From: a virus
Taxonomy: Duplodnaviria; Heunggongvirae; Uroviricota; Caudoviricetes
Strand: one strand, 5' to 3'
DNA length: 64,000 nt
Virus record (IMG/VR): IMGVR_UViG_3300021255_002784
Span: 24,416 to 88,415 of that record
The position numbers and the translations under genes were made by a program. The number at the start of each line of letters is the position of its first letter. Positions within the stretch are counted from its first letter, which is position 1. This document shows positions 1-64,000 of this stretch, piece after piece. The notes beneath the pieces were generated by a model that was not told the origin of the DNA, did no database searches, and saw only the letters and a program-made list of their open reading frames with translations.

Positions 1-120
1 TCTACAACGATTCTGTGAATCTATTTCAGAGGGGGCGTCTGTTACCATATTCGACAATGTAGCCAAATGTCATGATACAGACATCTTGAATCTCGTCGTC
101 AATAAAAAAGGAATCCTGGT

Positions 121-438
121 ATGTTAAGTATAGCCAAGCTAAAACTTCAACTGGATATCAGTAGGGCACTCAGAAGTGACAAAGTGGCAAAAGTGTTCGA
201 AAATGCACTACTGAGCACCTTTCCAGTTGTCAATGACGAAAACGGAGCTCATGATATGGCAGAATCATTCGGTAAGTTATGTGCCAACGGATTATCTTCA
301 GCACTAGCTCAACCTATCACCGATGCAGTAGATGATTATGTCAAAGAGATAGGATTGCAGATCACGCCTACTATGTTGATGAGTCCGACCGGACCAGTGA
401 CAGGATCCATCAACCCAATAGATGTTAAAGTACTATGA
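121..438 (+). CDS. hypothetical protein (105 aa)
   Basis: ORF on + strand whose stop overlaps the next start (ATGA); no recognisable motif. Confidence 0.4.
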   Translation: MLSIAKLKLQLDISRALRSDKVAKVFENALLSTFPVVNDENGAHDMAESFGKLCANGLSSALAQPITDAVDDYVKEIGLQITPTMLMSPTGPVTGSINPIDVKVL

Positions 439-1952
439 GAAATATATTTGAAGAAGCGGGTGGTCAAAAATACGTTTCTGGATCTGAACGTCAGACCATG
501 GAGCGCGATAATAAAGGCAAACGCTGGGAGGATTATGATACTATCGTCTGCCCAGACGGTACTCGTATAGACATGGCCAACCTCCTCCAAGAACAAGCCA
601 AAGCCAAAGCAGCACTCATACACTTGGAGCCTATGTTCGCAGCCTTTGTTAATAGGCTTCAAATAGTATATACGTTTCGTATTAAAACACAAGCAACAGA
701 TGGTTTCCACCTGTTTGTCAATCCCCAATTTACTAATGTTCTAACTTTCGAAGGGAAAGTATTTGTCATGGCACATGAATGTATGCACTGTGTGCTTGAT
801 CACATGCGCAGGGGGCGCCAAGCGGGCCATGATCCCGAACGTAGTAACATCGCTGCGGACTACGAAGTAAACCAAACTCTGGTCGACCTAGGCCTGTTTA
901 GTGCTGCTACTATTCAAAAGATCAGAGGCCTCATCGATTCTAAATATTCAGGATGGGCATATGAACGTATTTACGATGATAGCCCAAAAGGAAATACATC
1001 AGGCAATAACAATAACAGTCAGAAAGGCAAATCTGATAATTCTCAGGGAGGCCAGAAAGGTCAATCCCAAGCGGATCCGAACAAAAATGAAGGTCAGGTC
1101 AAACCCGAAGACTGTGCCGGACAATACGGGAGTAACATGCCTGAGACACCGGGCGGATTCATGGATGCACGCGAAGGTAATGAACTCGCAGAAAAAGAAG
1201 GTTACGACAAAGGTCCTACCGATGATGCCAACTCTAATGAATGGAAACGGGTTGCCATCAATCAAGCACAAAAAGATAATCGTACAGATGCTCATGGAGC
1301 TCGTGGGCGGTTCTATAGTAAGATTCTCGATCTCTGGAAAACAAACACAGATTGGAAAAAAGCCTTTCGTAAGATCATAGGTCGTGCATTAAATACTCAG
1401 GACCGACGTCGTGCGTTTGCAAACAAAAACATACTCGCTACTCAACGGGACCCTAATGGTCGTGCTCGCATAGCTATGGCTGACTTCGATAAGTTCGACG
1501 CAGTAGACTACATGACCATATTCATTGATAGTTCGGGATCCATCTCCGACGACATGCTTCGATATATGCTGGGAGAGGTTTATAATATAGCCCTACAGCT
1601 CAAACCCGAGACTTTGGTGCTCGTTCAGTTGGATACTACTGTTCAAGAATGTCAAATTTTTCACGACTCTAATGAGTTCAAACGATATGCCAAAGTGGCT
1701 ACCGTCAAAGGGCGCGGCGGTAACTACCAACAAGCCTGCTGGGATTTCCTACGAAACGATAAACGTTTCTCACGAACTCAGTCAGAATTGGTTATTATGT
1801 TTACAGACGGTTGGCTGGATCAACACAAGCGGGATCCGAAAACCATGTCGAATTTGTGCTGGGCTATTATTGACAACCCATCATTCAAATTACAGTACCC
1901 AGAAACACGTACATCAGTCGTATATCTGAGTTCAAAAGACATCAAGAAGTAA
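435..1952 (+). CDS. putative metallopeptidase-like (HExxH) + von Willebrand factor A domain protein
   Basis: HECMH zinc-binding-like motif near the N-terminus; C-terminal DxSxS MIDAS-like motif (IFIDSSGSIS) typical of vWA domains; long Gly/Asn/Gln-rich low-complexity linker. Confidence 0.55.
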   Translation: MRNIFEEAGGQKYVSGSERQTMERDNKGKRWEDYDTIVCPDGTRIDMANLLQEQAKAKAALIHLEPMFAAFVNRLQIVYTFRIKTQATDGFHLFVNPQFTNVLTFEGKVFVMAHECMHCVLDHMRRGRQAGHDPERSNIAADYEVNQTLVDLGLFSAATIQKIRGLIDSKYSGWAYERIYDDSPKGNTSGNNNNSQKGKSDNSQGGQKGQSQADPNKNEGQVKPEDCAGQYGSNMPETPGGFMDAREGNELAEKEGYDKGPTDDANSNEWKRVAINQAQKDNRTDAHGARGRFYSKILDLWKTNTDWKKAFRKIIGRALNTQDRRRAFANKNILATQRDPNGRARIAMADFDKFDAVDYMTIFIDSSGSISDDMLRYMLGEVYNIALQLKPETLVLVQLDTTVQECQIFHDSNEFKRYAKVATVKGRGGNYQQACWDFLRNDKRFSRTQSELVIMFTDGWLDQHKRDPKTMSNLCWAIIDNPSFKLQYPETRTSVVYLSSKDIKK

Positions 1953-1955
1953 CCT

Positions 1956-2348
1956 ATGAAGAGCCTGACACAAATGATCATCGAAGACTGGATACTGTCG
2001 AATCTCTATTCGATGGTGAACGAGGACAAAGATCCAATCCAGGATAAGTATGAAAAGTACGGTGAGAAGTGGGTGAAGACAGACGAACTCAACAAGAAAT
2101 TGGATTCGTTGCTCAGCATCAAAAACTCCAAGGAGACTTCTAATATATCTATTGTAGATGTGTTCCTGGTGAACTCGGATCACTACATAATCAAATTATA
2201 TGGTGGACTCAATGGCTCGGGCAAATGGGAGTCTTACCTAAAAGACATGCAAGCCGTGGTAAAAGAGCTTGGTGATTGTTATGTGATAGGTGTAGAGGTA
2301 GATGTCCCTGATGATGTCTGGACACTATATCTTGGTTTGCATAAATAA
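1956..2348 (+). CDS. hypothetical protein (130 aa)
   Basis: tightly packed + strand ORF. Confidence 0.45.
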   Translation: MKSLTQMIIEDWILSNLYSMVNEDKDPIQDKYEKYGEKWVKTDELNKKLDSLLSIKNSKETSNISIVDVFLVNSDHYIIKLYGGLNGSGKWESYLKDMQAVVKELGDCYVIGVEVDVPDDVWTLYLGLHK

Positions 2349-2362
2349 AATACACTATATAT

Positions 2363-2815
2363 ATGAAAAGTCTAATCGAAACGATATACGAAAGCACCAT
2401 CAACGAATCTGCTGACAAAAAGATGAAGGAGTTGTTTGGTAAACCTCTCAAATTCTCTGAAAAGATGAGATCCAAGTTCAGCGAACTGGGTATGTACTAC
2501 ACACATATTGATGACAATTTCATTGTATACCAGGATGGTCATATTGAGTATCGTAATAAATGGTTGTTCACCATTCCTATTACAGGTAAAGTTCGCAAAA
2601 CTTATTTGAATAGGGTTATCCCAGCCAATGACGATAAGTTATTCGTACTGAATCCTGTAACTGGAAATGTGGCGGATGGATTGACACCATATAGATACCT
2701 ACGAGCGGTGCTTAACGCCTTTCCACAAGGATATATAGAAGTGCGCAATGGCGAAGGAGTCATTACAGACCTGGATTATACCAGAGGTGACTTTGAAAAA
2801 GATATGAAAAAATAA
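2363..2815 (+). CDS. hypothetical protein (150 aa)
   Basis: + strand ORF; promoter-like TATATATA box immediately upstream. Confidence 0.45.
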   Translation: MKSLIETIYESTINESADKKMKELFGKPLKFSEKMRSKFSELGMYYTHIDDNFIVYQDGHIEYRNKWLFTIPITGKVRKTYLNRVIPANDDKLFVLNPVTGNVADGLTPYRYLRAVLNAFPQGYIEVRNGEGVITDLDYTRGDFEKDMKK

Positions 2816-2840
2816 ATTAAGAAAAATACATAATACTAAT

Positions 2841-4001
2841 ATGGCAAAAATGACTATCGATGAAGTACTAGATAACAAGTACATAACAGATTCGAGCTTG
2901 GCACAACAACTCGTTGCAGGTACACTGTCACTAGATGATCAGATCATCAAGGATCACGTTCATCAGGTCGGCGCATATATTGCAATTTATGAATCAGGCG
3001 ACGAACGTTTGTTGAATAATCAAATAAAATATAATGCCACGCGTAAGTTAACCATACTAGATGGTGTGGATTATACCGAGCATACCTTTGACGACGGGGT
3101 CGGATTAGTCACGTTTAACAATGATTTGACGGAGCTTGAATCTGATTGGTTTAGTCACACATTTGATAATTATGCAGGTAACATAACATCATTAACTCTA
3201 CCAAACAGTGTTTCAGAGATCGGGATGGGTGCTCTAACTGGTGCAAATACGGCGTATTATGAAGGCACACAAAAAGAATGTGCTAGGATTGTTAAAGATG
3301 TGGTCTATGGAACAGGCGTAACTGAATATCATTGTTCCGATGGAATAGTTGATAGTGCTTATATCTCAAACAGAATAAATCCTTTGCTTTTAGCAAAATC
3401 AACCTGGTTCAAAGATCTGATCGGAGAAAATTTACAAGATTTTCTAAGTATCGTTAGCTCTGTTAAAATAGATGAGCATCCAGAAATTACAGCCAGAGAA
3501 TATATTACCATGCTTGTTAACGGTACGGAAGACAATCCTGGATTATCTACATATGGATTTCATGTTGCAACCAAAGAGATTAAAGGAGTAACAATCCCGT
3601 TTGCTGTGCGTGGCGAATTCGGACATTTTATAGGAATTACAAAAGCAACTAATTATGCACAGGTAGATTCTGAACATGTTGAACTTGTTGCTACAGATGA
3701 ATCATTAGACCCAGATTATATGTATGTATTATTTGATGATACATCTGTCATGGTGGATGTTACAATTGTTGATAAGGAAGGTTCAACAGAAACAATAACA
3801 TTAAATACTATTGAAACATATGCTGAACAGGGTTATAGTGGGCACTATAGTCAAAATACTTATAATTCTAGCGTAGGTGAAACTTCCAGTCAATTCTTAG
3901 TTGATGGTCGTTATCCTGTGGCTGACGATACTATATATAGCTACTGCGATGATACCGCTGAACCTGAAGGACCTGAAGTGATTGAAGAACCAACTGAATA
4001 A
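2841..4001 (+). CDS. hypothetical protein (386 aa), possibly structural
   Basis: long ORF; Thr/Ser-rich; acidic C-terminus. Confidence 0.45.
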   Translation: MAKMTIDEVLDNKYITDSSLAQQLVAGTLSLDDQIIKDHVHQVGAYIAIYESGDERLLNNQIKYNATRKLTILDGVDYTEHTFDDGVGLVTFNNDLTELESDWFSHTFDNYAGNITSLTLPNSVSEIGMGALTGANTAYYEGTQKECARIVKDVVYGTGVTEYHCSDGIVDSAYISNRINPLLLAKSTWFKDLIGENLQDFLSIVSSVKIDEHPEITAREYITMLVNGTEDNPGLSTYGFHVATKEIKGVTIPFAVRGEFGHFIGITKATNYAQVDSEHVELVATDESLDPDYMYVLFDDTSVMVDVTIVDKEGSTETITLNTIETYAEQGYSGHYSQNTYNSSVGETSSQFLVDGRYPVADDTIYSYCDDTAEPEGPEVIEEPTE

Positions 4002-4027
4002 TTCCAGAATTAAAAAAACATTCAAAT

Positions 4028-4285
4028 ATGCAAGACATAAAAGAGTTGTTGAATCAGAGTCTTAACGAAAGCTTCGCTGGAGCCAGGCAAATTACTGCTT
4101 ATCTGGAGTCCTGGACTAAGCAGCCTGATGACCAGCGCGAGATGCAAGAGATACTGGATGCTATAGTAAAGGGCCTCAAGGTGGGGCTTGCTTATCGCGA
4201 GGATCCTGAATACATAGACAGAATGGATAGCAAATACAAAAAAGCAACGGACGCTCTGAAAACGTTTGTTGGACAACTGGAGTAA
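4028..4285 (+). CDS. hypothetical protein (85 aa)
   Basis: ORF directly upstream of and overlapping the endolysin start. Confidence 0.4.
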   Translation: MQDIKELLNQSLNESFAGARQITAYLESWTKQPDDQREMQEILDAIVKGLKVGLAYREDPEYIDRMDSKYKKATDALKTFVGQLE

Positions 4286-4287
4286 TC

Positions 4288-5067
4288 ATGCTGCTCAAGA
4301 AAGGATCCAAAGGAGAAGACGTCAAGAGACTACAGGTTCTTCTGGGGTGTCGCCCGGATGGTGATTTTGGTCCTACTACTGAGAGGTTGGTTAAAGAATG
4401 GCAAGCCGCACATGATCTGGTACCTGATGGGATAGTGGGGGATAAGACTTGGTCGATGATGTGTGCCACCCCCCCACCTAGTCAAGTAGATTCGAGGGTT
4501 ATATATAATCCTATTGACGTCCACATCACACGCAAAGACGGTCGCCCTATCGAGTACCTCGTCATACACTTCACAGCTGGGTCATCTTCTGCAGGTGATG
4601 CTGATGAACTCAATCGTAATGTGTTCCTTAACAGAAATGCAAGTGCGGACTTTGTAGTGGATGATGACTCGATGCTGCAGGTCAATCCTGATCCTAAGAA
4701 CTACTATTGTTGGGCAGTAGGAGATGGCAAGGGTAAGTACGGTGTGACTAACCAGAACTCAATCAGCATTGAGATCTGTTCTAATCTGAAGAAAGGTACC
4801 ACGCCGAAGGTTCCTAATCATGAAGGATGGTACTTCACACAACCGTCAATAGACAATGCTGTACTGCTATCCAAAATTATTATGGAGAAGTACGACATCC
4901 CATTGGATAGGGTCATCCGTCATTACGATGCTACTCGTAAGTTGTGTCCAGGTATAATCGGATGGAACCCTGGTCCGATATATGATCCGAAAACTGGTAT
5001 CAAAACCGACAAACATAGTGATGAAAAAGCTTGGTTGACATTCAAAGATCGCCTGAAAGGCGCCTAA
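4288..5067 (+). CDS. endolysin: peptidoglycan-binding domain + N-acetylmuramoyl-L-alanine amidase (Amidase_2/PGRP fold)
   Basis: N-terminal PG_binding_1-like repeat (LKKGSKGEDVKRLQVLLG...DGIVGDKTW); amidase_2 signatures (HFTAG, EICSN, HYDATRKLCPG). Confidence 0.85.
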   Translation: MLLKKGSKGEDVKRLQVLLGCRPDGDFGPTTERLVKEWQAAHDLVPDGIVGDKTWSMMCATPPPSQVDSRVIYNPIDVHITRKDGRPIEYLVIHFTAGSSSAGDADELNRNVFLNRNASADFVVDDDSMLQVNPDPKNYYCWAVGDGKGKYGVTNQNSISIEICSNLKKGTTPKVPNHEGWYFTQPSIDNAVLLSKIIMEKYDIPLDRVIRHYDATRKLCPGIIGWNPGPIYDPKTGIKTDKHSDEKAWLTFKDRLKGA

Positions 5068-5078
5068 TTTTAATAGCC

Positions 5079-5112
5079 CATCTCAACAAACACAAAGATG
5101 GGCTATTATTAT
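5079..5112 (+). terminator. rho-independent terminator after the endolysin gene
   Basis: TAGCCCATCT...AGATGGGCTA hairpin followed by a T-rich run. Confidence 0.6.
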
Positions 5113-5133
5113 ATACTTACATAAACTGTATAT

Positions 5134-6837
5134 ATGGAACAAGAATCATCAATATCCTCAAGACTAATAGATGAAGGAGGCAGCATCCTAATTGGAGAAG
5201 GTCAATTACAGAACCCTTCTAATATACCAGGATTCAAGGAGACAACCAACTTCAAGCCTCGATATGCACAGGCCAAGCAGAAGAAGAAAGGTACCATCGC
5301 ACGGTTCTTCTCAAACATGTCTCGCCTGGGTATGACATACGATGAACAAGTCATTGCTAATATGCGTGCTATACCTGCAGATAAGAACTTCATTCCTAAA
5401 GAACAACAACTGATCAATCAGGACTTGTTCACATCGTTAGCTAACAACTGGAAGGTCAAACAGAACGCAGATAAGGATTTCTTTAGTAAAGACTTTCCTC
5501 AGAAACGTGACGCACTCCGCAAGTTGGCTATGCAACCCGAACTGGAAGATATCTTGGACACCATGTCTAACGAAGCTATCGTGTATGATAATGAAATGGT
5601 ATACTTCGCAGAACCTTTTGTTGAGGCTCAGGAGATCAATATGTTCACCAAAGAGGTCCAGGAGAAAATCACCAATACTATCAATACTAACTTCCGTCGT
5701 TTCTATAAGATGTTGAACTGGAAGTACAATGCCTGGGATGATTTCAAACGATTCCTCGTGGAGGGTATCCTGGCTTGGGAGATTGTTTATGATAATCTGG
5801 AGAAACCAACCAACATCATTGGGTTGGTTCCATTGGATCCGGCTACACTCACCAAGAAGTTCGATAACAACAAATGGTACTGGATACAATATAAGGGCAT
5901 GAATGGCAAGGAGCGCAAACTTCTCGATTCACAGGTTATTTATATATCTTATCAAGAGACCAACTGTCTGACTCGTTTGTCGTATCTGGAGCGTCTAATC
6001 AGACCGTTCAATATCTATCGTATCATCGAGCAAGCTCAGTTGATCTGGACCATTACCAACTCGTCCTATAAGATGAAGTTTACTATACCGGTTAAGGGTA
6101 TGAACCGCACACTTGGTATGCAGACTGTATCGTCCGCGATGAATAAATACAAGGAAGACATCAAGTTCATGCCGGATACTGGAGAATTGGAAATCAATGG
6201 ACAAGTGAACCTGCCGTTCAATAAAGAGTACTGGTTCCCCGAGAACGACTCTGGTACACCAAACATCGAGACACTGGGTGGCGAAGGACCTAACCTCAAT
6301 GATGACGACCAGTTACGTTACTTCAAGAATCAACTGTACAAGATATCTAAAATTCCTTTGAGTCGTTTTGAACAGGACAGTGGTGAGACCTGGTTTGGAT
6401 CCGATGCTACGTCGGTAGCTCGCACCGAGATTGATTTCGGACGATTCGTTACTCGTTTGCGTAACCGCTTCAGTCAAATCATTATCAAACCACTACAGAT
6501 GCAGTTAGCACTGTCTATCCCTGAACTACAAGACAACAGAGAGGTGCTCGAAGCTATCTCTTTGCAATACCACTCCTACAACCTCTTTGAAGAGATGATG
6601 GAAATGGAACTGATGCAGAAACGTGTCGACTTCATACAAACCATGAAAGATGGTATGGTGGACATGGACGCCAACGGAAATGAAATCAAATTTTGGTCAT
6701 CTAAATTCTTGGTACAGAAGTACTTGAAACTATCTGATGCTGACTTGAAGCTCAACGCTAAGTTGAAACAAGAAGAGATTGAAGAACTTAACCTTGCTGG
6801 AGGGGAGAACTCCGATGATGGTGGAGGTATGATGTAA
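5134..6837 (+). CDS. portal protein, T4 gp20-like
   Basis: C-terminal half aligns by eye with T4 gp20 (KIPLSRFEQDSGETWFGSDATSVARTEIDFGRFVTRLRNRF vs T4 [40 protein letters not shown]); size 567 aa. Confidence 0.75.
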   Translation: MEQESSISSRLIDEGGSILIGEGQLQNPSNIPGFKETTNFKPRYAQAKQKKKGTIARFFSNMSRLGMTYDEQVIANMRAIPADKNFIPKEQQLINQDLFTSLANNWKVKQNADKDFFSKDFPQKRDALRKLAMQPELEDILDTMSNEAIVYDNEMVYFAEPFVEAQEINMFTKEVQEKITNTINTNFRRFYKMLNWKYNAWDDFKRFLVEGILAWEIVYDNLEKPTNIIGLVPLDPATLTKKFDNNKWYWIQYKGMNGKERKLLDSQVIYISYQETNCLTRLSYLERLIRPFNIYRIIEQAQLIWTITNSSYKMKFTIPVKGMNRTLGMQTVSSAMNKYKEDIKFMPDTGELEINGQVNLPFNKEYWFPENDSGTPNIETLGGEGPNLNDDDQLRYFKNQLYKISKIPLSRFEQDSGETWFGSDATSVARTEIDFGRFVTRLRNRFSQIIIKPLQMQLALSIPELQDNREVLEAISLQYHSYNLFEEMMEMELMQKRVDFIQTMKDGMVDMDANGNEIKFWSSKFLVQKYLKLSDADLKLNAKLKQEEIEELNLAGGENSDDGGGMM

Positions 6838-6861
6838 TAGAATTTTTTAATAAAAAAAATC

Positions 6862-6895
6862 AACCGATACTATAAATGTGTCGGTTGTTTTTTAT
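6862..6895 (+). terminator. rho-independent terminator after the portal gene
   Basis: CAACCGATAC...GTGTCGGTTG hairpin followed by TTTTTTATTTT. Confidence 0.6.
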
Positions 6896-6922
6896 TTTAT
6901 ATAAAAAGAGAAGCTCATTGAT

Positions 6923-8611
6923 ATGGATGTAAAGTACCTACTAACCGCTCCAAGGAGTCGTTGCACGGAAAAGCATATTAAAAATAAATTTCCAGACGAA
7001 TATGTTATTATCAAAAATTTGGACGGGGAAACATTTGGAGAAAAACTTTATAATTACTGCTACAATTCTCCTGAACATGTGTGCCCTGTGTGTGGGAAAC
7101 AAACCAAATTTATGAATTTTATAAATGGATTTCATGAGTATTGCTCGACAAATTGTTCATACCGCAGTGAAAGGAGAACCAATAAAATTAAAAAGACTTG
7201 CATCGATAGATATGGTGTTTCCAATGCCTCCCAGCTTCAAGCGATTAAAGACAAAAAAAGACAGACGATAACTAAAAATTTCGGCGGATTTGGATTCGGA
7301 AGTCAAAAAATTTCTGAAAAATCAAACAAAACTATTCAAGAGAGATATGGTGTGGATAATATATCGACATTAGCTGAAATAAAAGATAAGAAAAAAGTAA
7401 CCACACAAAAACATTATGGCGTTGATAGTGTATTGTCCCTTCAGGAAAATAGAGAAAAAGCCAAACTGGCGATTCTAAAAAAGTACGGAAATGATTTTTT
7501 CAAGCATATAAACGCACTTTCAAGAGCATCAGTCAAACGAAATATACCCAGAATACATAATGACTTTATCTGTTATGATGAAAATGGGAATTGGATTATG
7601 AAATGCCCTCACCCTGAATGTAATAAGTGTGCTGAAAAAAGATACATCACCAAACAAAATATGTATCATGATCGACTAAGATGGGGAGCTGAGACGTGCA
7701 CACACTTGTTGGAACCGGGTAAATTTTCGAAGGGTTCGACAATAGAGTTGTTCGTAAGAGATATATTAGATCGATGCAACATAAATTATGAACCTAACGT
7801 TCGCAGTATTATAACACCAAAGGAATTAGACATATATATATCATCAAAAAATTTAGGGATTGAAATAAACGGTCTTCGATGGCACAGTACTGAGTTCAGA
7901 ACATTCAGTGATCATATAAATAAATTCTTACTGTGCAAACAACGAGGCATACGGCTGTTAAGCATTTGGCAAGATTGGATAGTTAATAAACCCCAAATTG
8001 TCGAGTCAATGATTTTGGATAAGCTAGGTCTCTGTTCTAACAAAATATATGCAAGAAAGTGCATTATTAAAGAAATTGATTCGAAAACGTGTAACTCATT
8101 TCTTGACCACAATCACATTCAAGGGGCATGTAAATCGGTTATCAGATTAGGCTTATATTATAATGATGAATTGATGAGTGTAATGTGTTTTTCCAAAAGA
8201 TCCAAATTATCTGGATCTAAAAGTATAAATAATGAAGAATGGGAGCTTATAAGATTTTGCAGTAAATTAAATCACGTTATTGTTGGAGGAGCCGGTAAGT
8301 TGTTGAATCATTTTATAAAAAATTGGAACCCTAAAATTATAACATCATTTTCTTGTAATGATATAAGTGATGGGGGATTGTATCGGATACTAGGATTCGA
8401 GGAGGAAGGCATAAATCCTTCATATTGGTATGTAGAAAAAAGTACCTATAAACGATATCATAGGGCTACTTTTACTAAAACCTGTATAAAGCAAAAATAT
8501 CCAGAATTAGATATTGAAAATCATACTGAAACAGAATTGATGTCATCCTTGCCTTACTGGAGGATATACGATAGTGGGACTACTAAATGGAAATTAAATG
8601 TAGAGTCCTGA
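6923..8611 (+). CDS. putative free-standing homing-endonuclease-like protein (Zn-finger, tandem ~30-aa repeats, Vsr/PD-(D/E)xK-like nuclease core)
   Basis: N-terminal Cys clusters (CPVCGK..., CSTNC); three tandem repeats RYGVxNxSxLxxIKDKKKxT; central region ELDIYISSKNLGIEINGLRWHS resembling Vsr/DUF559-type PD-(D/E)xK nucleases; C-terminal GGAGKLL-containing domain of unknown fold. Confidence 0.4.
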   Translation: MDVKYLLTAPRSRCTEKHIKNKFPDEYVIIKNLDGETFGEKLYNYCYNSPEHVCPVCGKQTKFMNFINGFHEYCSTNCSYRSERRTNKIKKTCIDRYGVSNASQLQAIKDKKRQTITKNFGGFGFGSQKISEKSNKTIQERYGVDNISTLAEIKDKKKVTTQKHYGVDSVLSLQENREKAKLAILKKYGNDFFKHINALSRASVKRNIPRIHNDFICYDENGNWIMKCPHPECNKCAEKRYITKQNMYHDRLRWGAETCTHLLEPGKFSKGSTIELFVRDILDRCNINYEPNVRSIITPKELDIYISSKNLGIEINGLRWHSTEFRTFSDHINKFLLCKQRGIRLLSIWQDWIVNKPQIVESMILDKLGLCSNKIYARKCIIKEIDSKTCNSFLDHNHIQGACKSVIRLGLYYNDELMSVMCFSKRSKLSGSKSINNEEWELIRFCSKLNHVIVGGAGKLLNHFIKNWNPKIITSFSCNDISDGGLYRILGFEEEGINPSYWYVEKSTYKRYHRATFTKTCIKQKYPELDIENHTETELMSSLPYWRIYDSGTTKWKLNVES

Positions 8612-8696
8612 GGACCATCAACTCAGGACTTTTTGTTTTATTATTTATACAAAGAAACCATACAGCAAACACCACTCAAAACGGTGGTGTTTTTTA
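8604..8696 (+). terminator. tandem rho-independent terminators
   Basis: AGTCCTGAG...CTCAGGACT hairpin + TTTTTG; second hairpin ACACCAC...GTGGTGT + TTTTTT. Confidence 0.6.
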
Positions 8697-8742
8697 TCTA
8701 AATTCATTTAATAAAGAAGACAAAACTTATATTTTATAGCAT

Positions 8743-10317
8743 ATGAGAAAAGTGATAAAACGAGACGGATCCAAGGAGATCTTCAATTTTAGTAAGATAT
8801 ACAATGCTGTTGATGCTGCATTCGTACACTGTAATCGAACGATGCCTGAAGGTTTCAAATCTGCATTGGAGAGTACATTCAAAAACGAGAACCCCCGCGA
8901 CATAAATGGTAAACTCCTTCCACTGACGGTAGAGTCTATTCAGGATCGAGTCCAGAACCTGCTGTTCAAACACGGATATCAAGATGTATATAACGAGTAC
9001 CTTATATATCGATATGAGCACAAGGTGACACGTGAATACGTCAAGTCCCAACGGGATTTCATCGACAGGTACATCCAATCAGATAACAATGCCAACGCCA
9101 CTATAGACGACAATTCTAATGTGGCCAGTAAAAACATAGGTACACTCAATAGTGAGATCCATAAACCATGGAACATCAAAATCTCTCGGGGCATGGTTAT
9201 GGACATGCTCAAGATACTGTATCCGGACTTCGATCACAAACAGTACATCAGGGATCTGGCCCATCATATAATATATAAACATGACGAGTCTACTTATGCC
9301 GGGCCTATCGCACCGTACTGTTGTAGTATTTCTATGTATCCATTTATTACTGGTGGTATCAAACATATCGGTGGTCTGTCAGCCTGCCCGCACAGTCTGA
9401 TGTCTTTCTGTGGTATATATATCAATCTGATATTCGCCATCAGTGGTCAGTTTGCAGGCGCTGTAGCTACGTCAGAGTTCTTCGTATACTTCGATTATTT
9501 CGCCCGAAAAGAATGGGGTGACGATTATTATAAGCGCACAGACGAACTCGTTGGAAAACGCACTTTACACAAGCTTATTCACCAGTATTTTCAACAGGTG
9601 GTGTACAGTATCAACCAGCCCGCAGCAGCACGAGGTATGCAGAGTGCTTTTGTGAACTTCTCATACTTCGACAAACCATTCTTTGATGGTATGTTTGGCA
9701 ACTTCATGTTCCCGGACGGAACCAAAGCATGCTGGGAGAGTGTTAACTGGCTACAACGCGATTTTATGCAGTGGTTCAATGAAGAGCGCTTACGCTGTAT
9801 GTTAACGTTCCCTGTAGAGTCTTTTGCTCTGGTATACAAGGACGGACACTTCGTGGATCAGGACAGCGCGGATTTCGTAGCGGCTGAGTATGCTCGAGGT
9901 CATTCCTTCTTTACGTACATATCTGATTCGGTGGATTCACTTTCTTCGTGTTGTTTTAATGGGGATGAAATTATCAAAATTAAAGATAAAAACGGTAATA
10001 ATTTTTCCACATCAATATCGGATTTTGTCAATTCAATAAGTTCTTCAGTTTGCCCATCAGGGAAAAAGATTGGGGAAAAAACATATTTTATAGATTCTTT
10101 TAATAAAAATGGTGGTTGCAAAGAGGTTCAGATTACGGGGGTTTTGAAAAAACAATACTGTGGCAAAATGTATAAGATTTGCGTGGATGAAAATAAATAC
10201 ATCACAGTAACACCAGACCATATTTTAATGGTGAGAAATCGAAAGGGGAATATTCTTTCCCTCCCTGCAGAAGATGTTGTAAGAAACCCAGATGACTATG
10301 AACTTGTTGTGGATTGA
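8743..10317 (+). CDS. nrdD: anaerobic ribonucleoside-triphosphate reductase NrdD, N-terminal fragment fused to the N-terminal half of an intein (IntN)
   Basis: ATP-cone at the N-terminus (MRKVIKRDGSKEIFNFSKIYNAVDAA); conserved NrdD SSCC(RL) motif split after the first Cys; from 9952 intein block A (CFNGDEIIKI) and block B (ITVTPDHILMV); stop after ~121 intein residues. Confidence 0.8.
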   Translation: MRKVIKRDGSKEIFNFSKIYNAVDAAFVHCNRTMPEGFKSALESTFKNENPRDINGKLLPLTVESIQDRVQNLLFKHGYQDVYNEYLIYRYEHKVTREYVKSQRDFIDRYIQSDNNANATIDDNSNVASKNIGTLNSEIHKPWNIKISRGMVMDMLKILYPDFDHKQYIRDLAHHIIYKHDESTYAGPIAPYCCSISMYPFITGGIKHIGGLSACPHSLMSFCGIYINLIFAISGQFAGAVATSEFFVYFDYFARKEWGDDYYKRTDELVGKRTLHKLIHQYFQQVVYSINQPAAARGMQSAFVNFSYFDKPFFDGMFGNFMFPDGTKACWESVNWLQRDFMQWFNEERLRCMLTFPVESFALVYKDGHFVDQDSADFVAAEYARGHSFFTYISDSVDSLSSCCFNGDEIIKIKDKNGNNFSTSISDFVNSISSSVCPSGKKIGEKTYFIDSFNKNGGCKEVQITGVLKKQYCGKMYKICVDENKYITVTPDHILMVRNRKGNILSLPAEDVVRNPDDYELVVD

Positions 10318-10358
10318 GTTTATCCAAAGAATAATTTATTATATTAAAAACCGATCAA

Positions 10359-11477
10359 ATGGAAGATTATTTAATTTGCCCAATATGTAGTTGTAAAAGT
10401 AAAAACCTAATATCACATATTAGAAGAACTCATGACAAAAATATAAAAAACAGAGTTGATTTTGAAAATAGATTTCCTGAATTAAAAGGTACAAAACTTC
10501 AGATATCTAGATACGATTTGTCAAAAGAATTTAAGTGTGAGTTTTGTGGAAAAATCTACCACAGATTGAATGACTTAAGAAACCATATTCGGCAAAATCA
10601 TCCGGATAAATACTTCAAAACAATACCTAACTTAAAAGCACCTCAACAAAAATGTCCTATATGCTCAAAACTGGTAGGAAACTTAAGACAACATGTTAAA
10701 GAATCTCATGATTTAGAATGGGAAGTATTTTGTAAAGAATATAATTGGGACGTTAATAAAGCAAAAATTATAACTGACGAGTACAGGAAAAAATTGTCGG
10801 AAAATAAAAAATTATATTATAGGAGTCCAGAAGGGTTGAAAAGAAGAAAGAAACAATCAGATTTCTGGAAAGAAAATAATCCAGTCTACAATCCAAAATG
10901 TTTAGAAAAATCAATGTTTACAAGAAGTTCAAATGGGCACCTACCAGTACGAAACCAGGATTGTAGAGGAATAAAAGTTAATTGTTTTGGAAAAACATTC
11001 AGAAGTTTTACCGAATTTAAGTTTTATATCTTGTGCAAAAAATACGGATTAAACATCAGATATGAACCAAACGATTATTGCGTCAAATGGTATTCAGAAG
11101 ATAAAAAATTTTATACTACATATCTCCCAGATTTCATCATAAATGAAAACGAACTGATCGAATTAAAACAAGACAAATATCAGGTTAAAAAATGTGTAAA
11201 TTTTGAGAAATACATAAAAGTTTCAGAAGCATATAAAAAATTAAATGTTAATTTTAAGATAGTTGATCCTATTGAATTTTTCAAAGAAAGGGGCGTAATT
11301 TTAGATTTTGAAGATAAACAGTACATTAAAGATAATATATTAAATTTGTATGATAAAAACGCTATACGAATAATAACCCCGTATAAAGAATCTTCCGAAT
11401 TAAGAGATCTTTTCGAAACGGACAATTTATCGAACATTTCTTGCATAACATTCACCAAAAATGCTAAAAAATCATAA
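10359..11477 (+). CDS. free-standing homing endonuclease (C2H2 zinc fingers + PD-(D/E)xK/Vsr-like domain) located between the IntN and IntC genes
   Basis: three CxxC...HxxxH fingers (CPICSCKSKNLISHIRRTHD, CEFCGKIYHRLNDLRNHIRQNHPD, CPICSKLVGNLRQHVKESHD); C-terminal YLPDFII...ELIELK nuclease-like motif; own ATG after a frame-0 stop, different frame from flanking ORFs. Confidence 0.6.
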   Translation: MEDYLICPICSCKSKNLISHIRRTHDKNIKNRVDFENRFPELKGTKLQISRYDLSKEFKCEFCGKIYHRLNDLRNHIRQNHPDKYFKTIPNLKAPQQKCPICSKLVGNLRQHVKESHDLEWEVFCKEYNWDVNKAKIITDEYRKKLSENKKLYYRSPEGLKRRKKQSDFWKENNPVYNPKCLEKSMFTRSSNGHLPVRNQDCRGIKVNCFGKTFRSFTEFKFYILCKKYGLNIRYEPNDYCVKWYSEDKKFYTTYLPDFIINENELIELKQDKYQVKKCVNFEKYIKVSEAYKKLNVNFKIVDPIEFFKERGVILDFEDKQYIKDNILNLYDKNAIRIITPYKESSELRDLFETDNLSNISCITFTKNAKKS

Positions 11478-12582
11478 TATGAAATATTGCAAAATTTATA
11501 AAATAGAGACTATAACTGTTGACCAACCAGTATATGATATAGAATTGGCAGAAAATCATTATTTTTCCGCCAATGGTATAATCACACATAATTGCAGGCT
11601 CAAGAACAAGGTGCAAACCAAAGAGTTCAATTTCACCAATGGTAATATGGGCGTCATGACTGGTAGCAAGTCAGTCATCACTCTGAATCTGAACCGTATT
11701 ATCCAAGACAGTTATAATGAGTGGTGTAAGATCTTCTCTAATGGTACACCTGACGAACTGAAAGAGACGTTCAAAGAAGACTACAGTGTTCTTTGCAACA
11801 GTCTCCAACAAGTACTCGAAAGAGTATATAAGTATCACACCGCCTACAACGAGAGCCTCTGGCGTATGTACGATGCACATATGTTACCTGTATATAGAGC
11901 AGGATTCATATCACTGGACAAGCAGTACCTGACTATCGGCATCAATGGTCTGAACGAAGCCGCTGAGTTCCTTGGTATATCCATCAATGACAACCCCGAG
12001 TATTCGAAGTTCTGTCAGACGGTGTTTAGCTGTATCAAAGATATGAACACCTCACACAACGGTAAGTTTAACGGACATAAACTGACATTCAATACCGAGT
12101 GTGTTCCTGCAGAATCGTTAGCTGCCAAGAACTACAACTGGGACAAGGCTGATGGATACTGGGTTCCTGAAGGACGTAATCTGTATGCATCTTATATATA
12201 TCTACCGTCTGACGAGAAAGTCAATCTGTTCGAGAAGATACGTATGCACGGTAAGAATTACATCGGCGACTACCTGGACGGAGGATCAGCAGCTCACCTC
12301 AACCTGGACAGTCACCTGAGTAAAGCCCAGTACGAGAAAGTGCTTCAGTACGCAGCTGAACAAGGATGTCAGTACCTGACTTTCAATATACCGAACAGTG
12401 AGTGTGCCGACTGTGGATATATTACGAAAGTACCTATTGCTCAATGCCCGAAGTGTGGATCAGAACATATCTGGTACTACGACAGACCGATTGGATATAT
12501 AACCCGAATAGATCGCTGGGCAACAGCAAGACAGATCGAACAAAAAACAAGAGTATACGAACACATTCCATCGGATTGTTAA
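11461..12582 (+). CDS. nrdD: IntC (C-terminal intein part) fused to the NrdD C-terminal fragment
   Basis: intein blocks F/G (VYDIELAENHYFSANGIITHN) then +1 Cys resuming CRLKNK (completes SSC|CRL); C-terminal Zn-ribbon CADCGY...CPKCGS and glycyl-radical region RPIGYITRI. Confidence 0.8.
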   Translation: MLKNHNMKYCKIYKIETITVDQPVYDIELAENHYFSANGIITHNCRLKNKVQTKEFNFTNGNMGVMTGSKSVITLNLNRIIQDSYNEWCKIFSNGTPDELKETFKEDYSVLCNSLQQVLERVYKYHTAYNESLWRMYDAHMLPVYRAGFISLDKQYLTIGINGLNEAAEFLGISINDNPEYSKFCQTVFSCIKDMNTSHNGKFNGHKLTFNTECVPAESLAAKNYNWDKADGYWVPEGRNLYASYIYLPSDEKVNLFEKIRMHGKNYIGDYLDGGSAAHLNLDSHLSKAQYEKVLQYAAEQGCQYLTFNIPNSECADCGYITKVPIAQCPKCGSEHIWYYDRPIGYITRIDRWATARQIEQKTRVYEHIPSDC

Positions 12583-12587
12583 TAAAA

Positions 12588-12619
12588 GAACCTAGATCCT
12601 AAAGATCTAGGTTCTTTTT
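12588..12619 (+). terminator. strong rho-independent terminator after nrdD
   Basis: AAGAACCTAGATC...GATCTAGGTTCTT perfect hairpin + TTTT. Confidence 0.7.
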
Positions 12620-12632
12620 AATATATTGATAT

Positions 12633-13556
12633 ATGCAAATAGTAATTCCTAGTGTAGAGATGTTGGTTCCGGAGACGGATCAGACATCTATGTTCAAGCA
12701 CATTGTCAAGTGTGCACAGACCTGTTATAAAGTTGATAAGGATGTGGACGATCCACGTGAATGGATCAAAACACATCTGTTGTCTAACTCACCTCGTCAT
12801 CTGAGTCCTCTGGAACACGGCACTGCTTATCTGACTATTCAGGTAGACAAAAATGCACCCACTGATATCGTCGATGAGGCAAACAGGCGCGATAATATTG
12901 TTCAATTTTATATTGATAACAAGTATTCTCATGTCAATACCTACGAGAGTCCTGTAGGATATACCGCTTATATCACTACTAACTATCGAGTGATCGAAGA
13001 GAACCATCGTTGGGGCGATCTGATCTATCTTACCAAACCATTCAAGAAACACGAGAAGCGTTATACCTTCCGATTCTCCTGCGATATCGGAGTCAGTCGC
13101 GAAGCTAATCGACATCGTTCCATCTCACCGAGCGAGCAGAGCACTCGGTACTGCAACTACAGCAATGATCGGTTCGGGAACTCACTGCAGATCGTCTTAC
13201 CAACTAATCTGTTTGATGCACCAGATGAACAACTGGTTCCTCGCAAACTGGATGAGTACTGCGCAGCTATTGCGGATGGAAAGGATTCCGGATTTCCTGA
13301 TATCGATTGGTGGATGTTCGCTAACATCGCTTGCGAGACTGCTTACATGAATCTGATTCGACTAGGATGGAAGCCCCAACAAGCTCGCCGCGTTCTTCCG
13401 TTAGACACTCATACTGAAGTGGTTTATACCGCATTCGAAAAAGACTGGAGACACTTCCTCTATTTGAGAGATGATAAGGCAGCTCATCCAGACATGCGTT
13501 TCCTGGCGCGTCAGGTACATATCCAACTACTGAAAGAAAAAGAAAAATACAAATAA
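12633..13556 (+). CDS. thyX: flavin-dependent thymidylate synthase ThyX
   Basis: ThyX signature RHRSISPSEQSTRY (RHRxxSxxxxSxRY) and N-terminal SPLEHG motif. Confidence 0.85.
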   Translation: MQIVIPSVEMLVPETDQTSMFKHIVKCAQTCYKVDKDVDDPREWIKTHLLSNSPRHLSPLEHGTAYLTIQVDKNAPTDIVDEANRRDNIVQFYIDNKYSHVNTYESPVGYTAYITTNYRVIEENHRWGDLIYLTKPFKKHEKRYTFRFSCDIGVSREANRHRSISPSEQSTRYCNYSNDRFGNSLQIVLPTNLFDAPDEQLVPRKLDEYCAAIADGKDSGFPDIDWWMFANIACETAYMNLIRLGWKPQQARRVLPLDTHTEVVYTAFEKDWRHFLYLRDDKAAHPDMRFLARQVHIQLLKEKEKYK

Positions 13557-13568
13557 ATCGATTTATAT

Positions 13569-14270
13569 ATGGATGGAAACAGAACATTCGTAGGAAAGGT
13601 CAACGGCAAAACCTACTATAGTATTGAGGATTATAACATGGCGTATCTGGATGCCATAGGCAAGGACGGAACGGTTACTGCGTCAATTGAATTCAAACCT
13701 GCGCACACTGAACAAGAACAGGCATTCGATTATTGCCTCCCAGATTTCGACCTAGATGAATTGACCGGCGTAGCCGAGACAGACACACCTATCATTGAAG
13801 ATTTTATCAAGCAAGATTTGGCCTCAGATCGGATTATAGATATCCTTGATCGATCCGATAAAATGAATGCTAAGGATCGTGCTGAACTGATTACTGATGT
13901 AAAGGACATGATTGAAAGTATTAAGGCGGATATCAATGACAACAATCGTTCGCATTCATCTTTGCTTAAGAGCATGGCGAGCAACGAGCAAGAGATCAAT
14001 CAGATCCGTGCAAAATTGGATAGTCTGAACGAAAACAAAAATAAAATTCAGACCCAAATCAATATTACCGAGGGTGCAGATCGAATACTAAGAGCCTCAC
14101 ACGGGTTCTACACCTCACTCTATGAAGATTTGAACAGTAGACTTCCAGCAGATGATTCGCACAACAAGGTTACCGGACGCGAGGTGGAAAAGGGTAACCC
14201 CGGATTTATCCTGGATCACGACCAGAAGGAAATCGCACGAAAATTGTTCAAAGAGATTTTAGGAATCTGA
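13569..14270 (+). CDS. hypothetical protein with coiled-coil (233 aa)
   Basis: ORF; acidic with a predicted coiled-coil segment. Confidence 0.45.
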   Translation: MDGNRTFVGKVNGKTYYSIEDYNMAYLDAIGKDGTVTASIEFKPAHTEQEQAFDYCLPDFDLDELTGVAETDTPIIEDFIKQDLASDRIIDILDRSDKMNAKDRAELITDVKDMIESIKADINDNNRSHSSLLKSMASNEQEINQIRAKLDSLNENKNKIQTQINITEGADRILRASHGFYTSLYEDLNSRLPADDSHNKVTGREVEKGNPGFILDHDQKEIARKLFKEILGI

Positions 14271-14278
14271 TACAGATC

Positions 14279-14312
14279 GAATGGAGTTACGGAACGGTAA
14301 CTCCATTTATTT
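14279..14312 (+). terminator. rho-independent terminator
   Basis: ATGGAGTTACGGAACGGTAACTCCAT hairpin + TTATTTTGTTTT. Confidence 0.6.
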
Positions 14313-14466
14313 TGTTTTATTGCGCGATTTCCTTTGATTTAACGCAATATCTATTTCGAGATGATAAATTATATTGTTTTTAATTTTTTTGCGCATAAAC
14401 ACTAAATATTTCGATTTATTTCTTATATATACTCATAAGAACAATATTTAAGAAAGGAATACGAAT

Positions 14467-14736
14467 ATGACAAAGAATGAAACAGTGAATTACGCAATTG
14501 ATCACTTGATGGACAACGGAAGCCTTACTGAAGTGATTAACGGACGCGCATTCAGCACATATACAGAGCACACACGTTTTGAATTGGAAGCCCTTTATGA
14601 CCGGCTCGCTCAGAAGGGTTACATTTCAGCAGAAAGTCTTGCCACTGCTTATGAGAAGCGCCTAACAGAGAATCGCAAACGGGTTCAGACGATGAAAAAC
14701 CATAATATCTCATTAGTTCGCAAGATGAGTAAGTAA
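14467..14736 (+). CDS. hypothetical protein (89 aa)
   Basis: ORF. Confidence 0.4.
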   Translation: MTKNETVNYAIDHLMDNGSLTEVINGRAFSTYTEHTRFELEALYDRLAQKGYISAESLATAYEKRLTENRKRVQTMKNHNISLVRKMSK

Positions 14737-14746
14737 TCAACAACGC

Positions 14747-14782
14747 ATCAGATTAGAAGAAGGCTTAAAAACCTTCTTCTTT
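14747..14782 (+). terminator. rho-independent terminator followed by a promoter box
   Basis: AGAAGAAGG...CCTTCTTCT hairpin + TTTTTTT, then TATATATTACATACATG reaching the next start codon. Confidence 0.65.
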
Positions 14783-14799
14783 TTTTATATATTACATAC

Positions 14800-15594
14800 A
14801 TGAAAAAGTATAATATCATAGGGGACACTCACGGTCGCACTCATTGGGGGCGCCTGGTACAGGAAGATTGCGTAAATATCTTTGTAGGAGATTACTTCGA
14901 TCCGTACGAGTGCATACCGTTCGAGAAACTCAAGGAAAACTTTGAAAATATCATCCAGTTCGCTCGCACACACCCCGACACTATCTTGCTGCTGGGTAAT
15001 CACGATCTCCACTATCTACATCACGAACCGGGCGGATCTCGTAAGGATCGAACTCATGAAAAAGAGATCGAGCGGCTATTCCTCGATAACATGCATCTGT
15101 TCGGAGGCATGGCATTCGCGATCAGCAAGAACATTTTGGTATCACATGCTGGTGTAACAAAAGAATGGTTGAAAAAGACCGAGTATGTTGGGTATCCCGG
15201 CAATGCATACGAGATTGCAACACACATCAACAACATTTTCTGGGATGGATATATGGAACGTTCTGATGGTACTGCGGATTGGGGTGAACGTCCGTGGGAA
15301 ACAGGTCTGGGTAAGTTCCGATTTGTATACGGCGCTACCAGTTGGGGAGATGTATACGGCACCTCACCGGAACAGTCACCAGCATGGATTCGTCCTACAA
15401 CATTAGTCAAACCCTGTCACAACGGACTACCTGATGGTAAACAGATCGTGGGGCATACTCAGGTAAGAACGATAATTCCTGATGCACATCCGCATATTAT
15501 TATAGTCGACTCCTTGGAACAAGGCTTCATTGCATCCCTGATTGTCGAACATGAAAATGGTAAAGATGTATTCAAAGTTAACCAAATACAGTAA
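14800..15594 (+). CDS. calcineurin-like metallophosphoesterase
   Basis: GDTHG, GDYFD and GNHD motifs in canonical order. Confidence 0.7.
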   Translation: MKKYNIIGDTHGRTHWGRLVQEDCVNIFVGDYFDPYECIPFEKLKENFENIIQFARTHPDTILLLGNHDLHYLHHEPGGSRKDRTHEKEIERLFLDNMHLFGGMAFAISKNILVSHAGVTKEWLKKTEYVGYPGNAYEIATHINNIFWDGYMERSDGTADWGERPWETGLGKFRFVYGATSWGDVYGTSPEQSPAWIRPTTLVKPCHNGLPDGKQIVGHTQVRTIIPDAHPHIIIVDSLEQGFIASLIVEHENGKDVFKVNQIQ

Positions 15595-16003
15595 GCACGA
15601 ATTTAGACAGGTGCATCAAAAAATAATTGATGTACTCAATTCGTGTGATGATGAGGCTCAGTTCGTCTCCGCTACTCATATGTGTAACAACTTTCGAAGA
15701 TGGATTGTATTTTGGAAAAACAAATGGAAACGAACCCTGATGAGATGTCCGTGGGAACTTTTCGATTATATCGATTGGTCTAATGAAATGAATATGCTTA
15801 TCAATGACATCGATGCTGTTGTACAACAGTTCTATAATTTTATAGAGCAGAAACATCGAGAAGAATCAGATCGGGCTCAAAAAGACGCAGATATAGCACA
15901 TCAAGTTCGTATGGAGAATGCTTGCTCTCTTAAATATCCTAAGTCTGTAGTGATAAAAGGGTTTGCGGATCCAGAACCTAAAAAACGAAAAAAAGAAACA
16001 TGA
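15542..16003 (+). CDS. hypothetical protein (true start probably downstream of 15542)
   Basis: ORF overlapping the end of the preceding gene. Confidence 0.35.
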   Translation: MSNMKMVKMYSKLTKYSKHEFRQVHQKIIDVLNSCDDEAQFVSATHMCNNFRRWIVFWKNKWKRTLMRCPWELFDYIDWSNEMNMLINDIDAVVQQFYNFIEQKHREESDRAQKDADIAHQVRMENACSLKYPKSVVIKGFADPEPKKRKKET

Positions 16004-16209
16004 ATAATCCACACATCAACTGGAAAGAAGTCCACATCAATGCTGCCATCAATTTCATGGGAGCAATTATTGAAACAACGAAACATTCAGTTTTGGAAAC
16101 AGAAGCCGTGAAAGATATATATGCTCGAGCTGCTGTACAGTATGCGGATGCGCTTGTCAAACAACTAATTGATTCAGTAGAGAACTATGACCAAGACACA
16201 AGTATCTAA
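16000..16209 (+). CDS. hypothetical protein (69 aa)
   Basis: ORF with ATGA overlap to the upstream gene. Confidence 0.35.
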   Translation: MNNPHINWKEVHINAAINFMGAIIETTKHSVLETEAVKDIYARAAVQYADALVKQLIDSVENYDQDTSI

Positions 16210-16927
16210 AATAGTGGGCTACGGCATAGTAGCCCTGATTATCATATTACTGCTATCCGGGTTAGGCAAGGTAAGTCATGATTTGAAGGTCGCACATCAC
16301 AACCTGGATGTATCTCGCGACTCGATTGAAGTACTAGAGCTCAAAAACGGGAACTTGGTGTACGAAATGAGTTCTTATATATTGGAAAAGAAAGAACTAG
16401 AGCACAGTCTAAACATCTCTAAATCAGAAGTAAATGAGCTGGAAAAGAAACTTAACTCTAAGTTGGCATACATATCCAATCTCGAAGCACATATCCGTTA
16501 TGACACATTGATTTTCAAAGACACATCTATCGTTTTTGACGACACTGTGTATATAAATATTGGATATAAGAATGATTGGATCGACATCGACGGTTTCACC
16601 ACCCTTCACAACGGTTGGTCCACTACTCAATATAATAGTATAACTGTGCCAGCTCCTCTTCGAGTAGGACTCACAGATAACTATAACATCTGGGTTGAGT
16701 CCAAGAATCCGTATCTGGTTATCACAGACATCGAAGGTGCTGCTATTCGGGGTAGTTCTATATATACCAAACCCAAACGATGGTCCTTATCCCTGCAGAT
16801 GGGTGTGGGTGGTCTGATCGGATACGGCTTGTGTGTTCCGCCTGATGGCACAGTCAACTCAGGAATCATCTCAGGTGGTGGTCTGTACTTCGGATTAGGT
16901 GCATCCTATAAGCTAATTGAATTCTAA
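16187..16927 (+). CDS. hypothetical membrane-anchored protein (246 aa)
   Basis: N-terminal TM helix (IVGYGIVALIIILLLSGLG) followed by a coiled-coil. Confidence 0.45.
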   Translation: MTKTQVSKIVGYGIVALIIILLLSGLGKVSHDLKVAHHNLDVSRDSIEVLELKNGNLVYEMSSYILEKKELEHSLNISKSEVNELEKKLNSKLAYISNLEAHIRYDTLIFKDTSIVFDDTVYINIGYKNDWIDIDGFTTLHNGWSTTQYNSITVPAPLRVGLTDNYNIWVESKNPYLVITDIEGAAIRGSSIYTKPKRWSLSLQMGVGGLIGYGLCVPPDGTVNSGIISGGGLYFGLGASYKLIEF

Positions 16928-16985
16928 ATCTAATATATTTTGGAGGTAGTCATATAAAGATTACCTCAGTTTTTTATATATTTAT

Positions 16986-17573
16986 ATGTGTATGACAGAC
17001 ATATATCACACAGACAATAAATACGAAATAGTATATGCTGATCCGGCCTGGTCGTATTACAATGATATGACAGTGGATCCTGACTGCACCACGATACGGG
17101 GTATGAGGAGACCACCATATCCGGTGATGTCTGTGAAAGATATCTGTAATCTACCAATAAAAGATATAACCGCAGACAACGCAATACTTTTTATCTGGAC
17201 CACAGATTACCATTTGGGACGCTGCATCAGTGAAGTGATTCCGGCTTGGGGATTTGAATACAAAACGATTGGATTTGTGTGGGCCAAGAAGGGTAAGCAA
17301 GGCAAACAAGTTTCATTTATGGGAGCCTACACCAAGAAGTCAGGCTGCGAATTATGCCTGATAGCTACCAAAGGAAAAGACGCACACAAGCTTGTACAAA
17401 AACACAATATAAATTCTTTTATAGAATACCCAAGACAAGAACATTCCAAAAAACCGGATATAATAAGAGATTCTATTGTTGAATTGTGTGGCGACCGAAA
17501 ACGCATTGAACTATTTGCTCGCGATAATTACGAGGGTTGGGATGTTTGGGGAAATGATTCGAAAATATCATAA
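16986..17573 (+). CDS. DNA N6-adenine methyltransferase, MT-A70-like
   Basis: IVYADPAW motif (DPPW family) and downstream conserved MT-A70 region. Confidence 0.6.
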   Translation: MCMTDIYHTDNKYEIVYADPAWSYYNDMTVDPDCTTIRGMRRPPYPVMSVKDICNLPIKDITADNAILFIWTTDYHLGRCISEVIPAWGFEYKTIGFVWAKKGKQGKQVSFMGAYTKKSGCELCLIATKGKDAHKLVQKHNINSFIEYPRQEHSKKPDIIRDSIVELCGDRKRIELFARDNYEGWDVWGNDSKIS

Positions 17574-17742
17574 AATACAAATATGACTGAATTAGAAAAG
17601 AAATTATTTTTCTCCAATGAGTTAGCGCTGCAAAATCCGGGCTATTTGCAAGCAAAACGCAACATAGAGGAGGCGTTTGAAAAACACAAACAAGAATACA
17701 AAGACTTAACTGGTAATGATTATATAACAAAATTGAAATAAT

Positions 17743-18147
17743 ATGCAAAAATCATTAAAAACACGCTGGAATGAGATCTGTAATGAATACCTTCGAGCAT
17801 TCTGTGAACGTCATGAGTACGAGTACGAACCGTACATGTGGGTAGGAAGTGATCCTGGCACCATTATCGAAGTGTGTGATATGTTTGTGACCATGGAAAA
17901 CATCCGATACGACGTGGATAACAATATCGATCCAGACATGTTCCACAGATGGTACTGGAAGAGTATTGAATTGAACCAGTTGGGTGTGGAGCACTGGATG
18001 AACTATCCCAGCTACTGCAAAGGGGCGCCTGATGAGTGGTCTGAAGAGCGTATACAACGCTTGCGCGAGGCTAACCAACGAGTTGAGGAAGCCAAGCAAG
18101 ACCTACGGAAAGAAATCGATTCGTGTAAACAAAACCACATCTTCTGA
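17743..18147 (+). CDS. hypothetical protein (134 aa)
   Basis: ORF. Confidence 0.4.
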   Translation: MQKSLKTRWNEICNEYLRAFCERHEYEYEPYMWVGSDPGTIIEVCDMFVTMENIRYDVDNNIDPDMFHRWYWKSIELNQLGVEHWMNYPSYCKGAPDEWSEERIQRLREANQRVEEAKQDLRKEIDSCKQNHIF

Positions 18148-18271
18148 TATGGATGATATCTCTGATATATTTCCGGAGTTCTATTTCGATGATGTGATTC
18201 GTCCTCCTGATATAGATTTTGAGGAAGCTATTGACAACGAGGACGATTTGTTCTATTTTTGCTGATAGATT

Positions 18272-18517
18272 TTGCTAAATGTTTCCACTTTTTTCTTATA
18301 TATATACATGAGGAAAAGAATATGCGAATATAAGAAACAAACAGTATTGAAACCCGGAGATTCTTACGGATCTTGCACAGTAAAATCTGTACACAAAATC
18401 CAAGGAGCACAGGCTCCTATCAAAGCATATTATGACGATGGTAAACCTATTGAGAACAAGGACGATGTTCTTCGGATGGTGCTCGACAACGGAATGATTC
18501 ATTATGTAAAACTCTAA
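18272..18517 (+). CDS. hypothetical protein (81 aa)
   Basis: ORF just downstream of a TTCTTATATATATACATG box. Confidence 0.4.
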   Translation: MLNVSTFFLYIYMRKRICEYKKQTVLKPGDSYGSCTVKSVHKIQGAQAPIKAYYDDGKPIENKDDVLRMVLDNGMIHYVKL

Positions 18518-18530
18518 AAACAAATAATAT

Positions 18531-18749
18531 ATGGACGGATGGAATAGAGAAAAGGTAAGCGATGTGATTCGTGTACTGAATGATGTATACGAAGCGAAAT
18601 ACGAACTGGAGAAATGTGTGCGAGGTTCGTTCACAGGATGCACCACCTATCAAGACTTAGGTGTACACTTGAAAGAACTGGCTAGTCGGTTGGAATCAAG
18701 TGCTGATTGTTTGTTTGCTCAAGAGGAGGAACCTGAAGATGAACAATAA
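18531..18749 (+). CDS. hypothetical protein (72 aa)
   Basis: ORF. Confidence 0.35.
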   Translation: MDGWNREKVSDVIRVLNDVYEAKYELEKCVRGSFTGCTTYQDLGVHLKELASRLESSADCLFAQEEEPEDEQ

Positions 18750-19254
18750 AGATACACATAGCCCAATGAAGGCATATCGTTTGAAACACATACCCACAGG
18801 TCTCTATTGGGTGAAAAAAAGCTACGGTCGTCTTTCTGATACAGGGACCTTGTTTACAACAGCTGCTAATTCGTTTAATGGATTAGGTCCTGATTCGAGT
18901 GTTCCTTTGTATATCTTACAGGACAAATTCATCCGTCAACACCTGGATGTATTTGAGAGAGTAGGTGAACTCGAAGAAATTCCTGAAACAGAATGGGATA
19001 TGAAAATCGGTAAATTTATCCCGACAGGTAAGTCGCACTTTCAATGGCACATGACATCTAAGGTATCGGATTTTGAGAAAGAATACGTGACCCTGGATCC
19101 CGAGGTACCAGAACCGCCTGTAAGCGAGAAGGATTCGGACCTTGTTGAGCAAGTAACACGTATCTGCTGGAACCAGATGTTTTCTATCTCAAAGGACTTG
19201 ATGCCTTACGAAGATCTATTGAAACGTGTTAAAAATCAATTGGATAAGAAATGA
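18739..19254 (+). CDS. hypothetical protein (~171 aa from the internal ATG)
   Basis: ORF; start chosen at MNNKDT after the upstream stop. Confidence 0.4.
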   Translation: MNNKDTHSPMKAYRLKHIPTGLYWVKKSYGRLSDTGTLFTTAANSFNGLGPDSSVPLYILQDKFIRQHLDVFERVGELEEIPETEWDMKIGKFIPTGKSHFQWHMTSKVSDFEKEYVTLDPEVPEPPVSEKDSDLVEQVTRICWNQMFSISKDLMPYEDLLKRVKNQLDKK

Positions 19255-19769
19255 AAGTCATTTTCCTGGACATAGATGGTGTGCTCAATTCAGAAGAATA
19301 CTTCAAACGCTGGCATGAGGAGAACCTAGGACAAAAAGGTCACGATCATTATGTAGATGAGATAGCTGTGGATAGACTGATGGACCTGATCCAGAAGACG
19401 GGTTGTTATATAATATTATCCTCTTCTTGGAGACGACACAACCTACCTGATACTATTTTATATCTATCCGAACACCGAAGTTTGGATAGGATACAACCTT
19501 ATCTGATTGGCATCACACCCCGTCTATGGCAGTACAGAGGTAGAGGTGACGAGATCAAACGTCTGATGAATGAATGGTCTGACTGGGTCAAGCGGGGTCT
19601 GATCAGCGAAAAATTCAAAGATGACAAGATCAATAACTACGTTATTCTGGATGATGATTCAGACATGCTGGATGAACAAAAAGAACATTTCATTCATACA
19701 AAGTGGGCAGTAGGGCTACAGGATTCTGATGTGGAGAAGTGCTTAAATATTTTGGGAGGAAATCACTAA
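19251..19769 (+). CDS. HAD-superfamily hydrolase-like protein
   Basis: N-terminal FLDIDGVLN (HAD motif I DxDGV); its stop codon lies inside the AATCACTAA repeat motif. Confidence 0.5.
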   Translation: MKVIFLDIDGVLNSEEYFKRWHEENLGQKGHDHYVDEIAVDRLMDLIQKTGCYIILSSSWRRHNLPDTILYLSEHRSLDRIQPYLIGITPRLWQYRGRGDEIKRLMNEWSDWVKRGLISEKFKDDKINNYVILDDDSDMLDEQKEHFIHTKWAVGLQDSDVEKCLNILGGNH

Positions 19770-19840
19770 CAAGGTCTTGAAAACCCTTGGGACTCCGTCA
19801 ACAAAGTCTTGAAAACCTTTGGGATTTCATTAAACATTTC
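19761..19840 (+). repeat. two tandem units of the intergenic repeat cassette + T-run + promoter box
   Basis: AATCACTAACAAGGTCTTGAAAACCCTTGGG...CAACAAAGTCTTGAAAACCTTTGGGATTTCATTAAAC then TTTTTTTCTTTTATATATACATAA. Confidence 0.7.
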
Positions 19841-19933
19841 CTCTTTTTTTCTTTTATATATACATAATAGCAATATACGACACGTCTACATATTGGAATC
19901 TTTGATATTCAACCATTCAGAACGGGTCCAATT

Positions 19934-21520
19934 ATGCTTGACACTTTTATTATATATAAAATTACCAGATCAACCATGATTGCACAATACGAAGCATTGA
20001 ACTACGGACCCGCAGGTGGAACGTATCCTATATCAATCAACACGGATGCCATAGTGTCTTACAGAAAGACCTACCAGAACAAACCTATGGTGAATATTCC
20101 GGCTTTCACTGACCACCATCACATCAAACCCGGAATGAACATCATATACTACACCCTCTCGAAAAGGTATCAGGAGTTCATAGATTTTATTCAGGTCTCT
20201 GAAGGAGGGCTGGTTGAGATGCAAGACAGCTGGAGGAGATGTCAGGAATTAACCTCACGAATACCTTCTCCGGATGAAGTGTCTGCGGACGATCTTATAG
20301 TTGAGATGCAAGGCATACAAGAAGAAATGACGAGTGCTATGAAGAGCTACCAGTGGACCGGTATTCCTGTGTTCGACACCCTTAAATTCGAGGTTTATGA
20401 AAATCACACATACAATTTTGACACATTGAACCCTGTAAGCCGTGCGGTTGAGACCTTGAGTCTTATGTTTGATGATTATCAGACGATGACATTGGAGGAT
20501 TTCCAGACCAGAGTAAGCGAGTACTATATCAATGAGCTTCAAATTCGTTATTCTGAAATCCACGAAGTGAAAAGTAACATGTCGTATTTTAGCGAACTCC
20601 TCGATTACCTTATCCAATGCTGTGACAGTATGTATGAAGACACGCGGATCGAAACAGGAACAGATTTGGATGAGATACGGATGAAAGCTCAGTTTAATGA
20701 AAGCGCTTATCAGATTTTTAATGATATACTTCAAAGGACTACTGAATATTTTAGTATCATAACATCGACCGAGGCCATAAGTTCTGACGATGTGAAGCAT
20801 CTCATACCTGCGGTCGGATACAACAACGATGCATTCGATATCATTAGGGATTTGTCATTCATCGAACTCGGGAGTAGTATTGGATTGACCCTTCCTGGGA
20901 GTGATTACAATATATATTCATCTGATTACTCAATTATTTTCCAGGAAAAAGACAATATGTATCATGAAGCATATGAACGAATGTATGAGTATGCCTACAA
21001 TGGTACAGATTGGTTGACGTTTGTTCAAGCCATGGACCCTATTAAAGGGAGTCTGCATAATATCACGGAGCAGTGCAATATTTACAGAAGTTCATTAGAT
21101 GATTTGACAAACACCATCGATGAATTGAAAGGCCTGAAAGACCTCTCAGACACGGATCTAATTGAACGCATCATTGACATCATGAACAGCTTATTGTTAT
21201 TGGAACACCACTCTGAATCGGATATCGACTCCGTGGTCAACCAACTGGATGTCACTAACATCATGCTTCGTTACTACTACGACAACGTGTCATCTGGTTA
21301 TGGGAAAGAATTGGGTACTTGTGGCCTGGTGGATGATGTGATCAGTACATGGTGCGCCTCCCATGACATACATAGTTTGCAATTAGCGGTGAACCACACC
21401 ATCCCTCAACTCATAAATATCCTGAACGAGATATATGAAAACGACAACGTGTCTTCGTTGTATGTTATCAGATTAACCAGCGGGGACACTATTCTCAGTA
21501 GAAGTGTCATCACAGGGTAG
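19934..21520 (+). CDS. hypothetical protein (528 aa)
   Basis: long ORF, acidic; no recognisable motif. Confidence 0.5.
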   Translation: MLDTFIIYKITRSTMIAQYEALNYGPAGGTYPISINTDAIVSYRKTYQNKPMVNIPAFTDHHHIKPGMNIIYYTLSKRYQEFIDFIQVSEGGLVEMQDSWRRCQELTSRIPSPDEVSADDLIVEMQGIQEEMTSAMKSYQWTGIPVFDTLKFEVYENHTYNFDTLNPVSRAVETLSLMFDDYQTMTLEDFQTRVSEYYINELQIRYSEIHEVKSNMSYFSELLDYLIQCCDSMYEDTRIETGTDLDEIRMKAQFNESAYQIFNDILQRTTEYFSIITSTEAISSDDVKHLIPAVGYNNDAFDIIRDLSFIELGSSIGLTLPGSDYNIYSSDYSIIFQEKDNMYHEAYERMYEYAYNGTDWLTFVQAMDPIKGSLHNITEQCNIYRSSLDDLTNTIDELKGLKDLSDTDLIERIIDIMNSLLLLEHHSESDIDSVVNQLDVTNIMLRYYYDNVSSGYGKELGTCGLVDDVISTWCASHDIHSLQLAVNHTIPQLINILNEIYENDNVSSLYVIRLTSGDTILSRSVITG

Positions 21521-21561
21521 TCCGTGTCGAATTAGGAATAACAAAATAATCCAACTAACAT

Positions 21562-21765
21562 ATGAAATCAATACCATCTGCCGACTGGCAACAAGCACAC
21601 TACAAACGCATGGTAGCACATAAGATCCATGAACGTTACAGTGTGGACGACGAGATAGCACTGCTGCGTCAGAAAGACGCCAAACCCGAAGAGTACGAAG
21701 CTTACGTGAAGTACGCAGATGGGTGTAAAGAAACAGTGAAGAAACTCGTTGCAAGAGAAAACTAA
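21562..21765 (+). CDS. hypothetical protein (67 aa)
   Basis: ORF. Confidence 0.35.
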   Translation: MKSIPSADWQQAHYKRMVAHKIHERYSVDDEIALLRQKDAKPEEYEAYVKYADGCKETVKKLVAREN

Positions 21766-21767
21766 AG

Positions 21768-21820
21768 AATTAAGAGGAAATCACTAAAGATTTCCTCTTT
21801 TTTCTTATATATATACATAA
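21768..21820 (+). promoter_or_regulatory. terminator hairpin with conserved ATCACTAAAGAT loop + promoter box
   Basis: GAGGAAATC-ACTAAA-GATTTCCTC hairpin, TTTTTT, then TTCTTATATATATACATAA. Confidence 0.65.
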
Positions 21821-21831
21821 AAGAACAATGT

Positions 21832-23085
21832 ATGGCACAACTTCAATTCACATTAGGAGAGAACATTAACGAGATTCTCTTAGACATAGCGCAGAACAAG
21901 ATGAAAACAGGAGACTTCGATGGCGCCTTACAAGTTTACACACAGTCATTCGAAGGGTTTCCTGAATCGTTAGCCGTAAGTATACTTCAAGGAGAGTACG
22001 CTATCAGACCTATCGATGGTGGACGAAACATTGATGTGACGGACGATGCCAGCGTAGTAGAAGAGAGCCGGTCTCACTTGCAGGATTGGAACTCGGTTAT
22101 CCGTTCTTCTATCAAGCAGATAAAAGAGTACTGCAAGTATATCACGTGGCTGAAGTCTAAAGTGCATATTGATCTCAACGACTATTGCTTAACTCAATAC
22201 ATGACTAATCTGACTAACAACCAGGAAGAGATGACTCCGTTGTGCACTCTGACAGCACGATACTTGGCTGGTCATTATATTGAGGGCAATTACAAACTGT
22301 CCTCTTTTCAACGAATGATGGCTCTGGGTGATGAGAACATCGAAGAGCTCAACAGTGACGAACTAAAGTGCTACTGCATTGTGCGCTATGTACACGCTAT
22401 AAAGAACCTGCATAACGAACTGATCACATTGAGTAAGCTGTATAAAGGATTGCTGAAATGGGATCTAATCGAAAGTGTTCCTTTCATTGCTGACGTGTAC
22501 GAGAACTGTCTACACAATTATCTATCCGACTTCTACGACACGGAAAAAGGTTATCATCATGTGATGTGCGATGAGGAGGTGATTAAGATGAAGGAACGGA
22601 TGTGCGAAGAGATGATCCAGACCGAGTTCGGCAAGGAGTTCTTCAGAAATGGTATCATAGCAAAGAACATCCTCGATGGATATGACGCTGGCTATCTTGC
22701 TCCGGACGGAACATTCTATGGTCTGAGAGGTGAGACTAACGAACTCCTCCACGTACAACTCGGCGACATGCTTGCAGAAAAGAAGTTCAAAGAGTTCAAA
22801 CAAGGTAACTCATTTGATATCGAATACGCTCTTATGCAAGAGGGTTACATGAAGATACACCATGACCGGGTGTTCGGACTGTACGCTTTCAAACGCGATG
22901 AGGTAGGTAAAAATTGCAAGCTGTGGTGTCCTACTGAGGCACAACTCCAGGCCATCTACGAATACGCCAACAAGTTCTATGGTGGGCAGATCAACACAGA
23001 TTCCACCTTCGGATACAAAATGGTATCGGTAAGCGCACTGCGCCAGATGGACGAGATCGCATTACGTAACACATTCAACATCTAA
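21832..23085 (+). CDS. hypothetical protein (417 aa)
   Basis: long ORF. Confidence 0.5.
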   Translation: MAQLQFTLGENINEILLDIAQNKMKTGDFDGALQVYTQSFEGFPESLAVSILQGEYAIRPIDGGRNIDVTDDASVVEESRSHLQDWNSVIRSSIKQIKEYCKYITWLKSKVHIDLNDYCLTQYMTNLTNNQEEMTPLCTLTARYLAGHYIEGNYKLSSFQRMMALGDENIEELNSDELKCYCIVRYVHAIKNLHNELITLSKLYKGLLKWDLIESVPFIADVYENCLHNYLSDFYDTEKGYHHVMCDEEVIKMKERMCEEMIQTEFGKEFFRNGIIAKNILDGYDAGYLAPDGTFYGLRGETNELLHVQLGDMLAEKKFKEFKQGNSFDIEYALMQEGYMKIHHDRVFGLYAFKRDEVGKNCKLWCPTEAQLQAIYEYANKFYGGQINTDSTFGYKMVSVSALRQMDEIALRNTFNI

Positions 23086-23086
23086 T

Positions 23087-23344
23087 ATGAAAGTAATCAA
23101 AGATAAGATAGTGATGGGCGATGCATACTACTTCGTGCTAGCTTATCTGAACGCAACAGATTTCCATCCTGTAATTGGTAGAGGAATTTGTGAATATGAT
23201 AAAATGACAGGTCGTCCAATGTTCAAGATGGACATGCTTGACTACGAGACGTTCCAGGAACTGTTCCGAGAGGGTGTGGAATACATGCTCAGTAAGTCTC
23301 AGGATCTGACATTAGAAAACATCGACAAATACCACTTACAATAA
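23087..23344 (+). CDS. hypothetical protein (85 aa)
   Basis: ORF. Confidence 0.4.
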   Translation: MKVIKDKIVMGDAYYFVLAYLNATDFHPVIGRGICEYDKMTGRPMFKMDMLDYETFQELFREGVEYMLSKSQDLTLENIDKYHLQ

Positions 23345-23922
23345 TGTACCACTTCGTATTACTTGACAATCACACCTGGTATCTCAAGCCAGAAACCGAA
23401 CAAGACGTCCTGGATCACTTCAACAAGGTGATGGGTCGAGAGTTTAGGTTAGGCTTCGAAGATCGTAAGGAGGGTACCCATATTATCAAAGGTATCAACG
23501 ACCCGTCCAAGCCTGAGATAATGTTCAATCACCCATCTAGCCCATGGCGCATAGCTGTGGAGATGGAAGAACTCATGAAAAACCAATCCTGGTTGGGTGC
23601 CGCTGATAGCCTTGAGAGACGAACACTCCAGGATAGGCTCAAACTGCAACGAGAAGGTAGAACGTTGTACCTGTCCAACAACCTCACATACTTCGTTCCG
23701 AACGATAAGAATCCTATGCAGGTCATTGATGAGGTTTGGAAAGAAGAGTTAGTCTATCCTAGCAAGTACGACTTCGATTCAGCACGGTGTGTACTGAACA
23801 CGGATGGTCGATGGGAGGTATATATAGGTGATACTCAGGTTCGTGATGAGTATGGTCACACATCCTGGAGCATCAAATCATACGCAATGGAAATGGCACG
23901 TAAATTCTGTAACAAGATATGA
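23344..23922 (+). CDS. hypothetical protein (192 aa)
   Basis: ORF with overlapping start/stop. Confidence 0.45.
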   Translation: MYHFVLLDNHTWYLKPETEQDVLDHFNKVMGREFRLGFEDRKEGTHIIKGINDPSKPEIMFNHPSSPWRIAVEMEELMKNQSWLGAADSLERRTLQDRLKLQREGRTLYLSNNLTYFVPNDKNPMQVIDEVWKEELVYPSKYDFDSARCVLNTDGRWEVYIGDTQVRDEYGHTSWSIKSYAMEMARKFCNKI

Positions 23923-24314
23923 CACAAGAAAAAGTACTCGAACTGCAGGGTCTGTATCCTGAGTTCCAAGCCGAATGTGAACGAGTAGGCAAAATCATTG
24001 CCGAAGTGAACTACGACGTCAACTCGAACTACACCGATTATGAGTATGCTGGTGAATGTACTCGTTGGTGGGTTGAGGGTGACAACGTGTGTGGTAACGG
24101 CTACGATAGCTGCGGCGACACTATCAGCTGTGAGTTTCCAATTCACTATCTCACTATGTCTGATGAAGCACTGTATCACAAGGTGCGCTGTATCAATGAT
24201 GAGATTCATGAAAAGCGTGAGCAAGCCGAGCAGAAAAAGAAAGACGAGATGCGCAAACGCGAGTTGTCTGAACTAAAACGTCTACAAGAGAAGTACAAAG
24301 ACGAGCTACTGTAA
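23919..24314 (+). CDS. hypothetical protein (131 aa), Cys-rich centre, basic/acidic coiled-coil tail
   Basis: ORF. Confidence 0.4.
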   Translation: MTQEKVLELQGLYPEFQAECERVGKIIAEVNYDVNSNYTDYEYAGECTRWWVEGDNVCGNGYDSCGDTISCEFPIHYLTMSDEALYHKVRCINDEIHEKREQAEQKKKDEMRKRELSELKRLQEKYKDELL

Positions 24315-24570
24315 GGGCGCTCCCGCAGGATAACAAACAAAAGCAGCAAAGACTCATCAAAAATCAATTCCATGGTAACAAAAGGGATATGTTCTATTTC
24401 ATTACCATGGACGGCGTTGCAAAGTTCTTTTATATGGTAGTCGAAGTTGGTTCCAGTGCTAAATCACACAAGCTTGTGAGTGAGTTCACCGAGATGGTAA
24501 CCTGTGATGGTGGATGGGATTGGACTATCATAAGATGCGAACGTTAATCCAGTCTCATAATTAAAAAATT

Positions 24571-24616
24571 CGAGAGAATCACTAAAGATTCTCTCGTTTT
24601 TCTTATATATACATAA
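24571..24616 (+). promoter_or_regulatory. terminator hairpin (loop ACTAAA) + promoter box
   Basis: GAGAGAATC-ACTAAA-GATTCTCTC, TTTTT, TCTTATATATACATAA. Confidence 0.65.
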
Positions 24617-24667
24617 AAGACACGGACGGACTCGTGTGTTAGCTTGAGGATTACATGATCGTTTGAA

Positions 24668-25150
24668 GTGAGTACAGTTCTTAAAAAACAACATGAAACA
24701 ATAAAACAATTCCGAAAAAGTAATATATTAACTCATGGCAAATATTTATATAACAGAAATGATATGATTGAAAATCACGAAACATATCTCGTACGCGAAG
24801 ACGCGGAGCGATTAGCTAAATTGGGGTTCGATTGGGGCAACAGCCGTAACAGTATCTTCTATCCCGAAGACGGATCAGAGGAATGCCCTGATGGTGTTTG
24901 GGCGCCACGAGTAGGTCTTGCTCGGACTTGGTTGTACAATACATACAATGCGGTGGTGATCATTGAGCCCTGGTGGCACAGCCTGGACGAGAAAAACATA
25001 CACGCGTTTAGGTATGCGATATACCTGGACAATGAGCGTATAGATTCCAGGCCCGAATATACGCATCCGGATGAAGCCCTGACCGAGGGTGTCAAGCTGT
25101 GTATAAAACTCATCGCAAAAAAGCATGCTCAATCAACTCAAGAAAGATAG
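24668..25150 (+). CDS. hypothetical protein (160 aa)
   Basis: ORF. Confidence 0.4.
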   Translation: MSTVLKKQHETIKQFRKSNILTHGKYLYNRNDMIENHETYLVREDAERLAKLGFDWGNSRNSIFYPEDGSEECPDGVWAPRVGLARTWLYNTYNAVVIIEPWWHSLDEKNIHAFRYAIYLDNERIDSRPEYTHPDEALTEGVKLCIKLIAKKHAQSTQER

Positions 25151-25463
25151 ACGAGCCGAATGGCCTATTGTTCGTTTCTGGTACACCAGATACAAAGGAT
25201 GCACCATTGAAGAACTGATAGACAAACACCCGGACTTCTTTCTTTGGGCAGTGGCCACGTTTCAAAATGTGACGCCGAATCAAGCTGAGTACTACTACAA
25301 GAAAACTGGACAAAGACTGAATCCAATTGTTATTCAAGATGTGGAGCCTTATGAGTGGCAGAAAGGTGATCCTGAAGAAGACCTGTACATGGAGATCTGT
25401 AGAACACAAGACTTATATGGAACATTACGTAAGTATCGAGGTGAGCAGTTATCTTTGTTTTGA
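25125..25463 (+). CDS. hypothetical protein (112 aa)
   Basis: ORF. Confidence 0.4.
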   Translation: MLNQLKKDRRAEWPIVRFWYTRYKGCTIEELIDKHPDFFLWAVATFQNVTPNQAEYYYKKTGQRLNPIVIQDVEPYEWQKGDPEEDLYMEICRTQDLYGTLRKYRGEQLSLF

Positions 25464-26149
25464 AACAACATATTATGAGTGTATTAGATATTGATGAACG
25501 AATAGAGCAAGCCAGCGAACAAGCCGACCTGTATCTGCGTTGGAAGGCTGAAGACGATGAGTTCCAAAAGAAACATCCAGACAGTCTTATATATTCATGG
25601 TTTGCAGAGCATTCGAAAACATGGAAGCCCGAACCCACATTGGATGTATTTATGGATCCTGATAATCCGCCAGCTCTCACAGAGATTGAAGAAGCATATG
25701 GTAGGCCTCATGTGAAGCTTGGCTGCGGCCATCCGGTTTTCTTTGTTACGTTTTTTTGTCTTGCAAAATACATGGTGGATATAATTCATCCAGGTATCCC
25801 GCCAGATAAGAGTAAAATACCAACTATTTATGCACTGACGACTTTTTCAAAGGTGGTTCAATTATCCATTGCAAATATGACCATATCGTCGCAGTGCGGA
25901 ACGCAAGTGAAGTTTGATATAGATTTTCCACCGATAATTGCCTTAAAAGACGTGACTGAATGGCCGGATTGGTTGATTGATAGCAGAAAATGTAGATGTA
26001 GACAACCATGGGACCGTGTCACATTCTGGATAGATGATAGCTGCGATACAAAATCAATCGATAAACTTATATATCAACCAGGCATATCGTATGGCGATCC
26101 TGCTGGATATAATTTTTTCAGACAATCAGACTATTTTCTTGTGTTCTAA
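25460..26149 (+). CDS. hypothetical protein (229 aa)
   Basis: ORF. Confidence 0.45.
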   Translation: MKQHIMSVLDIDERIEQASEQADLYLRWKAEDDEFQKKHPDSLIYSWFAEHSKTWKPEPTLDVFMDPDNPPALTEIEEAYGRPHVKLGCGHPVFFVTFFCLAKYMVDIIHPGIPPDKSKIPTIYALTTFSKVVQLSIANMTISSQCGTQVKFDIDFPPIIALKDVTEWPDWLIDSRKCRCRQPWDRVTFWIDDSCDTKSIDKLIYQPGISYGDPAGYNFFRQSDYFLVF

Positions 26150-26352
26150 TCACTAAAATTTTGGTTCTGTTTTCATATATTTATATATAAAACAATATAA
26201 CATATGACTACACAATTTCCAAAGCATAAGTTAGACAGAGTTTTCAAAGAATTATTTGAAGATCGGTACGGCGACAATGCCCTTGCCTATATCAGGATAG
26301 GTTGGAATGAAGCAGCCAAGTTTATGTTCAACGAAATGAATAAGGACAACGC

Positions 26353-27003
26353 ATGATAGAGATAGATAACTTTGAGGAAATAGGAAAGCTCCCGAAGTTC
26401 GATATGGAACACGCTTATGTAGTAGAGTTGGTCCTTCGTAAGAAAGACGGCAACACTCAAGCGAAGGGTAACAATAAAAACAGAACTGTCAAGTCTTATT
26501 TGTTCCAGTCGGAAAAACAATGGAATGAGGCACACGATGAGATCATCACTATGTGCAAAGCATTCAACTGTCGCACATATATCAGTTTGAACAGGAAGTC
26601 TGTGATGAACATTCTGTTAGGACTGAACACGAATATCAATGAGCGTCTTCGTCAGTTGTTCTATCACAACCCCACAAGGTTGAATGGGATGGTAGACTCC
26701 GCAGCAATGAAAGCCGCAGTTGATTCTCGAGACGAGCGCCTTTGGGTAGTGGATGTGGATAGTCAAGACCAGAACGATTTAGACGCTGCATTGAATTACA
26801 TCCAAAAGAAGTGTAACATTGTATATCCAAATCCGATAGTAGATCCAATTGTTGTTACTTTGCCAACAGCTCATGGAGTGCATATCATTACCAAGCCGTT
26901 CAACACCAAGGTTTTCAACGAAGAGTATCAACGAGATGGTCGGTACGAAAAACCCGAGATTAAGAAAGAAGCACTTACACTATTGTACGTATATTTACGC
27001 TAA
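26353..27003 (+). CDS. hypothetical protein (216 aa)
   Basis: ORF. Confidence 0.45.
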   Translation: MIEIDNFEEIGKLPKFDMEHAYVVELVLRKKDGNTQAKGNNKNRTVKSYLFQSEKQWNEAHDEIITMCKAFNCRTYISLNRKSVMNILLGLNTNINERLRQLFYHNPTRLNGMVDSAAMKAAVDSRDERLWVVDVDSQDQNDLDAALNYIQKKCNIVYPNPIVDPIVVTLPTAHGVHIITKPFNTKVFNEEYQRDGRYEKPEIKKEALTLLYVYLR

Positions 27004-27251
27004 TGAAGTATATTATGAAGAACCTATTGAAAAAACTATTTGCCATCATAACCCTGATATGTATCAGTGTTCCGTTATGTATAGCCGTATTAGTTATTGC
27101 TACAGTAACACTATGGCCTATATACATTGTTCTCCGTTTACTGGATTGGTCGAACAAAGGTTTCGCTGAACCGTTTGAAGAGTTCATCTTTGCCTGCTAC
27201 ATCTTCGCTGCACTACTTATTTATGATCCATGCGAAAACTTGAACAACTAA
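27003..27251 (+). CDS. small membrane protein (82 aa, two TM helices)
   Basis: hydrophobic segments LFAIITLICISVPLCIAVLVIATVTLWPIYIVL and FIFACYIFAALLIY. Confidence 0.45.
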   Translation: MKYIMKNLLKKLFAIITLICISVPLCIAVLVIATVTLWPIYIVLRLLDWSNKGFAEPFEEFIFACYIFAALLIYDPCENLNN

Positions 27252-27252
27252 T

Positions 27253-27711
27253 ATGGCACGCAAGGTAGAAGTACGAATACTGGAGTATTTCCCACAACTC
27301 AAAAAGAGTTCTTCCTGGGAGGAAGCCTGGGATGTAATGGTTGAGAACACCGAGATCGAAGGATCTCTGGAGGTCTCAGATATAGCAAAAGAAAAGAAAG
27401 TGCAGTTCGATCTGTTCAATCACGAACAGAAAGTTACCACTTTCGAACTTCCATATGAACGGTTTGTGAACAAGGATACCACATTCAACTTTGATATCTT
27501 GTTCAAAGAGGTATTCGACTACTGTATCAAATACAAACTAATTCGCAAACCACGTAAAGGAACAGCATCTACAGACAAACTGACAGAACTTCGGAACGAG
27601 CGAGACCGCCTGACAATGCGCATCTATAACCGGAGCAAGGACGGCAAGGACGTCACGGAACTGCTCAAACAAAAAGAGGCACTAGTGGCGCGCATAAAAG
27701 AACTGGCATGA
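27253..27711 (+). CDS. hypothetical protein (152 aa)
   Basis: ORF. Confidence 0.45.
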   Translation: MARKVEVRILEYFPQLKKSSSWEEAWDVMVENTEIEGSLEVSDIAKEKKVQFDLFNHEQKVTTFELPYERFVNKDTTFNFDILFKEVFDYCIKYKLIRKPRKGTASTDKLTELRNERDRLTMRIYNRSKDGKDVTELLKQKEALVARIKELA

Positions 27712-28406
27712 GTATAATAGACGATAATTTCGTAGAGCACACGGACGAGTTGTTTCTGTTAGGAAGATGGCTTCCGCTGACACCCCATGTATCAAGAATT
27801 TGGACTTGTCGTCCTCCGCTCATATGTAATGATGGAACCATCAATGATAATAGTATAAAAGTAGATGCGGATTATGCGGAATTGATATGCAATACTATGT
27901 TTGATGGTAGGATGACACTAAATGAATTTTGGAAATTGATAGGTGGAATCGAAGTATCTCCCGACTGGATAAATCAATGGAACTCTGTAGCCTGGCGAAC
28001 CGATCAAGAAGACATGGGAAGGTTTAATGAATTGGTCAATGGAGGTTTTATCTCAAAAATCGCAAATGCTTTAATAAAACGATTCACAGATTGTGATATG
28101 CATATCATATCACCAGATGAGTTCGATAGGATGTGCATGTTGTCGATTGAATGTAAAGATGATCAGTTATATAGCGAACCCAGCATACTATTGTGCGCCA
28201 ACTGGTTTGAATTTCCAACCTGTATCAAAATCATGATGACTATTAAAGGAATAGGTTTCAAACTGTTACGAATTTATGGCCAGTCTGATTCTTGGAAACC
28301 CGACATGTTTGTTCTGGACTTATCACCCGAAAAACGTCTATTGGATAAACCTCGAGACATCAATGAATTTATGACGTATCAACAACACAACAATTTTAAT
28401 CTATAA
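27708..28406 (+). CDS. hypothetical protein (232 aa)
   Basis: ORF. Confidence 0.45.
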   Translation: MSIIDDNFVEHTDELFLLGRWLPLTPHVSRIWTCRPPLICNDGTINDNSIKVDADYAELICNTMFDGRMTLNEFWKLIGGIEVSPDWINQWNSVAWRTDQEDMGRFNELVNGGFISKIANALIKRFTDCDMHIISPDEFDRMCMLSIECKDDQLYSEPSILLCANWFEFPTCIKIMMTIKGIGFKLLRIYGQSDSWKPDMFVLDLSPEKRLLDKPRDINEFMTYQQHNNFNL

Positions 28407-28410
28407 CAAT

Positions 28411-28659
28411 ATGAAAGAGAATGACCCTTATTACTTAGGTAACCAAGATTGCCCACCAATCAGAATTACTTTTCAAACTGGCGACAACACTATCATCCAA
28501 GAATTGCCTTGGGATGCGTCAGCTGAAGCCATCTTGACAGCAGTTCATGCTGCGATGATTGGTATGACGTTCCTGAACACCACAGTGATTCATTCCATGC
28601 ACGACTATGCAGAATCGCAGATAGCATCGGAGGAACCGGATTCTACTGAAGATGCATAA
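28411..28659 (+). CDS. hypothetical protein (82 aa)
   Basis: ORF. Confidence 0.4.
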   Translation: MKENDPYYLGNQDCPPIRITFQTGDNTIIQELPWDASAEAILTAVHAAMIGMTFLNTTVIHSMHDYAESQIASEEPDSTEDA

Positions 28660-28780
28660 TCGTAGAATCCACTATTTTTTTTACGTCGGAATCACTAACG
28701 AAGTCTTGAAAAAACCCGAGATTTCATTAAAGATTTCGGCGTTTTTTCTTATATATATTCATATTAGAGAAATAACATAT

Positions 28781-29062
28781 ATGAGCAAGAAGATTACTAT
28801 TTGGCATAACAGTAAGAAAAAGATATCTTTTGTTATCACCGATGAACAGAGTTACAATAGCAACACAATGAGTGCAGATGCCTTTGTTCAATCATTAGTA
28901 CACGTAAGTCAAAACTTTGCATCTGGTCTGTACTGTGAGATAGAGGATCTGAGTATTGCAGACTATGATAAGGTTATCACCTGTATCCGAGATGAGAAAG
29001 AACATAAACTGACTCAAATTCAGAACGAACAAGACAAAAGACAACTCGAAATACAATTTTGA
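28781..29062 (+). CDS. hypothetical protein (~93 aa; start at MSKKITIW after the promoter box)
   Basis: the upstream part of the 28652 ORF is the repeat cassette; an ATG follows TTCTTATATATATTCATATTAGAGAAATAACATAT. Confidence 0.4.
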   Translation: MSKKITIWHNSKKKISFVITDEQSYNSNTMSADAFVQSLVHVSQNFASGLYCEIEDLSIADYDKVITCIRDEKEHKLTQIQNEQDKRQLEIQF

Positions 29063-29393
29063 AATTATGGATGATGAATTAAAACTCCTACAGATCGCAG
29101 GATGGGTCCTTTGGGTCGCAGTAGTAGTAACAGCAGTATTAACTATTTAACAAAATAACCCATGAACAAAACTCTTATTATCGCAACAATCATATTAAGT
29201 CTGGTGAACGCAGGCTTATGCATTATGTCTGATAATTGGTCTGGTGTATGTGGATGGGTAGTAGCGGCTATATCCAATATCGAACTACTAGGAAAATAAT
29301 TTTTAGTTTTTCGCTAACGCAGTCTTGAAAATCTTTGATTTTCATTAAACATTTGACAGTAGTTTCAGATATATACATAAAGAACAATAACAT

Positions 29394-30701
29394 ATGACAA
29401 TAGTACAACTTTTCAACACAGTAAAGAATACAGCAGGGACAAACGACAAGCTCCTTCTTCTTAAAAACAATATGTCCGATCTGGTAAAAGACATCTTCGA
29501 ACAGACCTACGGAGAACACAAGTTCTATGTGACCAAAGTGGATGTTGAGGTGGTCGGTGATCTCACGATCGAAGATGGATGGGCTGACTACAAACAAGTC
29601 CTTTGGCAGTGTGAGTGCCATCACATCACTGGCAACGAAGCTCGTCTCGCACTACAAACAGAACTCGAGCGTTTCCAGGAAGAAGATCAGAAGATCTTAC
29701 TCAACGTGCTCGCACATAATCTGAAGATCGGTGTATCACGGGACAACTTCCAAAAGATCGCGCCGATCTTTGAGGTATATGAGGTATCTCTCGCAGAACA
29801 ACTTGTGGACACGAAAGGTGTTGATCCGGTAGATGGAACCTATTTCGCATCTCGTAAGTTAGATGGTGTACGCTGTGTGGCATTCGTACATAACTATATG
29901 GTCGGCGACAAATTCGTTCAAGAAATCAAATTCAAGAGCCGCCAGAATAAAGAGTTCACTACATTGAACAATCTTATTGAACCAGTAAAAGAGTTTACGG
30001 CAAAGCTATTGGGTAAGTGGGTTCTGGACGGTGAGGTTTGCATCTTGGACGAGAATGGTGATGAGCATTTTGATTGGGTAATGAAAGAAATCACTCGTAA
30101 GGATCATACTATTGAGAATCCTTGCTATAACATTTTTGACATCCTGAGATTGGAAGAGTTTAATATGTTTGACGAGTCACCACGATTCGAACTTCGATAT
30201 CGGACGCTCTTGGAACTGTTCTATCATTGCGCAGATAAAGAACACATTCATATACTCAAGCAAGAACGACTGACGAGCCAAGAGGACTTCGATCGCTGGT
30301 CCGGATACGTAGCAGAAGGGCATTGGGAGGGATTTATGTTGCGTAAGGACGTTCCGTATCAACGTGGACGCAGCAAGGATCTCTTGAAGGTCAAGAAGTT
30401 CAAGGATGCAGAATACGTAGTGGTAGGTACCTTGAACTCCAAAGTCACCTACAACGAAGACGGACACAAGGAGTTTGATGCTTGCCGGGCTCTGTTGATT
30501 GAGCATAAGGGTAACCAGGTGCAAGTAGGTAGTGGATTATCCAAAGAACAACGACTCCGCTGGTACGATTATCCAGAAGAGATTATAGGTAAGACCATCA
30601 CGGTACAGTACTTCGAAGAGACAAAAGACTCTAAAACGGGTGAGTACTCACTCCGTTTCCCGGTACTCAAATTCATTTATGAAAACGGACGTGACGTCTA
30701 A
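29394..30701 (+). CDS. ATP-dependent DNA ligase
   Basis: nucleotidyltransferase motifs I KLDGVR, III LDGEVCI, IV EGFMLRK, V LLKVKKF in order. Confidence 0.7.
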   Translation: MTIVQLFNTVKNTAGTNDKLLLLKNNMSDLVKDIFEQTYGEHKFYVTKVDVEVVGDLTIEDGWADYKQVLWQCECHHITGNEARLALQTELERFQEEDQKILLNVLAHNLKIGVSRDNFQKIAPIFEVYEVSLAEQLVDTKGVDPVDGTYFASRKLDGVRCVAFVHNYMVGDKFVQEIKFKSRQNKEFTTLNNLIEPVKEFTAKLLGKWVLDGEVCILDENGDEHFDWVMKEITRKDHTIENPCYNIFDILRLEEFNMFDESPRFELRYRTLLELFYHCADKEHIHILKQERLTSQEDFDRWSGYVAEGHWEGFMLRKDVPYQRGRSKDLLKVKKFKDAEYVVVGTLNSKVTYNEDGHKEFDACRALLIEHKGNQVQVGSGLSKEQRLRWYDYPEEIIGKTITVQYFEETKDSKTGEYSLRFPVLKFIYENGRDV

Positions 30702-30750
30702 AGAAGACTCCACTGTCATATATATATTAAAATTATAAAACAACACCTAT

Positions 30751-31239
30751 ATGAGACATCCATACACAACTGTGCACGATTTGAGAGATATCTTAATGAT
30801 TTACAAGGATTGCGATGATTGGCAGATGAAGTTTTGGAACTTCACTGATCAGAACTACCTGGAGTTAAGATACTTGAAGGTCGAATTAGGACTAGAACCA
30901 TCATCGGTGGTATTCGAAGCCTCCACTAAACAGACCGCATCTAACCCAGTACACTTATTCAAGTTGATGCTGACACACATAGACAGGCAAGCCGGTGCTA
31001 TAATGGATCCTCTTTCGGTTGAGAATCTCCGCATCAAGGTCATTAACGTGTCGAACGGTCAACCAATGCATATCTATTTTGTGGGTTCGAGCAAGCCGGA
31101 CAAGAGTGTGAATTGGTGTATAGACTACGATGACATAAACTTCCACAAACTCAAACGCTGGTTCCAATGGAAGAAACTGTATATCAAGTGCAGATTTGAG
31201 TCCACATTCAAACACCTCAAGAAATTCTTTAACAATTAA
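30751..31239 (+). CDS. hypothetical protein (162 aa)
   Basis: ORF. Confidence 0.45.
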   Translation: MRHPYTTVHDLRDILMIYKDCDDWQMKFWNFTDQNYLELRYLKVELGLEPSSVVFEASTKQTASNPVHLFKLMLTHIDRQAGAIMDPLSVENLRIKVINVSNGQPMHIYFVGSSKPDKSVNWCIDYDDINFHKLKRWFQWKKLYIKCRFESTFKHLKKFFNN

Positions 31240-31252
31240 ATTCAAATAACGA

Positions 31253-32755
31253 ATGGTAAACATTTCATTTATTATCGGAGGTGCGGTTTTGACACTCCTC
31301 GTTCTGATTCTGTGTCTTTCGTATGTGAAGGCAAGTCCTAACATGGCATTGGTAATCTCGGGTTGGCCATTGAAGAATCCTAAGTTCCTTAAAGGCACAG
31401 GTGGCCTTCGCATCCCAGGATTACAAAAAGTAGATGGTCTGTATCTCGGACAATTCTCTGTGGATATCAAAGCGTCATCTATCCCTACGAAGGACTTCAT
31501 CAACGTGAATGTCGACGCAGTGGCGAAGATTTGTGTCGACCAAGAACTTATTGCGACAGCAGCAACTAACTTCCTGAACTTCAGTCCTCAAGACATTGCA
31601 CGAAACATTCAAGAGTCATTGGAAGGTAACATGCGTGAGATTGTTGGTACACAGGAGCTCAAACAGTTGAACCTGGACCGAGATGGATTCTCCGACCAGA
31701 TCCGTAACAAGGCCGAGAAGGACATGCAACAGTTAGGTCTCCACATTCTTACCTGTAACATCCAGAACATCACTGATGAAAAAGGGCTTATTCAGGACCT
31801 AGGTGCAGACAACACTTACATGATTAAGAAGAACGCCTCCATCAACAAAGCTAATGCGGAACGCGATGTCGCTATTGCCGAAGCAAAAGCAAAGAAAGAG
31901 GCCAACGATGCCCGAGTAGCATCCGAGACGGAGATCGCTCAACGTAATACCGAGTTGGCAGTCAAACAGGCGGAACTGAAGCGTCAAGCGGATACCCAAA
32001 AGGCAATGGCCGATGCAGCTTACAAGATCCAGGAGCAAGAACAGGCCAAAGAGATTAACGTCAAGACAGTTGAGGCACAAGCAGCTAAGACGATCCGTAT
32101 CAACGAGCGCCAAAAGGAAATCAACCGTCTCGAGGTAGAGGCAAAGGTCGAGAAGGCCAAACAAGAGCAAGCCTTGAAAGAGCAAGAGATTGCTATTCAG
32201 GAGAAGACATTGGCTGCACAAGTCAACAAACAAGCCGATGCAGATAAGTACCAGAAAGAGGTCAATGCCGCCGCCGAATTGGAGCAACGTAAACGTAAGG
32301 CAGAAGCCGAGCGTTATGAGGCAGAACAGAAAGCACTGGCTGTCAAAGCCAAGGCGGAAGCGGATCTCTATGCGCGCCAGCAAGAAGCCGCAGGTATCAA
32401 GGCTGTAGGTGAGGCAGAAGCAGCTGCCATCTTGGCTAAGGGAGAGGCAGAAGCCAAAGCAATGGACAAGAAAGCAGAGGCGTACAAGAAGTACGGACAC
32501 GCCGCACTCGCACAAATGGTTGTGGACAAGCTCCCTGAGGTAGCCGCATCAGTCGCAGAACCACTCAAGTCTATCAAGGACGTTCACGTCTATGGCACGA
32601 ACGGTAGTGAGGTATCAGGTATCTCAGGCAACGTTCCGGTGCTGGTGAAACAGTCGATGGATGTGATGGAACAGGCTACCGGTGTAAACCTCGGAAAGAT
32701 TATGGAAGAGAACTCCAAAGTGATCTCTGCAGGAGCCAAAGTGGAAGGTAAGTAA
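31253..32755 (+). CDS. SPFH/band-7 (flotillin-like) membrane protein with long Ala/Lys/Glu-rich coiled-coil
   Basis: N-terminal TM helix, SPFH-like core (ALVISGWPL...GLRIPGLQKVDGLYLGQFSVDIK...), then ~250 aa of AEAKAKKEA-type heptad repeats (flotillin/YqiK architecture). Confidence 0.6.
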   Translation: MVNISFIIGGAVLTLLVLILCLSYVKASPNMALVISGWPLKNPKFLKGTGGLRIPGLQKVDGLYLGQFSVDIKASSIPTKDFINVNVDAVAKICVDQELIATAATNFLNFSPQDIARNIQESLEGNMREIVGTQELKQLNLDRDGFSDQIRNKAEKDMQQLGLHILTCNIQNITDEKGLIQDLGADNTYMIKKNASINKANAERDVAIAEAKAKKEANDARVASETEIAQRNTELAVKQAELKRQADTQKAMADAAYKIQEQEQAKEINVKTVEAQAAKTIRINERQKEINRLEVEAKVEKAKQEQALKEQEIAIQEKTLAAQVNKQADADKYQKEVNAAAELEQRKRKAEAERYEAEQKALAVKAKAEADLYARQQEAAGIKAVGEAEAAAILAKGEAEAKAMDKKAEAYKKYGHAALAQMVVDKLPEVAASVAEPLKSIKDVHVYGTNGSEVSGISGNVPVLVKQSMDVMEQATGVNLGKIMEENSKVISAGAKVEGK

Positions 32756-32820
32756 TATACCGATTCACGAAAAAGAAAGGACTTAGGTAAATAACCTGGG
32801 TCCTTTTTATATATTTATCT

Positions 32821-33120
32821 ATGAAAGATGCAATTATGAAAAGTCCGCACCAATTACATACATATGGTTGGACTGAGGTAACGATGGAAGACTTAAGAAA
32901 AGGAAAATATTGTGAAGGTGTTTTCTATGGATGGCAAATGCACACACATGATATTGGAAATGTATATCATGATATGGAAACATGGAATTATCCAGATAAA
33001 CAAATCGAAAAGAAGATTGAAGACAATAAACAATACAAAGTATGGGCTGATTATCGCAGTGCAGCGGATCCATTGGATTCGTCTCGCACATATACAATAA
33101 TTTATATAGAGGAGGTTTAA
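32821..33120 (+). CDS. hypothetical protein (99 aa)
   Basis: ORF. Confidence 0.4.
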   Translation: MKDAIMKSPHQLHTYGWTEVTMEDLRKGKYCEGVFYGWQMHTHDIGNVYHDMETWNYPDKQIEKKIEDNKQYKVWADYRSAADPLDSSRTYTIIYIEEV

Positions 33121-33123
33121 TTT

Positions 33124-33372
33124 ATGAGTAGATATAGAATAGTCATGAAGAAAACGGTTTGGCGAGAGCCCAATCCTAACGAACCCTATTCATTTATACA
33201 ACACTGTTATATTGGTTTCATACCACAAAAACGCTTTCTCGGTTTTCTTTGGCGTAGTATGATTGAAAATATTTCCGATATCAGTGGTTATGAGACTGAA
33301 GAAGAAGCTCGATCTGTAATTATGAAAGATATGATTGAAAAAAACGAACAAACAGTAATATGTGAATATTAA
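33124..33372 (+). CDS. hypothetical protein (82 aa), paralog of the next gene
   Basis: shares (K)YRIV..T.W.EP...QKRFLGFLW...E...A with 33381..33629. Confidence 0.45.
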   Translation: MSRYRIVMKKTVWREPNPNEPYSFIQHCYIGFIPQKRFLGFLWRSMIENISDISGYETEEEARSVIMKDMIEKNEQTVICEY

Positions 33373-33380
33373 AACAGCTT

Positions 33381-33629
33381 ATGAAAAAGTACAGAATAGT
33401 AAAACACACAACTGAATGGATTGAGCCGGCACAATACGGAGCGGGTATTAGATACAATCGCACATCATATGAAGTACAGAAACGATTTCTGGGATTCCTT
33501 TGGTGGTACAATCCTTTTGACATTGATGGAATGGCCACCGGACAATACGATACTCTACTCGAGGCGCAAGCCGTTGTAAATAGGATCAATGCAAAAACAA
33601 AAGATGGAGTAATCGGCGAATATGAATAA
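33381..33629 (+). CDS. hypothetical protein (82 aa), tandem paralog of 33124..33372
   Basis: see the paralog entry above. Confidence 0.45.
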   Translation: MKKYRIVKHTTEWIEPAQYGAGIRYNRTSYEVQKRFLGFLWWYNPFDIDGMATGQYDTLLEAQAVVNRINAKTKDGVIGEYE

Positions 33630-33846
33630 TGAAACAAGAAAGCCTAGAACTGCTACTAACAGACACTGGAATGTATGGTTAGAAGATCACAATCATAAAA
33701 ACGAATGCGATTATTTCGATGGATTCACTGACAACGGTCATCCCATGACTGAATGTAATGCTCCTTGGAGTGATAAATGTAATGGTAATGTGTTTGAATG
33801 CGTAAAATTAAAATACAAATACTTCGCGTATAACAAAAACAAATGA
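33622..33846 (+). CDS. hypothetical protein (74 aa)
   Basis: ORF. Confidence 0.35.
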   Translation: MNNETRKPRTATNRHWNVWLEDHNHKNECDYFDGFTDNGHPMTECNAPWSDKCNGNVFECVKLKYKYFAYNKNK

Positions 33847-33910
33847 CCGTACCAATATATTTATATATCTTAATATCGATCGTTGATTAAACTCAAAATA
33901 AACTCGGTTT

Positions 33911-34168
33911 TTGCGAGATTATTCAAGCGCCTTTCTATATTATATACACATGACAAGTATAACGATATTAAGAAAGCCTGGATTTATATTGAATCCTGAT
34001 GATAGAACAGTTAACTCTATCTTTAGATTACTGAATAAGAATAACGGTCATTGTCCATGCAACAATCCTGATAAGGGTACAGATAATGATATATGTCCAT
34101 GTCGTAGTTATAGAGAAGGCAATCATTGTTGCTGTACACTGTATGTACCTTGTCCACAACAGAAATGA
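33911..34168 (+). CDS. hypothetical Cys-rich protein (85 aa)
   Basis: CPCNNP...CPCRSY...HCCCTLYVPC cluster. Confidence 0.35.
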   Translation: MRDYSSAFLYYIHMTSITILRKPGFILNPDDRTVNSIFRLLNKNNGHCPCNNPDKGTDNDICPCRSYREGNHCCCTLYVPCPQQK

Positions 34169-34174
34169 TATGTT

Positions 34175-34453
34175 ATGATAGATATGAGTATAATAGACGA
34201 GAATGAGATTGATGTAGTTACCCTACAAAAAGAGTTGAACGAACTGCACAAAGAAAACCAAAGTCTTCGACAGGAAAATGTTCGATTGAAAGCCAAGGAG
34301 AATCTTTTTGAACTATGGTCGCAAGATATAGATAACTTGTATCTTATAATATGTGGAGAGGATGCCGAAGAGAACGAACACATCAAGATGATGAAGATGA
34401 TAAACCTGTTTTCCACTAAAAAAGGTAAACTGCTCCTTAAATTTCTGACATAA
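34175..34453 (+). CDS. hypothetical protein (92 aa), coiled-coil
   Basis: ORF. Confidence 0.4.
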   Translation: MIDMSIIDENEIDVVTLQKELNELHKENQSLRQENVRLKAKENLFELWSQDIDNLYLIICGEDAEENEHIKMMKMINLFSTKKGKLLLKFLT

Positions 34454-34680
34454 CCTTTATATATTAGTTAAAATTTAGAACAACCTGTTTATTATAGTAT
34501 TGATATGACACGATTACAACCCAGCAATATTATGAAACAACATGATGCACGTCCAAATTTCTTGGGCTGGTATCCATGTGCTTTTTAACATATTGCGGCT
34601 TGTAAGTCACATCGATACATACACGCAACCACAACTACCAAGATACAAGCCGCAATCTAATGATTGGGGCTTTTTTATTT

Positions 34681-34766
34681 ACCGCAATGGCGGAATTGGT
34701 AGACGCACCAGACTTAAAATCTGATGGACCAAAAGGTCCGTGTGGGTTCGAGTCCCACTTGCGGCA
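34681..34766 (+). tRNA. tRNA-Leu (anticodon TAA), type II
   Basis: cloverleaf: TG + GCG/CGC D-stem, anticodon loop CTTAAAA, variable arm hairpin, GTGGG-TTCGAGT-CCCAC T-arm; A1.C72 mismatch. Confidence 0.7.
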
Positions 34767-35126
34767 CAGTGTAAAAAAATTAAAAAAAAATATAAAGATC
34801 ACTAAAATTTAGAAAAGTTTTCTTATATATTATTGTAGAAGGACAGAAGCAAAAGTTCTAATACAAAACGATCTTTGACATATTGGAAATAGCAAAAAAG
34901 AAACTACATTGCTAAGGAAGGATAGTAAAACTATCCTGACAAAGCAATCGCAATACAAACAGGCGTAACGCTACTGTTTCTCGTGAGAGTTCAGTTACGA
35001 AAGGATGGGTCGAAAGACTTTCTTATCACATCCCGGACCACTTAGATCGATGAGGTGGACATTACGTAACGCTTTGACACAACGAGCGTATTTCTAGAAA
35101 TAGAATTTTGGAGTTGAGTTATCAAT

Positions 35127-35201
35127 AGGGTAGTGGCTCAGTCCGGTTAGAGCACTTGATTTGGGATCAAGGGGTCGCAGGTTCGAATCCTGTCTACCCT
35201 A
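35127..35201 (+). tRNA. tRNA-Pro (TGG)
   Basis: canonical cloverleaf, anticodon loop TTTGGGA. Confidence 0.85.
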
Positions 35202-35367
35202 CATACAGTTTGACATTGCGACGAAGAGCAAATCACGCAAAGTTACTTGAACAGTTCGGTGGCAGATATTGGAGATATATTGGTGAGACGGACGAAGACC
35301 AAGAAGGATGGTGATCGTAGCGCTTGAAATAACTCTAACGTATGGTAATGAGAATGTCAATCTTTTA

Positions 35368-35439
35368 GGGGAGTTAGCTCAATGGTAGAGCAATTGGCCG
35401 TTAACCAATAGGTTGTAGGTTCGAATCCTGCACTCCCCG
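35368..35439 (+). tRNA. tRNA-Asn (GTT)
   Basis: canonical cloverleaf, loop CCGTTAA. Confidence 0.85.
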
Positions 35440-35598
35440 CAAGTGGCGGGCGATTGATAGTTCTTACCGTCCAAGTTATAAGAACTATACAAAGAGCGAA
35501 ACGCAGGAGGCTCCATGAGAGGTGACTTTAAGCAAGACTCTCAAATCCAAAAACTTTATCTCGTAGAAGTTCCGGACACGGTTTTCATATGAGAGGTA

Positions 35599-35675
35599 CG
35601 TCTTTAAGCTTTGCACGGAGTGAAGTAGTATTGGGCTCTGTCCGGTAGAACGAGGTTCGAATCCTTGAAAGACGG
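35599..35675 (+). tRNA. tRNA-like element, possibly Arg (TCT), non-canonical
   Basis: 7-bp acceptor CGTCTTT/AAAGACG, good T-arm (CGAGG-TTCGAAT-CCTTG), D-stem GCTT/AAGT, anticodon arm with two G.U pairs and loop GCTCTGT (C33, G37). Confidence 0.35.
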
Positions 35676-35684
35676 CAATCGTAT

Positions 35685-35757
35685 TGGGAGATCTTCTAAA
35701 CGGTTAGGAAATCGGTCTGATACACCGGCAATCCGAGTTCGAGTCTCGGCCTCCCAA
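35685..35757 (+). tRNA. tRNA-Ile (GAT)
   Basis: cloverleaf, loop CTGATAC; A7.C66 mismatch. Confidence 0.75.
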
Positions 35758-35774
35758 CATAGTAAATACACTAA

Positions 35775-35847
35775 TGCCCTCTAGTATATCGAATTAGTAC
35801 ATCAGATTTTGATTCTGAGGGGCGAGGTTTGACTCCTCGGAGGGCAA
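35775..35847 (+). tRNA. tRNA-Gln (TTG)
   Basis: cloverleaf, loop TTTTGAT, U1-A72 pair typical of Gln; D-loop lacks GG. Confidence 0.75.
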
Positions 35848-36180
35848 CTTACAAATAAAACAATTTATGTGCAGCGCCTGACGACACATATCTTAGGAAT
35901 TGTAGGAACAACAATTTGGCAAATGTTGGGCACGGATAGTTGAAGGAAAACAACTTAAATAAACCAGAGTGCAGCGCCGAATGTGCCGTTGGGGATGGGG
36001 ACACACCTCTATAAATGAACAAAATGAATTATCTCCACCAACAAATCAACATGTCATTACGAACCAGCATAAGGTACGTACAATGTTCGTTTCTGAAAAG
36101 ATATAGGACTCTCAAAAAGACCAAGCTCCAGTTTGGCCACTGACTTGGGTGAGGAGAGGAAAATGAATGTTGATTTATAT

Positions 36181-36251
36181 TGCCTTTTGGTGTAATGGCA
36201 GCACATAGGGTTCTGGTCCCTAGAATCCGGGTTCGAGTCCTGGAGAGGCAA
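36181..36251 (+). tRNA. tRNA-Gln (CTG)
   Basis: cloverleaf, loop TTCTGGT, U1-A72. Confidence 0.75.
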
Positions 36252-36371
36252 CAAAAGCAATAAGTTGATGGTTCAAATCCATCTCGCGCGGAAGCGTTCA
36301 GTCAGACTTCCAAGTGATAGTTGGCCTGAAATTGGTCTTCGAAGATAAATGGTGTAAAACGTATTGCTCAC

Positions 36372-36455
36372 GGGAGAGCGCCAACGATGGTGAGTTGGGA
36401 TGGACTGTAAATCCATTGTCTTTTGACTCAGGGGGTTCGAATCCCTCCTCTCCCA
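36372..36455 (+). tRNA. tRNA-Tyr (GTA), type II
   Basis: loop CTGTAAA, long variable arm. Confidence 0.8.
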
Positions 36456-36483
36456 CATATGAAGATACTGGAATAAAATATAT

Positions 36484-36559
36484 ACCTCGGTAGGCAAATG
36501 TTGGTAAAGCCGATAGACTTAGGATCTGTTGTTTGTGGGTTCGAATCCCACTCGGGGTA
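36484..36559 (+). tRNA. tRNA with anticodon TAG (Leu by the code) but a type-I (short variable arm) structure
   Basis: acceptor ACCTCGG/TCGGGGT with two G.U pairs, loop CTTAGGA, 5-nt variable region, A73. Confidence 0.55.
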
Positions 36560-36582
36560 CAACAGATGAAATAGTATTGCAA

Positions 36583-36657
36583 GACTCCGTAGCTCAGTTG
36601 GATGAGAGCAACGCACTTTTAATGCGTGGGTCCTGGGTTCAAGTCCCAGCGGGGTCA
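36583..36657 (+). tRNA. tRNA-Lys (TTT)
   Basis: canonical, loop CTTTTAA. Confidence 0.85.
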
Positions 36658-36869
36658 CAATTATAACTAAAGTTAGAGGAAGAAGTCTTTTAGTTGTTCT
36701 CAGGAGAACGGCGGTTCGTTGAGGTACTGGGTCTGATAATGAAAAGGTTCCTCGTCAAAGGTTTAGGTCATAACCTTAGGATAATAACCCATAACTACTT
36801 TGAATGACCAGAGACTGTTATGGCAAAGGGGTCTTGACTAAAAGAGCGCATCACAAATCTAACTTATTT

Positions 36870-36942
36870 GGACCGGTAGCTCAGTTGGTAGAGCGCAGGC
36901 CTGAAGAGCCTGGCGTCGGCGGTTCGATCCCGTCCTGGTCCG
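36870..36942 (+). tRNA. tRNA-Phe (GAA)
   Basis: canonical, loop CTGAAGA. Confidence 0.85.
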
Positions 36943-36975
36943 CAATGAATAATGTGGCAGAGTGAAACGGATACG

Positions 36976-37051
36976 AGCTTTGTAATTATTGCTCAGAAAT
37001 CATTGGGGGCCCATAACCCACAGATAGCAGGTTCGACTCCTGCAGCCGCAA
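36976..37051 (+). tRNA. degenerate tRNA-like element (Met-like anticodon loop CCCATAA; no matching 5' acceptor)
   Basis: good T-arm GCAGG-TTCGACT-CCTGC and anticodon-like hairpin, but no complementary 5' acceptor or D-stem found. Confidence 0.25.
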
Positions 37052-37071
37052 CAAAATAAAAATATATAAAT

Positions 37072-37145
37072 GGTGTCATAGTTCAGCTGATTAGAATGCC
37101 TGACTGTCGATCAGGAGGTCGCGGGTTTGAGTCCCGCTGGCACCG
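37072..37145 (+). tRNA. tRNA-Asp (GTC)
   Basis: canonical, loop CTGTCGA. Confidence 0.85.
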
Positions 37146-37155
37146 CTAATATATG

Positions 37156-37227
37156 GGCCATGTAGTGTAACGGCTAGCACTTCACATTTGCAATGTGACG
37201 GAGGGGTTCGAATCCCACATGTGTCCA
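37156..37227 (+). tRNA. tRNA-Ala (TGC)-like element with defective T-stem/acceptor; ends in TCCA
   Basis: perfect anticodon arm TCACA-TTTGCAA-TGTGA, D-arm GTGT/GCAC, but T-stem and acceptor pairing are poor. Confidence 0.3.
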
Positions 37228-37237
37228 CAAACATCAT

Positions 37238-37319
37238 ACCCTGGTGGCGGAATTGGTAGACGCGCTTGACTCAAAATCAGGTCCGAAAGGGTGTGTGGGT
37301 TCGAGTCCTACCTAGGGTA
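37238..37319 (+). tRNA. tRNA-Leu (CAA), type II
   Basis: TG + GCG D-stem, loop CTCAAAA, variable hairpin, GTGGG-TTCGAGT-CCTAC. Confidence 0.8.
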
Positions 37320-37338
37320 CACGTAAAATAATATAAGT

Positions 37339-37662
37339 ATGAGAAAAATTATCAATGCGTTCGCAGTCTTGTTTATATTGATTGGATTAAATGCATGTCA
37401 GGTACAGAAAATCAATCCAAAATGGACACAGGATCCGCGAGTAGAAGTAGTAAATGAACAGACAGTCATATTCCGGGATGTGATTAGGATTGAAATTATT
37501 TCAAACAATCCAGCGCAAATCACATACGTTTACGATTTGAAACATGGTAGACCGGTCAAGACAGCACGAAGTTCATTTGAAGTAAACGTAAAACACGGCG
37601 ACTATCTTATTCAGTCGAATCGCAAAATCACCAAAACACAGTACGAGGTCGTTATTGAATGA
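37339..37662 (+). CDS. small secreted/lipoprotein-like protein (107 aa) embedded in the tRNA array
   Basis: signal-peptide-like N-terminus MRKIINAFAVLFILIGLNAC (lipobox-like LNAC). Confidence 0.4.
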   Translation: MRKIINAFAVLFILIGLNACQVQKINPKWTQDPRVEVVNEQTVIFRDVIRIEIISNNPAQITYVYDLKHGRPVKTARSSFEVNVKHGDYLIQSNRKITKTQYEVVIE

Positions 37663-37901
37663 CCTCTGCTCATGAGGCTATTATCACAATTGGTTAATAT
37701 GGTGGGTTCGAATCCCTCTAGTCCCACAACCGGTAAAAAGACATATGTCTAGCGCAAAGCCGAGTGTCCTGCGCGATATAAAAAGGACTGCCAAGTCATC
37801 TTGAGGAGCTATAGATGAGCTACACGCTGTTGTGGTAAGTGAACAGAAAAGCTTTAGGGGTTTCAAAATTTGTAAATCTTTGTGTTGATGAGAAGCAACT
37901 A

Positions 37902-37971
37902 GTCTCGGTAGCTCAGTTGGTTAGAGCTCTCCGCGGAGGAGAGGTCGCTGGTTCAAGTCCAGTCTGAGACG
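37902..37971 (+). tRNA. tRNA-like gene with truncated anticodon arm (70 nt; possible anticodon CGG)
   Basis: perfect acceptor, D-arm (GCTC-AGTTGGTTA-GAGC) and T-arm, but only 19 nt between D and T arms (CTCTCC-GCGGA-GGAGAG, 5-nt loop). Confidence 0.4.
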
Positions 37972-37975
37972 ATGT

Positions 37976-38048
37976 GCCCGGATAGCTCAGTTGGTAGAGC
38001 AACTGATTTGTAATCAGTCGGTCGTCAGTTCGAGTCTGACCCCGGGCT
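37976..38048 (+). tRNA. tRNA-Thr (TGT)
   Basis: canonical, loop TTTGTAA; A7.C66. Confidence 0.8.
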
Positions 38049-38141
38049 CGCATGCATTTCCAGGATTCAATTGGAATCGAATTTCATATTTGGCGGGTGA
38101 CTAAAATTGATTATGGTGTTAATACTGGCAGAACACCCCAT

Positions 38142-38215
38142 GCAGGAATAGCTCAGTTGGCCAGAGCGGGACCTTGCCAAGGTTCAGGTCGCGAGTTCGA
38201 GTCTCGTTTCCTGCT
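38142..38215 (+). tRNA. tRNA-Gly (GCC)
   Basis: canonical, loop TTGCCAA. Confidence 0.85.
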
Positions 38216-38430
38216 CCAGGATATAGCCCAGATACGGGTCTGATGAAGACATTCGTTAGTAGTTGCGGGACGCCAATACGAAACAGTTTGTTGGATTCTA
38301 AAACATGAAGTTTATGGAGACTGTGGTGGTTGCAAACTCCGCAGTGGAAATGATGATGTATGTAAATAGAGTGCTCCCTGTGGAGGGGAGAGGTCGAAGA
38401 ATAACCCGTAAAAACTTCTGTCCTGACCAT

Positions 38431-38502
38431 GACCAATGAGTCCAGGCGGTTAGGCACCAATCTGCAAAATTGGGTAGCGGGGTTCAACTCCCTGATTGGT
38501 CA
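38431..38502 (+). tRNA. tRNA-Cys (GCA)
   Basis: loop CTGCAAA, T-loop TTCAACT. Confidence 0.75.
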
Positions 38503-38730
38503 CAAAATGGGTTCAAGCTGTACATAGGACCCTCCGGTAATTCCAGGTATGTATGTTTAGACCGGACGCTCGGGAGCTTATAGTCCTGCGATAGTGCGAC
38601 TAAATTACGGGACATGGTGTACGGTGCATATCTAGGGGGCTAGAAGGTGAGGGGTAAATAATGCTAGTTGCGAATAACCTCTTTATCAGCAATGGTACAG
38701 GTTCGACTCCTGATGTCTCGACAAATATAT

Positions 38731-38804
38731 GGCCTTATCGTCTAACCTGCGCAGGACGTTACTCTCTCAAGGTAAAAATCCGAGTTCGATCCTCGGTGAG
38801 GCTA
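38731..38804 (+). tRNA. tRNA-Glu (CTC)-like
   Basis: acceptor with two G.U pairs, loop CTCTCAA, D-loop without GG, T-arm CCGAG-TTCGATC-CTCGG. Confidence 0.5.
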
Positions 38805-38936
38805 CTATTGCAACTGGATTGGAAAACAGAGCACCATTCTAATCTCATGAGAGTTAGTAGGCAGGCATAGAAGATTCAGACTCTCAGACCCCGAGATAGC
38901 TCAGCTGGTTAGAGTCCAGTTCTCGGGACGCATTAT

Positions 38937-39011
38937 TGGTTCTGAGCTCGGCTGGTGCGTAGCGGCGGTCTCATAAACCGAGGGACGTGGGTTCAAATCC
39001 CACAGAGCCAA
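38937..39011 (+). tRNA. tRNA-Met (CAT), elongator-type
   Basis: loop CTCATAA, U1-A72 paired, large D-loop. Confidence 0.7.
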
Positions 39012-39086
39012 CACACAAAAAATTAAATGATCCATTAAAGATCAGAAGAGAGCTTCTATATATTATTATAGAAGAACGAAACATAC

Positions 39087-39159
39087 TGGGGTATAGTTCA
39101 GCTGGTAGAATGTTGGTCTCCAAAACCGAAGGTCGCGGGTTCGAATCCTGCTGCCCCTG
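39087..39159 (+). tRNA. tRNA-Trp (CCA)
   Basis: loop CTCCAAA, 3' CGCCCCT-like acceptor as in E. coli Trp; U1.U72 mismatch. Confidence 0.75.
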
Positions 39160-39264
39160 CTAAAGTTCGAAAGTCCTTAACGAAAGCGGTGTGATCAACA
39201 TGTCAACCTTAAACAAGTTGAAGACGCAGTGAAAATCTGACATCGTAAGAGGGAAGAACTTTTT

Positions 39265-39345
39265 ACTCCCATGCTGGAAATGGTAGACAGGCCAGACTAA
39301 GGATCTGGTGTCTTCGACGTGCGGGTTCGAGTCCCGCTGGGAGTA
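39265..39345 (+). tRNA. type-II tRNA with anticodon AAG (Leu by the code; unusual A34)
   Basis: TG + CTG/CAG D-stem as in the other Leu tRNAs, loop CTAAGGA, variable hairpin GTC-TTCG-GAC, perfect acceptor ACTCCCA/TGGGAGT. Confidence 0.6.
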
Positions 39346-39404
39346 CGTAAAACGGTAATCTAGTATACATTTGAAAAAGTTAGACTACCATTTTATTATA
39401 GATC

Positions 39405-39878
39405 ATGAGAAAAGATTTAATTGGAAGAACCCAGGATATTCTTAAATGGGTTGCTGAAGGATGGTCATTTACAGAAATGTACAAGGAACTCGGTTGTTCC
39501 CGAGATGCACTTCATTATTTCTTGAAAACCAGAAAGATCGAATATAAAGGTAATCAGAGTAGAAAAGGGAGAAAAATAGATCCTAAAAGAAAAACGGCTC
39601 TTCAACTTATAGATGGAATTGAAAATGGGCTCAGTATCGGTAATTCTACATTAAGGGACAGACTCATCCAAGACAAGCTCAAAGAATATAAGTGTGAAGT
39701 ATGTGGGGCGAATGAATGGTTCGGAAAACCCATACCGTTAGAGTTGCATCACAAGGATTTCAATCATCACAACTCTAAATTAGAAAATCTTCAAATACTA
39801 TGTCCAAATTGCCACGCATATATTCATAAATACAATATAATCACTCCTATGTTGGAAATGGTAGACAGGCCAGACTAA
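39405..39878 (+). CDS. HNH homing endonuclease (HTH + HNH) inserted in the tRNA array
   Basis: C-terminal HNH motif CEVCGANEW...LELHHKDFNHHNSKLENLQILCPNCH; the last 9 codons are encoded by a duplicated tRNA 5' half. Confidence 0.7.
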   Translation: MRKDLIGRTQDILKWVAEGWSFTEMYKELGCSRDALHYFLKTRKIEYKGNQSRKGRKIDPKRKTALQLIDGIENGLSIGNSTLRDRLIQDKLKEYKCEVCGANEWFGKPIPLELHHKDFNHHNSKLENLQILCPNCHAYIHKYNIITPMLEMVDRPD

Positions 39879-39923
39879 GGAGTTGGTGTCTTTGACGTGA
39901 GGGTTCGAGTCCCTCTTTGGGCA
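39844..39923 (+). pseudogene. chimeric/pseudo tRNA (5' half copied from the 39265 tRNA, 3' half from a different type-II tRNA)
   Basis: 33-nt near-identity to the 39265 tRNA up to the anticodon loop, then divergent 3' half with compensatory T-stem (GAGGG/CCCTC) and acceptor 3' TTTGGGC that cannot pair with the 5' end. Confidence 0.5.
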
Positions 39924-40286
39924 CAGGTCTTTGACATATTGATACCGCAAGAAAAGAATAAGTTCAAAGATTCAACACGTTTTTATGCGATTGAGTAGGC
40001 AGTTGGAATAATAAGCGTCATAAGATGAGGGAGTCGACGTTGAAATCGAATTGTTACCAGAGCAGCACTTACTGGGAGTATTAACAAAGTCTTGAAAGCT
40101 TCGAGATTTCATTGATGAACATAGCCCGAAGTCAACAAAACGAGAACGATTCAACGGGTTCGAATCCGATGAATCCAACACAAACCGGATGGTGCAACCG
40201 GATAGTCACGGGATTGAAACTTACTGAGTATGTTCCGCTTCAGAGTACTTCGGAGAACCCCTATATCTTTTAAGCGGTATCTTTTT

Positions 40287-40358
40287 GCCCCGATAGTTCA
40301 ACGGATAGAACATGTGGCTACGGACCACAGGATCCGGGTTCGAATCCTGGTCGGGGTA
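40287..40358 (+). tRNA. tRNA-Arg (ACG)
   Basis: canonical, loop CTACGGA. Confidence 0.85.
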
Positions 40359-40366
40359 CTTTTTAT

Positions 40367-40439
40367 GCGGGAGTAGCTCAGCTGGTAGAGCATCTGCCCT
40401 CCAAGCAGAGGGTCGCGAGTTCGAGTCTCGTCTCCCGCT
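40367..40439 (+). tRNA. tRNA-Gly (TCC)
   Basis: canonical arms; loop CCTCCAA (C33). Confidence 0.7.
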
Positions 40440-40514
40440 CAATCCTTCCAGGTTTAAGTTGAAAGAGCGGCCTGGTAGCTATGTTCTGGAATAGCAAAAA
40501 ACTCATCGCTCCAC

Positions 40515-40541
40515 AAGGATTTTGAAGGTTGAATCCTTTTT
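40515..40541 (+). terminator. rho-independent terminator-like hairpin inside the tRNA array
   Basis: AAGGATT-TTGAAGGTTG-AATCCTT + TTTTTT. Confidence 0.5.
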
Positions 40542-40544
40542 TAT

Positions 40545-40618
40545 GGTGTCTGTAGCTCAGCTGGTAGAGTGGAGGATTGTGGTTCCTAAGGTCGTGGGTC
40601 CGAGTCCCACCTGACACC
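40545..40618 (+). tRNA. tRNA-His (GTG) with encoded G-1
   Basis: loop TTGTGGT, extra 5' G opposite C73, T-loop TCCGAGT. Confidence 0.75.
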
Positions 40619-40638
40619 CATACACAAAACTATTCCAA

Positions 40639-41032
40639 TATGAATTTCAAAACGATAACACATCGTCAATCATGGAAAGATGCTGAAAGTATCTATATCA
40701 TGGAGAGTACAGGCGGCGCAATGATCAGAATCACCAAATACACTGATAATGAAGCCTATCTGTTATCTGACTTGTACGTCAATCCGGTATTGAGAAAACG
40801 TGGACTGGGTACTCTGATGATTGAAAGTGCTATCAAGGAGTGTCGTACTCATGCGCAGCTGAATGACATTGAGCCATGTGTCGTTGAGATGGCAGTTAAT
40901 GATCATTCCGAGAAGTTCTGTGCTGAATGGTATCAACGAATGGGGTTCGTTCTTAATAGAAGTGAAGCACCGATCGATACAACATTCGACAATGAACTTG
41001 AGTGGTGTGATATCTATAGACTCGTTGTCTGA
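40639..41032 (+). CDS. GNAT-family N-acetyltransferase
   Basis: motif A-like VNPVLRKRGLGTLMIESAI; the ORF as listed starts inside tRNA-His, so the start was moved to MNFKT. Confidence 0.55.
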
Positions 41033-41040
41033 TGTTTACA

Positions 41041-41115
41041 AGACTCCGTAACGGAGTCCCGCTGCACGGTCTCCGTGACTGCGTTAATGAAATCCGGAGG
41101 CTTTCAAGACTCCGT
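41041..41115 (+). repeat. inverted copy of the intergenic repeat cassette plus a GC-rich hairpin sub-element, abutting a tRNA 5' end
   Basis: reverse complement reads CGGAGTCTTGAAAGCCTCCGGATTTCATTAACGCAGTCACGGAGACCGTGCAGCGGGACTCCGTTA; palindrome GACTCCGTAACGGAGTC. Confidence 0.6.
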
Positions 41116-41180
41116 AGCTCAGTGTATAGAGCAGCAGTTTTCTAAACTGCCGGTCCTGGGTTAGAGTCCCAGCGGAGCCA
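41108..41180 (+). tRNA. tRNA-Arg (TCT) lacking G18G19 and C56
   Basis: loop TTTCTAA, D-loop AGTGTATA, T-loop TTAGAGT, A2.C71 mismatch; the first 15 nt are identical to tRNA-Lys. Confidence 0.6.
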
Positions 41181-41327
41181 CATTTTCTATTATTTTTTTC
41201 TTCATCAACGAAGTCCTGAAAAACTTTAGTTTTTTCACTAAATATTTTTCGTGTTTTCATATATTTATACATAACGCAGTCATAAATTCCTACGGGATTT
41301 CATTAACACTCAAAACAATATAGATAT

Positions 41328-41684
41328 ATGAAGCACATTCTTTGGATAGATGACCTGAGGGATCCACATTCTCCGAAGTGGAAAGAGTATCTCGATTATG
41401 CCGCAGAAGAGTTCTTAGATGTTCCTCTGAATGAGTGTACAGTAAGCTGGGCACGGAGCAAGAACGAGTTTATCCAGCATCTCATTCTTGAGACCTGGCC
41501 GGATCTAGTTTGTTTCGATCACGATCTCGGACTTGGTCCTACAGGGTACGACTGTGCCAAGTACTTAGTAGATATGTGCATGGAGACAGGCAATCCTCTT
41601 CCAGAGTTTGTATCCCAGTCGTCTAATCCAGTCGGGCGAGAAGACATCATTCGTTTACTTGAAAACTATAGGAAACACTTATAA
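41328..41684 (+). CDS. hypothetical protein (118 aa)
   Basis: ORF after a promoter box. Confidence 0.45.
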   Translation: MKHILWIDDLRDPHSPKWKEYLDYAAEEFLDVPLNECTVSWARSKNEFIQHLILETWPDLVCFDHDLGLGPTGYDCAKYLVDMCMETGNPLPEFVSQSSNPVGREDIIRLLENYRKHL

Positions 41685-41694
41685 TAACATTTCA

Positions 41695-42609
41695 ATGAAA
41701 AGACAAATCATTCTATTACAAGGACCGCCTCGAAGTGGTAAGACGACTTGGGCGAAAACACACTGGGACACAGCACCTCTAGATACCTACGTATATATGA
41801 TCAGCACCCACGACCTGAGCTGGAAGTCCACAGATAGGGGTTATATTATAAATACTCTGGACACTGTTCTAGAGACAGAGCGTAAAGCTATCATGGAGCG
41901 CCTCAGTTATTATGATAGAGACTGGGACATCATTGTCGACGCTTACAACGCCAATCCTAAGCGGGTTCAGGAGTTCGAAAAACTCGCGAACAAGATGGGT
42001 GCAGAATTGGTAATCAAGCAGTTCTATATTCCTTACTCTGAAAGTTACAAACGCAACAAAGAGGTTGGAGTCCATTCCAAAGAATACATTCCTCGGGACG
42101 TTTTGGCCGGGTTCTATGATACGTACTACCACGAATGGTACCGGGACGAGCTCACAGACAAGAGAGTCATCAGACAACCGGAACCTACTCTTCCTCCTTG
42201 CATCATCTGCGACCTGGATGCTACACTAGCCTTACATCAGGGACGGGAACCATTCGAATGGGACCGACTCCTGACTGACAAGATCGACCCTCGCTTGCGA
42301 GATCTGTTGAACTTCCATATGACGTCCGGCACCAAGGTGTTCTTTCTAACAGGTCGCACCCAACGCGCACGACTGGATACCTTGATGTGGTTGCAAAATC
42401 CGAAACAGGGTCTGTGTGATGGGTGGGAACTGATCACTCGCAGTCAAGGAGATTTCTCTTCGGGTGATGTATACAAACTCAAGATGTACGAGCAACTCAT
42501 ACAAGGCAAGTACAATGTACTGTGCGTCTTCGAAGACAGTAACAAGTGTGTGAAAATGTGGAGAGAACTCGGTCTCTTGACTTGCCAGGTAGCAAATTCA
42601 GAATACTAA
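41695..42609 (+). CDS. polynucleotide 5'-kinase/3'-phosphatase (T4 Pnk/PseT-like)
   Basis: N-terminal P-loop GPPRSGKTT kinase domain; C-terminal HAD phosphatase with IICDLDATLA (DxDxT). Confidence 0.65.
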   Translation: MKRQIILLQGPPRSGKTTWAKTHWDTAPLDTYVYMISTHDLSWKSTDRGYIINTLDTVLETERKAIMERLSYYDRDWDIIVDAYNANPKRVQEFEKLANKMGAELVIKQFYIPYSESYKRNKEVGVHSKEYIPRDVLAGFYDTYYHEWYRDELTDKRVIRQPEPTLPPCIICDLDATLALHQGREPFEWDRLLTDKIDPRLRDLLNFHMTSGTKVFFLTGRTQRARLDTLMWLQNPKQGLCDGWELITRSQGDFSSGDVYKLKMYEQLIQGKYNVLCVFEDSNKCVKMWRELGLLTCQVANSEY

Positions 42610-42610
42610 T

Positions 42611-42841
42611 ATGCTTGATATGACACCCGAAGAGTTCGAAGCCGAAGTGCAAGGTACCATAGGTCTCATCTGCGACTGTGTTCCGTACGACACACCTAAC
42701 TATCACGAAGAGGTTCGTAAGCTGGCTGAAGACATAGTACGCGAACTACACGATCCGGATTCGGAAACCAATCAAAAAATTGCAAGCGAACAGGTCGAAC
42801 ACGATGATATTATGTTCGATGCCGGATACATAGACTTCTAA
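42611..42841 (+). CDS. hypothetical acidic protein (76 aa)
   Basis: ORF. Confidence 0.4.
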   Translation: MLDMTPEEFEAEVQGTIGLICDCVPYDTPNYHEEVRKLAEDIVRELHDPDSETNQKIASEQVEHDDIMFDAGYIDF

Positions 42842-42963
42842 TATATGACCGAACAAGAACTCGCACTCTATCGTAAGTGTACTCGAAAGAAAAGATGTAC
42901 CAGATACGACTACGAGTCTGTCCATGAATATGATAACGAAACCAACGAAAACGATTATATACT

Positions 42964-43476
42964 ATGACAAAAGAAGAACAACGCACAAACATCCTTAATA
43001 TGCTGAGAGACAACAAGATCAACGTCAACGATGCCCTGTTGATGCTCAACCGATTAGATGAAGAGGACTCACCTGTCGGCGAAGGTGTTCCTGTAACAGC
43101 CAAAACCCAAAAATCTTATCAGGACCTGATTGAGGATATCGTGGACCAAGTCATATCTGGCATGGACATGGATCGCGTATATCAGATTATGAAAGATATG
43201 GATTGGAACTATGTGAGTAAACCTGTGACATACGATGATATCGTCGAATGTGCCAAAGATAATGTTCGACACACTCTGGAATATCTGGTGAATAATAGAA
43301 TCAAAACAGGCGACGCATCAGCCATGTCTGGTACGGGAGGGTTCTTGTGCCGAGCCTGGGTGGACGAGGATGACGAAGACAACATCCAGGTGGAACTCGG
43401 GTTCCAACCGATAACTGGGATCGGAGACGGTCATTTAGATAAGTTGGTCGCAGCCAAAATAGAAATGGCGTCGTAA
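42964..43476 (+). CDS. hypothetical protein (170 aa)
   Basis: ORF. Confidence 0.45.
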   Translation: MTKEEQRTNILNMLRDNKINVNDALLMLNRLDEEDSPVGEGVPVTAKTQKSYQDLIEDIVDQVISGMDMDRVYQIMKDMDWNYVSKPVTYDDIVECAKDNVRHTLEYLVNNRIKTGDASAMSGTGGFLCRAWVDEDDEDNIQVELGFQPITGIGDGHLDKLVAAKIEMAS

Positions 43477-43683
43477 AAAAGATCCAAACAACAAATACGC
43501 CAGGCCTAAAATCTTCGATCATTTCTATATATTATAATTGAGGATGATACCGAAGGATAGTGCCCTATAGTTTTTCTACTAAAATTAGATGTTCTTTCTT
43601 ATCTATTATATAGAAGAACAACAAATACGAGATATGCGACTTGTGCTTGCACATGAGGGACCCTATATCACGTATTTGTTATA

Positions 43684-43773
43684 TGGAGAGTTGTCAGAGT
43701 CCGGTTTATTGTGCGAATCTTGAAAATTCGTGGGCGTGATGAGCGCTCCGGGGGTTCGAATCCCTCACTCTCC
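43684..43773 (+). tRNA. tRNA-Ser (TGA), type II, with encoded CCA
   Basis: loop CTTGAAA, long variable arm, 3' ACTCTCC-T-CCA. Confidence 0.8.
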
Positions 43774-43786
43774 TCCAGAGTTATAT

Positions 43787-43874
43787 TGGTGAGTTGGCCG
43801 AGTGGCTTAAGGCGCTGGTTTGCTAAACCAGTGATCTCGAAAAGAGATCCGTAGGTTCGAATCCTGCACTCACC
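43787..43874 (+). tRNA. tRNA-Ser (GCT), type II
   Basis: loop TTGCTAA, variable hairpin GATCTC-GAAAA-GAGATC. Confidence 0.8.
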
Positions 43875-44215
43875 GCACCAGTTACTTGAGCTGGTCACCA
43901 GAAGAGTAACAGCCTTTGGACAAAGACCAATGTCGCGAAGGAGTGGTTGGAGAGGTTCTAAATACAAACCCGAGAAACCTGAAAAGGCGAAGAACGCAGT
44001 TTCCTCAAATTAGGTACCATAAGTTAGATAACACCTTAAAGCCTAATGAACATCGGTAATAATATCAATTCCACCGATAATCAAAATGGAGTGGTCGCGG
44101 CTGAGTCGAGAGAAAGCTGAGATTTATTAGAGAGCTCATATAATATCTCTTTTCGGTACGAACTTACCGTTAGTGGATGATTACCACGGGTTATACAGCC
44201 CTATCGTCTAGCGGA

Positions 44216-44288
44216 CCAGGACGCCTCTCTTTCACGGAGGAAACACGAGTTCGAATCTCGTTGGGGCTACTTGTGGGATGAGTAGCAG
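44216..44288 (+). tRNA. tRNA-Glu (TTC)
   Basis: loop CTTTCAC, canonical arms. Confidence 0.8.
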
Positions 44289-44290
44289 TG

Positions 44291-44397
44291 GTAACAAGGT
44301 CCTGAATGACCCTTGGGTCTTCGATAGCTCGCCAGGCTCATAACCTGAAGGTCGGTGGTTCGATCCCACCTCCCGCAACTACATTTTTAGAGGAGAC
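44291..44397 (+). tRNA. tRNA-Met (CAT)-like with a ~30-nt insertion in the D-arm region (or a pseudo-tRNA)
   Basis: 3' two-thirds resemble bacterial initiator/elongator Met (TAGCTCG-CCAGG-CTCATAA-CCTGA-AGGTC-GGTGG-TTCGATC-CCACC-TCCCGCA-A); the only complementary 5' acceptor (TGTGGGA) lies 107 nt upstream. Confidence 0.35.
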
Positions 44398-44407
44398 CTG
44401 TATGGTC

Positions 44408-44437
44408 TCCTTTTTTTAATGCAATCTCAAAGATACG
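44408..44437 (+). terminator. rho-independent terminator closing the tRNA array
   Basis: AGGAGACC-TGTAT-GGTCTCCT + TTTTTTT. Confidence 0.7.
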
Positions 44438-44976
44438 CAAGACTTTGTTATTATATATACATGAAGACACTGTATGAAAGCATACTGGATGCTGATACCA
44501 AAATAATGAACCGTGCTGATAAAAAAGCAGCGACATATCTGAAGCGAAAAAAGAAGATTGATCTTGTCCTGGATGCGTTTGAAGATTTGGTGATTGATTG
44601 GGGTCTCAAATTCTCACATGATGCGGATTTCGGTCCAAATCATAGTATAAATTCAAAAAAGACTATTGCTCGATACTTTAACAAACGTGGTAAAACTAAT
44701 GCCCTCAAACAAGAGTTTATGGATGGTTACCGTTTTTTGAAAGACAAATTCGTAAGCATCTGGGATGAATGTGCACCAGAGGAAAACCTGTTATTAAATG
44801 ATCCGAGTGCATCTTTTGTATTCAAAGGTCTAGGAATAAAGGTTTGGATCAGCTTGCAAATAATTGATTGGGGCGGATCGAAATCTACTTATAATCTTTT
44901 CCTTATGGCATGTTTTGACCAGAACGATAAGTATATCGAAGATGTCACCAATAAACTTATAAAGAAGATATCATGA
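44419..44976 (+). CDS. hypothetical protein (185 aa), paralog of the next gene
   Basis: shares N-terminus MKTLYESILD.DT with 44973..45464. Confidence 0.45.
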   Translation: MQSQRYARLCYYIYMKTLYESILDADTKIMNRADKKAATYLKRKKKIDLVLDAFEDLVIDWGLKFSHDADFGPNHSINSKKTIARYFNKRGKTNALKQEFMDGYRFLKDKFVSIWDECAPEENLLLNDPSASFVFKGLGIKVWISLQIIDWGGSKSTYNLFLMACFDQNDKYIEDVTNKLIKKIS

Positions 44977-45464
44977 AAACACTATACGAAAGCATATTAG
45001 ACATCGACACACCTAGTCGTTGGGAGAATGATGTAAAGGTAGGTATTAAGCGTCAAAAACACATACAAGATGTACTGAAACCTATAGAGGATATCATTAA
45101 GATGTATCATTATAGTACTCAGAGTATTAGGACAAATAATACTGATATATATGGATTATCTGGGAATGTATATTGGTATGAATTTACGTCCACCGGAAAA
45201 CTGGCGCAAGACAAAAAGGGTGTGGGTGTATTACAAAGTATACTGAAACAAGATTATCGCAAATACAGACCAAAAAATATAAACGATTCGAACTCACCAG
45301 TCTTTCCGATGTCTCAATTTATTTTTGAAGATTTGGGTATGTCTATAGTTATATTCGTTGTGGACCACACTGGCGTAAACATTCGCCTATGTTATCAATC
45401 AGATAACAAGCAAACAGGTAAGTACATACAAGATCTGGTGGACAAATATACAGAACCATTCTAA
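44973..45464 (+). CDS. hypothetical protein (163 aa), tandem paralog
   Basis: see the paralog entry above. Confidence 0.45.
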   Translation: MKTLYESILDIDTPSRWENDVKVGIKRQKHIQDVLKPIEDIIKMYHYSTQSIRTNNTDIYGLSGNVYWYEFTSTGKLAQDKKGVGVLQSILKQDYRKYRPKNINDSNSPVFPMSQFIFEDLGMSIVIFVVDHTGVNIRLCYQSDNKQTGKYIQDLVDKYTEPF

Positions 45465-45496
45465 TCAGAAGACATAAACGGAAATATCAATAAACT

Positions 45497-45531
45497 AAAA
45501 AAGATCGCTTTTAACGAGCGATCTTTTTTTA
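45497..45531. terminator. bidirectional terminator between convergent gene blocks
   Basis: AAAAAGATCGCT-TTTAAC-GAGCGATCTTTTTTT. Confidence 0.65.
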
Positions 45532-45594
45532 GCTATATAATTTATTAGTTTTGATATTTTATCTCATTATACGCGAAATATATACGATTTATGC

Positions 45595-46143
45595 TTATTC
45601 TTCCTCAGGGATGGTAACGTCATCATCATCCACATTACTCATATCCTCGATGAATGCTTTAGAACCACGATGTATGCTGGCTTGTTGACCATTTTCTGGT
45701 TGTGCTTCTTGTTGAGGTTCAAAATTTATCTCCATTTGATAAGCTTTCATCATAGCATTGAGACGCTGAATAGTCTCCTCTATCTTGGATGTGATATTAA
45801 GGATGGTACGCTGGGTCTCGGTCAGGGCGCGGTACAGACTAGCGTTACCAGGGTTACATCCGATGTTCTTTAGAAGGATGTCATGCGCCTGCTCATCAGC
45901 CTTACGCATCTTGAGATTGATACGTATAGACTCCAAGTCTGCATCTACCCGTTTCTTAAAAGCTGGATGTTCCTTCATGAAATCAGGATCGTAGTAGAAA
46001 CGTGATATGTCTGTAATAAGCTGATGGGCCTCGTCCTTAGACTCCTCACCAATCGCATCGATATCAATGTTTACTATTTGATCCGGATCGATTAAATCTG
46101 TAACCTGCTTTTCCGCCTGTTCAAATATATCATCCATGTCCAT
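45595..46143 (-). CDS. hypothetical acidic protein (182 aa)
   Basis: minus-strand ORF. Confidence 0.45.
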   Translation of the reverse strand: MDMDDIFEQAEKQVTDLIDPDQIVNIDIDAIGEESKDEAHQLITDISRFYYDPDFMKEHPAFKKRVDADLESIRINLKMRKADEQAHDILLKNIGCNPGNASLYRALTETQRTILNITSKIEETIQRLNAMMKAYQMEINFEPQQEAQPENGQQASIHRGSKAFIEDMSNVDDDDVTIPEEE

Positions 46144-46146
46144 GAT

Positions 46147-46812
46147 TTACTTCTTTTTTGTGGTAGTTTTGGTCTTCACATCCGATTCTTCTTTTGGAAT
46201 TATCTTCTCAATCAGATAATTGCTAAGTTGTTTCTTGATGTTGTTGATAAAAGAGTCGAACTCCTGAGTGATGTTATCCAAATAATAATCAGCAATCTCA
46301 TCGATAGGTATATCCATAGAACGATGTAATAAGGCTATCTCGTTCTGGGGAAAGTTCGGCCATTTCATGACTATACTCCAGTTTGGGAATTTAGCTTTAC
46401 TCAATGCCTTCTCAATGAACGCACGATTGGATGTTTGTGGTTTGGACACGGGTAAGTTCAATTGACGAGACTCCTTTGGAGCTACCGGTTGGGCTCCACT
46501 GATCATAGCAAGATCCTCTGGGTCGATGAGTTCTTCTTCAGGCGCATCCCCGATCTCTGCTGCGATTTCTGGTGGGAGTTCTTCTGTTTTGGAAGATTGC
46601 GAGATAGGTTTCTTGGGTGGGAGATCCTTGCCTGTCCATTGAACGTATTCTGTTAATTGATTAAGATTGAGTCGACGACCGTCATAGGTCTGAACAATCA
46701 TGTTATTGTCTTCAAAATAGTTACTGCGAACTTTGAACGAATCACCAGTCTTAGCATTGTACCATACGGTATCATCGAGTACTGGTCCGTCTATTCCAAA
46801 TTGTGGCATCAT
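46147..46812 (-). CDS. hypothetical protein (221 aa)
   Basis: minus-strand ORF. Confidence 0.45.
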   Translation of the reverse strand: MMPQFGIDGPVLDDTVWYNAKTGDSFKVRSNYFEDNNMIVQTYDGRRLNLNQLTEYVQWTGKDLPPKKPISQSSKTEELPPEIAAEIGDAPEEELIDPEDLAMISGAQPVAPKESRQLNLPVSKPQTSNRAFIEKALSKAKFPNWSIVMKWPNFPQNEIALLHRSMDIPIDEIADYYLDNITQEFDSFINNIKKQLSNYLIEKIIPKEESDVKTKTTTKKK

Positions 46813-46832
46813 AATCTTACTGATATTTTTGT

Positions 46833-47423
46833 TTAACTGCTAAATGCTTGACTGAATGCAGGTAACAAGTCCTCATGTTGAACTAATGCAAATACGATGG
46901 CCGCGATACGAACGGGATCATCATTCATAAAATAAAGTACTCGGTTTTTGTCGTATGAGTACATGTTTCTAATAAAAATGTTGAGATCCTGACGCTCGAG
47001 ATCCTCTCGTTCATTGAAATTATACGAGCAACGCTCATCTCGATAACGATTGTAGCGGTTGGCTTTGGTGTTGTCCAACCAGATGAAACACACATCTTCA
47101 GGCATGAGTTTTGGAGAGATGGCCACCAGTTGATCTGGTGATAATACGAACACGTCATTGTTTTCCACATCGTAAGTGGATAGCCCTTCGTAGTACTTCT
47201 CTGTACCGTGTTTTAGTTCGCGTAAGAACACGTAGGCATTGTTTTCGAATACTTCATTGATATCGGTTGTGCTGACGAGTTCGTAGTTGTAGCTGCCATA
47301 TATAGTATCTGATGGAGCCTCAATATTCGAGAACAACTTTCCACATGCGACGCCTTGGTGTTCAAGAATATCCACTACCTCTTGCTTGCCACTACCATGA
47401 AGTCCAACAATAAAATACTTCAT
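46833..47423 (-). CDS. P-loop NTPase, nucleotide-kinase-like
   Basis: N-terminal Walker A GLHGSGKQEV; 196 aa. Confidence 0.45.
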   Translation of the reverse strand: MKYFIVGLHGSGKQEVVDILEHQGVACGKLFSNIEAPSDTIYGSYNYELVSTTDINEVFENNAYVFLRELKHGTEKYYEGLSTYDVENNDVFVLSPDQLVAISPKLMPEDVCFIWLDNTKANRYNRYRDERCSYNFNEREDLERQDLNIFIRNMYSYDKNRVLYFMNDDPVRIAAIVFALVQHEDLLPAFSQAFSS

Positions 47424-47494
47424 TTACTTGATAGGTTTGATTTCCTAAAAAATAAATGAAGTATTTTGACAATTTTCGGTATTTTGCAATAAAA

Positions 47495-50400
47495 TTACGT
47501 TGTGCTAACTAATATCTTACCATCATTGGTTCTGAAGAAGTTGCGCAATGCTGACTCGATCTGTGAAGATATATCAATCTGTGCAGCTGCCTGAACATCC
47601 TTATTTTGACCAGCTCCTTGTAGGGTTGGATTAGCACCTCCTGGAGGAACAGGACCGCCAGTTGTTGGGGCATTTGCAAGTTTCTCAAAGGCTTCACCAG
47701 TACGTTGGGTCACTTGTTCTTGCCGTTCGGTATATTCTTGGATGTGTTGATCAGCATCGTCGATAGTCTTTCGGAGACCCTCTAGGATTGGTGCCAACTT
47801 CTCATTGATGACGTCTGCAAGCTTGTCGAAGTTGCCGTTGATCGCTTGTGCGAACGCAGCCGCATGACCAAACATCTTGGCGAGTGAATCCAACTTGTTG
47901 ATATTCAGACCGTTGATTCGGTTGATCAACTTATCGGTGTCCTTGACTACAGCACTATAGGATTGTGAATGTTCTACCACAAATGGTAGGAGACCTTCTT
48001 CACCATTCAATAGTTTATTGAACGATTCAGATATCTTCTTGCAGGTAATGTCTATCTTTTGTAGGTTAGCATCGTCAATACCTTGTAGCTCGTCCACAGC
48101 CTTCTTCATGAGTTTGGTGATGTTCATGATGGTTGTGAACAATGGAATAGTGGCTTGCAATGAATCTAGTCCTCCGTCCACATCACCAAGTTTGACTTTG
48201 GAATCGTTGAGAGTAGTGATGATAGAATCCAGCCCAACCAACAAACCGTTGGTCATGGTTGCAGCATTAGTTCCGATCTTTTCACCACCCATCTCATTGT
48301 AAGTCTCCCAACAAGTCTTCATGATGTTTGCTGCTGCTAGTACAACAGATAGTGCAGCTACGGATATACCGATTCGTACGAAGGCACACAACAGATCCAC
48401 GATGTCTGCCAGATTGCCGAGGCCTATGGTCTGAAGTAGTTTGGACAATCCCTTACGTGGCTTGCCGTTCGGTTCTTCAATAGGCTCTGATAAGATACCT
48501 ATGATATTACCCACGGCCTTCATAATCTCCCCAACTCGCGTCTCTACCATATTGAAGTCCAAACCATCTGTGGTCTCAACCATCCATTTCATCTCCTTCA
48601 CCAGTACGGCTAACATAGCCAATACAACGATCGATAGTGCTACAACCACTACTTTGGTGAGCAGTTTGAATATGGTTACAAAGTCCGAGCCAGAAACATA
48701 GGATATCAACTTGGAGAACTTATCATCCTCTTCACCCATTTCAGCGTTAGGCTTATAGTTTATAACTGTGTCTATAATACGATAAGCGCCTTCGATGATA
48801 GAGACTACCACGGTGGGTGCATTGTCTAGGATTGATTTGTTAGCCTCGTATATCTTAGTTAGCCCTATGATAACTCCTACTAATACGATCAAAGTGATTA
48901 CCACAAACACGGTCAAGAATAATATAGTGACCTTAACAATCAGATCGAATATGCCTAGTGCTTCTTGACCTAGTACTGTTCCGAGTATGGTTCTAATCCA
49001 ACTCCTATCAGTATCTTCTTTGGTGCGTTTGAAATCGGCGTTGAGAACTGTTTGGATTACTTGTTCAGCAGTGTTTATGATCTTATCAACTGATATTATA
49101 ACAGCATCTACATCCAAAAATTTTGCAATCCATACAATCATTATCAGCATGGTTGCAAGTGCCAACAATGCCAAAATGCCTATAGTGATCGCAGCCATTG
49201 CTATAACACCAATCAACATAAATGGTGCAACAAAAGATGCCAGTGTCATAAATCCAGCAATAGCTAACACTATCAATCCCATGAATCCTATAGTGATAAG
49301 AGTACTCAATAGATTATCTTGCAATACCTTGCCCGCTAATACAATCATCATTAGTGTAGTGGCTATAATCATGAGCACACCGCATACTACTATCATAGGC
49401 ACCACCACTTTTATAGCTTGGAATGCTGCTCTTCTCGCTAGTTTCGCCATCAACCTAATCATTTTAACCATGATCCCAAATGCTACTACTATAGATGCCA
49501 ATCCTAAGATGAATGGGATGAACAGCAACAATACCAACATACCGATTACTGATATGACCGCGACAGTTATGGCTATCTGTTTTATGGCTATTTTCAAAAG
49601 AGCGAACATCACCGTCATATTAAGGACAGACATCATCAGCTTGTCACGGCGTTTCTTATTGAAGTTTATGCTGATAGTTTTTGCTATTTCATTCAACCCG
49701 GCTATTAGTATTCTTGTTATTCTAGACAACCTTCTCATTCTTCTTCGAATCGATATGGCCGTTGGTACATCCAATTTCATGAACTGATTGACTGATTCAG
49801 TGAATGATCTCAGAGCAGAAATAACAGTTGATGTTGACGTAATAAATTGTTTTATAATTGTAAGTTGAATGTTTTTTTGAGCATAGTTATTGAGTCTGTT
49901 TATAAATTCTGCAAGTATCTTTAAGTCCAGATATAGCACAATAGTTTTGTAGAGCATGACAACACTATTCGGTGTGTCTATAGCTACAAAATCATGCATT
50001 TTGGTTGCCAGTGTCATAACCATGTTGACCATATTATTGATGCTGGTCAAAATCAATTTTCTTGCACCAGAATTTAGAATTGCCGCCATTGTGCCAGCAG
50101 ACGATGTCAATCCTAGTATACCTATGGCAAGAATGTCAACATTCAACTTCAACATGGTCATTTTCCACATCAATGAGATTTGACTAGGAACTTCCATATT
50201 GATGATGTTTTCTATCATCTTGAATATCCCTATTAGTAATTGAAGTATGCCTGCTTTAGAAAAATCCGTTTTTGTGATATCAGCAGAAGGATCATATCCA
50301 GTTAGAATAGATTGAAGATTTTTTGCAGAGTCTCCATCATTCAACTCTTTTAAGTTCGCGAGTGATTCTTGAATATATGTAAACAGGTCAGTCATAATAT

Positions 50401-50578
50401 GCATCAGATTATGTACGTTTTTGCTAGCCTGATCTGCTTTTTTGTTTATAGAAGCATAGTCGCAGTTGGCATTGATCGCATCGATAATGCCAGCCAAATC
50501 CTCAGTAACAGATGTAATCTGATTGATGATATCACTTAAATTCACTACTCCACCATGCACTTCTTTACTTTTAGCCAT
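47495..50578 (-). CDS. large multi-TM, Ala/Ile-rich protein (1027 aa), tape-measure-like
   Basis: more than 10 hydrophobic helices interspersed with coiled-coil-like segments, Gly/Pro-rich C-terminus; this composition is typical of phage tape-measure or ejection proteins. Confidence 0.35.
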   Translation of the reverse strand: MAKSKEVHGGVVNLSDIINQITSVTEDLAGIIDAINANCDYASINKKADQASKNVHNLMHIMTDLFTYIQESLANLKELNDGDSAKNLQSILTGYDPSADITKTDFSKAGILQLLIGIFKMIENIINMEVPSQISLMWKMTMLKLNVDILAIGILGLTSSAGTMAAILNSGARKLILTSINNMVNMVMTLATKMHDFVAIDTPNSVVMLYKTIVLYLDLKILAEFINRLNNYAQKNIQLTIIKQFITSTSTVISALRSFTESVNQFMKLDVPTAISIRRRMRRLSRITRILIAGLNEIAKTISINFNKKRRDKLMMSVLNMTVMFALLKIAIKQIAITVAVISVIGMLVLLLFIPFILGLASIVVAFGIMVKMIRLMAKLARRAAFQAIKVVVPMIVVCGVLMIIATTLMMIVLAGKVLQDNLLSTLITIGFMGLIVLAIAGFMTLASFVAPFMLIGVIAMAAITIGILALLALATMLIMIVWIAKFLDVDAVIISVDKIINTAEQVIQTVLNADFKRTKEDTDRSWIRTILGTVLGQEALGIFDLIVKVTILFLTVFVVITLIVLVGVIIGLTKIYEANKSILDNAPTVVVSIIEGAYRIIDTVINYKPNAEMGEEDDKFSKLISYVSGSDFVTIFKLLTKVVVVALSIVVLAMLAVLVKEMKWMVETTDGLDFNMVETRVGEIMKAVGNIIGILSEPIEEPNGKPRKGLSKLLQTIGLGNLADIVDLLCAFVRIGISVAALSVVLAAANIMKTCWETYNEMGGEKIGTNAATMTNGLLVGLDSIITTLNDSKVKLGDVDGGLDSLQATIPLFTTIMNITKLMKKAVDELQGIDDANLQKIDITCKKISESFNKLLNGEEGLLPFVVEHSQSYSAVVKDTDKLINRINGLNINKLDSLAKMFGHAAAFAQAINGNFDKLADVINEKLAPILEGLRKTIDDADQHIQEYTERQEQVTQRTGEAFEKLANAPTTGGPVPPGGANPTLQGAGQNKDVQAAAQIDISSQIESALRNFFRTNDGKILVSTT

Positions 50579-50664
50579 ATATCAAAATTTCAATAAAATA
50601 ATAAGGGTCAAAGTATAAATATGTCAACGACTTTATATATATTATTACCTAACACAAATAGACA

Positions 50665-50961
50665 ATGAACAACAGTTTCGAAAGCATCAAGAATCACTTA
50701 TTAGAACAGGGATTCAAATACGAAGGCAATTCGTTTATCAAAATCCAACAACGTCAACAGCTGGTAATAGTTAACGGGCAACAACATCCGGTTGTTCAGG
50801 AGACTAAAATAGAATTCGAGTATCTGGGAGACGGGTACATTGAGAGCTCGAACGGAGCCCAAGAAGAGACGTGTGGAATGAGTCTTAAGGTCAATGGACA
50901 ATCAATGGTGGAAGTATGGGCTCGGGATGCAAAAGAGTTCCAACAGTTGTTAAATGTATAA
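50665..50961 (+). CDS. hypothetical protein (98 aa)
   Basis: ORF. Confidence 0.4.
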   Translation: MNNSFESIKNHLLEQGFKYEGNSFIKIQQRQQLVIVNGQQHPVVQETKIEFEYLGDGYIESSNGAQEETCGMSLKVNGQSMVEVWARDAKEFQQLLNV

Positions 50962-51030
50962 ATATTTGTTGATTCATCACTAAAATATTCATAGATTTTT
51001 CAGATATATACAACAAAAGAAATAAACAAT

Positions 51031-51225
51031 ATGGAAGAAAGATACACCTTGGTAGGAGTTGACGGAAACGCTTTTTCAGTAATGGGTTATGTAAGACAAG
51101 CAATGAAAGAGTGTCGCAAGACCAAAGCAGAGATCGAGGCCTACACAAAAGATGCGATGAGTTCCGATTACCACCATCTGTTAATGGTAAGTATGAGTGT
51201 GATCGACAATCTGAATGAAGAATGA
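51031..51225 (+). CDS. hypothetical protein (64 aa)
   Basis: ORF after ATATATACAA box. Confidence 0.4.
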   Translation: MEERYTLVGVDGNAFSVMGYVRQAMKECRKTKAEIEAYTKDAMSSDYHHLLMVSMSVIDNLNEE

Positions 51226-51579
51226 TTATGACGGCACTAGAACTGACCAGCATCCTGATGGAACATCCTGATAACGAAGTGTTTGTTATTGATTACAATT
51301 CTCCGGTGGGTGAAGACCTGAAACCGATAAATGTTTATAACGAAGAAGGTAAAACTGTTATAAGTTTCGAATGATATGAAAACTATCCACCTAGATTCCG
51401 ATGGTGATGCGGTGATCACCACCAACGAAGAACTTCAAGAGTACATGTCCGAGTTCAATTGTTTCACCGAAAAAGAACTGCAGAAACGATTCTGGTGTAC
51501 ATTTGGGGTAGCACTCGTAATCGATATTAAGTGATATGGAAAAAGAACCTTGGGATGAGTACGAAAAAGAAGATTTCCA

Positions 51580-52080
51580 ATGAACGAACCAAAGAAACAT
51601 TCAAAAGCATACTGGATCTGGAGACGATTCAGAGCCAAGTTATATGATATACGGAGTTTCTTCGTGTATCTATTTTATCGTTTACCACGTAACTATTATT
51701 TGATAAAACGATATCCATTTTTGAAGTTGTATCAAGGATACAAAGAGACCTGGTTGGACTACATGCCTATCGGATGGTGTAAGGCATTTGGTCTTCAGAT
51801 ATGTCGTGAGATTCAAGAGGTGATTGATCGCGACCATATTACAGACTATTCGATTAGTCAAGTAAAAGAAAAGTTCGGTGGGCTCCGATGGTATGATAGT
51901 GGTGGCAATCAAGCCATTCAGGACATTATTAGCAAGTACGAAAAGCTCAGTATGCAGATATGTATGATATGCGGTCGCCCTGCTGAATACATAACTACTG
52001 GTTGGATCGGTTGTTACTGTGACAAATGCATAAAGAATTTCAGGCCTGGCACCTATACAAAAACAATAAAAGAGTCCTAA
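51580..52080 (+). CDS. hypothetical protein with C-terminal Cys cluster (166 aa)
   Basis: CMICGRPAEY...CYCDKC. Confidence 0.4.
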   Translation: MNEPKKHSKAYWIWRRFRAKLYDIRSFFVYLFYRLPRNYYLIKRYPFLKLYQGYKETWLDYMPIGWCKAFGLQICREIQEVIDRDHITDYSISQVKEKFGGLRWYDSGGNQAIQDIISKYEKLSMQICMICGRPAEYITTGWIGCYCDKCIKNFRPGTYTKTIKES

Positions 52081-52100
52081 AATTTTAGGACTTTTTTCAT
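52072..52100 (+). terminator. rho-independent terminator
   Basis: AGTCCTAAAAT/ATTTTAGGACT palindrome + TTTTTTC. Confidence 0.6.
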
Positions 52101-52131
52101 ATATATATTTATATAAACAAAACAAGTATAT

Positions 52132-52620
52132 ATGATACAAGTAGTTATAGTACGAGGCTTGCAAGGCTCGGGTAAGTCGACTTGGGCAAAGAATTGGGTA
52201 AAAGAAGATCCGGAACGCCGTATTCGTATCAATTGGGATGATCTCCGTGTAATGATGGGTGGTACAGACTGCTATTGGATTCCGAGTCGAGAAAAGATCC
52301 CGTTCCTGAATCGAGTGATGAACACGATGTTGATCACAGCGTTCGAACACGATATCAGCGTGGTGATCGACAACCTGAACCTGAATCCTAAAACGATCAA
52401 GTCTATCCTGAGCATGATAAAGAGTGCCACTTTGAAGGACGTTCAAATTTTTTACAAGAACATACTGACTCCTATCGAGGAATGTATCAAGAGGGACGCA
52501 CAACGAGAACGTCCTATCGGTGAGAAAGGTATACGCGACACTGCAGCACGTTATCCAGATTTCTATTCCGAGACTGATGAGGGTACCAAGATATTGGAGT
52601 CTATTGGCAAAAAACTTTAA
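52132..52620 (+). CDS. P-loop kinase resembling the Pnk kinase domain (AAA_33-like)
   Basis: VVIVRGLQGSGKSTWAKNW Walker A at the N-terminus, like the T4 Pnk kinase domain. Confidence 0.5.
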   Translation: MIQVVIVRGLQGSGKSTWAKNWVKEDPERRIRINWDDLRVMMGGTDCYWIPSREKIPFLNRVMNTMLITAFEHDISVVIDNLNLNPKTIKSILSMIKSATLKDVQIFYKNILTPIEECIKRDAQRERPIGEKGIRDTAARYPDFYSETDEGTKILESIGKKL

Positions 52621-52623
52621 GTC

Positions 52624-52896
52624 GTGAGTAAATTAAAATTTCCAAACGTATCCGGACTAGACATGCTCGGTCGCGACCTTAAAGAAGGTGACCTGGTGCT
52701 TATCATCAGCGCAACTACCTCACACGGATTGGATCGTAGGATAGGCACGGTCATCCGTTTCACTGAACAAAAGACCACAGTTAAAACCATCGACCGATGG
52801 TCTGGCACGAATTTTGTCACGATCAGTGTACAACCAAATCATCTTATCAAAGTAACTGATGAAGATATAGATATTATCAAACGGATAAGCCAATGA
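52624..52896 (+). CDS. hypothetical protein (90 aa)
   Basis: ORF. Confidence 0.4.
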   Translation: MSKLKFPNVSGLDMLGRDLKEGDLVLIISATTSHGLDRRIGTVIRFTEQKTTVKTIDRWSGTNFVTISVQPNHLIKVTDEDIDIIKRISQ

Positions 52897-52959
52897 AAAT
52901 AACACAAAAAATATATTTGAAGTGCATTCGTTTCACATTAGTTATCTATATATAAATAT

Positions 52960-53397
52960 ATGAGATGTAATTGTGGTATAAATCCCAAGAACTTGACGGA
53001 TGAGCATTTGTTTGCCGAATCGCGTGAGTTAAAAATGTTGCCATCGCTATACAAACGTATAGGCACCAGAAGTATTTCAAGGGTTCCTAAGGAGTTCACC
53101 CTTGGACAAGGACATATATTGTTTTTCCTATATAAAGCAGCATATGTTTTGCAAAGATATGATATTGTGTTGCAAGAACTTAAAAATCGAGGATATAATA
53201 TTAAGGATGAACATTATAGATGGGATGCATATAATGGGTGTAATTGTTTAGAACATTATACTGAAACGGGCAAAGAATCTGAAATCATTAAACAACGAAT
53301 TATTGAAAGAATTACTTCATCTCCTAAAGAGTACTTCCATTACAATCATAAACGAATCACAAAGGATGAAGCAATAAAGTTACTTGGTGGTTTTTAG
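52960..53397 (+). CDS. hypothetical protein (145 aa)
   Basis: ORF. Confidence 0.4.
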   Translation: MRCNCGINPKNLTDEHLFAESRELKMLPSLYKRIGTRSISRVPKEFTLGQGHILFFLYKAAYVLQRYDIVLQELKNRGYNIKDEHYRWDAYNGCNCLEHYTETGKESEIIKQRIIERITSSPKEYFHYNHKRITKDEAIKLLGGF

Positions 53398-53436
53398 ATT
53401 TTTCAAAATATTTACCTTTTATATATAAAAACACAT

Positions 53437-53718
53437 ATGACATTAGAATTTGATTGGCGTTGCACGTGCGGTGCGTGTCCCGAACAGTACGACATTTACT
53501 TATTTGGTAGACCAGTCGCTTACTTCAGACTACGTTGGGGTCATATATCTGTCACAGAGTATGACGAGTACGGTAGTTTTGGGGACCGAATATTTGAAAT
53601 GGATTATTGCGACTCCATGTGTGGGTCGTTGTACCCCGAAGACGAAGAACGCATCAGGCGCAGAGTAGAACAGGAAATTATCAAACATTGGTTAAAACAA
53701 ACAGACAAACAAATATGA
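53437..53718 (+). CDS. hypothetical Cys-rich protein (93 aa)
   Basis: CTCGACPEQ... Confidence 0.4.
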   Translation: MTLEFDWRCTCGACPEQYDIYLFGRPVAYFRLRWGHISVTEYDEYGSFGDRIFEMDYCDSMCGSLYPEDEERIRRRVEQEIIKHWLKQTDKQI

Positions 53719-54032
53719 ATTATTTCAAAAGCTTATGCCAACGGCTACTGTATGTAGTGGCCACTGTTCTTAATTGGTTAGCATACATAATAATATTAGT
53801 ATTCTTTTTGGTATTCAATTCAGTATTCATCTTGTGTCTCCGACCCATTTTGTGGGTGCTGATTGGTGGTAAAAACCTTGATGTGCTGTACGACAAATTG
53901 TATAAACATTCCAATGATGAATTGTGGTTGAGGGATGTTGGTGATGATCCTGGTGACTTCATTTCTCTATGGCCGCGGTGGGGATTTTACATTCAAGAAC
54001 ATTATCTGGATAAACTTATCGAAGATGATTAA
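53715..54032 (+). CDS. small membrane protein (~105 aa)
   Basis: TM helices YVVATVLNWLAYIIILVFFLVFNSVFILCL; start moved to MNYFK. Confidence 0.4.
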   Translation: MNYFKSLCQRLLYVVATVLNWLAYIIILVFFLVFNSVFILCLRPILWVLIGGKNLDVLYDKLYKHSNDELWLRDVGDDPGDFISLWPRWGFYIQEHYLDKLIEDD

Positions 54033-54035
54033 AGA

Positions 54036-54110
54036 TGAAATCATTAACGCAGTCTTGAAAATCTTTGATTTTCATTAAACATTTCCTCTTTTTTCATATA
54101 TTTATACATA
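54036..54110 (+). promoter_or_regulatory. repeat cassette + promoter box
   Basis: TCATTAACGCAGTCTTGAAAATCTTTGATTTTCATTAAACATTTCCTC-TTTTTT-CATATATTTATACATAA. Confidence 0.65.
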
Positions 54111-54283
54111 ACCAAAACAAATTCAAACATGACAGGTTTAGTATTAGCAATCTTAATACAAGCACCTATGAGGTCTAAGTTTCCAGAACCAATCAAACCC
54201 ATGCCGATCGAGCGCTTTATGCTCAAAGGCGAGGAGTGTCGAATGAATAGACCTGTGTATCATCAATTTTTATTCTAATCAGT

Positions 54284-54778
54284 ATGGAGCTTACAGTAAA
54301 AAAGAAAGTAGTTGTTACCGGATGGTTCCTCAGAGCTTCATTGGGTCGCATTGCCGAATGGTGGGAAGAGGAACCGTTCGAGTTCAACGGTAAAGAGTAT
54401 ACCAGTATTGATGATTTCGAAAAAGACTATCCGTATCTGGTAGGTATTCAACCACCATATTACCGCTCGGATCCCGAAGAGGGTACTAAGACCATTAAAT
54501 TGTGCATCGATTTGCGTACAGGTAAAGTACTTAATTGGCCGAACAACGTCGACTTTGATTTCAACGATTACAAGTTAATCGATACAGGTCGATACGAAAT
54601 ATGCTTGCCTGATGGTAAACTTCAAGCCGGGTATACCGGGTACGTTCCCGGTTTTTTCAGTATTGATGGTGACGGATACGGTGATTACCTTCGGTTTCAT
54701 ATCCAAGATGCTTATGTAGTTGGCTGGAACTTCGATCAAGACGATTACGATTTATTTATGGAGGAATGCAATGAATAA
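54284..54778 (+). CDS. hypothetical protein (164 aa)
   Basis: ORF. Confidence 0.45.
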   Translation: MELTVKKKVVVTGWFLRASLGRIAEWWEEEPFEFNGKEYTSIDDFEKDYPYLVGIQPPYYRSDPEEGTKTIKLCIDLRTGKVLNWPNNVDFDFNDYKLIDTGRYEICLPDGKLQAGYTGYVPGFFSIDGDGYGDYLRFHIQDAYVVGWNFDQDDYDLFMEECNE

Positions 54779-55040
54779 CAAAAGAAAAGAAGAGTTAAAG
54801 ATTGCGTCCAAAGAGTACATTGCTCATCATTCTGGAACGCCGCGAGTTATGTGGATGGCTGGTGCAGAGTACGCAGACTCACATCCATCTACTGAACTGA
54901 TGCTTGATCTGTTCTGGTTTTTTGATAAGAAAGGATTGATTGACCCCGATCTATGTTTCGATCCCGAACATTGGATGGAGACCGTAGCCAAAGAATTATT
55001 TCCTGAATTTAGAAAACAAAGACATGAAAATAGAAATTGA
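54771..55040 (+). CDS. hypothetical protein (~89 aa)
   Basis: ORF, start at MNNKRKEE. Confidence 0.4.
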   Translation: MNNKRKEELKIASKEYIAHHSGTPRVMWMAGAEYADSHPSTELMLDLFWFFDKKGLIDPDLCFDPEHWMETVAKELFPEFRKQRHENRN

Positions 55041-55257
55041 AATTTTTACCCTTGCCGAGCAAGAACCCAGACAAGACGAACGTGTAATGGTCTGGAGAGA
55101 AAAGTGGAAAGGTTGGTGCCCACAGGTATTTAACAAAGAATATGAGTGTTGGGACACCGAAGATGGTGATGATTACGAATGCGATCTCGATCCGCAAGAC
55201 ATATGGTTCAGTTTGCCTTCAAATCCGAGGCTGATGCAGAGTGGGAATCCTTTGTAA
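55024..55257 (+). CDS. hypothetical protein (77 aa)
   Basis: ORF. Confidence 0.4.
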   Translation: MKIEIEIFTLAEQEPRQDERVMVWREKWKGWCPQVFNKEYECWDTEDGDDYECDLDPQDIWFSLPSNPRLMQSGNPL

Positions 55258-55281
55258 AATAAGGATTCCTCTAACAAAGTC

Positions 55282-55650
55282 TTGAAAACCTTTGGGATTT
55301 CATTAACGCAGCATCATAAAGGCTGCAATCCCCATCACTATGAACATTGGACGGACAACTATGACAAAGGTACTACCTGTATTAGAATGCCATATAAGTA
55401 TGCAGTAGAACTTATTTGTGATTGGATAGGTGCTGGTCGGGCCTACCAAGGTAAGAACTTTACTTATGCTGGCGAGTACGTGTACGTACATAGTAAACTC
55501 CAGACATCCAAGATGCATCCGGACACCAAGTTCTTCATTGATTTCATCTTTGAAAAGTTAGCGGAGTGTGAGGAGGATGGGATTAAAGAGGATTTTATAC
55601 TTTGCGAAAAGATCCTTAAAAAGACATACAACAAATTTAATTCTAAATAG
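55282..55650 (+). CDS. hypothetical protein (start uncertain; the annotated ATG lies inside a repeat cassette)
   Basis: ORF; His/Cys-containing N-terminus. Confidence 0.3.
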   Translation: MKTFGISLTQHHKGCNPHHYEHWTDNYDKGTTCIRMPYKYAVELICDWIGAGRAYQGKNFTYAGEYVYVHSKLQTSKMHPDTKFFIDFIFEKLAECEEDGIKEDFILCEKILKKTYNKFNSK

Positions 55651-55848
55651 TAATGATTACATTCCACTGCAACAGTTTTAACGAGTGTCGTAACGGAAAC
55701 GTAAAAATATTCTCTATTCTTCCGTATCTGGATTTCAAATGGAACTACGAGGCAGGTATTCGAGTACGAACATTTGTGTTTGGTTGGTTAGTCTGGAGTG
55801 TGGCACTCGGTTGGACGATAACCAAGACAAGGATAAAAATTAACGATC

Positions 55849-56130
55849 ATGTGTGATACTGTAATAGAAGAAATAGACAATTGGATTCAGGAACTCGAAA
55901 ACGATGCAATTCGTTTAGGAGACGAAAAACTCGCAAAAGATATTTGTGAATTATCATATTACGTACTTGCGTTAAAGAATGGAGTTTCTCCTATGGAGGA
56001 CTCGGGTGTCGCATCTGAAATCATGAAGAATGATCATCCTATGAATTTCAAAACCTGGAATAGGCATGTTGAATATATCATCAAGATGGTTCAGATTAAA
56101 AGAAAGTCGAATGAATTAAAAACGCGATAA
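55849..56130 (+). CDS. hypothetical protein (93 aa)
   Basis: ORF. Confidence 0.35.
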   Translation: MCDTVIEEIDNWIQELENDAIRLGDEKLAKDICELSYYVLALKNGVSPMEDSGVASEIMKNDHPMNFKTWNRHVEYIIKMVQIKRKSNELKTR

Positions 56131-56765
56131 TGATATGAAAAAAAGATTATACGCGGTACGTCATATCGCGAATTGCTAACGGACGCCGAGGTTATCTGAT
56201 AGAAAACTAATGAAAAAATCAAACGAACATGACCAATAAAGAACTGAAACGCTACGATTATATCTTAGCCAAGAAAGACGCAAACATTCTTTTGTCTTTG
56301 TCTGAACAGCAGTTCCTAATCCTACATAAGAAAGAGTATGAGGAGGTCTGGACACCAGGAAGAACTGTTGAATGAAGTTGATGCATCAATCCTTCGTAAG
56401 ATGTATCAATTGCCGGAGGACACCGATATGAATGATTTTCTTAAAGAACACAGACGTATCGTGCTTCGAAAAAAGTTCTCACATCTATTGATGGATGAAG
56501 AGAATATCCGGTTGAAACAATTGAAAAACTCTGATAAAAAATGAGTAGGCAAAAGTTTTTTCAGGCGACAAGGTCGTTCTTAAACGCCGTTGGCAAATCC
56601 TATACAACAGAATAGGCGACAGTGCCGGAACAGTTGTCGAAGCCGAGAAAGTATCTAGTCGATTGAAATATTGGATAGTGTTTGAAGGAAAGAATTTTTC
56701 CAAAAGTGCATACAGCTATCAATTGGATCTGGTTCTTTGTGACTATAATTAAAAAAAATATGGAG

Positions 56766-56905
56766 AAATCACTAACGCAGTCTTGAAAATCTTTGATTTT
56801 TATTAACAAAGTCATAAATTCCTTTGGAATTTCATTAACAAAGTCATAAATTCCTTTGGAATTTCATTAAATATTTCTCCATTTTTCATATATTTATATG
56901 TAGCA
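56766..56905 (+). repeat. repeat cassette with two tandem 32-bp AACAAAGTCATAAATTCCTTTGGAATTTCATT units + promoter box
   Basis: each unit carries a perfect AAATTCC-TTT-GGAATTT hairpin; followed by TTTTTCATATATTTATATG. Confidence 0.7.
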
Positions 56906-56920
56906 CAAAGATAATATACT

Positions 56921-57253
56921 ATGAACATTACCACATTCAAAAAAGGAGAGTCAGTCATTGCATATCCAAGTGATTCACGCAAACGTGTGATGCACTTGAC
57001 AGTCAAATCAGTCACGGATAAGTACGTTTCCTGCGTGGACAACGGGTCAAGCAAAGTGCATCGGTTCAACAACGATGGGAAGTGGTTTCACTGGTCTGAA
57101 TGGATGTCCTATCGTCTCTACCACGATATGAATGAGGTCCATAAGGAATATGAGAATGAACAACTCTTATTTCAGTTCCGAGAGGATGCTGATAGGAATT
57201 TGTTCACTCCTGACGAGATCAGAAAGTTTTACGAAATCCATAATGCACAATGA
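56921..57253 (+). CDS. hypothetical protein (110 aa)
   Basis: ORF. Confidence 0.45.
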   Translation: MNITTFKKGESVIAYPSDSRKRVMHLTVKSVTDKYVSCVDNGSSKVHRFNNDGKWFHWSEWMSYRLYHDMNEVHKEYENEQLLFQFREDADRNLFTPDEIRKFYEIHNAQ

Positions 57254-57551
57254 AAAGGCTAGAATATCACTACCAAAACGTAGATGGGCGGACGTATATG
57301 AAACCCGCAAAGAATAGACGCATCAAAAAATCTCTTGCAGAGATGGACCGCACTGTTAAGAAAAGTAAGGCTGCAATCTAACAGATGTACGAATCGGCAG
57401 AAGAAATGGAACGAAGTGGTTCCTTTGGTAAGTTAGGGGCCTGGTTCGTTCGCGCGGTATACATTCCAATTATGGAATATTTAGTAAAGGTGTCTGAAAA
57501 GATGTACAGGGACTGTAAAAATCAGATCAAATCACAATATATTATTTCGAA

Positions 57552-58235
57552 ATGAGCAAACGGAAATTCAAAATCGGTGATAACATTCTCGTTACCAAAG
57601 GTATACATAAAGGCTTGAGAGGCACTATCTCAAACGTCTTCAAAGACGTTGATCGAGCTCGATATTTGATATCATTCAAGTCTTTCAAGGCCCATTTGTA
57701 CAGCTACCAGATGAAACTCGATGCTGTGGATGAATCTGAAGCAATCAAACGTGCTGTGGAATCCATAGGTAACCTTGAGGAACCTAAGATGAAACCGGGT
57801 ACACATGTGATGCTCTCCAAACAAGGTCTAGCAAAAATTTATATAAGCGGCCCGACCAACTCAGGTCACAGTTATGAATGGGTGCTCGATCACAATTTCC
57901 ATACGATAAATAGTGTGACCACGGTTGGTGGTGTAAACTTCTATACATTGATAGGGTTTGCCAATACCTATCTCTTCACTGAATCAGACTTGCTGTGTGC
58001 TAAATACGGGATGGGTGAGAAAGTTCGTTTCACTCGAGAAACATTAGTCAAACTTGGTGTCGAATTATCTCAGTACTACGGAAATGACACTATAAACAAA
58101 CTACCGCAGGATATAATAGGTCCACGTAAGATATTGGGTGTATGTCAAGAGAGCAACAAGGTATTGTATCAGTTGGATGGTAAATGCTTCGGCAAGTTTT
58201 TCTACGAACACGAAATAGAACCAGCAAATGATTAA
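57552..58235 (+). CDS. hypothetical protein with N-terminal KOW-like motif (227 aa)
   Basis: KFKIGDNILVTKGIHKGLRGTI resembles KOW (NusG/L24) motifs. Confidence 0.4.
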   Translation: MSKRKFKIGDNILVTKGIHKGLRGTISNVFKDVDRARYLISFKSFKAHLYSYQMKLDAVDESEAIKRAVESIGNLEEPKMKPGTHVMLSKQGLAKIYISGPTNSGHSYEWVLDHNFHTINSVTTVGGVNFYTLIGFANTYLFTESDLLCAKYGMGEKVRFTRETLVKLGVELSQYYGNDTINKLPQDIIGPRKILGVCQESNKVLYQLDGKCFGKFFYEHEIEPAND

Positions 58236-58273
58236 CAACAGACGTTATATGCAAATAAATCATAGCTATATAT

Positions 58274-58885
58274 ATGACAAGAGAAGAATGGTTAAGACAT
58301 GCTGTTGAAGAACTGAATATCACTATCTTCGGTGGTGATTTGGACCTACTCAATCACGACTTCCAGATTGCTTGTGGACGTGTTCGCGGTTCTAAGCCTA
58401 CAGAAACAATCCAACCCTACGAAGGTGAGGATGTACATTTGGATGACTTCTTCCCAACCACAATCAGTGTCAACTTCACTATCAAAGATCCTATCGAGAT
58501 GCTTACGACCCTGACTTATGAGTGCATCCATGCTTTTTTCAATGTGAAAGGAACAGGTAAGGCATTCAAGAAACTGGCCGACACGTACTATTTCGAGGCA
58601 CCTTACAAAGAGGTTCATCCGAGTGATCATCTCCAGGAGTTGATTCAGACCTCCTATGAACACCTGGTAAAGAACTACGGTAAGTTCCCTGGTGTCCCTG
58701 TTGTGTTTCCAAAAGAAGAATCTAAGCAAGGTAAGAAAAACGTACTAGTAGCTTTCTGTCCTGAATGTGGATACGAGCTCAAAATCTCTCGCAAAACTCT
58801 GGAGAAGTACAACAACGGATTGCCGACATGTCCATGTGGTACAAAGATGGCACTGGATCTGTCTGACGAAGAAGAAAACAACTAA
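58274..58885 (+). CDS. hypothetical protein with C-terminal zinc ribbon (203 aa)
   Basis: CPECGYELK...CPCGTKM. Confidence 0.45.
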   Translation: MTREEWLRHAVEELNITIFGGDLDLLNHDFQIACGRVRGSKPTETIQPYEGEDVHLDDFFPTTISVNFTIKDPIEMLTTLTYECIHAFFNVKGTGKAFKKLADTYYFEAPYKEVHPSDHLQELIQTSYEHLVKNYGKFPGVPVVFPKEESKQGKKNVLVAFCPECGYELKISRKTLEKYNNGLPTCPCGTKMALDLSDEEENN

Positions 58886-58911
58886 CAACTAACACTAACA
58901 TTTTTATTCTA

Positions 58912-60192
58912 ATGAAGAAATTTTTTATTGCGATTTTGATATCGCTCATGACTGTGTTCTCAGTGAACGCTGCAGACCGAGCACACACACTCAAAGTGTT
59001 GAACTGGGCCGACTACATTGACCCGCAGGTGCTGGAAGACTTCCCGGCTTGGTATCAAGAACAAACCGGCGAAACGGTAGAGGTCATCTATCAGACGTTC
59101 GATATCAACGAGACAGCGCTGACGTCTATTGAGATGGGTAAGGAAGATTACGACTTGTTCTGTCCTTCGGAGTACATCATCGATCAAATGATCAAGAAAA
59201 ATCTACTATTGCCTATTGATCGAGATTTCGGTAATACTTGGGACTATACACAATATATTGCACCGTTCGCTGCTGAGAAACTCCGTTTAATGAGTGATAC
59301 TGTGGATGTATTGCAGTACACTGTAGGATATATGTGGGGTACAGCTGGATTTCTTTATAACATAGACAAGGTACGTCCCGAGGAGGTTAGTAGCTGGTCT
59401 GCTATTCTTAATCCGCAATACAAAGACAAACTCCTAATGAAAGACGCATACCGCGATGTATATTCAGTACTGGTACAGTATGCCTATCGAGAGGATATTG
59501 CTAACGGAAACGTAAACCGACAGGAACTGGTCGAGAATCCTATACAAGAACGTATAGACACGGTCCTAAGTATTCTTCTTGCTGCTAAAGATAATATCGC
59601 AGGATGGGAGGTAGACTTCGGCAAGGAGGAAATGATCAAAGGTGAAATGCTAATTGATCTCATGTGGTCCGGTGATGCTCAATGGGCTATTGATGAGTCT
59701 CCTGATGCTCCGCTCGATTACATAGTGCCAAATGAAGGATCTATCGTATGGTTCGATGGGTGGGTTATTCCTAAGTACGCGAAGAACGTCCAGGCGGCAC
59801 GTTACTTTATTAACTATATGTGTATGCCGGAGAACGCTATTGCAAACATGGAAGAAGCAGGGTACGTATCTGTAATAGCATCACCAGAGATTGTTGAAGC
59901 AATGATTGACTCTACATACGACCCAGTAGATGTGCGTTATTTCTTTGGTTCTGAGTACTATGATGTTCCCCTGAATCCTATATTCTACCCAGATCAATCG
60001 GTTATTGATCGATGTGCACTTATGCATGACTGTGATAGTAAACAGATCGATTCTCTGTTGGCTATGTGGGGCAAAGCCAAACACACTAATCACGGATGGA
60101 CGATGTGGTTTTTTGGCGCAGCTATTTTAGTAGTACTAATAGGATGTCTCATCTCCATGATCTCACCCGGTTTCAAAAATAAACACTCTTGA
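58912..60192 (+). CDS. PotD/PotF-like periplasmic polyamine-binding protein homolog with signal peptide and C-terminal TM anchor
   Basis: signal peptide MKKFFIAILISLMTVFSVNA; LKVLNWADYIDP...F resembles the PotD N-terminal signature; C-terminal hydrophobic helix WTMWFFGAAILVVLIGCLISMI. Confidence 0.55.
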   Translation: MKKFFIAILISLMTVFSVNAADRAHTLKVLNWADYIDPQVLEDFPAWYQEQTGETVEVIYQTFDINETALTSIEMGKEDYDLFCPSEYIIDQMIKKNLLLPIDRDFGNTWDYTQYIAPFAAEKLRLMSDTVDVLQYTVGYMWGTAGFLYNIDKVRPEEVSSWSAILNPQYKDKLLMKDAYRDVYSVLVQYAYREDIANGNVNRQELVENPIQERIDTVLSILLAAKDNIAGWEVDFGKEEMIKGEMLIDLMWSGDAQWAIDESPDAPLDYIVPNEGSIVWFDGWVIPKYAKNVQAARYFINYMCMPENAIANMEEAGYVSVIASPEIVEAMIDSTYDPVDVRYFFGSEYYDVPLNPIFYPDQSVIDRCALMHDCDSKQIDSLLAMWGKAKHTNHGWTMWFFGAAILVVLIGCLISMISPGFKNKHS

Positions 60193-60442
60193 TATGGAAA
60201 CTCTTTCTGGACAATATATCACAGATACTATCCAAATGAAAGGCATCATGAGGATACTTAATAGCACAGGAACACCAGGACTGAAAGGTATATACATATC
60301 CGAAGATGGGAGACATGTCAGGTTTGATCTAAAAGATGAAGACGAATTCTAACAAGATAAAGGTGTCTCAAGTGGATATGGAGCACTTTCCTTACGAAAG
60401 TCTTAAGATAGATCCTTATTGGGACGATTTATATAACCCCAG

Positions 60443-60662
60443 AAATCACTAACGCAGTCGCGGAGACCGCGCAGCGGGACTCCGTTAACAAGGTCTTGAA
60501 AGTCCTTGGGATTTCATTAACAAAGTCTTGAAAGTCCTTGGGATTTCATTAACAAAGTCTTGAAAGTCCTTGGGATTTCATTAACAAAGTCTTGAAAGCC
60601 TTTGGAATTTCATCAACGAATGTCTTGAAAGAACCCCAGAATTTCATTAAAGATTTCTGGGG
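60443..60662 (+). repeat. five tandem 32-bp repeat units (AACAAAGTCTTGAAAGTCCTTGGGATTTCATT) ending in a terminator hairpin; preceded by a GC-rich hairpin sub-element
   Basis: units at 60487, 60519, 60551, 60583 and 60615 (the last two diverged); upstream CGCGG-AGA-CCGCG hairpin; terminal AACCCCAGAA...TTCTGGGGTT stem. Confidence 0.8.
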
Positions 60663-60701
60663 TTATTTATATTTTAATCATATTTCAAATAATTATATGA
60701 T

Positions 60702-61310
60702 ATGAACGGCAAGATATTCTATTTTATTCTTATTTTTATCTGGTTCTTTTTCATCACGACCTATATGGTTATGGGTCCACGGAACACAGAATCTCAAAAA
60801 CAACAAGTAGAAATCGCTCAAGACACGGTATCACTGGACTCACTCATATCAGAAGTTGATGCATACATTCAAACCATTGCACCTGGTTCAAATTTATCAG
60901 GTTGCGCCGTGGTAGATGCCTGTCTCAAACATAATATGGATATTGTGTTTGTATTGGCGCAAGGACAGAAAGAATCTCATTTTGGTACAGCCGGTGTAGC
61001 CCGAAAGACGAACTCGGTGTTCAATGTGATGTCTTATGACAATCGATCGGCTGACGAGATATTGACTCGAGGGCACGGTTACGCTCATCCGGATCAATCC
61101 GTAGAACCCTATATACATTTGATTCGTAATGACTATATGGTGGACGGTAAGACAGAGCAGGACCTGTTGACATGTTTCGTTAACAAGAACGGACATCGAT
61201 ACGCTAGCAATCCTCATTACGAAGAATCACTACAAAGATTATACAATAAGATAGATAGTACCACCAGGATATCTGAGTTGTACAGCAAATACTCTTATAA
61301 TTTTCACTAA
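60702..61310 (+). CDS. peptidoglycan hydrolase, N-acetylglucosaminidase (GH73/FlgJ-like) with N-terminal TM anchor
   Basis: VLAQGQKESHFGTAG...NSVFNV and RYASNPHYEESL resemble glucosaminidase-domain signatures; N-terminal TM. Confidence 0.55.
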   Translation: MNGKIFYFILIFIWFFFITTYMVMGPRNTESQKQQVEIAQDTVSLDSLISEVDAYIQTIAPGSNLSGCAVVDACLKHNMDIVFVLAQGQKESHFGTAGVARKTNSVFNVMSYDNRSADEILTRGHGYAHPDQSVEPYIHLIRNDYMVDGKTEQDLLTCFVNKNGHRYASNPHYEESLQRLYNKIDSTTRISELYSKYSYNFH

Positions 61311-61313
61311 AAT

Positions 61314-62030
61314 TTGAGATGTCTTTTTATATATTTATGCATGATGCACAATATGGAATTAACAAAGATGCAAACAGAAGACGGCATAAAAAGATTTGAG
61401 TTCAAGGACGGGTCTAAGGTATGGTTCACTTCCGATACTCACTTCTCACACGCAAATATCATTCGTTTTTGCAAACGCCCGTTCGCTAACGTAGAAGAGA
61501 TGAACGATCACATCATCAACGAATGGAATAATGTGATCGGACCGGATGACACTATTTTCCATTTAGGAGATTTTGCTTGGGGTGGCTCCACAGTATGGAA
61601 TGATGTCCTCTCTCGTTTGAACGGCCATAAGATTCTGATTATTGGCAACCACGACATCAAGAACTTACGCGATAATTATTCAAAGTATTTTGACGCTATC
61701 ACGTTCCAAATGCAGATCCTGGTAGAAGGACAAACGATTATCCTCAATCATTATCCATTCCTCGCGTTCGGTGGTGCTTATCGTGATCAACCGGTATGGC
61801 AGTTGTTTGGACACGTTCACTCTCAGAAACATCAGTACAACTTTCAGGATATTACCGATGAGGAGGTAAAAGAAATCCTTGGCAAAGACACGTATCGCCT
61901 CCGTTATCTACTCCCAACTCAGTACGACGTAGGTGTCGACAACAACGACTACAAGCCAGTCAACTTCTATCAGGTACGAGACATCATCAACAAACAAATA
62001 CAGAATGCGCATGACAATAAATGCAATTAA
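61314..62030 (+). CDS. calcineurin-like metallophosphoesterase
   Basis: FTSDTHFSH, HLGDFAWG and IIGNHD motifs. Confidence 0.6.
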   Translation: MRCLFIYLCMMHNMELTKMQTEDGIKRFEFKDGSKVWFTSDTHFSHANIIRFCKRPFANVEEMNDHIINEWNNVIGPDDTIFHLGDFAWGGSTVWNDVLSRLNGHKILIIGNHDIKNLRDNYSKYFDAITFQMQILVEGQTIILNHYPFLAFGGAYRDQPVWQLFGHVHSQKHQYNFQDITDEEVKEILGKDTYRLRYLLPTQYDVGVDNNDYKPVNFYQVRDIINKQIQNAHDNKCN

Positions 62031-62507
62031 AAACATCCTTGACTTCGCTGAAGGCGGAGCTATTCAAACATTAGTAGTAAGCGGCGAACGACTCTCATTC
62101 TTCAAAGAAAAAAGTCATGGTGCTCGAGAGTATTCACTGAACGAAGAAGATGGTATTCTACAGATCAGTGATCAGTGCGGTACATTATTCGCTAACGTAG
62201 AAAACATAAACGCCATTCAAATAACACTATAATATATGAAAATTTTTCATCTTCGTTACCTCAAGTCCATGAGATGGAGCCTTCCGTTATCCTGTAACAT
62301 CCAGTGCTTACTGCAGTTCTTCGGAATAGCCGTGCACAACCCGTTCCGGGATGAGTGCTGTATGGATTTCGAGTGCTGCAGTCCACGAGAAAATTCTACT
62401 TGCTGGTTGCATATCAGTGCTCACGATCTACCATTCAGACGAGTAGTATGGTACGAAGCCACAGCGCCGATAGGTGAGTCCAATCGTAAGTTCATCAAAA
62501 AAACCAA

Positions 62508-63467
62508 ATGGGTACAGAAATGCTGAGAGTACTATTCACAGATACACACTTTGGGGTACGCCAAAACTCCATCACCTGGTTGGAATCTCAAATGACTTTT
62601 CTGGACAACGAGCTTATTCCATGGTTGGAATCGCATCAGGACGAAGAGATTCGACTCATACATCTTGGTGATGTGTTTGATTCGCGTTCCAGTATATCCC
62701 CGATGGTAGCCAAGAGGGTTCGAGAAAAGTTCCTCGAGTTAAGATCCTTGGTAAAAGAGTTCTATATCGTAGCAGGTAACCACGACTTTTATTCACCAGA
62801 ACGCGATGATATTGACTCATTGAATCTGGTGTTCAAAGACTGCGATATCAGATTGGTTGTAAATGAATGTGTAATCGATGGAGAGGACATGTTTGTTCCG
62901 TGGTACGAGTTCAAGAAGCAGAAAGACGTACTAAAGTTGATATCGGATCATCCCGGGGTCAAAAATATATATACTCACGCAGACATTTTTGGAGAAGACA
63001 AATGTGAACTCGGAGTCAAGGTGTTTTCGGGACACATCCATATACCTCAAATAGATGTGAACCAGGGTCTGTACAATCTCGGATCTTGTTATGCATTGAA
63101 CTTCGCAGATCACAATCACTACAGATACTGGTACGTATATAATGGTGAATACCTCAATACGATGGTTAACGAATCCAGTATTATGTTCTGGCGCCTATAT
63201 AATGATGAGATTTTCGATGTTCCCGGCACTTCAAAAGACTACTACGAACTGTATGTAAATCAACTCAATATGCAGAATCCCAAATATGCTAATCGAATAT
63301 CAGAGTTGGCCAAGATATACAAGAACCTCTGGGTCATCCCGATTATCAAATCTAGCTTGGATGAGAGTGAAGAACTTGCATCGTACGACATTGACGAGAT
63401 TTGTCGAAGCATGATTCCGAAACATCTTAAAAAGAAATTTAAGATGGTGGAAGAAACTATAAAGTAA
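62508..63467 (+). CDS. SbcD/Mre11-family nuclease, T4 gp47-like
   Basis: motifs FTDTHFG, LGDVFD, VAGNHDF and SGHIH in the order and spacing of T4 gp47; 319 aa. Confidence 0.65.
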   Translation: MGTEMLRVLFTDTHFGVRQNSITWLESQMTFLDNELIPWLESHQDEEIRLIHLGDVFDSRSSISPMVAKRVREKFLELRSLVKEFYIVAGNHDFYSPERDDIDSLNLVFKDCDIRLVVNECVIDGEDMFVPWYEFKKQKDVLKLISDHPGVKNIYTHADIFGEDKCELGVKVFSGHIHIPQIDVNQGLYNLGSCYALNFADHNHYRYWYVYNGEYLNTMVNESSIMFWRLYNDEIFDVPGTSKDYYELYVNQLNMQNPKYANRISELAKIYKNLWVIPIIKSSLDESEELASYDIDEICRSMIPKHLKKKFKMVEETIK

Positions 63468-63505
63468 GGTTCGGATTCTTATATATTATATCAAACCAAA
63501 AATAT

Positions 63506-64000
63506 ATGTCAAGATTTATATTCACTGGAGCACAAGGAACGGGTAAGACAACTATCCTGAATCACTTTAAGGAATGCGGTATGAATGTGATTATCGAAGT
63601 GGTTCGCAACCTCTCCAAACAAGGGGTACAAATCAATGAACAAGGAACCCAACCAGGTCAAGAAACCATATTCAACGAGTACGTCAAGTTGTTGGGTCAA
63701 AAAGGCCCGTACATTTCCGATCGAGGTCTGACTGATGTGATCTCATATTCATGTTGCCTACAAGAGAATGGACGAGTGTCTATGGATTTCGTTCGCAATC
63801 AGATTAAAACGCTCAAACAATTCACCAAAGACAATCCGGATATAATCTATTTCTATTTCCCAATTGAGTTCCCGGTAGTCAATGATGGTGTACGTAGTAT
63901 GGACGAAGCGTTTCGTCTCAAGGTGGACGCATATATCTTGGATCTGTTGGAACGTGTAGGTCTCCCATACATCAAAGTGACTGGTACTGTCGAAGAGCGA
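63506..64000 (+). CDS. P-loop NTPase (partial; runs off the window end)
   Basis: Walker A GAQGTGKTT near the N-terminus. Confidence 0.45.
   Translation, partial: MSRFIFTGAQGTGKTTILNHFKECGMNVIIEVVRNLSKQGVQINEQGTQPGQETIFNEYVKLLGQKGPYISDRGLTDVISYSCCLQENGRVSMDFVRNQIKTLKQFTKDNPDIIYFYFPIEFPVVNDGVRSMDEAFRLKVDAYILDLLERVGLPYIKVTGTVEER

Follow-up and report, generated by a model that had tools for sequence, protein, structure and literature searches.

The DNA analysed here, which we call the window, is a 64-kb stretch from a large gut-type phage. It carries three ORFs on the same strand, at 8743-10317, 10359-11477, and 11461/11479-12582 (Table 1). The first ORF encodes 524 aa, and its C-terminal part runs ...DSLSSC/CFNGDEIIKI...ITVTPDHILMV...YELVVD, where the slash marks the border between extein and intein. 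The third ORF, when read from the ATG at 11461 to 12582, encodes 373 aa and begins with MLKNHNMKYCK...VYDIELAENHYFSANGIITHN/CRLKNK. The first-pass annotation had described an N-terminal ORF that passes through DSLSSC into intein blocks A and B and stops at 10315-10317, about 121 residues into the intein, with a 41-nt gap and a separate ORF at 10359-11477 behind it. These coordinates agree with ours, as does the N-intein length.

Table 1. Features of the interrupted nrdD locus, in window positions
Feature	Positions	Strand	Basis
nrdD N-extein, 403 aa	8743..9951	+	Pfam ATP-cone and NRDD, TIGR02827, cr116_1 alignment
N-intein, 121 aa (CFNGDE...YELVVD), and TGA stop 10315-10317	9952..10317	+	TIGR01445
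AT-rich spacer, 41 nt, from N-intein stop to nuclease start codon	10318..10358	+	
Free-standing putative homing endonuclease, 372 aa	10359..11477	+	
C-intein, 38 aa from ATG 11479	11479..11592	+	TIGR01443
nrdD C-extein, 329 aa and stop	11593..12582	+	Pfam NRDD, TIGR02827, 4coi alignment

The GC content is 43.7% in the N-extein and 43.9% in the C-extein, and it is 32.8% in the N-intein and 27.2% in the C-intein. The intein halves and the nuclease gene thus lie at 27-33% against 44% in both exteins, and their base composition is foreign. The spacer at 10318-10358 shows no significant hairpin (z +1.08) and no excess of promoter- or terminator-like sites. Terminator-like sites were also not found on the coding strand between the three ORFs.

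The exteins have the features of a class III NrdD: the NRDD barrel, the SCCR finger loop, a C-terminal Zn ribbon, and the glycyl-radical motif RxxGY. The N-extein comprises the ATP-cone and the N-terminal section of the class III barrel. In the first ORF, Pfam ATP-cone scores 50.5 bits and NRDD 106 bits over profile positions 31-240, and TIGR02827 matches the N-extein with an E-value of 2.8e-112. Residues 1-404 are 58% identical to the NrdD of cr116_1. The C-extein continues the same profiles, with NRDD at 168.7 bits over positions 258-560 in the third ORF and TIGR02827 at 8.1e-91. Within it lie the Zn-ribbon cysteines (CADCGY, 12403-12420; CPKCGS, 12445-12462) and, further downstream, RPIGY (12484-12498) as the glycyl-radical motif. 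The alignment with Thermotoga maritima NrdD (4coi, E 1.6e-64) extends through the Zn ribbon and the Gly loop.

The N-extein ends in ...SVDSLSSC, the last residue being the first Cys of the SCCR motif, and the C-extein begins with the +1 Cys of CRLKNK, which is the second. In the 4coi alignment, the break lies between C329 and C330 of T. maritima NrdD. Both of these cysteines are essential (PMC4493059). Joined in silico, the exteins (403 + 329) give a protein of 732 aa, compared with 731 aa for the uninterrupted NrdD of the crAss-like phage cr116_1. The two proteins are 60% identical, the junction aligns without a gap, and DSLSSC/CRLKNK is the same in both, so that two adjacent ORFs on the same strand are collinear with one uninterrupted homologue. 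A motif for the activase NrdG was not found within the 64-kb window; the gene may be located on another part of the 197-kb contig, or the host may provide it.

The first ORF ends with N-intein motifs and the third opens with C-intein motifs. We searched with NCBIfam intein models and judged the matches at the curated cut-offs. At residues 404-497 of the N-terminal ORF, TIGR01445 (intein_Nterm) reaches 35.3 bits (cut-off 24.5), and TIGR01443 (intein_Cterm) reaches 32.9 bits (cut-off 15.6) at residues 23-45 of the C-terminal ORF. The intein blocks named in the first-pass annotation thus stand above chance. Cys1 of block A is encoded at 9952-9954, the T-x-D-H of block B (TVTPDH) at 10204-10221, and blocks F and G form the C-intein sequence VYDIELAENHYFSANGIITHN. 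An earlier description of the third ORF as blocks F and G followed by CRLKNK holds for the motifs, but the start of the ORF probably has to be shifted. The second ATG, 11479 (MKYCK...), is the most likely start of the C-intein, which then has 38 aa; this ATG lines up with the M-K/N-F/W start seen in all homologous C-inteins. Here the stop codon of the nuclease and the start codon of the C-intein together read TAAtATG. With the upstream ATG at 11461, the C-intein would have 44 aa and overlap the nuclease ORF.

The residues of a class-1 intein are all present (C1, TPDH, VYDIEL..NHYF, HN, and the +1 Cys) and are invariant in 16 relatives. Specifically, Cys1 and the T-x-DH of block B do not vary among 16 split and contiguous homologues, and neither does VYD..L...H.F..N...HN of the C-intein. 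Among solved inteins, the joined halves match Mja KlbA (2jmz, E 7.8e-11) and gp41-1 (E 1.8e-4), while the match to NrdJ-1 is weak and not significant (E 0.09). For the joined intein, an AF2 model from a single sequence has low confidence (pLDDT 47), and the completeness of the fold is therefore judged from the sequence matches. Well-studied fast split inteins show marked charge complementarity between their halves. The window halves do not, with net charges of about +1 and -1; homologous N-inteins range from -6 to -13.

Between the intein halves lies a separate ORF with its own start and stop, which encodes a predicted nuclease. Three CCHH fingers (10377-10433, 10536-10601, and 10653-10709) are followed by a helical linker and a PD-(D/E)xK nuclease domain at about 10956-11453. 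The zinc ligands C7/C10/H20/H25, C60/C63/H76/H81, and C99/C102/H112/H117 are invariant in 22 homologues. Pfam zf-Di19 matches the ORF at 37.7 bits (cut-off 27.5), finger 2 matches designed and Zif268-type fingers with E-values down to 1.3e-13, and the predicted model has a beta-beta-alpha unit at each finger, as in classical C2H2 fingers. The nuclease domain is predicted to have a restriction-endonuclease-like alpha-beta-beta-beta-alpha-beta core, with an acidic residue on helix 1, the D opening strand 2, and (D/E)xK on strand 3. The motif residues E219 (11013), E236 (11064), D258 (11130), E268 (11160), and K270 (11166) are invariant. The predicted fold and the motif together suggest a catalytic role.

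The closest solved structure to the nuclease domain is TnsA. No sequence-level homology to any characterised nuclease was found, and none of the libraries used in this analysis names the nuclease. Membership of the TnsA family was considered and rejected: there is no association with TnsB/C, and the neighbours are the nrdD halves in every locus examined. TnsA families appeared neither in a Pfam scan of the complete ORF at E<=0.01 nor in one limited to residues 187-372 at E<=10, and hhalign against an approximate TnsA sequence gave a probability of 0.1, with no profile similarity. The first-pass annotation had assigned three C2H2 fingers and a PD-(D/E)xK domain of Vsr-like type. The fingers and the fold stand, but the Vsr-like identity does not. 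The Vsr-like EDxHD family is defined by a composite E-D-x-H-D motif with a histidine general base and an N-terminal NUMOD/HTH DNA-binding region. The window nuclease has a canonical D...ExK, its nuclease domain has no conserved His, and neither an N-terminal NUMOD/HTH region nor Vsr or 3R3P as the closest structure was found.

The same arrangement is seen in all ten distinct homologues of the middle ORF with readable context. These homologues were collected by BLASTP/tblastn and have 29-57% identity. Across homologous loci, lengths range over 118-121 aa for the N-intein, 366-382 aa for the nuclease, and 38-40 aa for the C-intein; the spacer upstream of the nuclease measures 30-64 nt in eight of them. 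The nuclease family forms about 29 clusters at 90% identity and is found only inside the nrdD split intein (10/10 contexts). The exteins of lineages with the intact three-ORF layout are 29-74% identical. In one distant locus, L011, identity to the window is 29-30% in the exteins, 43% and 55% in the intein halves, and 34% in the nuclease.

The N-intein matches 49 cluster representatives at E<=1e-3, mostly at the extreme C-terminus of a protein. Homologous contiguous mini-inteins occupy the same site, have the same total length (160-168 aa), and have nothing extra between the two halves. The split form therefore corresponds to a mini-intein plus an inserted gene. Other split forms have no nuclease. 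In L014 and L017, no gene lies between the halves, and in L016 a glycosyltransferase-like gene takes this place. The intein halves and the extein sequence beside the junction are intact in all three, which indicates that the split state is maintained without the nuclease. The C-extein of L014 is further interrupted by a separate insert. Among related IMG/VR nrdD genes, 22 of 23 are uninterrupted. Since mini-inteins, nuclease-less splits, and uninterrupted nrdD genes coexist, the split-intein/nuclease element is sporadic and mobile. In the intein tree, the split L011 intein groups with the contiguous intein P0063 (bootstrap 93), and the split L004/L007 inteins group with the contiguous P0028 (bootstrap 87).

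We consider it very probable that the window contains a 'fractured' nrdD, in which a mobile class-1 mini-intein is combined with a free-standing homing-endonuclease gene. This arrangement had been proposed in the first-pass annotation, and it gains from the intein HMM matches, the collinear in-silico spliced product, and the recurrent layout. Trans-splicing, the activity and target of the nuclease, and homing are what we infer from sequence. The putative homing-endonuclease gene lies in the loop between blocks B and F, and the catalytic SCCR motif is broken precisely between its two cysteines. The three ORFs probably share a transcript and would yield two NrdD polypeptides, one consisting of the N-extein and the 121-aa N-intein and the other of the 38-aa C-intein and the C-extein. 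The intein halves would associate into a complete HINT domain. Splicing would then proceed through Cys1, T-x-D-H of block B, His-Asn of block G, and the +1 Cys, joining ...SSC to CRL... to give the 732-aa NrdD. In the middle protein, the three CCHH fingers may recognise DNA that the PD-(D/E)xK domain cuts. The target would be an nrdD allele without the nuclease gene, either an empty SSC/CRL site or a nuclease-free mini-intein. During mixed infection, repair from the occupied allele would copy the element.

A more tentative reading, to which we give rather less than an even chance, goes further. The middle ORF may represent an undescribed homing-endonuclease lineage, a natural 'zinc-finger nuclease' that combines three CCHH fingers with a PD-(D/E)xK domain of TnsA-like type. 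Its target for homing would be the loop of an NrdD mini-intein already in place, not empty nrdD, and it would repeatedly have converted cis-splicing inteins to trans-splicing ones. The interleaved split and contiguous forms in the intein tree point in this direction.

Other explanations have to be weighed against the fractured nrdD. A sequencing or assembly artefact, recoding, or RNA splicing of one contiguous intein-with-endonuclease ORF is suggested by the shared reading frame of the N- and C-terminal ORFs and by the alternative genetic codes and many introns of some gut phages (PMC12880540). However, independent ENA, JGI, and Logan assemblies have the identical sequence, the stop of the N-intein is conserved in position in nine diverged loci, and the nuclease has its own start codon in a different frame. 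Read-through of the TGA at 10315-10317 adds only 11 codons before a TAA, none of 29 tRNAs is a suppressor, and a group I intron was not detected in an Rfam E-value scan. The contiguous mini-inteins also have nothing extra between their halves. This rival is effectively refuted, and the assembly error or frameshift that had been named as a possible refutation fails against three identical assemblies and a layout that recurs at 29-57% nuclease identity. It is very unlikely, too, that nrdD is decaying as a pseudogene that the inserted nuclease gene has inactivated and left with functionless halves. The two extein ORFs have their full length and retain the ATP-cone, SCCR, Zn-ribbon cysteines, and glycyl-radical motif, the three-ORF layout stays intact across the range of extein divergence given above, and split inteins are kept even after nuclease loss. 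In favour of decay are the lack of a detectable nrdG in the 64-kb window and the frequent degradation of phage RNR genes by mobile elements (PMC3653736).

The NrdD fragments might instead assemble non-covalently, with the intein halves serving as interaction domains only and no ligation. There is a precedent in the Aeh1 phage NrdA, which is split by mobE and is reported to be functional as a fragmented RNR without splicing (PMC3045599); the little charge complementarity between the window halves is counted on the same side. We hold this to be highly improbable. Sixteen relatives with an overall identity of only 36-55% all share Cys1, T-x-DH, the block F Asp, His-Asn, and the +1 Cys, which is unexpected for a mere dimerisation tag. 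Furthermore, the break separates two essential active-site cysteines of SCCR, and a retained 159-aa domain would probably block the finger loop. A further doubt concerns only the middle ORF, whose product might be no homing endonuclease but a zinc-finger protein with a domesticated or regulatory role (for example, a repressor or an anti-competitor nuclease) that is resident in the intein loop. Prokaryotic Ros/MucR-type CCHH fingers usually belong to transcription factors, and the glycosyltransferase-like gene in the slot of L016 shows that the loop tolerates other cargo. However, the middle ORF has invariant E/D/ExK residues in a restriction-endonuclease-like fold that is predicted with confidence, a single context and only about 29 clusters, a sporadic presence among related nrdD genes, and foreign GC, all of which is typical of homing endonuclease genes. 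A non-homing role is thus unlikely.

The window locus is a new example, with a new nuclease type, of the known 'fractured gene' arrangement. It extends the phenomenon to the third RNR class. Once more the break is found in the radical-cysteine loop, and this lends weight to the idea that active-site DNA of the highest conservation is where inteins and their nucleases converge. As one intein family offers contiguous, fractured, and nuclease-less split forms, the gene-breaking model of split-intein origin can be tested by phylogeny and by experiment. If homing into the mini-intein loop is true, this family preserves every stage of the proposed pathway: the empty site, the mini-intein, the fractured form with nuclease, and the split form with the nuclease lost or replaced. 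The locus also offers candidate tools. The inteins are a new natural Cys1/Cys+1 split family with dozens of diverged, possibly orthogonal pairs, and the compact putative nuclease, whose specificity may reside in its three zinc fingers, would be a natural counterpart of engineered zinc-finger nucleases. Gene callers report two 'NrdD' fragments and a hypothetical protein here, which can be misread as a pseudogene.

Fragmented nrdD genes are also on record, for gut 'Jug' jumbo phages in PMC12880540 and for cultured phages in PMC3653736. In the passages of these reports that were considered, a trans-splicing split intein at the SCCR site is not resolved and a zinc-finger PD-(D/E)xK endonuclease family is not described. 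Vsr-like homing endonucleases are represented by I-Bth0305I of the EDxHD family (PMC3239194; PDB 3R3P). The window nuclease differs from it in having D...ExK instead of EDxHD and a catalytic histidine, and CCHH fingers instead of NUMOD/HTH; TnsA and VRR-NUC are structurally closer to it than I-Bth0305I. It also differs from Tn7 TnsA (PDB 1T0F) and from the phage proteins with a 'TnsA endonuclease N-terminal domain': it has no TnsB/C/D partners and is therefore not a transposon component.

The window intein resembles gp41-1, NrdJ-1, and Npu/Ssp DnaE in being class-1 with Cys1 and a +1 Cys, and in having an N-part of about 100-120 aa and a C-part of about 35-40 aa. However, it belongs to another family (its best solved relative is Mja KlbA) and differs in insertion site and host protein. 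The closest parallel in layout is the set of fractured genes described by Dassa et al. (2009) from GOS metagenomes, which comprises gp41 helicase, IMPDH, DnaE, NrdA, NrdJ, DNA ligase, and terminase (PMC2677866). In both cases, the split falls in the canonical loop for endonuclease insertion, the RNR insertions are at the thiyl-radical cysteine region, and endonuclease-free versions exist (gp41-7 there; L014 and L017 among the relatives of the window). In contrast, the host protein of the window is NrdD, a class III (anaerobic) enzyme that is absent from their list of eight enzyme types (PMC2677866), the endonuclease is neither GIY-YIG nor Vsr-like, and a regulatory hairpin upstream of it was not found in the window. 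Their genomes are marine and cyanophage-like, whereas the source here is apparently gut- or rumen-type phages of ~190 kb. Unlike the inteins of that study, the window intein has contiguous mini-intein relatives at hand for comparison.

The fractured nrdD locus of the window consists of three consecutive plus-strand ORFs, at the very coordinates given in the first-pass annotation. The first ORF reads through ...FFTYISDSVDSLSSC and, across the junction, continues as CFNGDEIIKI...ITVTPDHILMV...YELVVD up to its TGA stop. The AT-rich gap reported after this stop is present and measures 41 nt. The third ORF reads MLKNHNMKYCKIYKIETITVDQPVYDIELAENHYFSANGIITHN, followed by CRLKNK.... Divided by motif, the first ORF comprises a 403-aa N-extein and a 121-aa N-intein, the latter as long as first estimated; the third comprises a 44-aa C-intein (38 aa if it begins at the second ATG) and a 329-aa C-extein. 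Alignment of homologous C-inteins indicates that the second ATG is most likely the true start, coupled to the nuclease stop as TAAtATG. The GC contents of the N-extein and C-extein are 43.7% and 43.9%; those of the N-intein, nuclease, and C-intein are 32.8%, 27.8%, and 27.2%.

Coordinates of the fractured nrdD locus and of neighbouring or comparable features
Feature	Sequence	Coordinates	Strand	Length
T4-like portal gene	window	5134-6837		
Low-GC (33.6%) DUF7487 ORF	window	6923-8611	+	562 aa
Terminator-like hairpin	window	8667-8692		
NrdD N-part + N-intein ORF	window	8743-10317	+	524 aa
N-intein	window	9952-10314		
TGA stop of N-ORF	window	10315-10317		
Nuclease ORF	window	10359-11477	+	372 aa
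C-intein + NrdD C-part ORF	window	11461-12582	+	373 aa
Second in-frame ATG of C-ORF	window	11479		
tRNA array	window	34681-44270	+	
nrdD N-part with LAGLIDADG-type intein	L007	2160-4952		
nrdD N-part with LAGLIDADG-type intein	L011	582-3458		
nrdD N-part with LAGLIDADG-type intein	L014	4001-6979		
Insert in C-extein	L014	~7200-7480		~240 nt
Weak group I intron match	L014	7278-7346		
Two ORFs in broken C-extein	L011	4597-5698		213 aa + 144 aa
Glycosyltransferase-like ORF	L016	6683-7351		222 aa
IS605 OrfB/TnpB-like gene	L040	1-1421		

The Pfam NRDD profile is divided between the two outer ORFs, with positions 31-240 in the N-ORF and 258-560 in the C-ORF; an ATP-cone is N-terminal. Without the intein pieces, the exteins give a 732-aa NrdD that matches the uninterrupted 731-aa NrdD of the crAss-like phage cr116_1 from end to end (60% identity), with the same DSLSSC/CRLKNK junction. 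The predicted junction-spanning peptide of the joined protein is ...DSLSSCCRLKNK.... In an alignment to Thermotoga maritima NrdD (4coi, E 1.6e-64), the break maps between C329 and C330 of the SCCR motif. Both cysteines are needed for activity, as the C329A and C330A variants are inactive (PMC4493059). Since the junction splits this motif, the intein site, as aligned, is in the most conserved catalytic segment of NrdD. Zn-ribbon cysteines and a glycyl-radical motif, RPIGY, are retained in the C-extein. A search of the 64-kb window for an nrdG-like motif was negative.

The intein assignment was checked with profile models. Pfam Intein_splicing remained sub-threshold in both the N-ORF and the C-ORF. 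The NCBIfam models for the intein N-terminus (TIGR01445, 35.3 vs. a cut-off of 24.5, N-ORF residues 404-497) and C-terminus (TIGR01443, 32.9 vs. 15.6, C-ORF residues 23-45) exceeded their curated cut-offs, in line with the splicing blocks first read from the sequence. By sequence, the in silico joined intein matches the solved inteins Mja KlbA (2jmz, E 7.8e-11), the DNA polymerase intein 9hth (E 7.3e-7), and the naturally split gp41-1 (E 1.8e-4). Its single-sequence AF2 model, with a pLDDT of 47, is too poor to be informative. At about +1, the net charge of the N-intein contrasts with the -6 to -13 of eight homologous N-inteins, and the window's halves lack the strong charge complementarity of most homologues. 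The N-intein also has four cysteines that the homologues do not share (C34, C56, C70, and C76).

Could the fracture be an assembly error, an intron, or a product of recoding? The identical nuclease protein with the same flanking ORFs is found on contigs of independent ENA (197,476 bp), JGI, and Logan assemblies, and the arrangement recurs in related genomes. A single-sequence search found 22 nuclease homologues and a profile search 29. Every distinct homologue with a readable contig is flanked by the nrdD N-part and C-part; these are the contigs of proteins P0015, P0023, P0008, P0019, P0020, P0081, and P0077 and the IMG/VR locus L011, in addition to the window. The recurrence in related genomes, a check proposed with the first-pass annotation, and the independent assemblies both speak against an artefact. 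Over the translated loci, the junction consensus is [SA]C/C[FL].G.E ... [TS]HN/CR[LM]. N-inteins of 118-121 aa stop at a shared alignment position, a spacer of 30-64 nt precedes nucleases of 366-382 aa, and the nuclease stop overlaps or abuts the start of C-inteins of 38-40 aa that begin M-K/N-F/W.

A group I intron carrying the nuclease was not found in an Rfam E-value scan of 8400-12900, and such an intron would have only 41 nt of non-coding sequence besides the nuclease ORF. Read-through by an alternative code or a suppressor tRNA finds no suppressor among the window's 29 tRNA genes, and reading through the TGA leads to a TAA after 11 codons. Both alternatives that would give a single ORF are excluded. 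Neither megablast of the locus region nor tblastn of the nuclease gave a match in 50,697 phage records; the latter result places the nuclease family outside the deposited phage genomes searched. Protein identity to the nearest relatives is about 50%, a distance at which synonymous sites would be saturated for a Ka/Ks comparison.

The 22 aligned homologues of the middle protein have a mean column identity of 54%. The three C2H2-type fingers originally noted are borne out by three CCHH units invariant in this alignment (C7/C10/H20/H25, C60/C63/H76/H81, and C99/C102/H112/H117) and by a Pfam zf-Di19 match above the cut-off. Finger 2 has PDB matches among classical eukaryote-type and designed fingers, with E values down to 1.3e-13. 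For the C-terminal half, no family is detectable by sequence, and scanning the nuclease domain by itself against Pfam at E<=10 returned only noise. The alignment-based AF2 model of the nuclease has a mean pLDDT of 85.7 and exceeds 90 over residues 210-360. Among solved structures, this model matches Tn7 TnsA (1t0f, 145 residues; score 7.1), VRR-NUC (6.1), TnsA in the Tn7 transpososome (5.9), I-Bth0305I (3r3p, 4.6), and Vsr (1cw0, 4.5). Further down the list are tRNA-splicing endonuclease subunits, Hjc resolvases, FAN1, type II restriction enzymes, and R2 retrotransposon proteins. In the model, the invariant residues map onto a canonical PD-(D/E)xK motif, with E219 in the first core helix, P257-D258 after strand 251-255, and E268-x-K270 on strand 265-269. 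An hhalign comparison of the nuclease profile with an approximate TnsA sequence was negative, so the resemblance to TnsA is structural only. Foldseek matches to viral models comprise phage proteins annotated as NUMOD3, TnsA-N-terminal domain, C2H2, Ros/MucR, or Endonuclease I (E 5e-9 to 1e-4, low TM-scores). Judging from these matches, modular phage nucleases of this general build exist, none of them close. We conclude that the middle protein is predicted to combine a PD-(D/E)xK nuclease with a DNA-binding module of three fingers. It probably acts as a homing endonuclease and represents a small, uncharacterised family, which in the contexts that could be read was met only inside this nrdD intein.

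The N-intein was compared exhaustively by HMMER with 1.84 billion cluster representatives, which gave 49 homologous proteins at E<=1e-3. The match reaches within a few residues of the protein C-terminus in about 28 of the 49, which are therefore split forms. In at least seven, it is internal, and the protein is an NrdD whose contiguous mini-intein occupies the same site, as in P0032 (896 aa) and P0035 (902 aa); the window's four pieces sum to 897 aa. Contiguous inteins are 160-168 aa long and joined split forms 157-165 aa, and all 16 split and contiguous forms have, without exception, Cys1, T-x-D-H, VYD..L...H.F..N, and the terminal HN. Because of these equal lengths and invariant motifs, the split form is, at the level of sequence, a mini-intein with a gene, a stop codon, and a start codon in the block B/F loop, from which nothing has been lost. 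P0028, a contiguous form of 374 aa, begins with 25 residues (MSEQELKELESKLWAAADKMRG) unlike NrdD. These resemble the start of a type I methyltransferase subunit, and the entry may be a chimeric contig or a wrong gene call.

Among 23 IMG/VR phage loci with C-exteins 45-70% identical to that of the window, 22 have an uninterrupted SSC-CRL junction. The remaining one, L017, has a split intein without the nuclease. L011 and the window share 29-30% identity in the exteins, 43% in the N-intein, 55% in the C-intein, and 34% in the nuclease. These values fit movement of the element from one divergent nrdD gene to another; part of the contrast could come from stronger constraint on the intein. In a neighbour-joining tree (short alignment, simple method), split and contiguous inteins are interleaved: the split form of L011 groups with contiguous P0063 (bootstrap 93), and those of L004 and L007 group with contiguous P0028 (bootstrap 87). 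This suggests, as a lead, more than one split or re-fusion event. It also leans towards a nuclease-free mini-intein, rather than the empty nrdD site, as the nuclease target.

The gap between the intein halves holds no gene in L014 (44 nt) and L017 (173 nt). In L016, on a 97.8-kb NCBI contig, a glycosyltransferase-like ORF (Pfam Caps_synth / Gly_transf_sug) replaces the nuclease, an unexpected cargo for an intein loop. The halves and the junction-flanking extein are intact in all three loci. That the split inteins persist where the nuclease is missing indirectly supports function of the halves in trans.

Other nrdD interruptions were seen in these relatives. L007, L011, and L014 each have, upstream of the split intein, an extra intein that is contiguous and of the LAGLIDADG type, and one nrdD gene therefore holds two inteins of different kinds. 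The C-extein of L014 is broken after ...NFTNGNIGV by a separate insert and resumes at ...QTGSKSVITINL; the insert has a weak sub-threshold group I intron match (17.3 bits, E 0.07). In L011, the C-extein is further broken into two ORFs 25 nt apart, with no intein motifs visible there. The fractured nrdD on the 73-kb phage-like contig of L040 is preceded, at a distance of about 1.2 kb, by an IS605 OrfB/TnpB-like gene (Pfam OrfB_IS605, Cas12f1-like_TNB).

The window's phage contig of about 197 kb encodes a T4-like portal, an amidase, ThyX, a DNA ligase, and a 29-tRNA array; related IMG/VR contigs are 178-208 kb. ARAGORN finds 29 tRNAs in the array and Rfam 27, covering most amino acids with no suppressor. 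Between the portal gene and nrdD lies a second mobile-looking gene, which matches DUF7487 and PHROG 3339 'homing endonuclease' (E 3e-110). The terminator-like hairpin is 3' of this ORF, and L007 has a DUF7487 ORF at the equivalent position. The closest relatives of its NrdD come from crAss-like phages and Prevotella Lak phages. Binning assigns one homologous locus to Bacteroidaceae; the host may plausibly be a member of the Bacteroidota.

No terminator-like site lies between the three ORFs on the coding strand, and the nearest one is the hairpin upstream, so the ORFs are likely co-transcribed. The NrdD precursors would associate via their intein halves. Class-1 splicing would then proceed by an N-S acyl shift at Cys1, trans-thioesterification to the +1 Cys, Asn cyclisation, and an S-N shift, giving NrdD with its native SCCR motif. 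In co-infection, the nuclease would cut alleles without it, and repair would copy the element.

The first-pass annotation had recognised a 'fractured gene' arrangement, and the locus agrees in this with the fractured genes of Dassa et al. (2009; PMC2677866). These comprise eight host enzyme types, NrdD not included, with GIY-YIG or Vsr-like nucleases (PMC2677866). In fractured NrdA and NrdJ, the insertion is at or beside the thiyl-radical cysteine (PMC2677866), and the NrdD site is comparable. A hairpin or late promoter upstream of the nuclease, a feature of that study, was not found in the window: there is no significant hairpin, promoter excess, or late-promoter element. The 'Vsr-like' nucleases of the original fractured genes form the EDxHD family, with an E-D-x-H-D motif, a histidine base, and an N-terminal NUMOD (PMC3239194). 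Both the motif with its histidine base and the NUMOD region are absent from the window nuclease, and the Vsr-like label first given to it does not hold. The excerpted text of a 2013 survey of phage RNR genes gives split nrdD genes and no split intein in nrdD (PMC3653736). A full-text literature search for NrdD and split intein returned nothing beyond this survey, and the 15 best-ranked of 487 matches on split intein or trans-splicing did not mention anaerobic ribonucleoside or class III RNR terms. Of 104 genomes of the gut 'Jug' jumbo phages described in 2026, 95 have a fragmented nrdD, and the excerpted text names the insert products as endonucleases or Intein_splicing proteins but analyses them no further (PMC12880540). 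The fractured-gene principle is known; what is new here is the host gene, nrdD, and the nuclease family.

Follow-up and report, generated by a model that had tools for sequence, protein, structure and literature searches.

The segment between positions 9952 and 11592 of the window (the whole 64,000-nucleotide stretch of phage DNA analysed here) is, with a probability of roughly 75%, a mobile cassette that homes into nrdD and consists of the N-terminal half of an intein (IntN), a free-standing homing endonuclease gene and the C-terminal intein half (IntC). This reading builds on the established anatomy and conservation of the cassette, on its precise presence/absence polymorphism and on the fold assigned to its nuclease. 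The endonuclease, 372 amino acids long and with its own start and stop codons, is encoded by the middle one of three ORFs lying on the same strand, between nrdD-N (8743-10317) and nrdD-C (11461-12582). That this ORF is the middle part of a fractured nrdD had been claimed in the initial annotation, and was confirmed by the ORF positions and by Pfam NRDD matches on both flanks. The endonuclease gene lies in a reading frame other than the one common to nrdD-N and nrdD-C; it starts 41 nt past the IntN stop codon and overlaps the nrdD-C ORF by 17 nt. The features are listed in Table 1.

Table 1. Features of the nrdD cassette and of the upstream 562-aa gene in the window (AF2, AlphaFold2 model).
Feature	Position	Strand	Evidence or remark
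Terminator-like hairpin past the portal gene, upstream of the 562-aa protein	6861-6887	+	consensus scan only
562-aa Hef-like free-standing endonuclease	6923-8611	+	
562-aa protein: Zn ribbon	7082-7156	+	
562-aa protein: five ~23-aa helical DUF7487 repeats	7169-7555	+	
562-aa protein: second Cys cluster	7604-7699	+	
562-aa protein: Vsr-like/EDxHD nuclease	7736-8023	+	
562-aa protein: probable Mom-like GNAT domain, residues 370-562	8030-8608	+	
Terminator-like hairpin between the 562-aa protein and nrdD	8667-8692	+	consensus scan only
nrdD N-extein (ATP-cone and N-terminal half, class III ribonucleotide reductase), ending ...DSLSSC	8743-9951	+	Pfam NRDD 2.5e-30, ATP-cone 3.1e-13
Split intein, N half (121 aa + stop), block A CFNGDE..., block B ...VTPDH...	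9952-10317	+	motifs
Free-standing endonuclease gene, 372 aa	10359-11477	+	23 homologue clusters
Zinc finger 1, C7-x2-C10-x9-H20-x4-H25, Ros/MucR spacing	10377-10433	+	C7, C10, H20 invariant; AF2: beta-hairpin + helix 17-24
Zinc finger 2, C60-x2-C63-x12-H76-x4-H81, classical	10536-10601	+	all four ligands invariant
Zinc finger 3, C99-x2-C102-x9-H112-x4-H117, Ros/MucR spacing	10653-10709	+	C99, C102, H112 invariant; H117 at least 90%; AF2: strands + helix 109-117
Conserved helical linker (WxxFCxxYNWD; EYRKKLSxNKKxYY...QS...NNP)	10710-10943	+	invariant residues; helices 140-155, 157-173 (AF2)
PD-(D/E)xK nuclease domain + C-terminal subdomain	10944-11474	+	catalytic residues E219, D258, E268, K270
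Catalytic codons	E219 11013-11015; D258 11130-11132; E268 11160-11162; K270 11166-11168	+	
Split intein, C half (44 aa), block F VYDIELAENHYFSANG, block G IITHN, then +1 Cys	11461-11592	+	motifs, Pfam
nrdD C-extein, starting CRLKNK..., with Zn ribbon and C-terminal glycyl-radical motif region	11593-12582	+	Pfam NRDD 2.7e-49

The cassette interrupts nrdD in frame in the active-site region, between the two cysteines of ...SSC and CRL.... The joined exteins form a NrdD of 732 amino acids, collinear with an uninterrupted homologue (P0134) and 91% identical to it, and the predicted spliced junction (...DSLSSC-CRLKNK...) has the same junction peptide, DSLSSCCRLKNK, as P0134. The first ORF ends with intein blocks A and B, including the C1 motif CFNGDE and TPDH, and the third begins with blocks F (VYDIELAENHYFSANG) and G (IITHN) followed by the +1 cysteine. 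Both halves matched Pfam Intein_splicing below the cut-off, as expected of halves (IntN weakly, 1.3e-4; IntC 2.2e-5, profile positions 115-155). Trans-splicing of the split intein would restore NrdD. The 372-aa ORF did not arise by chance, since it has 23 homologue clusters and is long in DNA of 25-31% GC. A contiguous intein masked by a frameshift was ruled out: the endonuclease gene is off-frame, and independent assemblies show the same arrangement of three ORFs. An Rfam scan of positions 6000-13000 returned no group I intron, other intron, riboswitch or other family above threshold; a sub-threshold sRNA match at 6822-6896 overlaps a terminator-like hairpin. The number of sites found in a sigma-70 promoter scan was no higher than in shuffled sequence, and the window lacks the regulatory hairpin that precedes the endonuclease gene at other loci.

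An intein-less nrdD allele was sought in related phages and was found in a 207-kb contig (L012), where nrdD (P0134) carries neither intein nor endonuclease; its product is the protein with 91% amino acid identity to the window NrdD. The comparison pinpointed the insertion site. In blastn the alignment between window and contig stopped at 9938 and restarted exactly at 11593, so that the insertion comprises 1641 bp, or 547 codons (9952-11592). Up to position 9938 the N-extein DNA and the uninterrupted gene share 89.9% identity, the flanks of the 1641-bp difference are 81-90% identical, and IntN is not present in this contig. The GC content is 0.25-0.31 within the cassette versus 0.41-0.45 in the flanks. 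A precise presence/absence polymorphism at a conserved site, as seen between these two sequences, is a mark of homing endonuclease genes.

Traces of a transfer were looked for around the junction. Ten synonymous differences from the empty allele fall inside one 24-nt window spanning the insertion point (background 10.7%; P about 9e-5 per window), a cluster not significant once corrected for all 1269 windows (0.12). The occupied alleles have no common nucleotide signature at the junction, and the cluster is therefore not assignable to co-conversion or to target immunity. A co-conversion tract was also considered for the very divergent stretch that lies about 100-230 nt downstream of the insertion, and was rejected, as the NrdD loop encoded there is hypervariable in occupied and empty alleles alike. 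In no case were near-identical cassettes seen in two divergent nrdD backgrounds, and a comparison of extein, intein and endonuclease identities gave no significant correlation (rho 0.28, p 0.31; 6 loci only), so the evidence for a recent transfer is the single presence/absence pair.

The nrdD site occurs in three allele states: empty, with a contiguous mini-intein, and with the split intein plus endonuclease gene. The second state is represented by a 163-aa mini-intein at the same site in P0139 (L014). It is homologous to IntN and IntC and aligns with the two together, and the split point falls in the linker that joins its block B to its block F. The endonuclease might accordingly target the mini-intein allele, cutting the intein coding sequence and inserting only its own gene, whereby a mini-intein would become a split intein. 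Fracturing of inteins by endonuclease insertion is a step proposed by Dassa et al. (PMC2677866), and the junction is plastic, the endonuclease being fused in frame to IntC-NrdD-C at one locus (L016). We nevertheless consider this route unlikely: in the closest relative found (91%) the site is empty and the whole 1641-bp unit differs, IntN, IntC and the endonuclease were always found together, and the P0139 mini-intein, with only 29% identity to the split intein, is not its immediate precursor.

The conservation of the cassette was assessed with the endonuclease homologues, which formed 23 clusters among 5.8 billion searched and were 27-66% identical. All ten related loci with readable flanks had the gene at the same nrdD site and in the same order (N-extein, IntN, endonuclease gene, IntC, C-extein), even where the endonucleases were only 27% identical. 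As in the window, the endonuclease ORF in L001, L002 and L004-L009 is a separate one, off-frame and with its own start and stop codons. IntN was homologous in nine other loci (36-48% identity), and IntC was 46-64% identical across ten. The endonuclease family is rare: a scan with the endonuclease alignment detected one locus in IMG/VR, and five were found in JGI metagenomes. Neither tblastn of the 372-aa protein nor megablast of positions 6800-12700 gave a match in 50,697 GenBank phage records, IMG/VR scanned with the spliced NrdD yielded no match, and no relative of the endonuclease was found in 185,579 prokaryotic genomes.

The deep divergence of the homologues, their restriction to one site, their rarity and the lack of clear phylogenetic discordance would fit an old, vertically inherited and immobile remnant, in which the endonuclease is inactive or domesticated and only the split intein is required. 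Against this, the catalytic residues are all invariant and the zinc ligands nearly all, the ORFs are intact, the cassette is cleanly absent from a relative with a 91% identical NrdD, and its GC content deviates strongly. Moreover, extein similarity is highest between the window and L002 (70%), a pair whose endonucleases are among the least similar (39%). For these reasons we regard an immobile remnant as distinctly unlikely.

The 372-aa protein is modular and apparently monomeric. In the initial annotation it was described as carrying three eukaryote-like C2H2 fingers, all of the form C-x2-C-x12-H-x3-H. There are indeed three fingers, but their spacings are x9/x4, x12/x4 and x9/x4. The classical pattern C-x2-4-C-x12-H-x3-5-H is found in finger 2 only, for which the term eukaryote-like is apt; fingers 1 and 3 have the x9 of the Ros/MucR type, as in the bacterial Ros protein, whose zinc ligands are Cys79, Cys82, His92 and His97 (PMC7283297). 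Pfam zf-Di19 matched residues 57-117 (2.5e-9, 37.7 bits versus a cut-off of 27.5), zf-C2H2 (0.0023) and zf-C2H2_4 both stayed under the cut-off, and C2H2 fingers in the PDB matched finger 2 (E 2.4e-4). The AF2 model (pLDDT 85.3) contains three beta-beta-alpha units, each a hairpin and a helix, separated by gaps of about 30-40 residues rather than by short canonical linkers. In the helical region that follows, W121, F124, C125, Y128, W130, L146, S147, N149, K150, N174 and P175 are invariant. The best structural match in BFVD was a phage protein annotated as NUMOD3 (E 4.5e-9); Pfam NUMOD3 did not match the 372-aa protein, and the resemblance of the linker to NUMOD3 is unconfirmed.

The C-terminal part has a restriction-endonuclease-like alpha-beta-beta-beta-alpha-beta core. 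The initial annotation had predicted a nuclease core with catalytic D/E...K residues, and these are present: the motif TYLPDFIINENELIELK occupies residues 254-270, and E219, D258, E268 and K270 are invariant in the 23 homologues. The family profile matched T7 endonuclease I, HMMER aligning D258, E268 and K270 with its PD...ExK. Pfam Tn7_TnsA-like_N matched 3 of 15 family members (best 3.8e-4), and distant relatives reached 1.1e-5 (26.4 bits versus a cut-off of 26.5); the window protein itself matched neither this model nor Phage_endo_I, and no Pfam nuclease model at threshold. The N-terminal domain of TnsA from Tn7 and T7 endonuclease I were the best structural and sequence matches of the nuclease domain, and the layout E...(T)Y(T)PDF...(E)xK is common to all three. 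BFVD contains many phage proteins named 'TnsA endonuclease N-terminal domain-containing' or 'Endonuclease I', and these are put together from modules in a similar way. The nuclease is a canonical PD-(D/E)xK domain, closest to TnsA and T7 endonuclease I. It is not Vsr-like, contrary to the earlier label: it showed neither similarity to I-Bth0305I/Vsr nor an E-D-x-H-D site with a catalytic His, its active site being D...ExK, and the label fits the 562-aa protein encoded upstream.

If the cassette is mobile, the endonuclease would bind DNA through its extended N-terminal region, that is, through the three spaced C2H2 fingers (two Ros/MucR, one classical) and the conserved helices, and would cut by its TnsA/T7-endonuclease-I-type C-terminal domain with E219, D258, E268 and K270. 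During co-infection cassette-less nrdD alleles, as in L012, would be cleaved at or near the GATTCTTTATCCAGTTGC/TGCCGTCTCAAGAAC junction, and recombinational repair off the cassette-bearing genome would copy the whole 1641-bp unit to the recipient. The host gene would survive, the NrdD fragments being rejoined by protein trans-splicing into ...DSLSSC-CRLKNK.... Of the two closest nucleases, TnsA cleaves a single strand and T7 endonuclease I acts as a dimer. Measured against these precedents, a double-strand break made by a modular, apparently monomeric protein is a point against the cassette model.

Since transcription regulators with Ros/MucR-type fingers are known, and related phage proteins of the REase fold were read as restriction-like weapons by Iyer et al. 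(PMC7824862), the protein could also be a phage effector for which the intein is no more than a place of residence, acting for example in transcription regulation or in the degradation of host or competitor DNA. Such a role is very improbable, as it leaves unexplained both the single position in the split intein of one gene, shared by all homologues with readable flanks, and the joint absence of the gene and the intein halves in L012.

With nearly even prospects, and hence only tentatively, we propose that the protein represents a zinc-finger nuclease of natural origin, the founding member of an uncharacterised homing endonuclease lineage. Its spaced Ros-type and classical C2H2 fingers and helical modules would read a long asymmetric nrdD site and position the TnsA/endonuclease-I-type PD-(D/E)xK domain to cut. 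The same nuclease domain would be re-used with NUMOD3, HTH, DUF7487 or multi-finger modules in other free-standing phage endonucleases, and the NrdD intein that accompanies the protein would be a naturally split one not described before.

The 562-aa protein is a separate element with no detectable relationship to the 372-aa protein, a Hef-like Vsr/EDxHD endonuclease of a very large phage family. Its length, its Cys clusters and a GGAGKLL motif were as initially described, and ELDIYISSKNLGIEINGLRWH lies at residues 301-321. The three tandem repeats of about 30 aa turned out to be five units of about 23 aa, with Y/F-G at residues 97, 120, 142, 165 and 188. Its profile matched 3r3p (1.2e-10), and it has both the similarity to I-Bth0305I/Vsr and the conserved E, D, H and D. 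By tblastn, 420 phage records contain relatives, among them genomes of Lak, RaK2 and huge phages. The GGAGKLL domain, initially called uncharacterised, probably has a Mom-like GNAT fold, which was previously known from jumbo phages; phmmer of this domain against the PDB gave no match. Iyer et al. (2021, PMC7824862) found fusions between an endonuclease of the REase fold and a GNAT domain of the Mom family in jumbo phages, often in several copies per genome, and interpreted the pair as a modification/restriction module. The 562-aa protein probably has the same combination. In the window its gene occupies a variable slot between portal and nrdD, which proved polymorphic when the portal neighbourhood was checked, and behaves as a free-standing mobile gene. 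In the phage literature such proteins go by the name of Hef-like homing endonucleases.

Related nuclease cores, one family and a Vsr-like (EDxHD) 372-aa protein can practically be dismissed: BLASTP between the two proteins gave nothing meaningful, hhalign of the family profiles gave a probability of 0.3%, the 372-aa site is D...ExK with a lysine and not E-D-x-H-D with a catalytic histidine (PMC3239194), and the 372-aa profile matches T7 endonuclease I and not 3r3p, against which stands only that Pfam DUF7487 covers the repeats of the 562-aa protein and, in P0055, a TnsA-like nuclease. This DUF7487 span indicates that modules are shuffled among phage endonucleases. NCBIfam gave no meaningful matches for either protein. 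Of the suggested family of mobile endonucleases it can be retained that both are best read as mobile endonucleases of the homing type, with modular DNA-binding regions; they do not form one family.

Fractured genes, in which a split intein has a free-standing endonuclease ORF between its halves, were described mainly in phages by Dassa et al. (2009, PMC2677866). The window has the same layout: a conserved gene for a DNA-precursor/replication enzyme is divided into two same-strand ORFs, with N-intein, endonuclease ORF and C-intein in this order, and the split falls, as in those genes, where endonucleases usually insert into inteins. The endonucleases of Dassa et al. are of the GIY-YIG, HNH and Vsr-like types (PMC2677866), unlike the window nuclease, which is of the canonical TnsA/T7-endo-I-like PD-(D/E)xK type with C2H2 fingers. 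The text of that paper lists eight enzyme types and does not mention nrdD (PMC2677866), and no description of a NrdD split intein was found in the literature searched. The arrangement is thus already known; the nuclease type and the host gene have not previously been reported for fractured genes. From I-Bth0305I/EDxHD and Hef-type enzymes (Taylor et al. 2011, PMC3239194) the 372-aa protein differs in its D...ExK site and the absence of profile similarity, and it has zinc fingers in place of the NUMOD/HTH modules of the I-Bth0305I/EDxHD family. TnsA acts in a transposase complex and T7 endonuclease I is a structure-specific junction resolvase, both without zinc fingers or intein association. 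I-Ssp6803I, the characterised PD-(D/E)xK homing endonuclease, is reported by Zhao et al. (2007) to be small and tetrameric, and its gene to lie in a tRNA group I intron. It shares the canonical site but lacks separate DNA-binding modules, and was not among the matches of the 372-aa protein. The R2 retrotransposon protein and engineered zinc-finger nucleases (C2H2 plus FokI) resemble the 372-aa protein in design, not by homology: R2 has a reverse transcriptase between its modules, and the engineered enzymes have tandem fingers, short linkers and obligate FokI dimerisation.

For annotation, 'Vsr-like' and 'TnsA-like' phage endonucleases should be kept apart, and the GGAGKLL domain of Hef-like proteins should be named as a probable Mom-like GNAT fold. 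The NrdD split intein is a candidate orthogonal protein-ligation tool. If active, the endonuclease would be what engineered zinc-finger nucleases look like in nature, and hence a possible new scaffold for programmable nicking or cutting. Its combination of C2H2 fingers with a canonical TnsA/endonuclease-I-like PD-(D/E)xK domain would be a distinct addition to the few homing endonuclease types, and fractured genes would be extended to nrdD. The three allele states, together with the in-frame endonuclease-IntC fusion, provide a series for studying how endonucleases enter inteins and break them.

The nrdD gene of the window is divided between two ORFs, with the gene of the 372-aa zinc-finger endonuclease lying between them (see the table). 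Of the Pfam NRDD model, roughly the first 240 positions were matched by the upstream ORF, which also has a Pfam ATP-cone, and positions 258-560 by the downstream ORF. Weak Intein_splicing matches were detected at the C-terminus of the upstream and at the N-terminus of the downstream ORF. The NrdD portion of the upstream polypeptide stops at ...DSLSSC and is directly followed by a 121-aa N-terminal intein half with blocks A and B (IntN, CFNGDEIIKI...VTPDHILMV...ELVVD, then a stop codon). The downstream polypeptide begins with the 44-aa C-terminal half with blocks F and G (IntC, MLKNH...VYDIELAENHYFSANGIITHN), after which the C-extein starts with CRLKNK. Both exteins are intact. Because the nrdD halves share one reading frame and the endonuclease ORF is in a different frame, a sequencing error within a contiguous intein was rejected as the origin of this layout. 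GC content is 0.25-0.31 over 10001-11500, compared to 0.41-0.45 on either side.

When the two window exteins were joined (732-aa NrdD) and searched against the protein database, an uninterrupted NrdD of 735 aa (P0134) was found on a 207-kb contig. It is 91% identical to the joined exteins, and the junction peptide SLSSCCRLKNKVQTKEF is the same in both. This locus (L012) and the window are syntenic (amidase, T4-type portal, nrdD, thyX). From the blastn alignments between the two, the extra sequence in the window could be defined as a cassette consisting of IntN, the endonuclease gene and IntC. The allele without intein and endonuclease, which the initial annotation had suggested seeking in related phages, thus exists and fixes the insertion site. 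Across the insertion point 10 of 24 nucleotides differ between the window and L012 (background 10.7%), all synonymously and leaving the peptide unchanged; the changes include the codon swaps Ser TCG/AGT, Leu CTT/TTA and Arg AGG/CGT. The probability of such a cluster was about 9e-5 per single window and 0.12 with correction for all windows. The cluster would fit either co-conversion over a short tract or selection acting at the target, but because the other occupied alleles have no common nucleotide signature at the junction, it is regarded as suggestive.

A third allele state is represented by P0139 (894 aa; loci L014 and L015), in which a contiguous mini-intein of 163 aa occupies this site. 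Concatenated IntN and IntC are 29% identical to this mini-intein (E 1e-5), and the split point maps to the linker that separates its blocks B and F, the usual position of endonuclease domains within inteins. In an IMG/VR contig (L006) the nrdD-N ORF also contains a contiguous LAGLIDADG-motif intein at an upstream site, so that a single nrdD gene has two inteins, this one and the split intein with the zinc-finger endonuclease. LAGLIDADG inteins were also seen at other nrdD sites in P0149 and P0152.

In the homologue alignment of the 372-aa protein three Cys2His2 sets are invariant or nearly so. Three eukaryote-like fingers of the form C-x2-C-x12-H-x3-H had been proposed; their number was correct, but the x12 spacing is present only in finger 2, and in fingers 1 and 3 the ligands are spaced as in the bacterial Ros finger, where they are Cys79, Cys82, His92 and His97 (PMC7283297). 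Pfam zf-Di19 scored above its curated cut-off over residues 57-117 and the classical C2H2 models below theirs; C2H2 fingers in the PDB were matched at E 2.4e-4, and several homologues have precomputed ROS_MUCR matches. The AlphaFold model (pLDDT 85.3, pTM 0.53) contains three hairpin-plus-helix units joined by long linkers; two long conserved helices follow (140-173), and the C-terminal domain is compact, its pLDDT exceeding 90. The profile of this domain matches T7 endonuclease I over tYtPDF...vEtK (E 0.01), the commonest Pfam family among members and distant relatives is Tn7_TnsA-like_N, and E219, D258, E268 and K270 are invariant. Because of these three observations the domain is assigned, from sequence, as a canonical PD-(D/E)xK nuclease of TnsA/endonuclease I type; 'Vsr-like', the earlier label, was wrong for it. 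We take D258, E268 and K270 to be the counterparts of D55, E65 and K67 of T7 endonuclease I.

Twenty-three homologue clusters, 36-66% identical and all about 360-395 aa long, were found among 5.8 billion clusters. An exhaustive search of 1.84 billion representatives with the nuclease-domain HMM gave 110 matches at E ≤ 1e-3, 16 of them at E ≤ 1e-10. The 372-aa protein had no match among GenBank phages and no relative in 185,579 prokaryotic genomes; endonuclease loci were present in IMG/VR (one) and in JGI metagenomes (five). In distant relatives the nuclease domain is located behind NUMOD3 and HTH (P0045), HTH repeats (P0048 and a free-standing gene in locus L011, flanked by phage structural genes), DUF7487 (P0055) or many fingers (P0038, P0041, P0129), and similarly built phage proteins in BFVD are annotated as NUMOD3, C2H2-type, ROS/MUCR, TnsA-N or Endonuclease I. 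The domain therefore belongs to a broader group of phage endonucleases that are modular in build and uncharacterised.

All ten loci with readable flanks (L001-L010) have the order N-extein, IntN, endonuclease gene, IntC, C-extein, and the same insertion site, ...SC|C(F/L)xG(D/E)E ... THN|CRL. This site fidelity persists at 27-29% endonuclease identity. Judged from these sequences, the endonuclease gene, with its strict site coupling and its presence/absence polymorphism, behaves like a homing element and not like an ordinary phage gene.

On a 180-kb contig (L016) a zinc-finger endonuclease is fused in frame with IntC and NrdD-C (P0063). The fusion ORF directly follows nrdD-N plus IntN and retains D...ExK; it may be intermediate between the free-standing state and an endonuclease domain carried within an intein. 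In four related loci strong 14-21-bp hairpins (z -3.6 to -6.6), varying in sequence from locus to locus, lie immediately 5' of or over the endonuclease start codon. In appearance they resemble those hairpins of T4-like phages that keep endonuclease expression low by sequestering the RBS or by termination. In L002 the structure is weak, and the window lacks it (z 0.25).

Features in the window and in related sequences
Feature	Sequence	Position	Strand	Remark
nrdD-N + IntN, 524 aa	window	8743-10317	+	ORF reading
Endonuclease, 372 aa	window	10359-11477	+	ORF reading
IntC + nrdD-C, 373 aa	window	11461-12582	+	ORF reading
Cassette	window	9952-11592		1641 bp, 547 codons
Upstream alignment	L012 / window	4772-6063 / 8649-9938		89.9% identity
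Downstream alignment	L012 / window	6077-9262 / 11593-14743		81% identity
Synonymous cluster	window / L012	9934-9957 joined to 11593-11598 / 6059-6082		three multi-nucleotide codon swaps
Finger 1	372-aa protein	C7/C10/H20/H25		C-x2-C-x9-H-x4-H
Finger 2	372-aa protein	C60/C63/H76/H81		classical x12 spacing
Finger 3	372-aa protein	C99/C102/H112/H117		C-x2-C-x9-H-x4-H
nrdD-N ORF with two inteins	L006	2082-4958		958 aa
Fusion P0063	L016	2748-6070		689 aa
Endonuclease-start hairpins	L001; L004; L005; L007	5948-5993; 4952-4997; 4950-5013; 4934-4993
Protein 2	window	6923-8611		562 aa
Variable portal-nrdD slot	window; L012; L014	6838-8648; 3294-4771; 1222-2922
STnc240 match	window	6822-6896	+	sub-threshold
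HNH-like ORF	window	435-1952	+	505 aa
Dispersed repeat sites (~)	window	18262-18325; 19760-19870; 21775-21835; 24575-24625; 28690-28795; 29295-29350; 54035-54115; 55265-55310; 56765-56920; 60490-60620
Segment without alignment to L012	window	16990-17352		about 360 bp, within or beside ORF 16986-17573

Protein 2, described initially as related to the 372-aa protein, showed no kinship to it by BLASTP or hhalign. It matched phrog_3339 'homing endonuclease' (3e-110) and Pfam DUF7487. Its homologues form at least 2475 clusters, and tblastn gave matches in 420 phage records; among these are Lak and other huge phages, RaK2/K64-1 (with the annotation 'homing endonuclease') and phages of Vibrio, Campylobacter, Acinetobacter and Dickeya. 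Hef-type phage endonucleases were placed in the Vsr-like EDxHD family (Taylor et al., PMC3239194), and several free-standing Hef-like genes are listed for one genome in the LIMEstone paper (PMC3296691). The N-terminal part contains a Cys4 ribbon (C54, C57, C74, C78), five ~23-aa helical repeats in place of the three tandem ~30-aa repeats described before, and a second Cys cluster. Within its known family protein 2 is an ordinary representative. Its gene has terminator-like hairpins on both sides and occupies a variable slot between portal and nrdD, which holds a Hef-like endonuclease in the window and in L014 (566-aa homologue), and two unrelated genes (174 and 302 aa) in L012. A match to the enterobacterial sRNA STnc240 (Rfam, 33 bits vs gathering score 55, E 0.045) overlaps the terminator-like hairpin that follows portal and probably reflects no more than this hairpin.

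The source of the window is an uncultured phage, roughly 200 kb in size, whose portal is of the T4 type; its distant relatives are Sphingomonas phage PAU, Lak phages and other huge phages. A third endonuclease-like gene in the window's first 12 kb matched phrog_1314 'HNH endonuclease' (7e-61). A dispersed intergenic repeat, present also in L012, consists of a 32-nt unit (ATTTCATTAACAAAGTCTTGAAAGTCCTTGGG; 3-4 tandem copies at 60490-60620), a hairpin (GGAAATCACTAAAGATTTCC) with a T-run, and CTTATATATATACATAA. In make-up the repeat resembles a terminator/promoter cassette. The ORF at the segment without alignment to L012 matched the DNA methyltransferase family phrog_359 in part (profile positions 113-294 of 329).

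The layout of the window is that of the fractured genes, split inteins with a free-standing endonuclease gene between the halves (Dassa et al. 2009, PMC2677866). The text of that paper names only GIY-YIG, HNH and Vsr-like endonucleases, and neither nrdD nor C2H2 fingers. In a survey of split RNR genes of phages (PMC3653736), nrdD appears with introns or putative inteins, the window arrangement not being among them, and targeted literature searches found neither an NrdD split intein nor a TnsA-like or C2H2 homing endonuclease. The fractured-gene arrangement and the nuclease superfamily are thus already known; the novelty lies in the combination of nrdD as the host, this branch of nucleases and the predicted finger-based DNA-binding region. 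We propose that in a mixed infection the 372-aa enzyme would recognise a long site across the highly conserved SSCCRL-coding region of a cassette-free nrdD and cut there. Repair would then copy the 1641-bp unit into the cut gene, and trans-splicing would restore NrdD.

Follow-up and report, generated by a model that had tools for sequence, protein, structure and literature searches.

The window, the 64,000-nt stretch of DNA analysed here in full, derives from a 197-kb uncultured phage that resembles the T4 superfamily and probably infects Bacteroidales. Pfam matches in the phage include Portal_T4, T4_baseplate and Phage_T4_gp2, and for its portal protein, identity to the portals of huge uncultured phages, PAU and Lak, is just 35-42%. 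Protein clusters, together with the contigs that encode them, led to relatives. L018 and L049 are two other assemblies of the same phage, and the sister phages L044, L025, L050, L051 and L061, at ~75-85% nucleotide identity, were set against the window. Megablast of 4 kb of the window against 50,697 phage records gave no match, and scanning IMG/VR with single proteins, the ligase and one of 417 aa, recovered no relatives.

Three kinds of element recur at gene junctions of the window: a two-part promoter-like motif, found on the + strand only, in which CAYTAAA is followed after a gap of 11-13 nt by the A/T box TTTCWTATATWTATACATAA; a hairpin with a T-run, which wraps this motif in about half of the copies; and imperfect palindromes of 31-35 nt, hereafter units, of which one to six are inserted exactly at CAYTAA/A (the slash marks the insertion point). 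The features are as follows.

12590-12632, + strand: hairpin AGAACCTAGATC-CTAAA-GATCTAGGTTCT and box; the ThyX ATG lies 16 nt past the box start
19754-19763, + strand: 5′ arm of the outer terminator-like stem, GGGAGGAAAT, read from the sequence; pairs in the fold with 19836-19845
19763-19769, + strand: TCACTAA, left half of the split −35-like element, with the insertion point after CACTAA; read from the sequence
19770-19801, + strand: unit 1, 32 nt, type A, with a GGGACTCCGTCAA 3′ end (nhmmer E = 4e-6)
19802-19833, + strand: unit 2, 32 nt, type A, CAAAGTCTTGAAAACCTTTGGGATTTCATTAA (nhmmer E = 4e-10); identical to the unit at 55276-55307
19828-19834, + strand: CATTAAA, the −35-like element as restored by the 3′ end of the last unit, 13 nt ahead of the box
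19836-19850, + strand: 3′ arm ATTTCCTCTT (19836-19845) and run of 7 T (19844-19850), a tail that is also the putative promoter spacer
19848-19867, + strand: A/T box TTTCTTTTATATATACATAA, with −10-like TATATAT and putative start region ACATAA
21772-21820, + strand: unit-less basic cassette AAGAGGAAATC-ACTAAA-GATTTCCTCTT, T-run and TTTCTTATATATATACATAA, ATG at 21832 (terminator scan; fold −14.6 kcal/mol, z = −5.0)
24571-24618, + strand: basic cassette CGAGAGAATC-ACTAAA-GATTCTCTCG, T-run and box (terminator scan)
26148-26192, + strand: hairpin-less candidate promoter TAATCACTAAA-N13-TTTCATATATTTATATATAA, conserved in L044
28684-28766, + strand: one-unit cassette, outer stem CGTCGGAATC/GATTTCGGCG with two G.U pairs (fold −24.3 kcal/mol, z = −5.2)
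29305-29382, + strand: candidate promoter upstream of the ligase gene, one unit (29318-29348), no hairpin
34797-34845, + strand: hairpin-less candidate promoter variant TATATATTATTGTAGAAGGAC at the head of the tRNA region; variants also at 39035-39078 and 43575-43620
41034-41115, − strand: three inverted units (type A, type B, partial), the first overlapping the 5′ end of tRNA-Arg(tct) at 41108
41207-41307, + strand: unit, CACTAAA, box and, after ACATAA, a second unit (41276-41306, putative start region); arrangement repeated at L051 7983-8018
54034-54111, + strand: one-unit cassette, its unit identical to that at 29318
55258-55335, + strand: unit and hairpin GCAGC-ATCATAAAG-GCTGC, no box
56762-56905, + strand: three-unit cassette, period 32, outer stem GGAGAAAT/ATTTCTCC kept (tandem repeat scan; fold z = −3.3)
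60432-60680, + strand: one type-B (60453-60488) and five type-A units (60489-60650); tandem repeats of period 32, 4.6 copies; 5′ arm AACCCCAGAA present twice, box degenerate
61302-61345, + strand: hairpin-less candidate promoter with a four-genome footprint (alignment A1)

The 5′ arm at 19754-19763 overlaps the last codons of the gene at 19251-19769, and the TAA within 19763-19769 doubles as the stop codon of that gene.

The preliminary description had treated such junctions as copies of a single intergenic module. The sharing is real and far beyond chance, but that module merges the promoter motif, the terminator and the inserted units; each of the 17 positions it listed holds at least one of the parts, yet they are not copies of one module. 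Units without a box lie at 40076, 41041 and 55256, a box without a real hairpin lies at 18289, 29296, 34790 and 43591, and the hairpin at 14775 has a different loop. The short hairpin described as a fixed part of the cassette is actually a separate repeated insert, present in variable number. About ten box sites lie beyond that list, for example at 12617, 16970, 26171, 30714, 32805, 50998, 52095, 61325 and 63475.

The two-part motif

The motif stands ahead of protein genes and tRNA genes alike, as had been proposed for the box. With dinucleotide-preserving shuffles as the control for motif counts, the box 16-mer with ≤3 mismatches has 25 matches against 1.9 expected (0 of 100 shuffles as high), and GTCTTGAAAAC with ≤1 mismatch has 12 against 1.6. 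CAYTAAA, exact or with one mismatch, lies 11-13 nt upstream of the box at 14 of 31 + strand sites (13 of them exact) and at 0 of 37 − strand sites, compared with 4.9% of random positions. Strand-specific, intergenic and placed upstream of starts and tRNA genes, the A/T box behaves like a promoter, a reading supported at the sequence level. The layout would comprise a −35-like (T)CAYTAAA, 16-18 nt, and then a −10-like TATATAT embedded in the box, with transcription probably starting at the A of ACATAA.

Start codons lie 14-20 nt past the box start at 12633, 14800, 18308 and 44461 and 31-37 nt past it at most others, distances that would fit a transcription start at ACATAA with leaderless transcripts or short A-rich leaders. 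The leaders have no Shine-Dalgarno sequence. The apparent leaderless starts at 61341 and 32821 were discounted, a later ATG being favoured by orthologues or gene calls.

Host-type promoter models were dropped: sigma-70-type sites show no enrichment (39 found, 53.8 expected), and the Bacteroidetes sigma-A pattern TTTG..TAnnTTTG has 0 occurrences. Because the motif fits neither consensus, it is presumably read by a specificity factor that the phage encodes or modifies; against this, Pfam tables for the 64 kb of the window list no sigma factor, RNA polymerase or transposase. The likeness of the box to T4 late promoters, seen in the preliminary description, did not hold. Those promoters have TATAAATA at −10, no −35 element and late genes downstream. 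The motif here is two-part and has no TATAAATA on the coding strand; where TATAAATA occurs at cassettes, it is on the other strand, as the TATTTATA box variant read in reverse complement. The genes behind the motif are ligase, ThyX, tRNAs and small ORFans, not a structural-gene class.

Inserted units and their turnover

Type A units read C-RRAGTCTTGAAA..CTTTGGGATTTCATTAA and type B units CGCAGTCGCGGAGACCGCGCAGCGGGACTCCGTTAA, and the 64 kb hold about 21 of type A and 2 of type B. Their ends read TAAC/RRAGTC and TTTCATTAA (alignment A3), and the junction of CACTAA with the unit is common to every filled site; a rarer insertion point follows ACATAA of the putative start region. Since the 3′ end of every unit is CATTAA, an insertion restores the −35-like element at its proper distance, and more units can be added behind it. 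Arrays run head-to-tail, nearly all units are in sense orientation, and identical units occur both as neighbours within arrays and far apart (29318 = 54048; 19802 = 55276). The units have no terminal inverted repeats; only TAA is found at both junctions, and it is ambiguous as a target duplication. Units at 40082, 41034-41115 and 55272 are inverted or without a nearby box.

Empty and filled states were found at matching sites across the sister phages. At the 60443 site (alignment A2), L051 has 0 units, L050 a 10-nt remnant, L061 1 unit and the window 6, a copy number that is uncertain because the L018 and L049 assemblies end inside this array. The window has 3 units at the 56766 site versus 0 in the loop of L050 and L051, and 1 unit at the 54036 site versus 0 in both sister phages, which have a simple hairpin there. 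Its 1 unit at the 29296 site corresponds to an empty orthologous site in L044, and conversely L044 has 2 units at the 18289 site versus 0 in the window. Between 53.4 and 64 kb the window carries 11 units and syntenic L050 carries 0. One orthologous unit was available for comparison (28686 versus L044 17899), and its inner palindrome has been replaced wholesale. Outer stems are intact around inserts of 64-200 nt, which may mean that the inserts are recent or that a large structure is in use.

The units are read here as REP/MITE-like passengers, largely neutral or selfish, that may spread by tandem duplication plus site-specific or microhomology-guided copying and would at most modulate termination or mRNA 3′-end stability. 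A bolder version, less likely than not, is that the units are phage-borne miniature site-specific insertion elements that home into CAYTAA/A, an element usually found in a terminator loop, carry a replacement copy of it at their 3′ end, and are moved by an enzyme or by hairpin-guided copy-choice. An insert carrying its own −35-like copy would leave the promoter unharmed and offer a fresh target to the next, hence the head-to-tail arrays; such an element would parasitise the regulatory signals of a virus in the manner of a REP. The Pfam tables for the window plus 5 kb upstream list no RAYT or Y1 (HUH) transposase.

The units could also have a function of their own, as pairing covariation would allow. 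A 5-bp stem (columns 4-8:19-23) is 85.5% paired with a covariation of 0.296 versus 0.185 when shuffled (0 of 500 reach it), and a second helix scores 0.172 versus 0.108 in shuffles, although the copies are paralogues, so that shuffle controls overstate this support. Acting as 3′ UTR RNA, the units would form small hairpins, or H-type pseudoknots if the two modestly covarying helices combine (columns 4-8:19-23 with 12-16:27-32), that shield the upstream mRNA from 3′ exonucleases, as REP elements do in bacteria, or soak up a host RNA-binding protein; their sense orientation and their place within the transcribed part of the terminator would suit such a role. This reading is nevertheless unlikely, given that the preferred fold differs among unit variants and that units are not conserved at given sites. 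Rfam 15 points the same way: over the window only tRNAs reach the gathering score, and at E ≤ 10 the regions 60400-60720 and 40000-41400 contain no credible match. Two further structures were set aside: a 10-bp wobble-rich helix (columns 6-15:20-29), which shows no covariation, and a hammerhead-like reading by eye of GUC..CUGA..GAAA, for which the 32-nt unit is too short and Rfam gives no support.

The 32-nt period corresponds to about three helical turns and would also suit phased protein binding. On a DNA-level account the units would be cis-regulatory, presenting phased TGAAAAYC..GRATTTCA sites plus CATTAA through which a phage transcription factor tunes the promoter; besides the period, it can draw on the palindromic form and −35-like motif of every unit and on the promoters lying directly downstream. 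We judge it distinctly unlikely, because sister phages carry 0, 1, 3 or 6 units at the same gene, the inner sequence differs outright at the one orthologous unit compared, and some units are inverted or far from any box.

Searches of metagenomes and genomes with the unit pattern returned mostly what look like chance matches in unrelated sequence, with real ones only in L005, L018 and L025, which argues against a host REP or host CRISPR-repeat origin. Among 185,579 bacterial and archaeal genomes there were 10 single matches in unrelated context, none with a cassette. For CRISPR-repeat mimicry, the genome scan gave no multi-copy locus, although a diverged repeat would escape detection. CRISPR-DR families at E ≤ 10 overlap no unit and have no match in the array; the one weak match, at 40168-40220, scores 16.2 bits (gathering score 36) and falls outside the units.

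A constant loop in varying stems

Where a hairpin wraps the motif, its loop is CAYTAAA, and the promoter spacer consists of the 3′ arm and T-run. Terminator-like hairpins number 22 in the 14-34 kb interval against 12.5 ± 3.3 expected. The preliminary description rightly saw that the stems differ yet remain complementary while the loop is constant, as in the paired arms listed above for 21772, 24571 and 28684 and in AACCCCAGAAATC/GATTTCTGGGGTT at 60432. One orthologous stem pair changes from T-A through T.G to C-G across L051, L061 and the window, and G.U pairs occur in stems on the + strand. Hairpin plus T-run is the anatomy of an intrinsic terminator, which is supported at the sequence level, as is selection acting on the stem as structure. 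In about half of the copies, an intrinsic terminator of the upstream gene would thus overlie the promoter of the next.

The preliminary description took loop conservation to indicate an RNA-binding protein. In that case the conserved loop (ACTAAAGAT / TTCATTAAAGAT) would be an RNA signal on the terminator hairpin, read by an antiterminator, a processing factor or a ProQ/FinO-like protein. Variable stems around a constant loop would fit, and a gene at 56921-57253 with a weak Phage_ProQ_C_like Pfam match lies just downstream of the 56766 cassette. The heptamer, however, stands at the same 11-13 nt from the box in 7-8 hairpin-less copies (14419, 26171, 29363, 34819, 43595, 50998 and 61325). At the 61304 site, four genomes (alignment A1) share an unchanged CACTAAAAT and box, whereas the spacer is scrambled at constant length and cannot form a stem. 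The L044 orthologue of the 21768 hairpin is 19 nt longer, and its CATTAAA-to-box distance is unchanged. Across 20 orthologous pairs, box positions 0 to +12 show 85-100% identity (95-100% at nearly all), and TAAA in the upstream element shows 80-100%; beyond −26 and +19 identity drops to 35-60%. An RNA signal is accordingly improbable, and the constant CAYTAAA is best explained as a −35-like promoter element acting at the DNA level: its spacing to the box is kept without a hairpin, and the conserved blocks of orthologues flank a freely varying spacer. The loop would then be constant because it is the −35-like element, while the stems drift and compensate.

That the motifs merely reflect AT-rich intergenic DNA, or arise from faulty assembly, is hardly tenable and is already refuted for the motifs themselves: intergenic DNA in the window is AT-rich, tandem arrays assemble poorly and two assemblies break inside the 60.4-kb array, but the observed counts are never reached in shuffles, the motifs are strictly strand-specific, and they recur in independent assemblies of other samples and in four sister genomes.

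The cassette system is confined to a narrow clade, since L047, a relative at 57% identity, has no such cassette. In IMG/VR the exact basic-cassette pattern has 0 matches and the box pattern has 18, of which only IMGVR_UViG_3300021399_000117 is a true relative, the others being AT-rich chance matches.

Cassettes at gene borders and in known systems

Gene replacements and indels between the sister phages are bounded by cassettes. In L044/L025 an LRR gene takes the place of the interval 19770-21782, which lies between two cassettes; past 23912 the phages differ again, in a region likewise cassette-bounded, and a PotD-like gene is missing from L061. The cassettes are break points of gene swaps and losses among the sister phages. 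Taken together, we consider it fairly probable that the junctions are reused terminator-promoter cassettes with a phage-type promoter, passenger units at CAYTAA/A and cassette-bounded gene swaps, in which case many early/middle-type genes and tRNA clusters would be separate transcription units bounded by the reused cassette.

A T4 middle promoter combines a MotA box at −30 with a sigma-70 −10 element (reviewed in PMC2988021). The motif here shares with it a phage-specific upstream box at a fixed distance from an A/T-rich −10-like hexamer; the box sequence differs, and no MotA or AsiA homologue was identified here.

As a whole, the cassette resembles the PeSLs and PmSLs found in T4-type phages (Arbiol et al. 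2010, PMC2839356; Comeau et al. 2014, PMC4122927). As presented in the passages of these papers drawn on here, they too are short intergenic composites of promoter and terminator stem-loop in many repeats, with a stem-loop that may overlap the −35 box or fall between −35 and −10, and they lie among small variable ORFs at the insertion, deletion and replacement borders of close relatives. PmSLs have a phage-specific upstream box (Mot box) plus a −10, the layout proposed here, and degraded copies with duplicated −35 regions are ascribed to recombinational slippage (PMC2839356, PMC4122927). The defining combination of a promoter motif with a terminator-capable stem-loop is present in the window at the level of sequence. 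In those same passages the promoter is sigma-70-like or TGCTT..TATTAT, whereas the consensus here, CAYTAAA-N16-18-TATATAT, is unrelated; the window phage also differs in its probable Bacteroidales host and in leaders without a Shine-Dalgarno sequence. PeSL activity and mini-circles have been shown experimentally, whereas the present cassettes are known from their sequence. None of the PeSL passages describes a discrete palindrome of 31-35 nt nesting in the loop, restoring the −35 and stacking into arrays.

The units resemble REP elements and BIMEs of bacterial chromosomes, which are associated with RAYT (TnpA-REP) transposases and credited with mRNA stabilisation and effects on termination (PMC3733652, PMC8266576). 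Like REPs, the units are imperfect palindromes in the 20-40-nt range that carry a conserved tag at one end; both are extragenic and in high copy, often between stop codon and terminator, clustered, and subject to rapid turnover between relatives. REPs, however, reside in host chromosomes and bear a GTAG or CGTC tag, whereas the units reside in a phage genome and bear TAAC/RAGTC; BIME arrays alternate, whereas unit arrays do not change orientation; and the units, unlike REPs, insert into one defined heptamer, with no RAYT/Y1 transposase in the window.

MITEs are usually 50 nt or more in size. Like the units they are non-autonomous, intergenic, dispersed short repeats with presence/absence polymorphism, and some are shared by viruses and hosts (PMC11602168). 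The units are far shorter than MITEs, lack their terminal inverted repeats, and show at most TAA as a possible target duplication.

The cassette type is thus already known from T4-like phages; the new part is the nested, fast-turnover, REP-like mini-palindromes. For an uncultured clade of large phages, probably infecting Bacteroidales, the motifs provide a candidate promoter/terminator grammar beyond host-type promoter rules, which should aid the annotation of transcription units and the hunt for the reading factor. The PeSL-type architecture suggests that insulated gene cassettes and border shuffling extend well outside the classical T4-likes. Sister genomes with 0, 1, 3 and 6 inserts offer a natural experiment on whether such units are selfish passengers or adjust termination and mRNA stability; should the units prove mobile, both how they choose targets and how they move would be new for phages.

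Composition of the gap cassette

The preliminary description proposed one genome-wide cassette of conserved-loop hairpin, T-run and A/T-rich box, and the module described is found at 19754-19867. Overall, what was described does exist, yet it is a composite. The similarity goes beyond AT-richness, with 25 matches to a box 16-mer against 1.9 expected and 12 matches to GTCTTGAAAAC against 1.6, counts that no shuffle attains. Good copies all lie on the + strand, within gaps separating + strand genes. Each of the 17 listed copies holds some part of the module, but the set is heterogeneous rather than repeats of a single module, and about 10 more box sites lie beyond it.

Partial and variant sites (window positions unless stated)
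40076, 41041, 55256: inserted units, no box
18289, 29296, 34790, 43591: box, no hairpin
14775: hairpin with a different loop
34819, 39053, 43595: box variants heading the tRNA region
41276, and 7983 in the sister phage L051: insert after ACATAA of the putative start region

When boxes were defined without regard to what lies upstream, CAYTAAA was found ending 11-13 nt before the box at 14 of 31 + strand box sites (13 exact), compared with 0 of 37 - strand box sites and 4.9% of random positions. No hairpin surrounds CAYTAAA in 7-8 of these copies (14419, 26171, 29363, 34819, 43595, 50998, 61325). The earlier claim that the loop is under selection was right, and a second role of the loop as a promoter element would be the cheaper explanation; its reading as the target of an RNA-binding protein is not supported, since CAYTAAA keeps its box spacing in hairpin-less copies.

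Four relatives at ~75-85% nucleotide identity were compared: L044/L025/L045 (NODE_37, 207 kb), L050, L051 and L061/L001. Among four orthologues of the 61304 site (alignment A1), TATAATTT(T/C)CACTAAAAT and TTTT(T/C)ATATATTTAT(A/G)CAT are essentially invariant, and the 9-10-nt spacer between them is scrambled with its length kept. Across 20 box-anchored window/sister pairs, box positions 0 to +12 are 85-100% identical (almost all of them in the 95-100% range). Identity is 80-100% over the TAAA of the upstream element and drops to 35-60% beyond -26 and +19. The box begins 31-37 nt before the start codon at most sites, and just 14-19 nt before it at 12633, 14800, 18308 and 44461, where the start codon lies inside or just past ACAT. 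A transcription start at the A of ACATAA would place TATATAT around -12 to -6 and CAYTAAA around -35 to -29. This is how a sigma-70-family promoter would be laid out, here with a consensus foreign to it. Sites of the sigma-70 type show no enrichment (39 versus 53.8 expected), and the Bacteroidetes-type TTTG..TAnnTTTG promoter is absent. The proposed resemblance of the box to T4 late promoters did not hold up. The T4 late consensus TATAAATA is over-represented overall (18 versus 4.5 expected), mostly because the box variant CATATATTTATAC contains its reverse complement, which gives the consensus on the - strand at 26178, 41262, 54099, 56891 and 60664.

Terminator-like hairpins are enriched (22 versus 12.5 +/- 3.3 expected in 14-34 kb), and the strong + strand examples stop directly at the box. 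The simple cassette 21770-21804 folds at -14.6 kcal/mol (z = -5.0) and cassette 28684-28748 at -24.3 kcal/mol (z = -5.2). In the proposed arrangement the terminator loop would serve as the -35-like element, and the 3' arm plus T-run as the promoter spacer. Stems vary among copies yet remain paired, with G.U pairs on the + strand. One stem pair at the 60443 site is T-A in L051, T.G in L061 and C-G in the window, a series that fits selection acting on the transcript. In L044, the cassette orthologous to the one at 21768 folds into a far longer hairpin (GAGGAAATCTTTAATGCA/TGCATTAAAGATTTCCTC), with the CATTAAA-to-box distance unchanged. At the sequence level, the reading as terminator plus promoter is supported, and we infer both functions on that basis.

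The PeSL/PmSL elements of T4-type phages (PMC2839356, PMC4122927) combine terminator and promoter, with a stem-loop that may extend over the -35 box; they cluster where ORFs are variable and are located at indel borders. Our cassette likewise would work as a terminator/promoter composite, but its putative promoter resembles neither the sigma-70 nor the Mot-box type. By sequence, it is therefore an analogue in a distant lineage rather than a member. Taken alone, the basic putative cassette represents a kind of phage regulatory architecture that is ordinary and has been described before, found here in a new lineage.

Source phage and gene content

The window is contained in ena:ERZ12302814 NODE_40 (197,476 bp) and recurs at 100% identity in assemblies of other samples (L049, L018); a comparison with 50,697 deposited phages gave no near match. 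Its portal protein belongs to the Portal_T4 family and shares 42% identity with that of an uncultured 462-kb phage, against ~34-35% for Sphingomonas phage PAU and the Lak phages.

Sister phages have exchanged genes at cassettes. Window 19770-21782 (528-aa and 67-aa ORFs), between two cassettes, is swapped for a 270-aa LRR_5/DUF7666 gene in L044/L025. The region past 23912 also differs, bounded in L044 by a three-unit cassette. A phage-encoded spermidine/putrescine ABC-transporter substrate-binding protein (PotD-like, 58912-60192), present in L050 and L051 and missing from L061, shares 57-63% identity with proteins from Bacteroidales and Paludibacteraceae; it is probably encoded by an auxiliary gene of host origin and offers a clue to which host that is. 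This identity, together with A-rich leaders devoid of a Shine-Dalgarno sequence, leads us to infer a Bacteroidales host.

Other genes in the window
435-1952 and 6923-8611: large ORFs matching homing/HNH endonuclease PHROGs (Pfam DUF2201, DUF7487), the latter between portal and NrdD genes, in a region with many selfish-gene candidates
8743-12582: anaerobic ribonucleotide reductase NrdD in two ORFs, 8743-10317 (ATP-cone + NRDD) and 11461-12582 (NRDD), around a 372-aa ORF (10359-11477, weak zf-Di19 match); NrdD is a single 735-aa protein in L044, and the split resembles the insertion of a mobile gene or an interruption of intron-like kind
31253-32755: 500-aa Band_7/flotillin-family protein, conserved in L044
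39265-39346 and 39851-39924: tRNA-like genes, 88% identical over 98 aligned columns including short flanks, both with anticodon loop CTAAGGA; among 29 tRNA calls, ARAGORN assigns Leu(aag) and Pro(tgg), respectively, and of the two only the first is reported by Rfam, the second probably being a duplicate in decay
56921-57253: 110-aa ORF directly downstream of the three-unit cassette at 56766, with a weak Phage_ProQ_C_like Pfam match; its product may be an RNA-binding protein

Inserted palindromic units

The repeat originally written as [G/A]CAGTCTTGAAA - short hairpin - TTTCATTAAAC is a discrete inserted unit of 31-32 nt (type A) rather than a fixed part of the cassette; a second kind, type B, measures 35-36 nt. 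A profile search for type A returned ~21 copies in the window. The 21 kb of L044 gave 6 hits, the 21 kb of L050 gave 0, and L051 yielded a single weak one. Tandem arrays have a period of 32. Inserts are always preceded by (C)A(Y)TAA, begin with C and end in CATTAA, which restores the -35-like element.

Three inverted units adjoin tRNA genes or a box. In 41034-41115 (-), the first inverted unit (CTAC|GGAGTCTTGAAAGCCTCCGGATTTCATTAAC) overlaps the first bases of tRNA-Arg(tct) (41108-41181); AAGACTCCGTA occurs twice in this area, 64 nt apart, and some units carry a 3'-end variant, GGGACTCCGT, that matches the tRNA's own 5' end.

Unit content at orthologous sites
60443: window, type B + 5 type A; L061, one type-B unit; L050, 10-nt remnant; L051, empty (AACCCTAGGAATC-ACTAAA-GATTTCTAGGGTT) (alignment A2)
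56766: window, 3 units; L050 and L051, 0 in the loop
54036: window, 1 unit; L050 and L051, 0
29296: window, 1 unit; L044, 0
18289: window, 0 units; L044/L025, 2

The 53.4-64 kb interval of the window holds 11 units and syntenic L050 none. The sole orthologous pair, L044 17899-17944 and window 28696-28730, keeps the ends CGAAGTCTTGAA and TTTCATTAAAG; the L044 middle is swapped for a perfect 10-bp palindrome (CCCTTGGAAA/TTTCCAAGGG). Identical units lie 25-35 kb apart (29318 = 54048; 19802 = 55276) and arrays contain identical neighbours, indicating both dispersal and local duplication. The variable stems around inserts are not homogenised between cassettes, which argues against long gene-conversion tracts and suggests that units move by a precise, site-directed or microhomology-guided process.

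Three candidate helices were scored on 22 distinct units (alignment A3). A 5-bp stem (columns 4-8:19-23; variants include AAAG/CTTT, AAGG/CCTT and GGAG/CTCC) is 85.5% paired, with covariation of 0.296 versus 0.185 shuffled (reached in 0/500). The second helix (columns 12-19:24-32) is 79.5% paired, with covariation of 0.172 versus 0.108 (1/500). The third had no support. Combined, the first two helices might make up a small H-type pseudoknot; set against this, the copies are paralogues, unit variants differ in preferred fold, and the units match no Rfam family.

In size, palindromy, location and turnover, the units are similar to REP elements (PMC3733652), but they have no GTAG/CGTC tag and no RAYT gene is visible in the window. 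Nor do they occur in the 185,579 bacterial and archaeal genomes scanned. Unlike MITEs, they have no terminal inverted repeats, and they are shorter than the usual MITE size. For a reading as CRISPR-repeat mimics, no matching host array was found among these genomes. Overall, these precise, stackable, fast-turnover mini-palindromes, which rebuild a putative promoter element, are the part worth follow-up.
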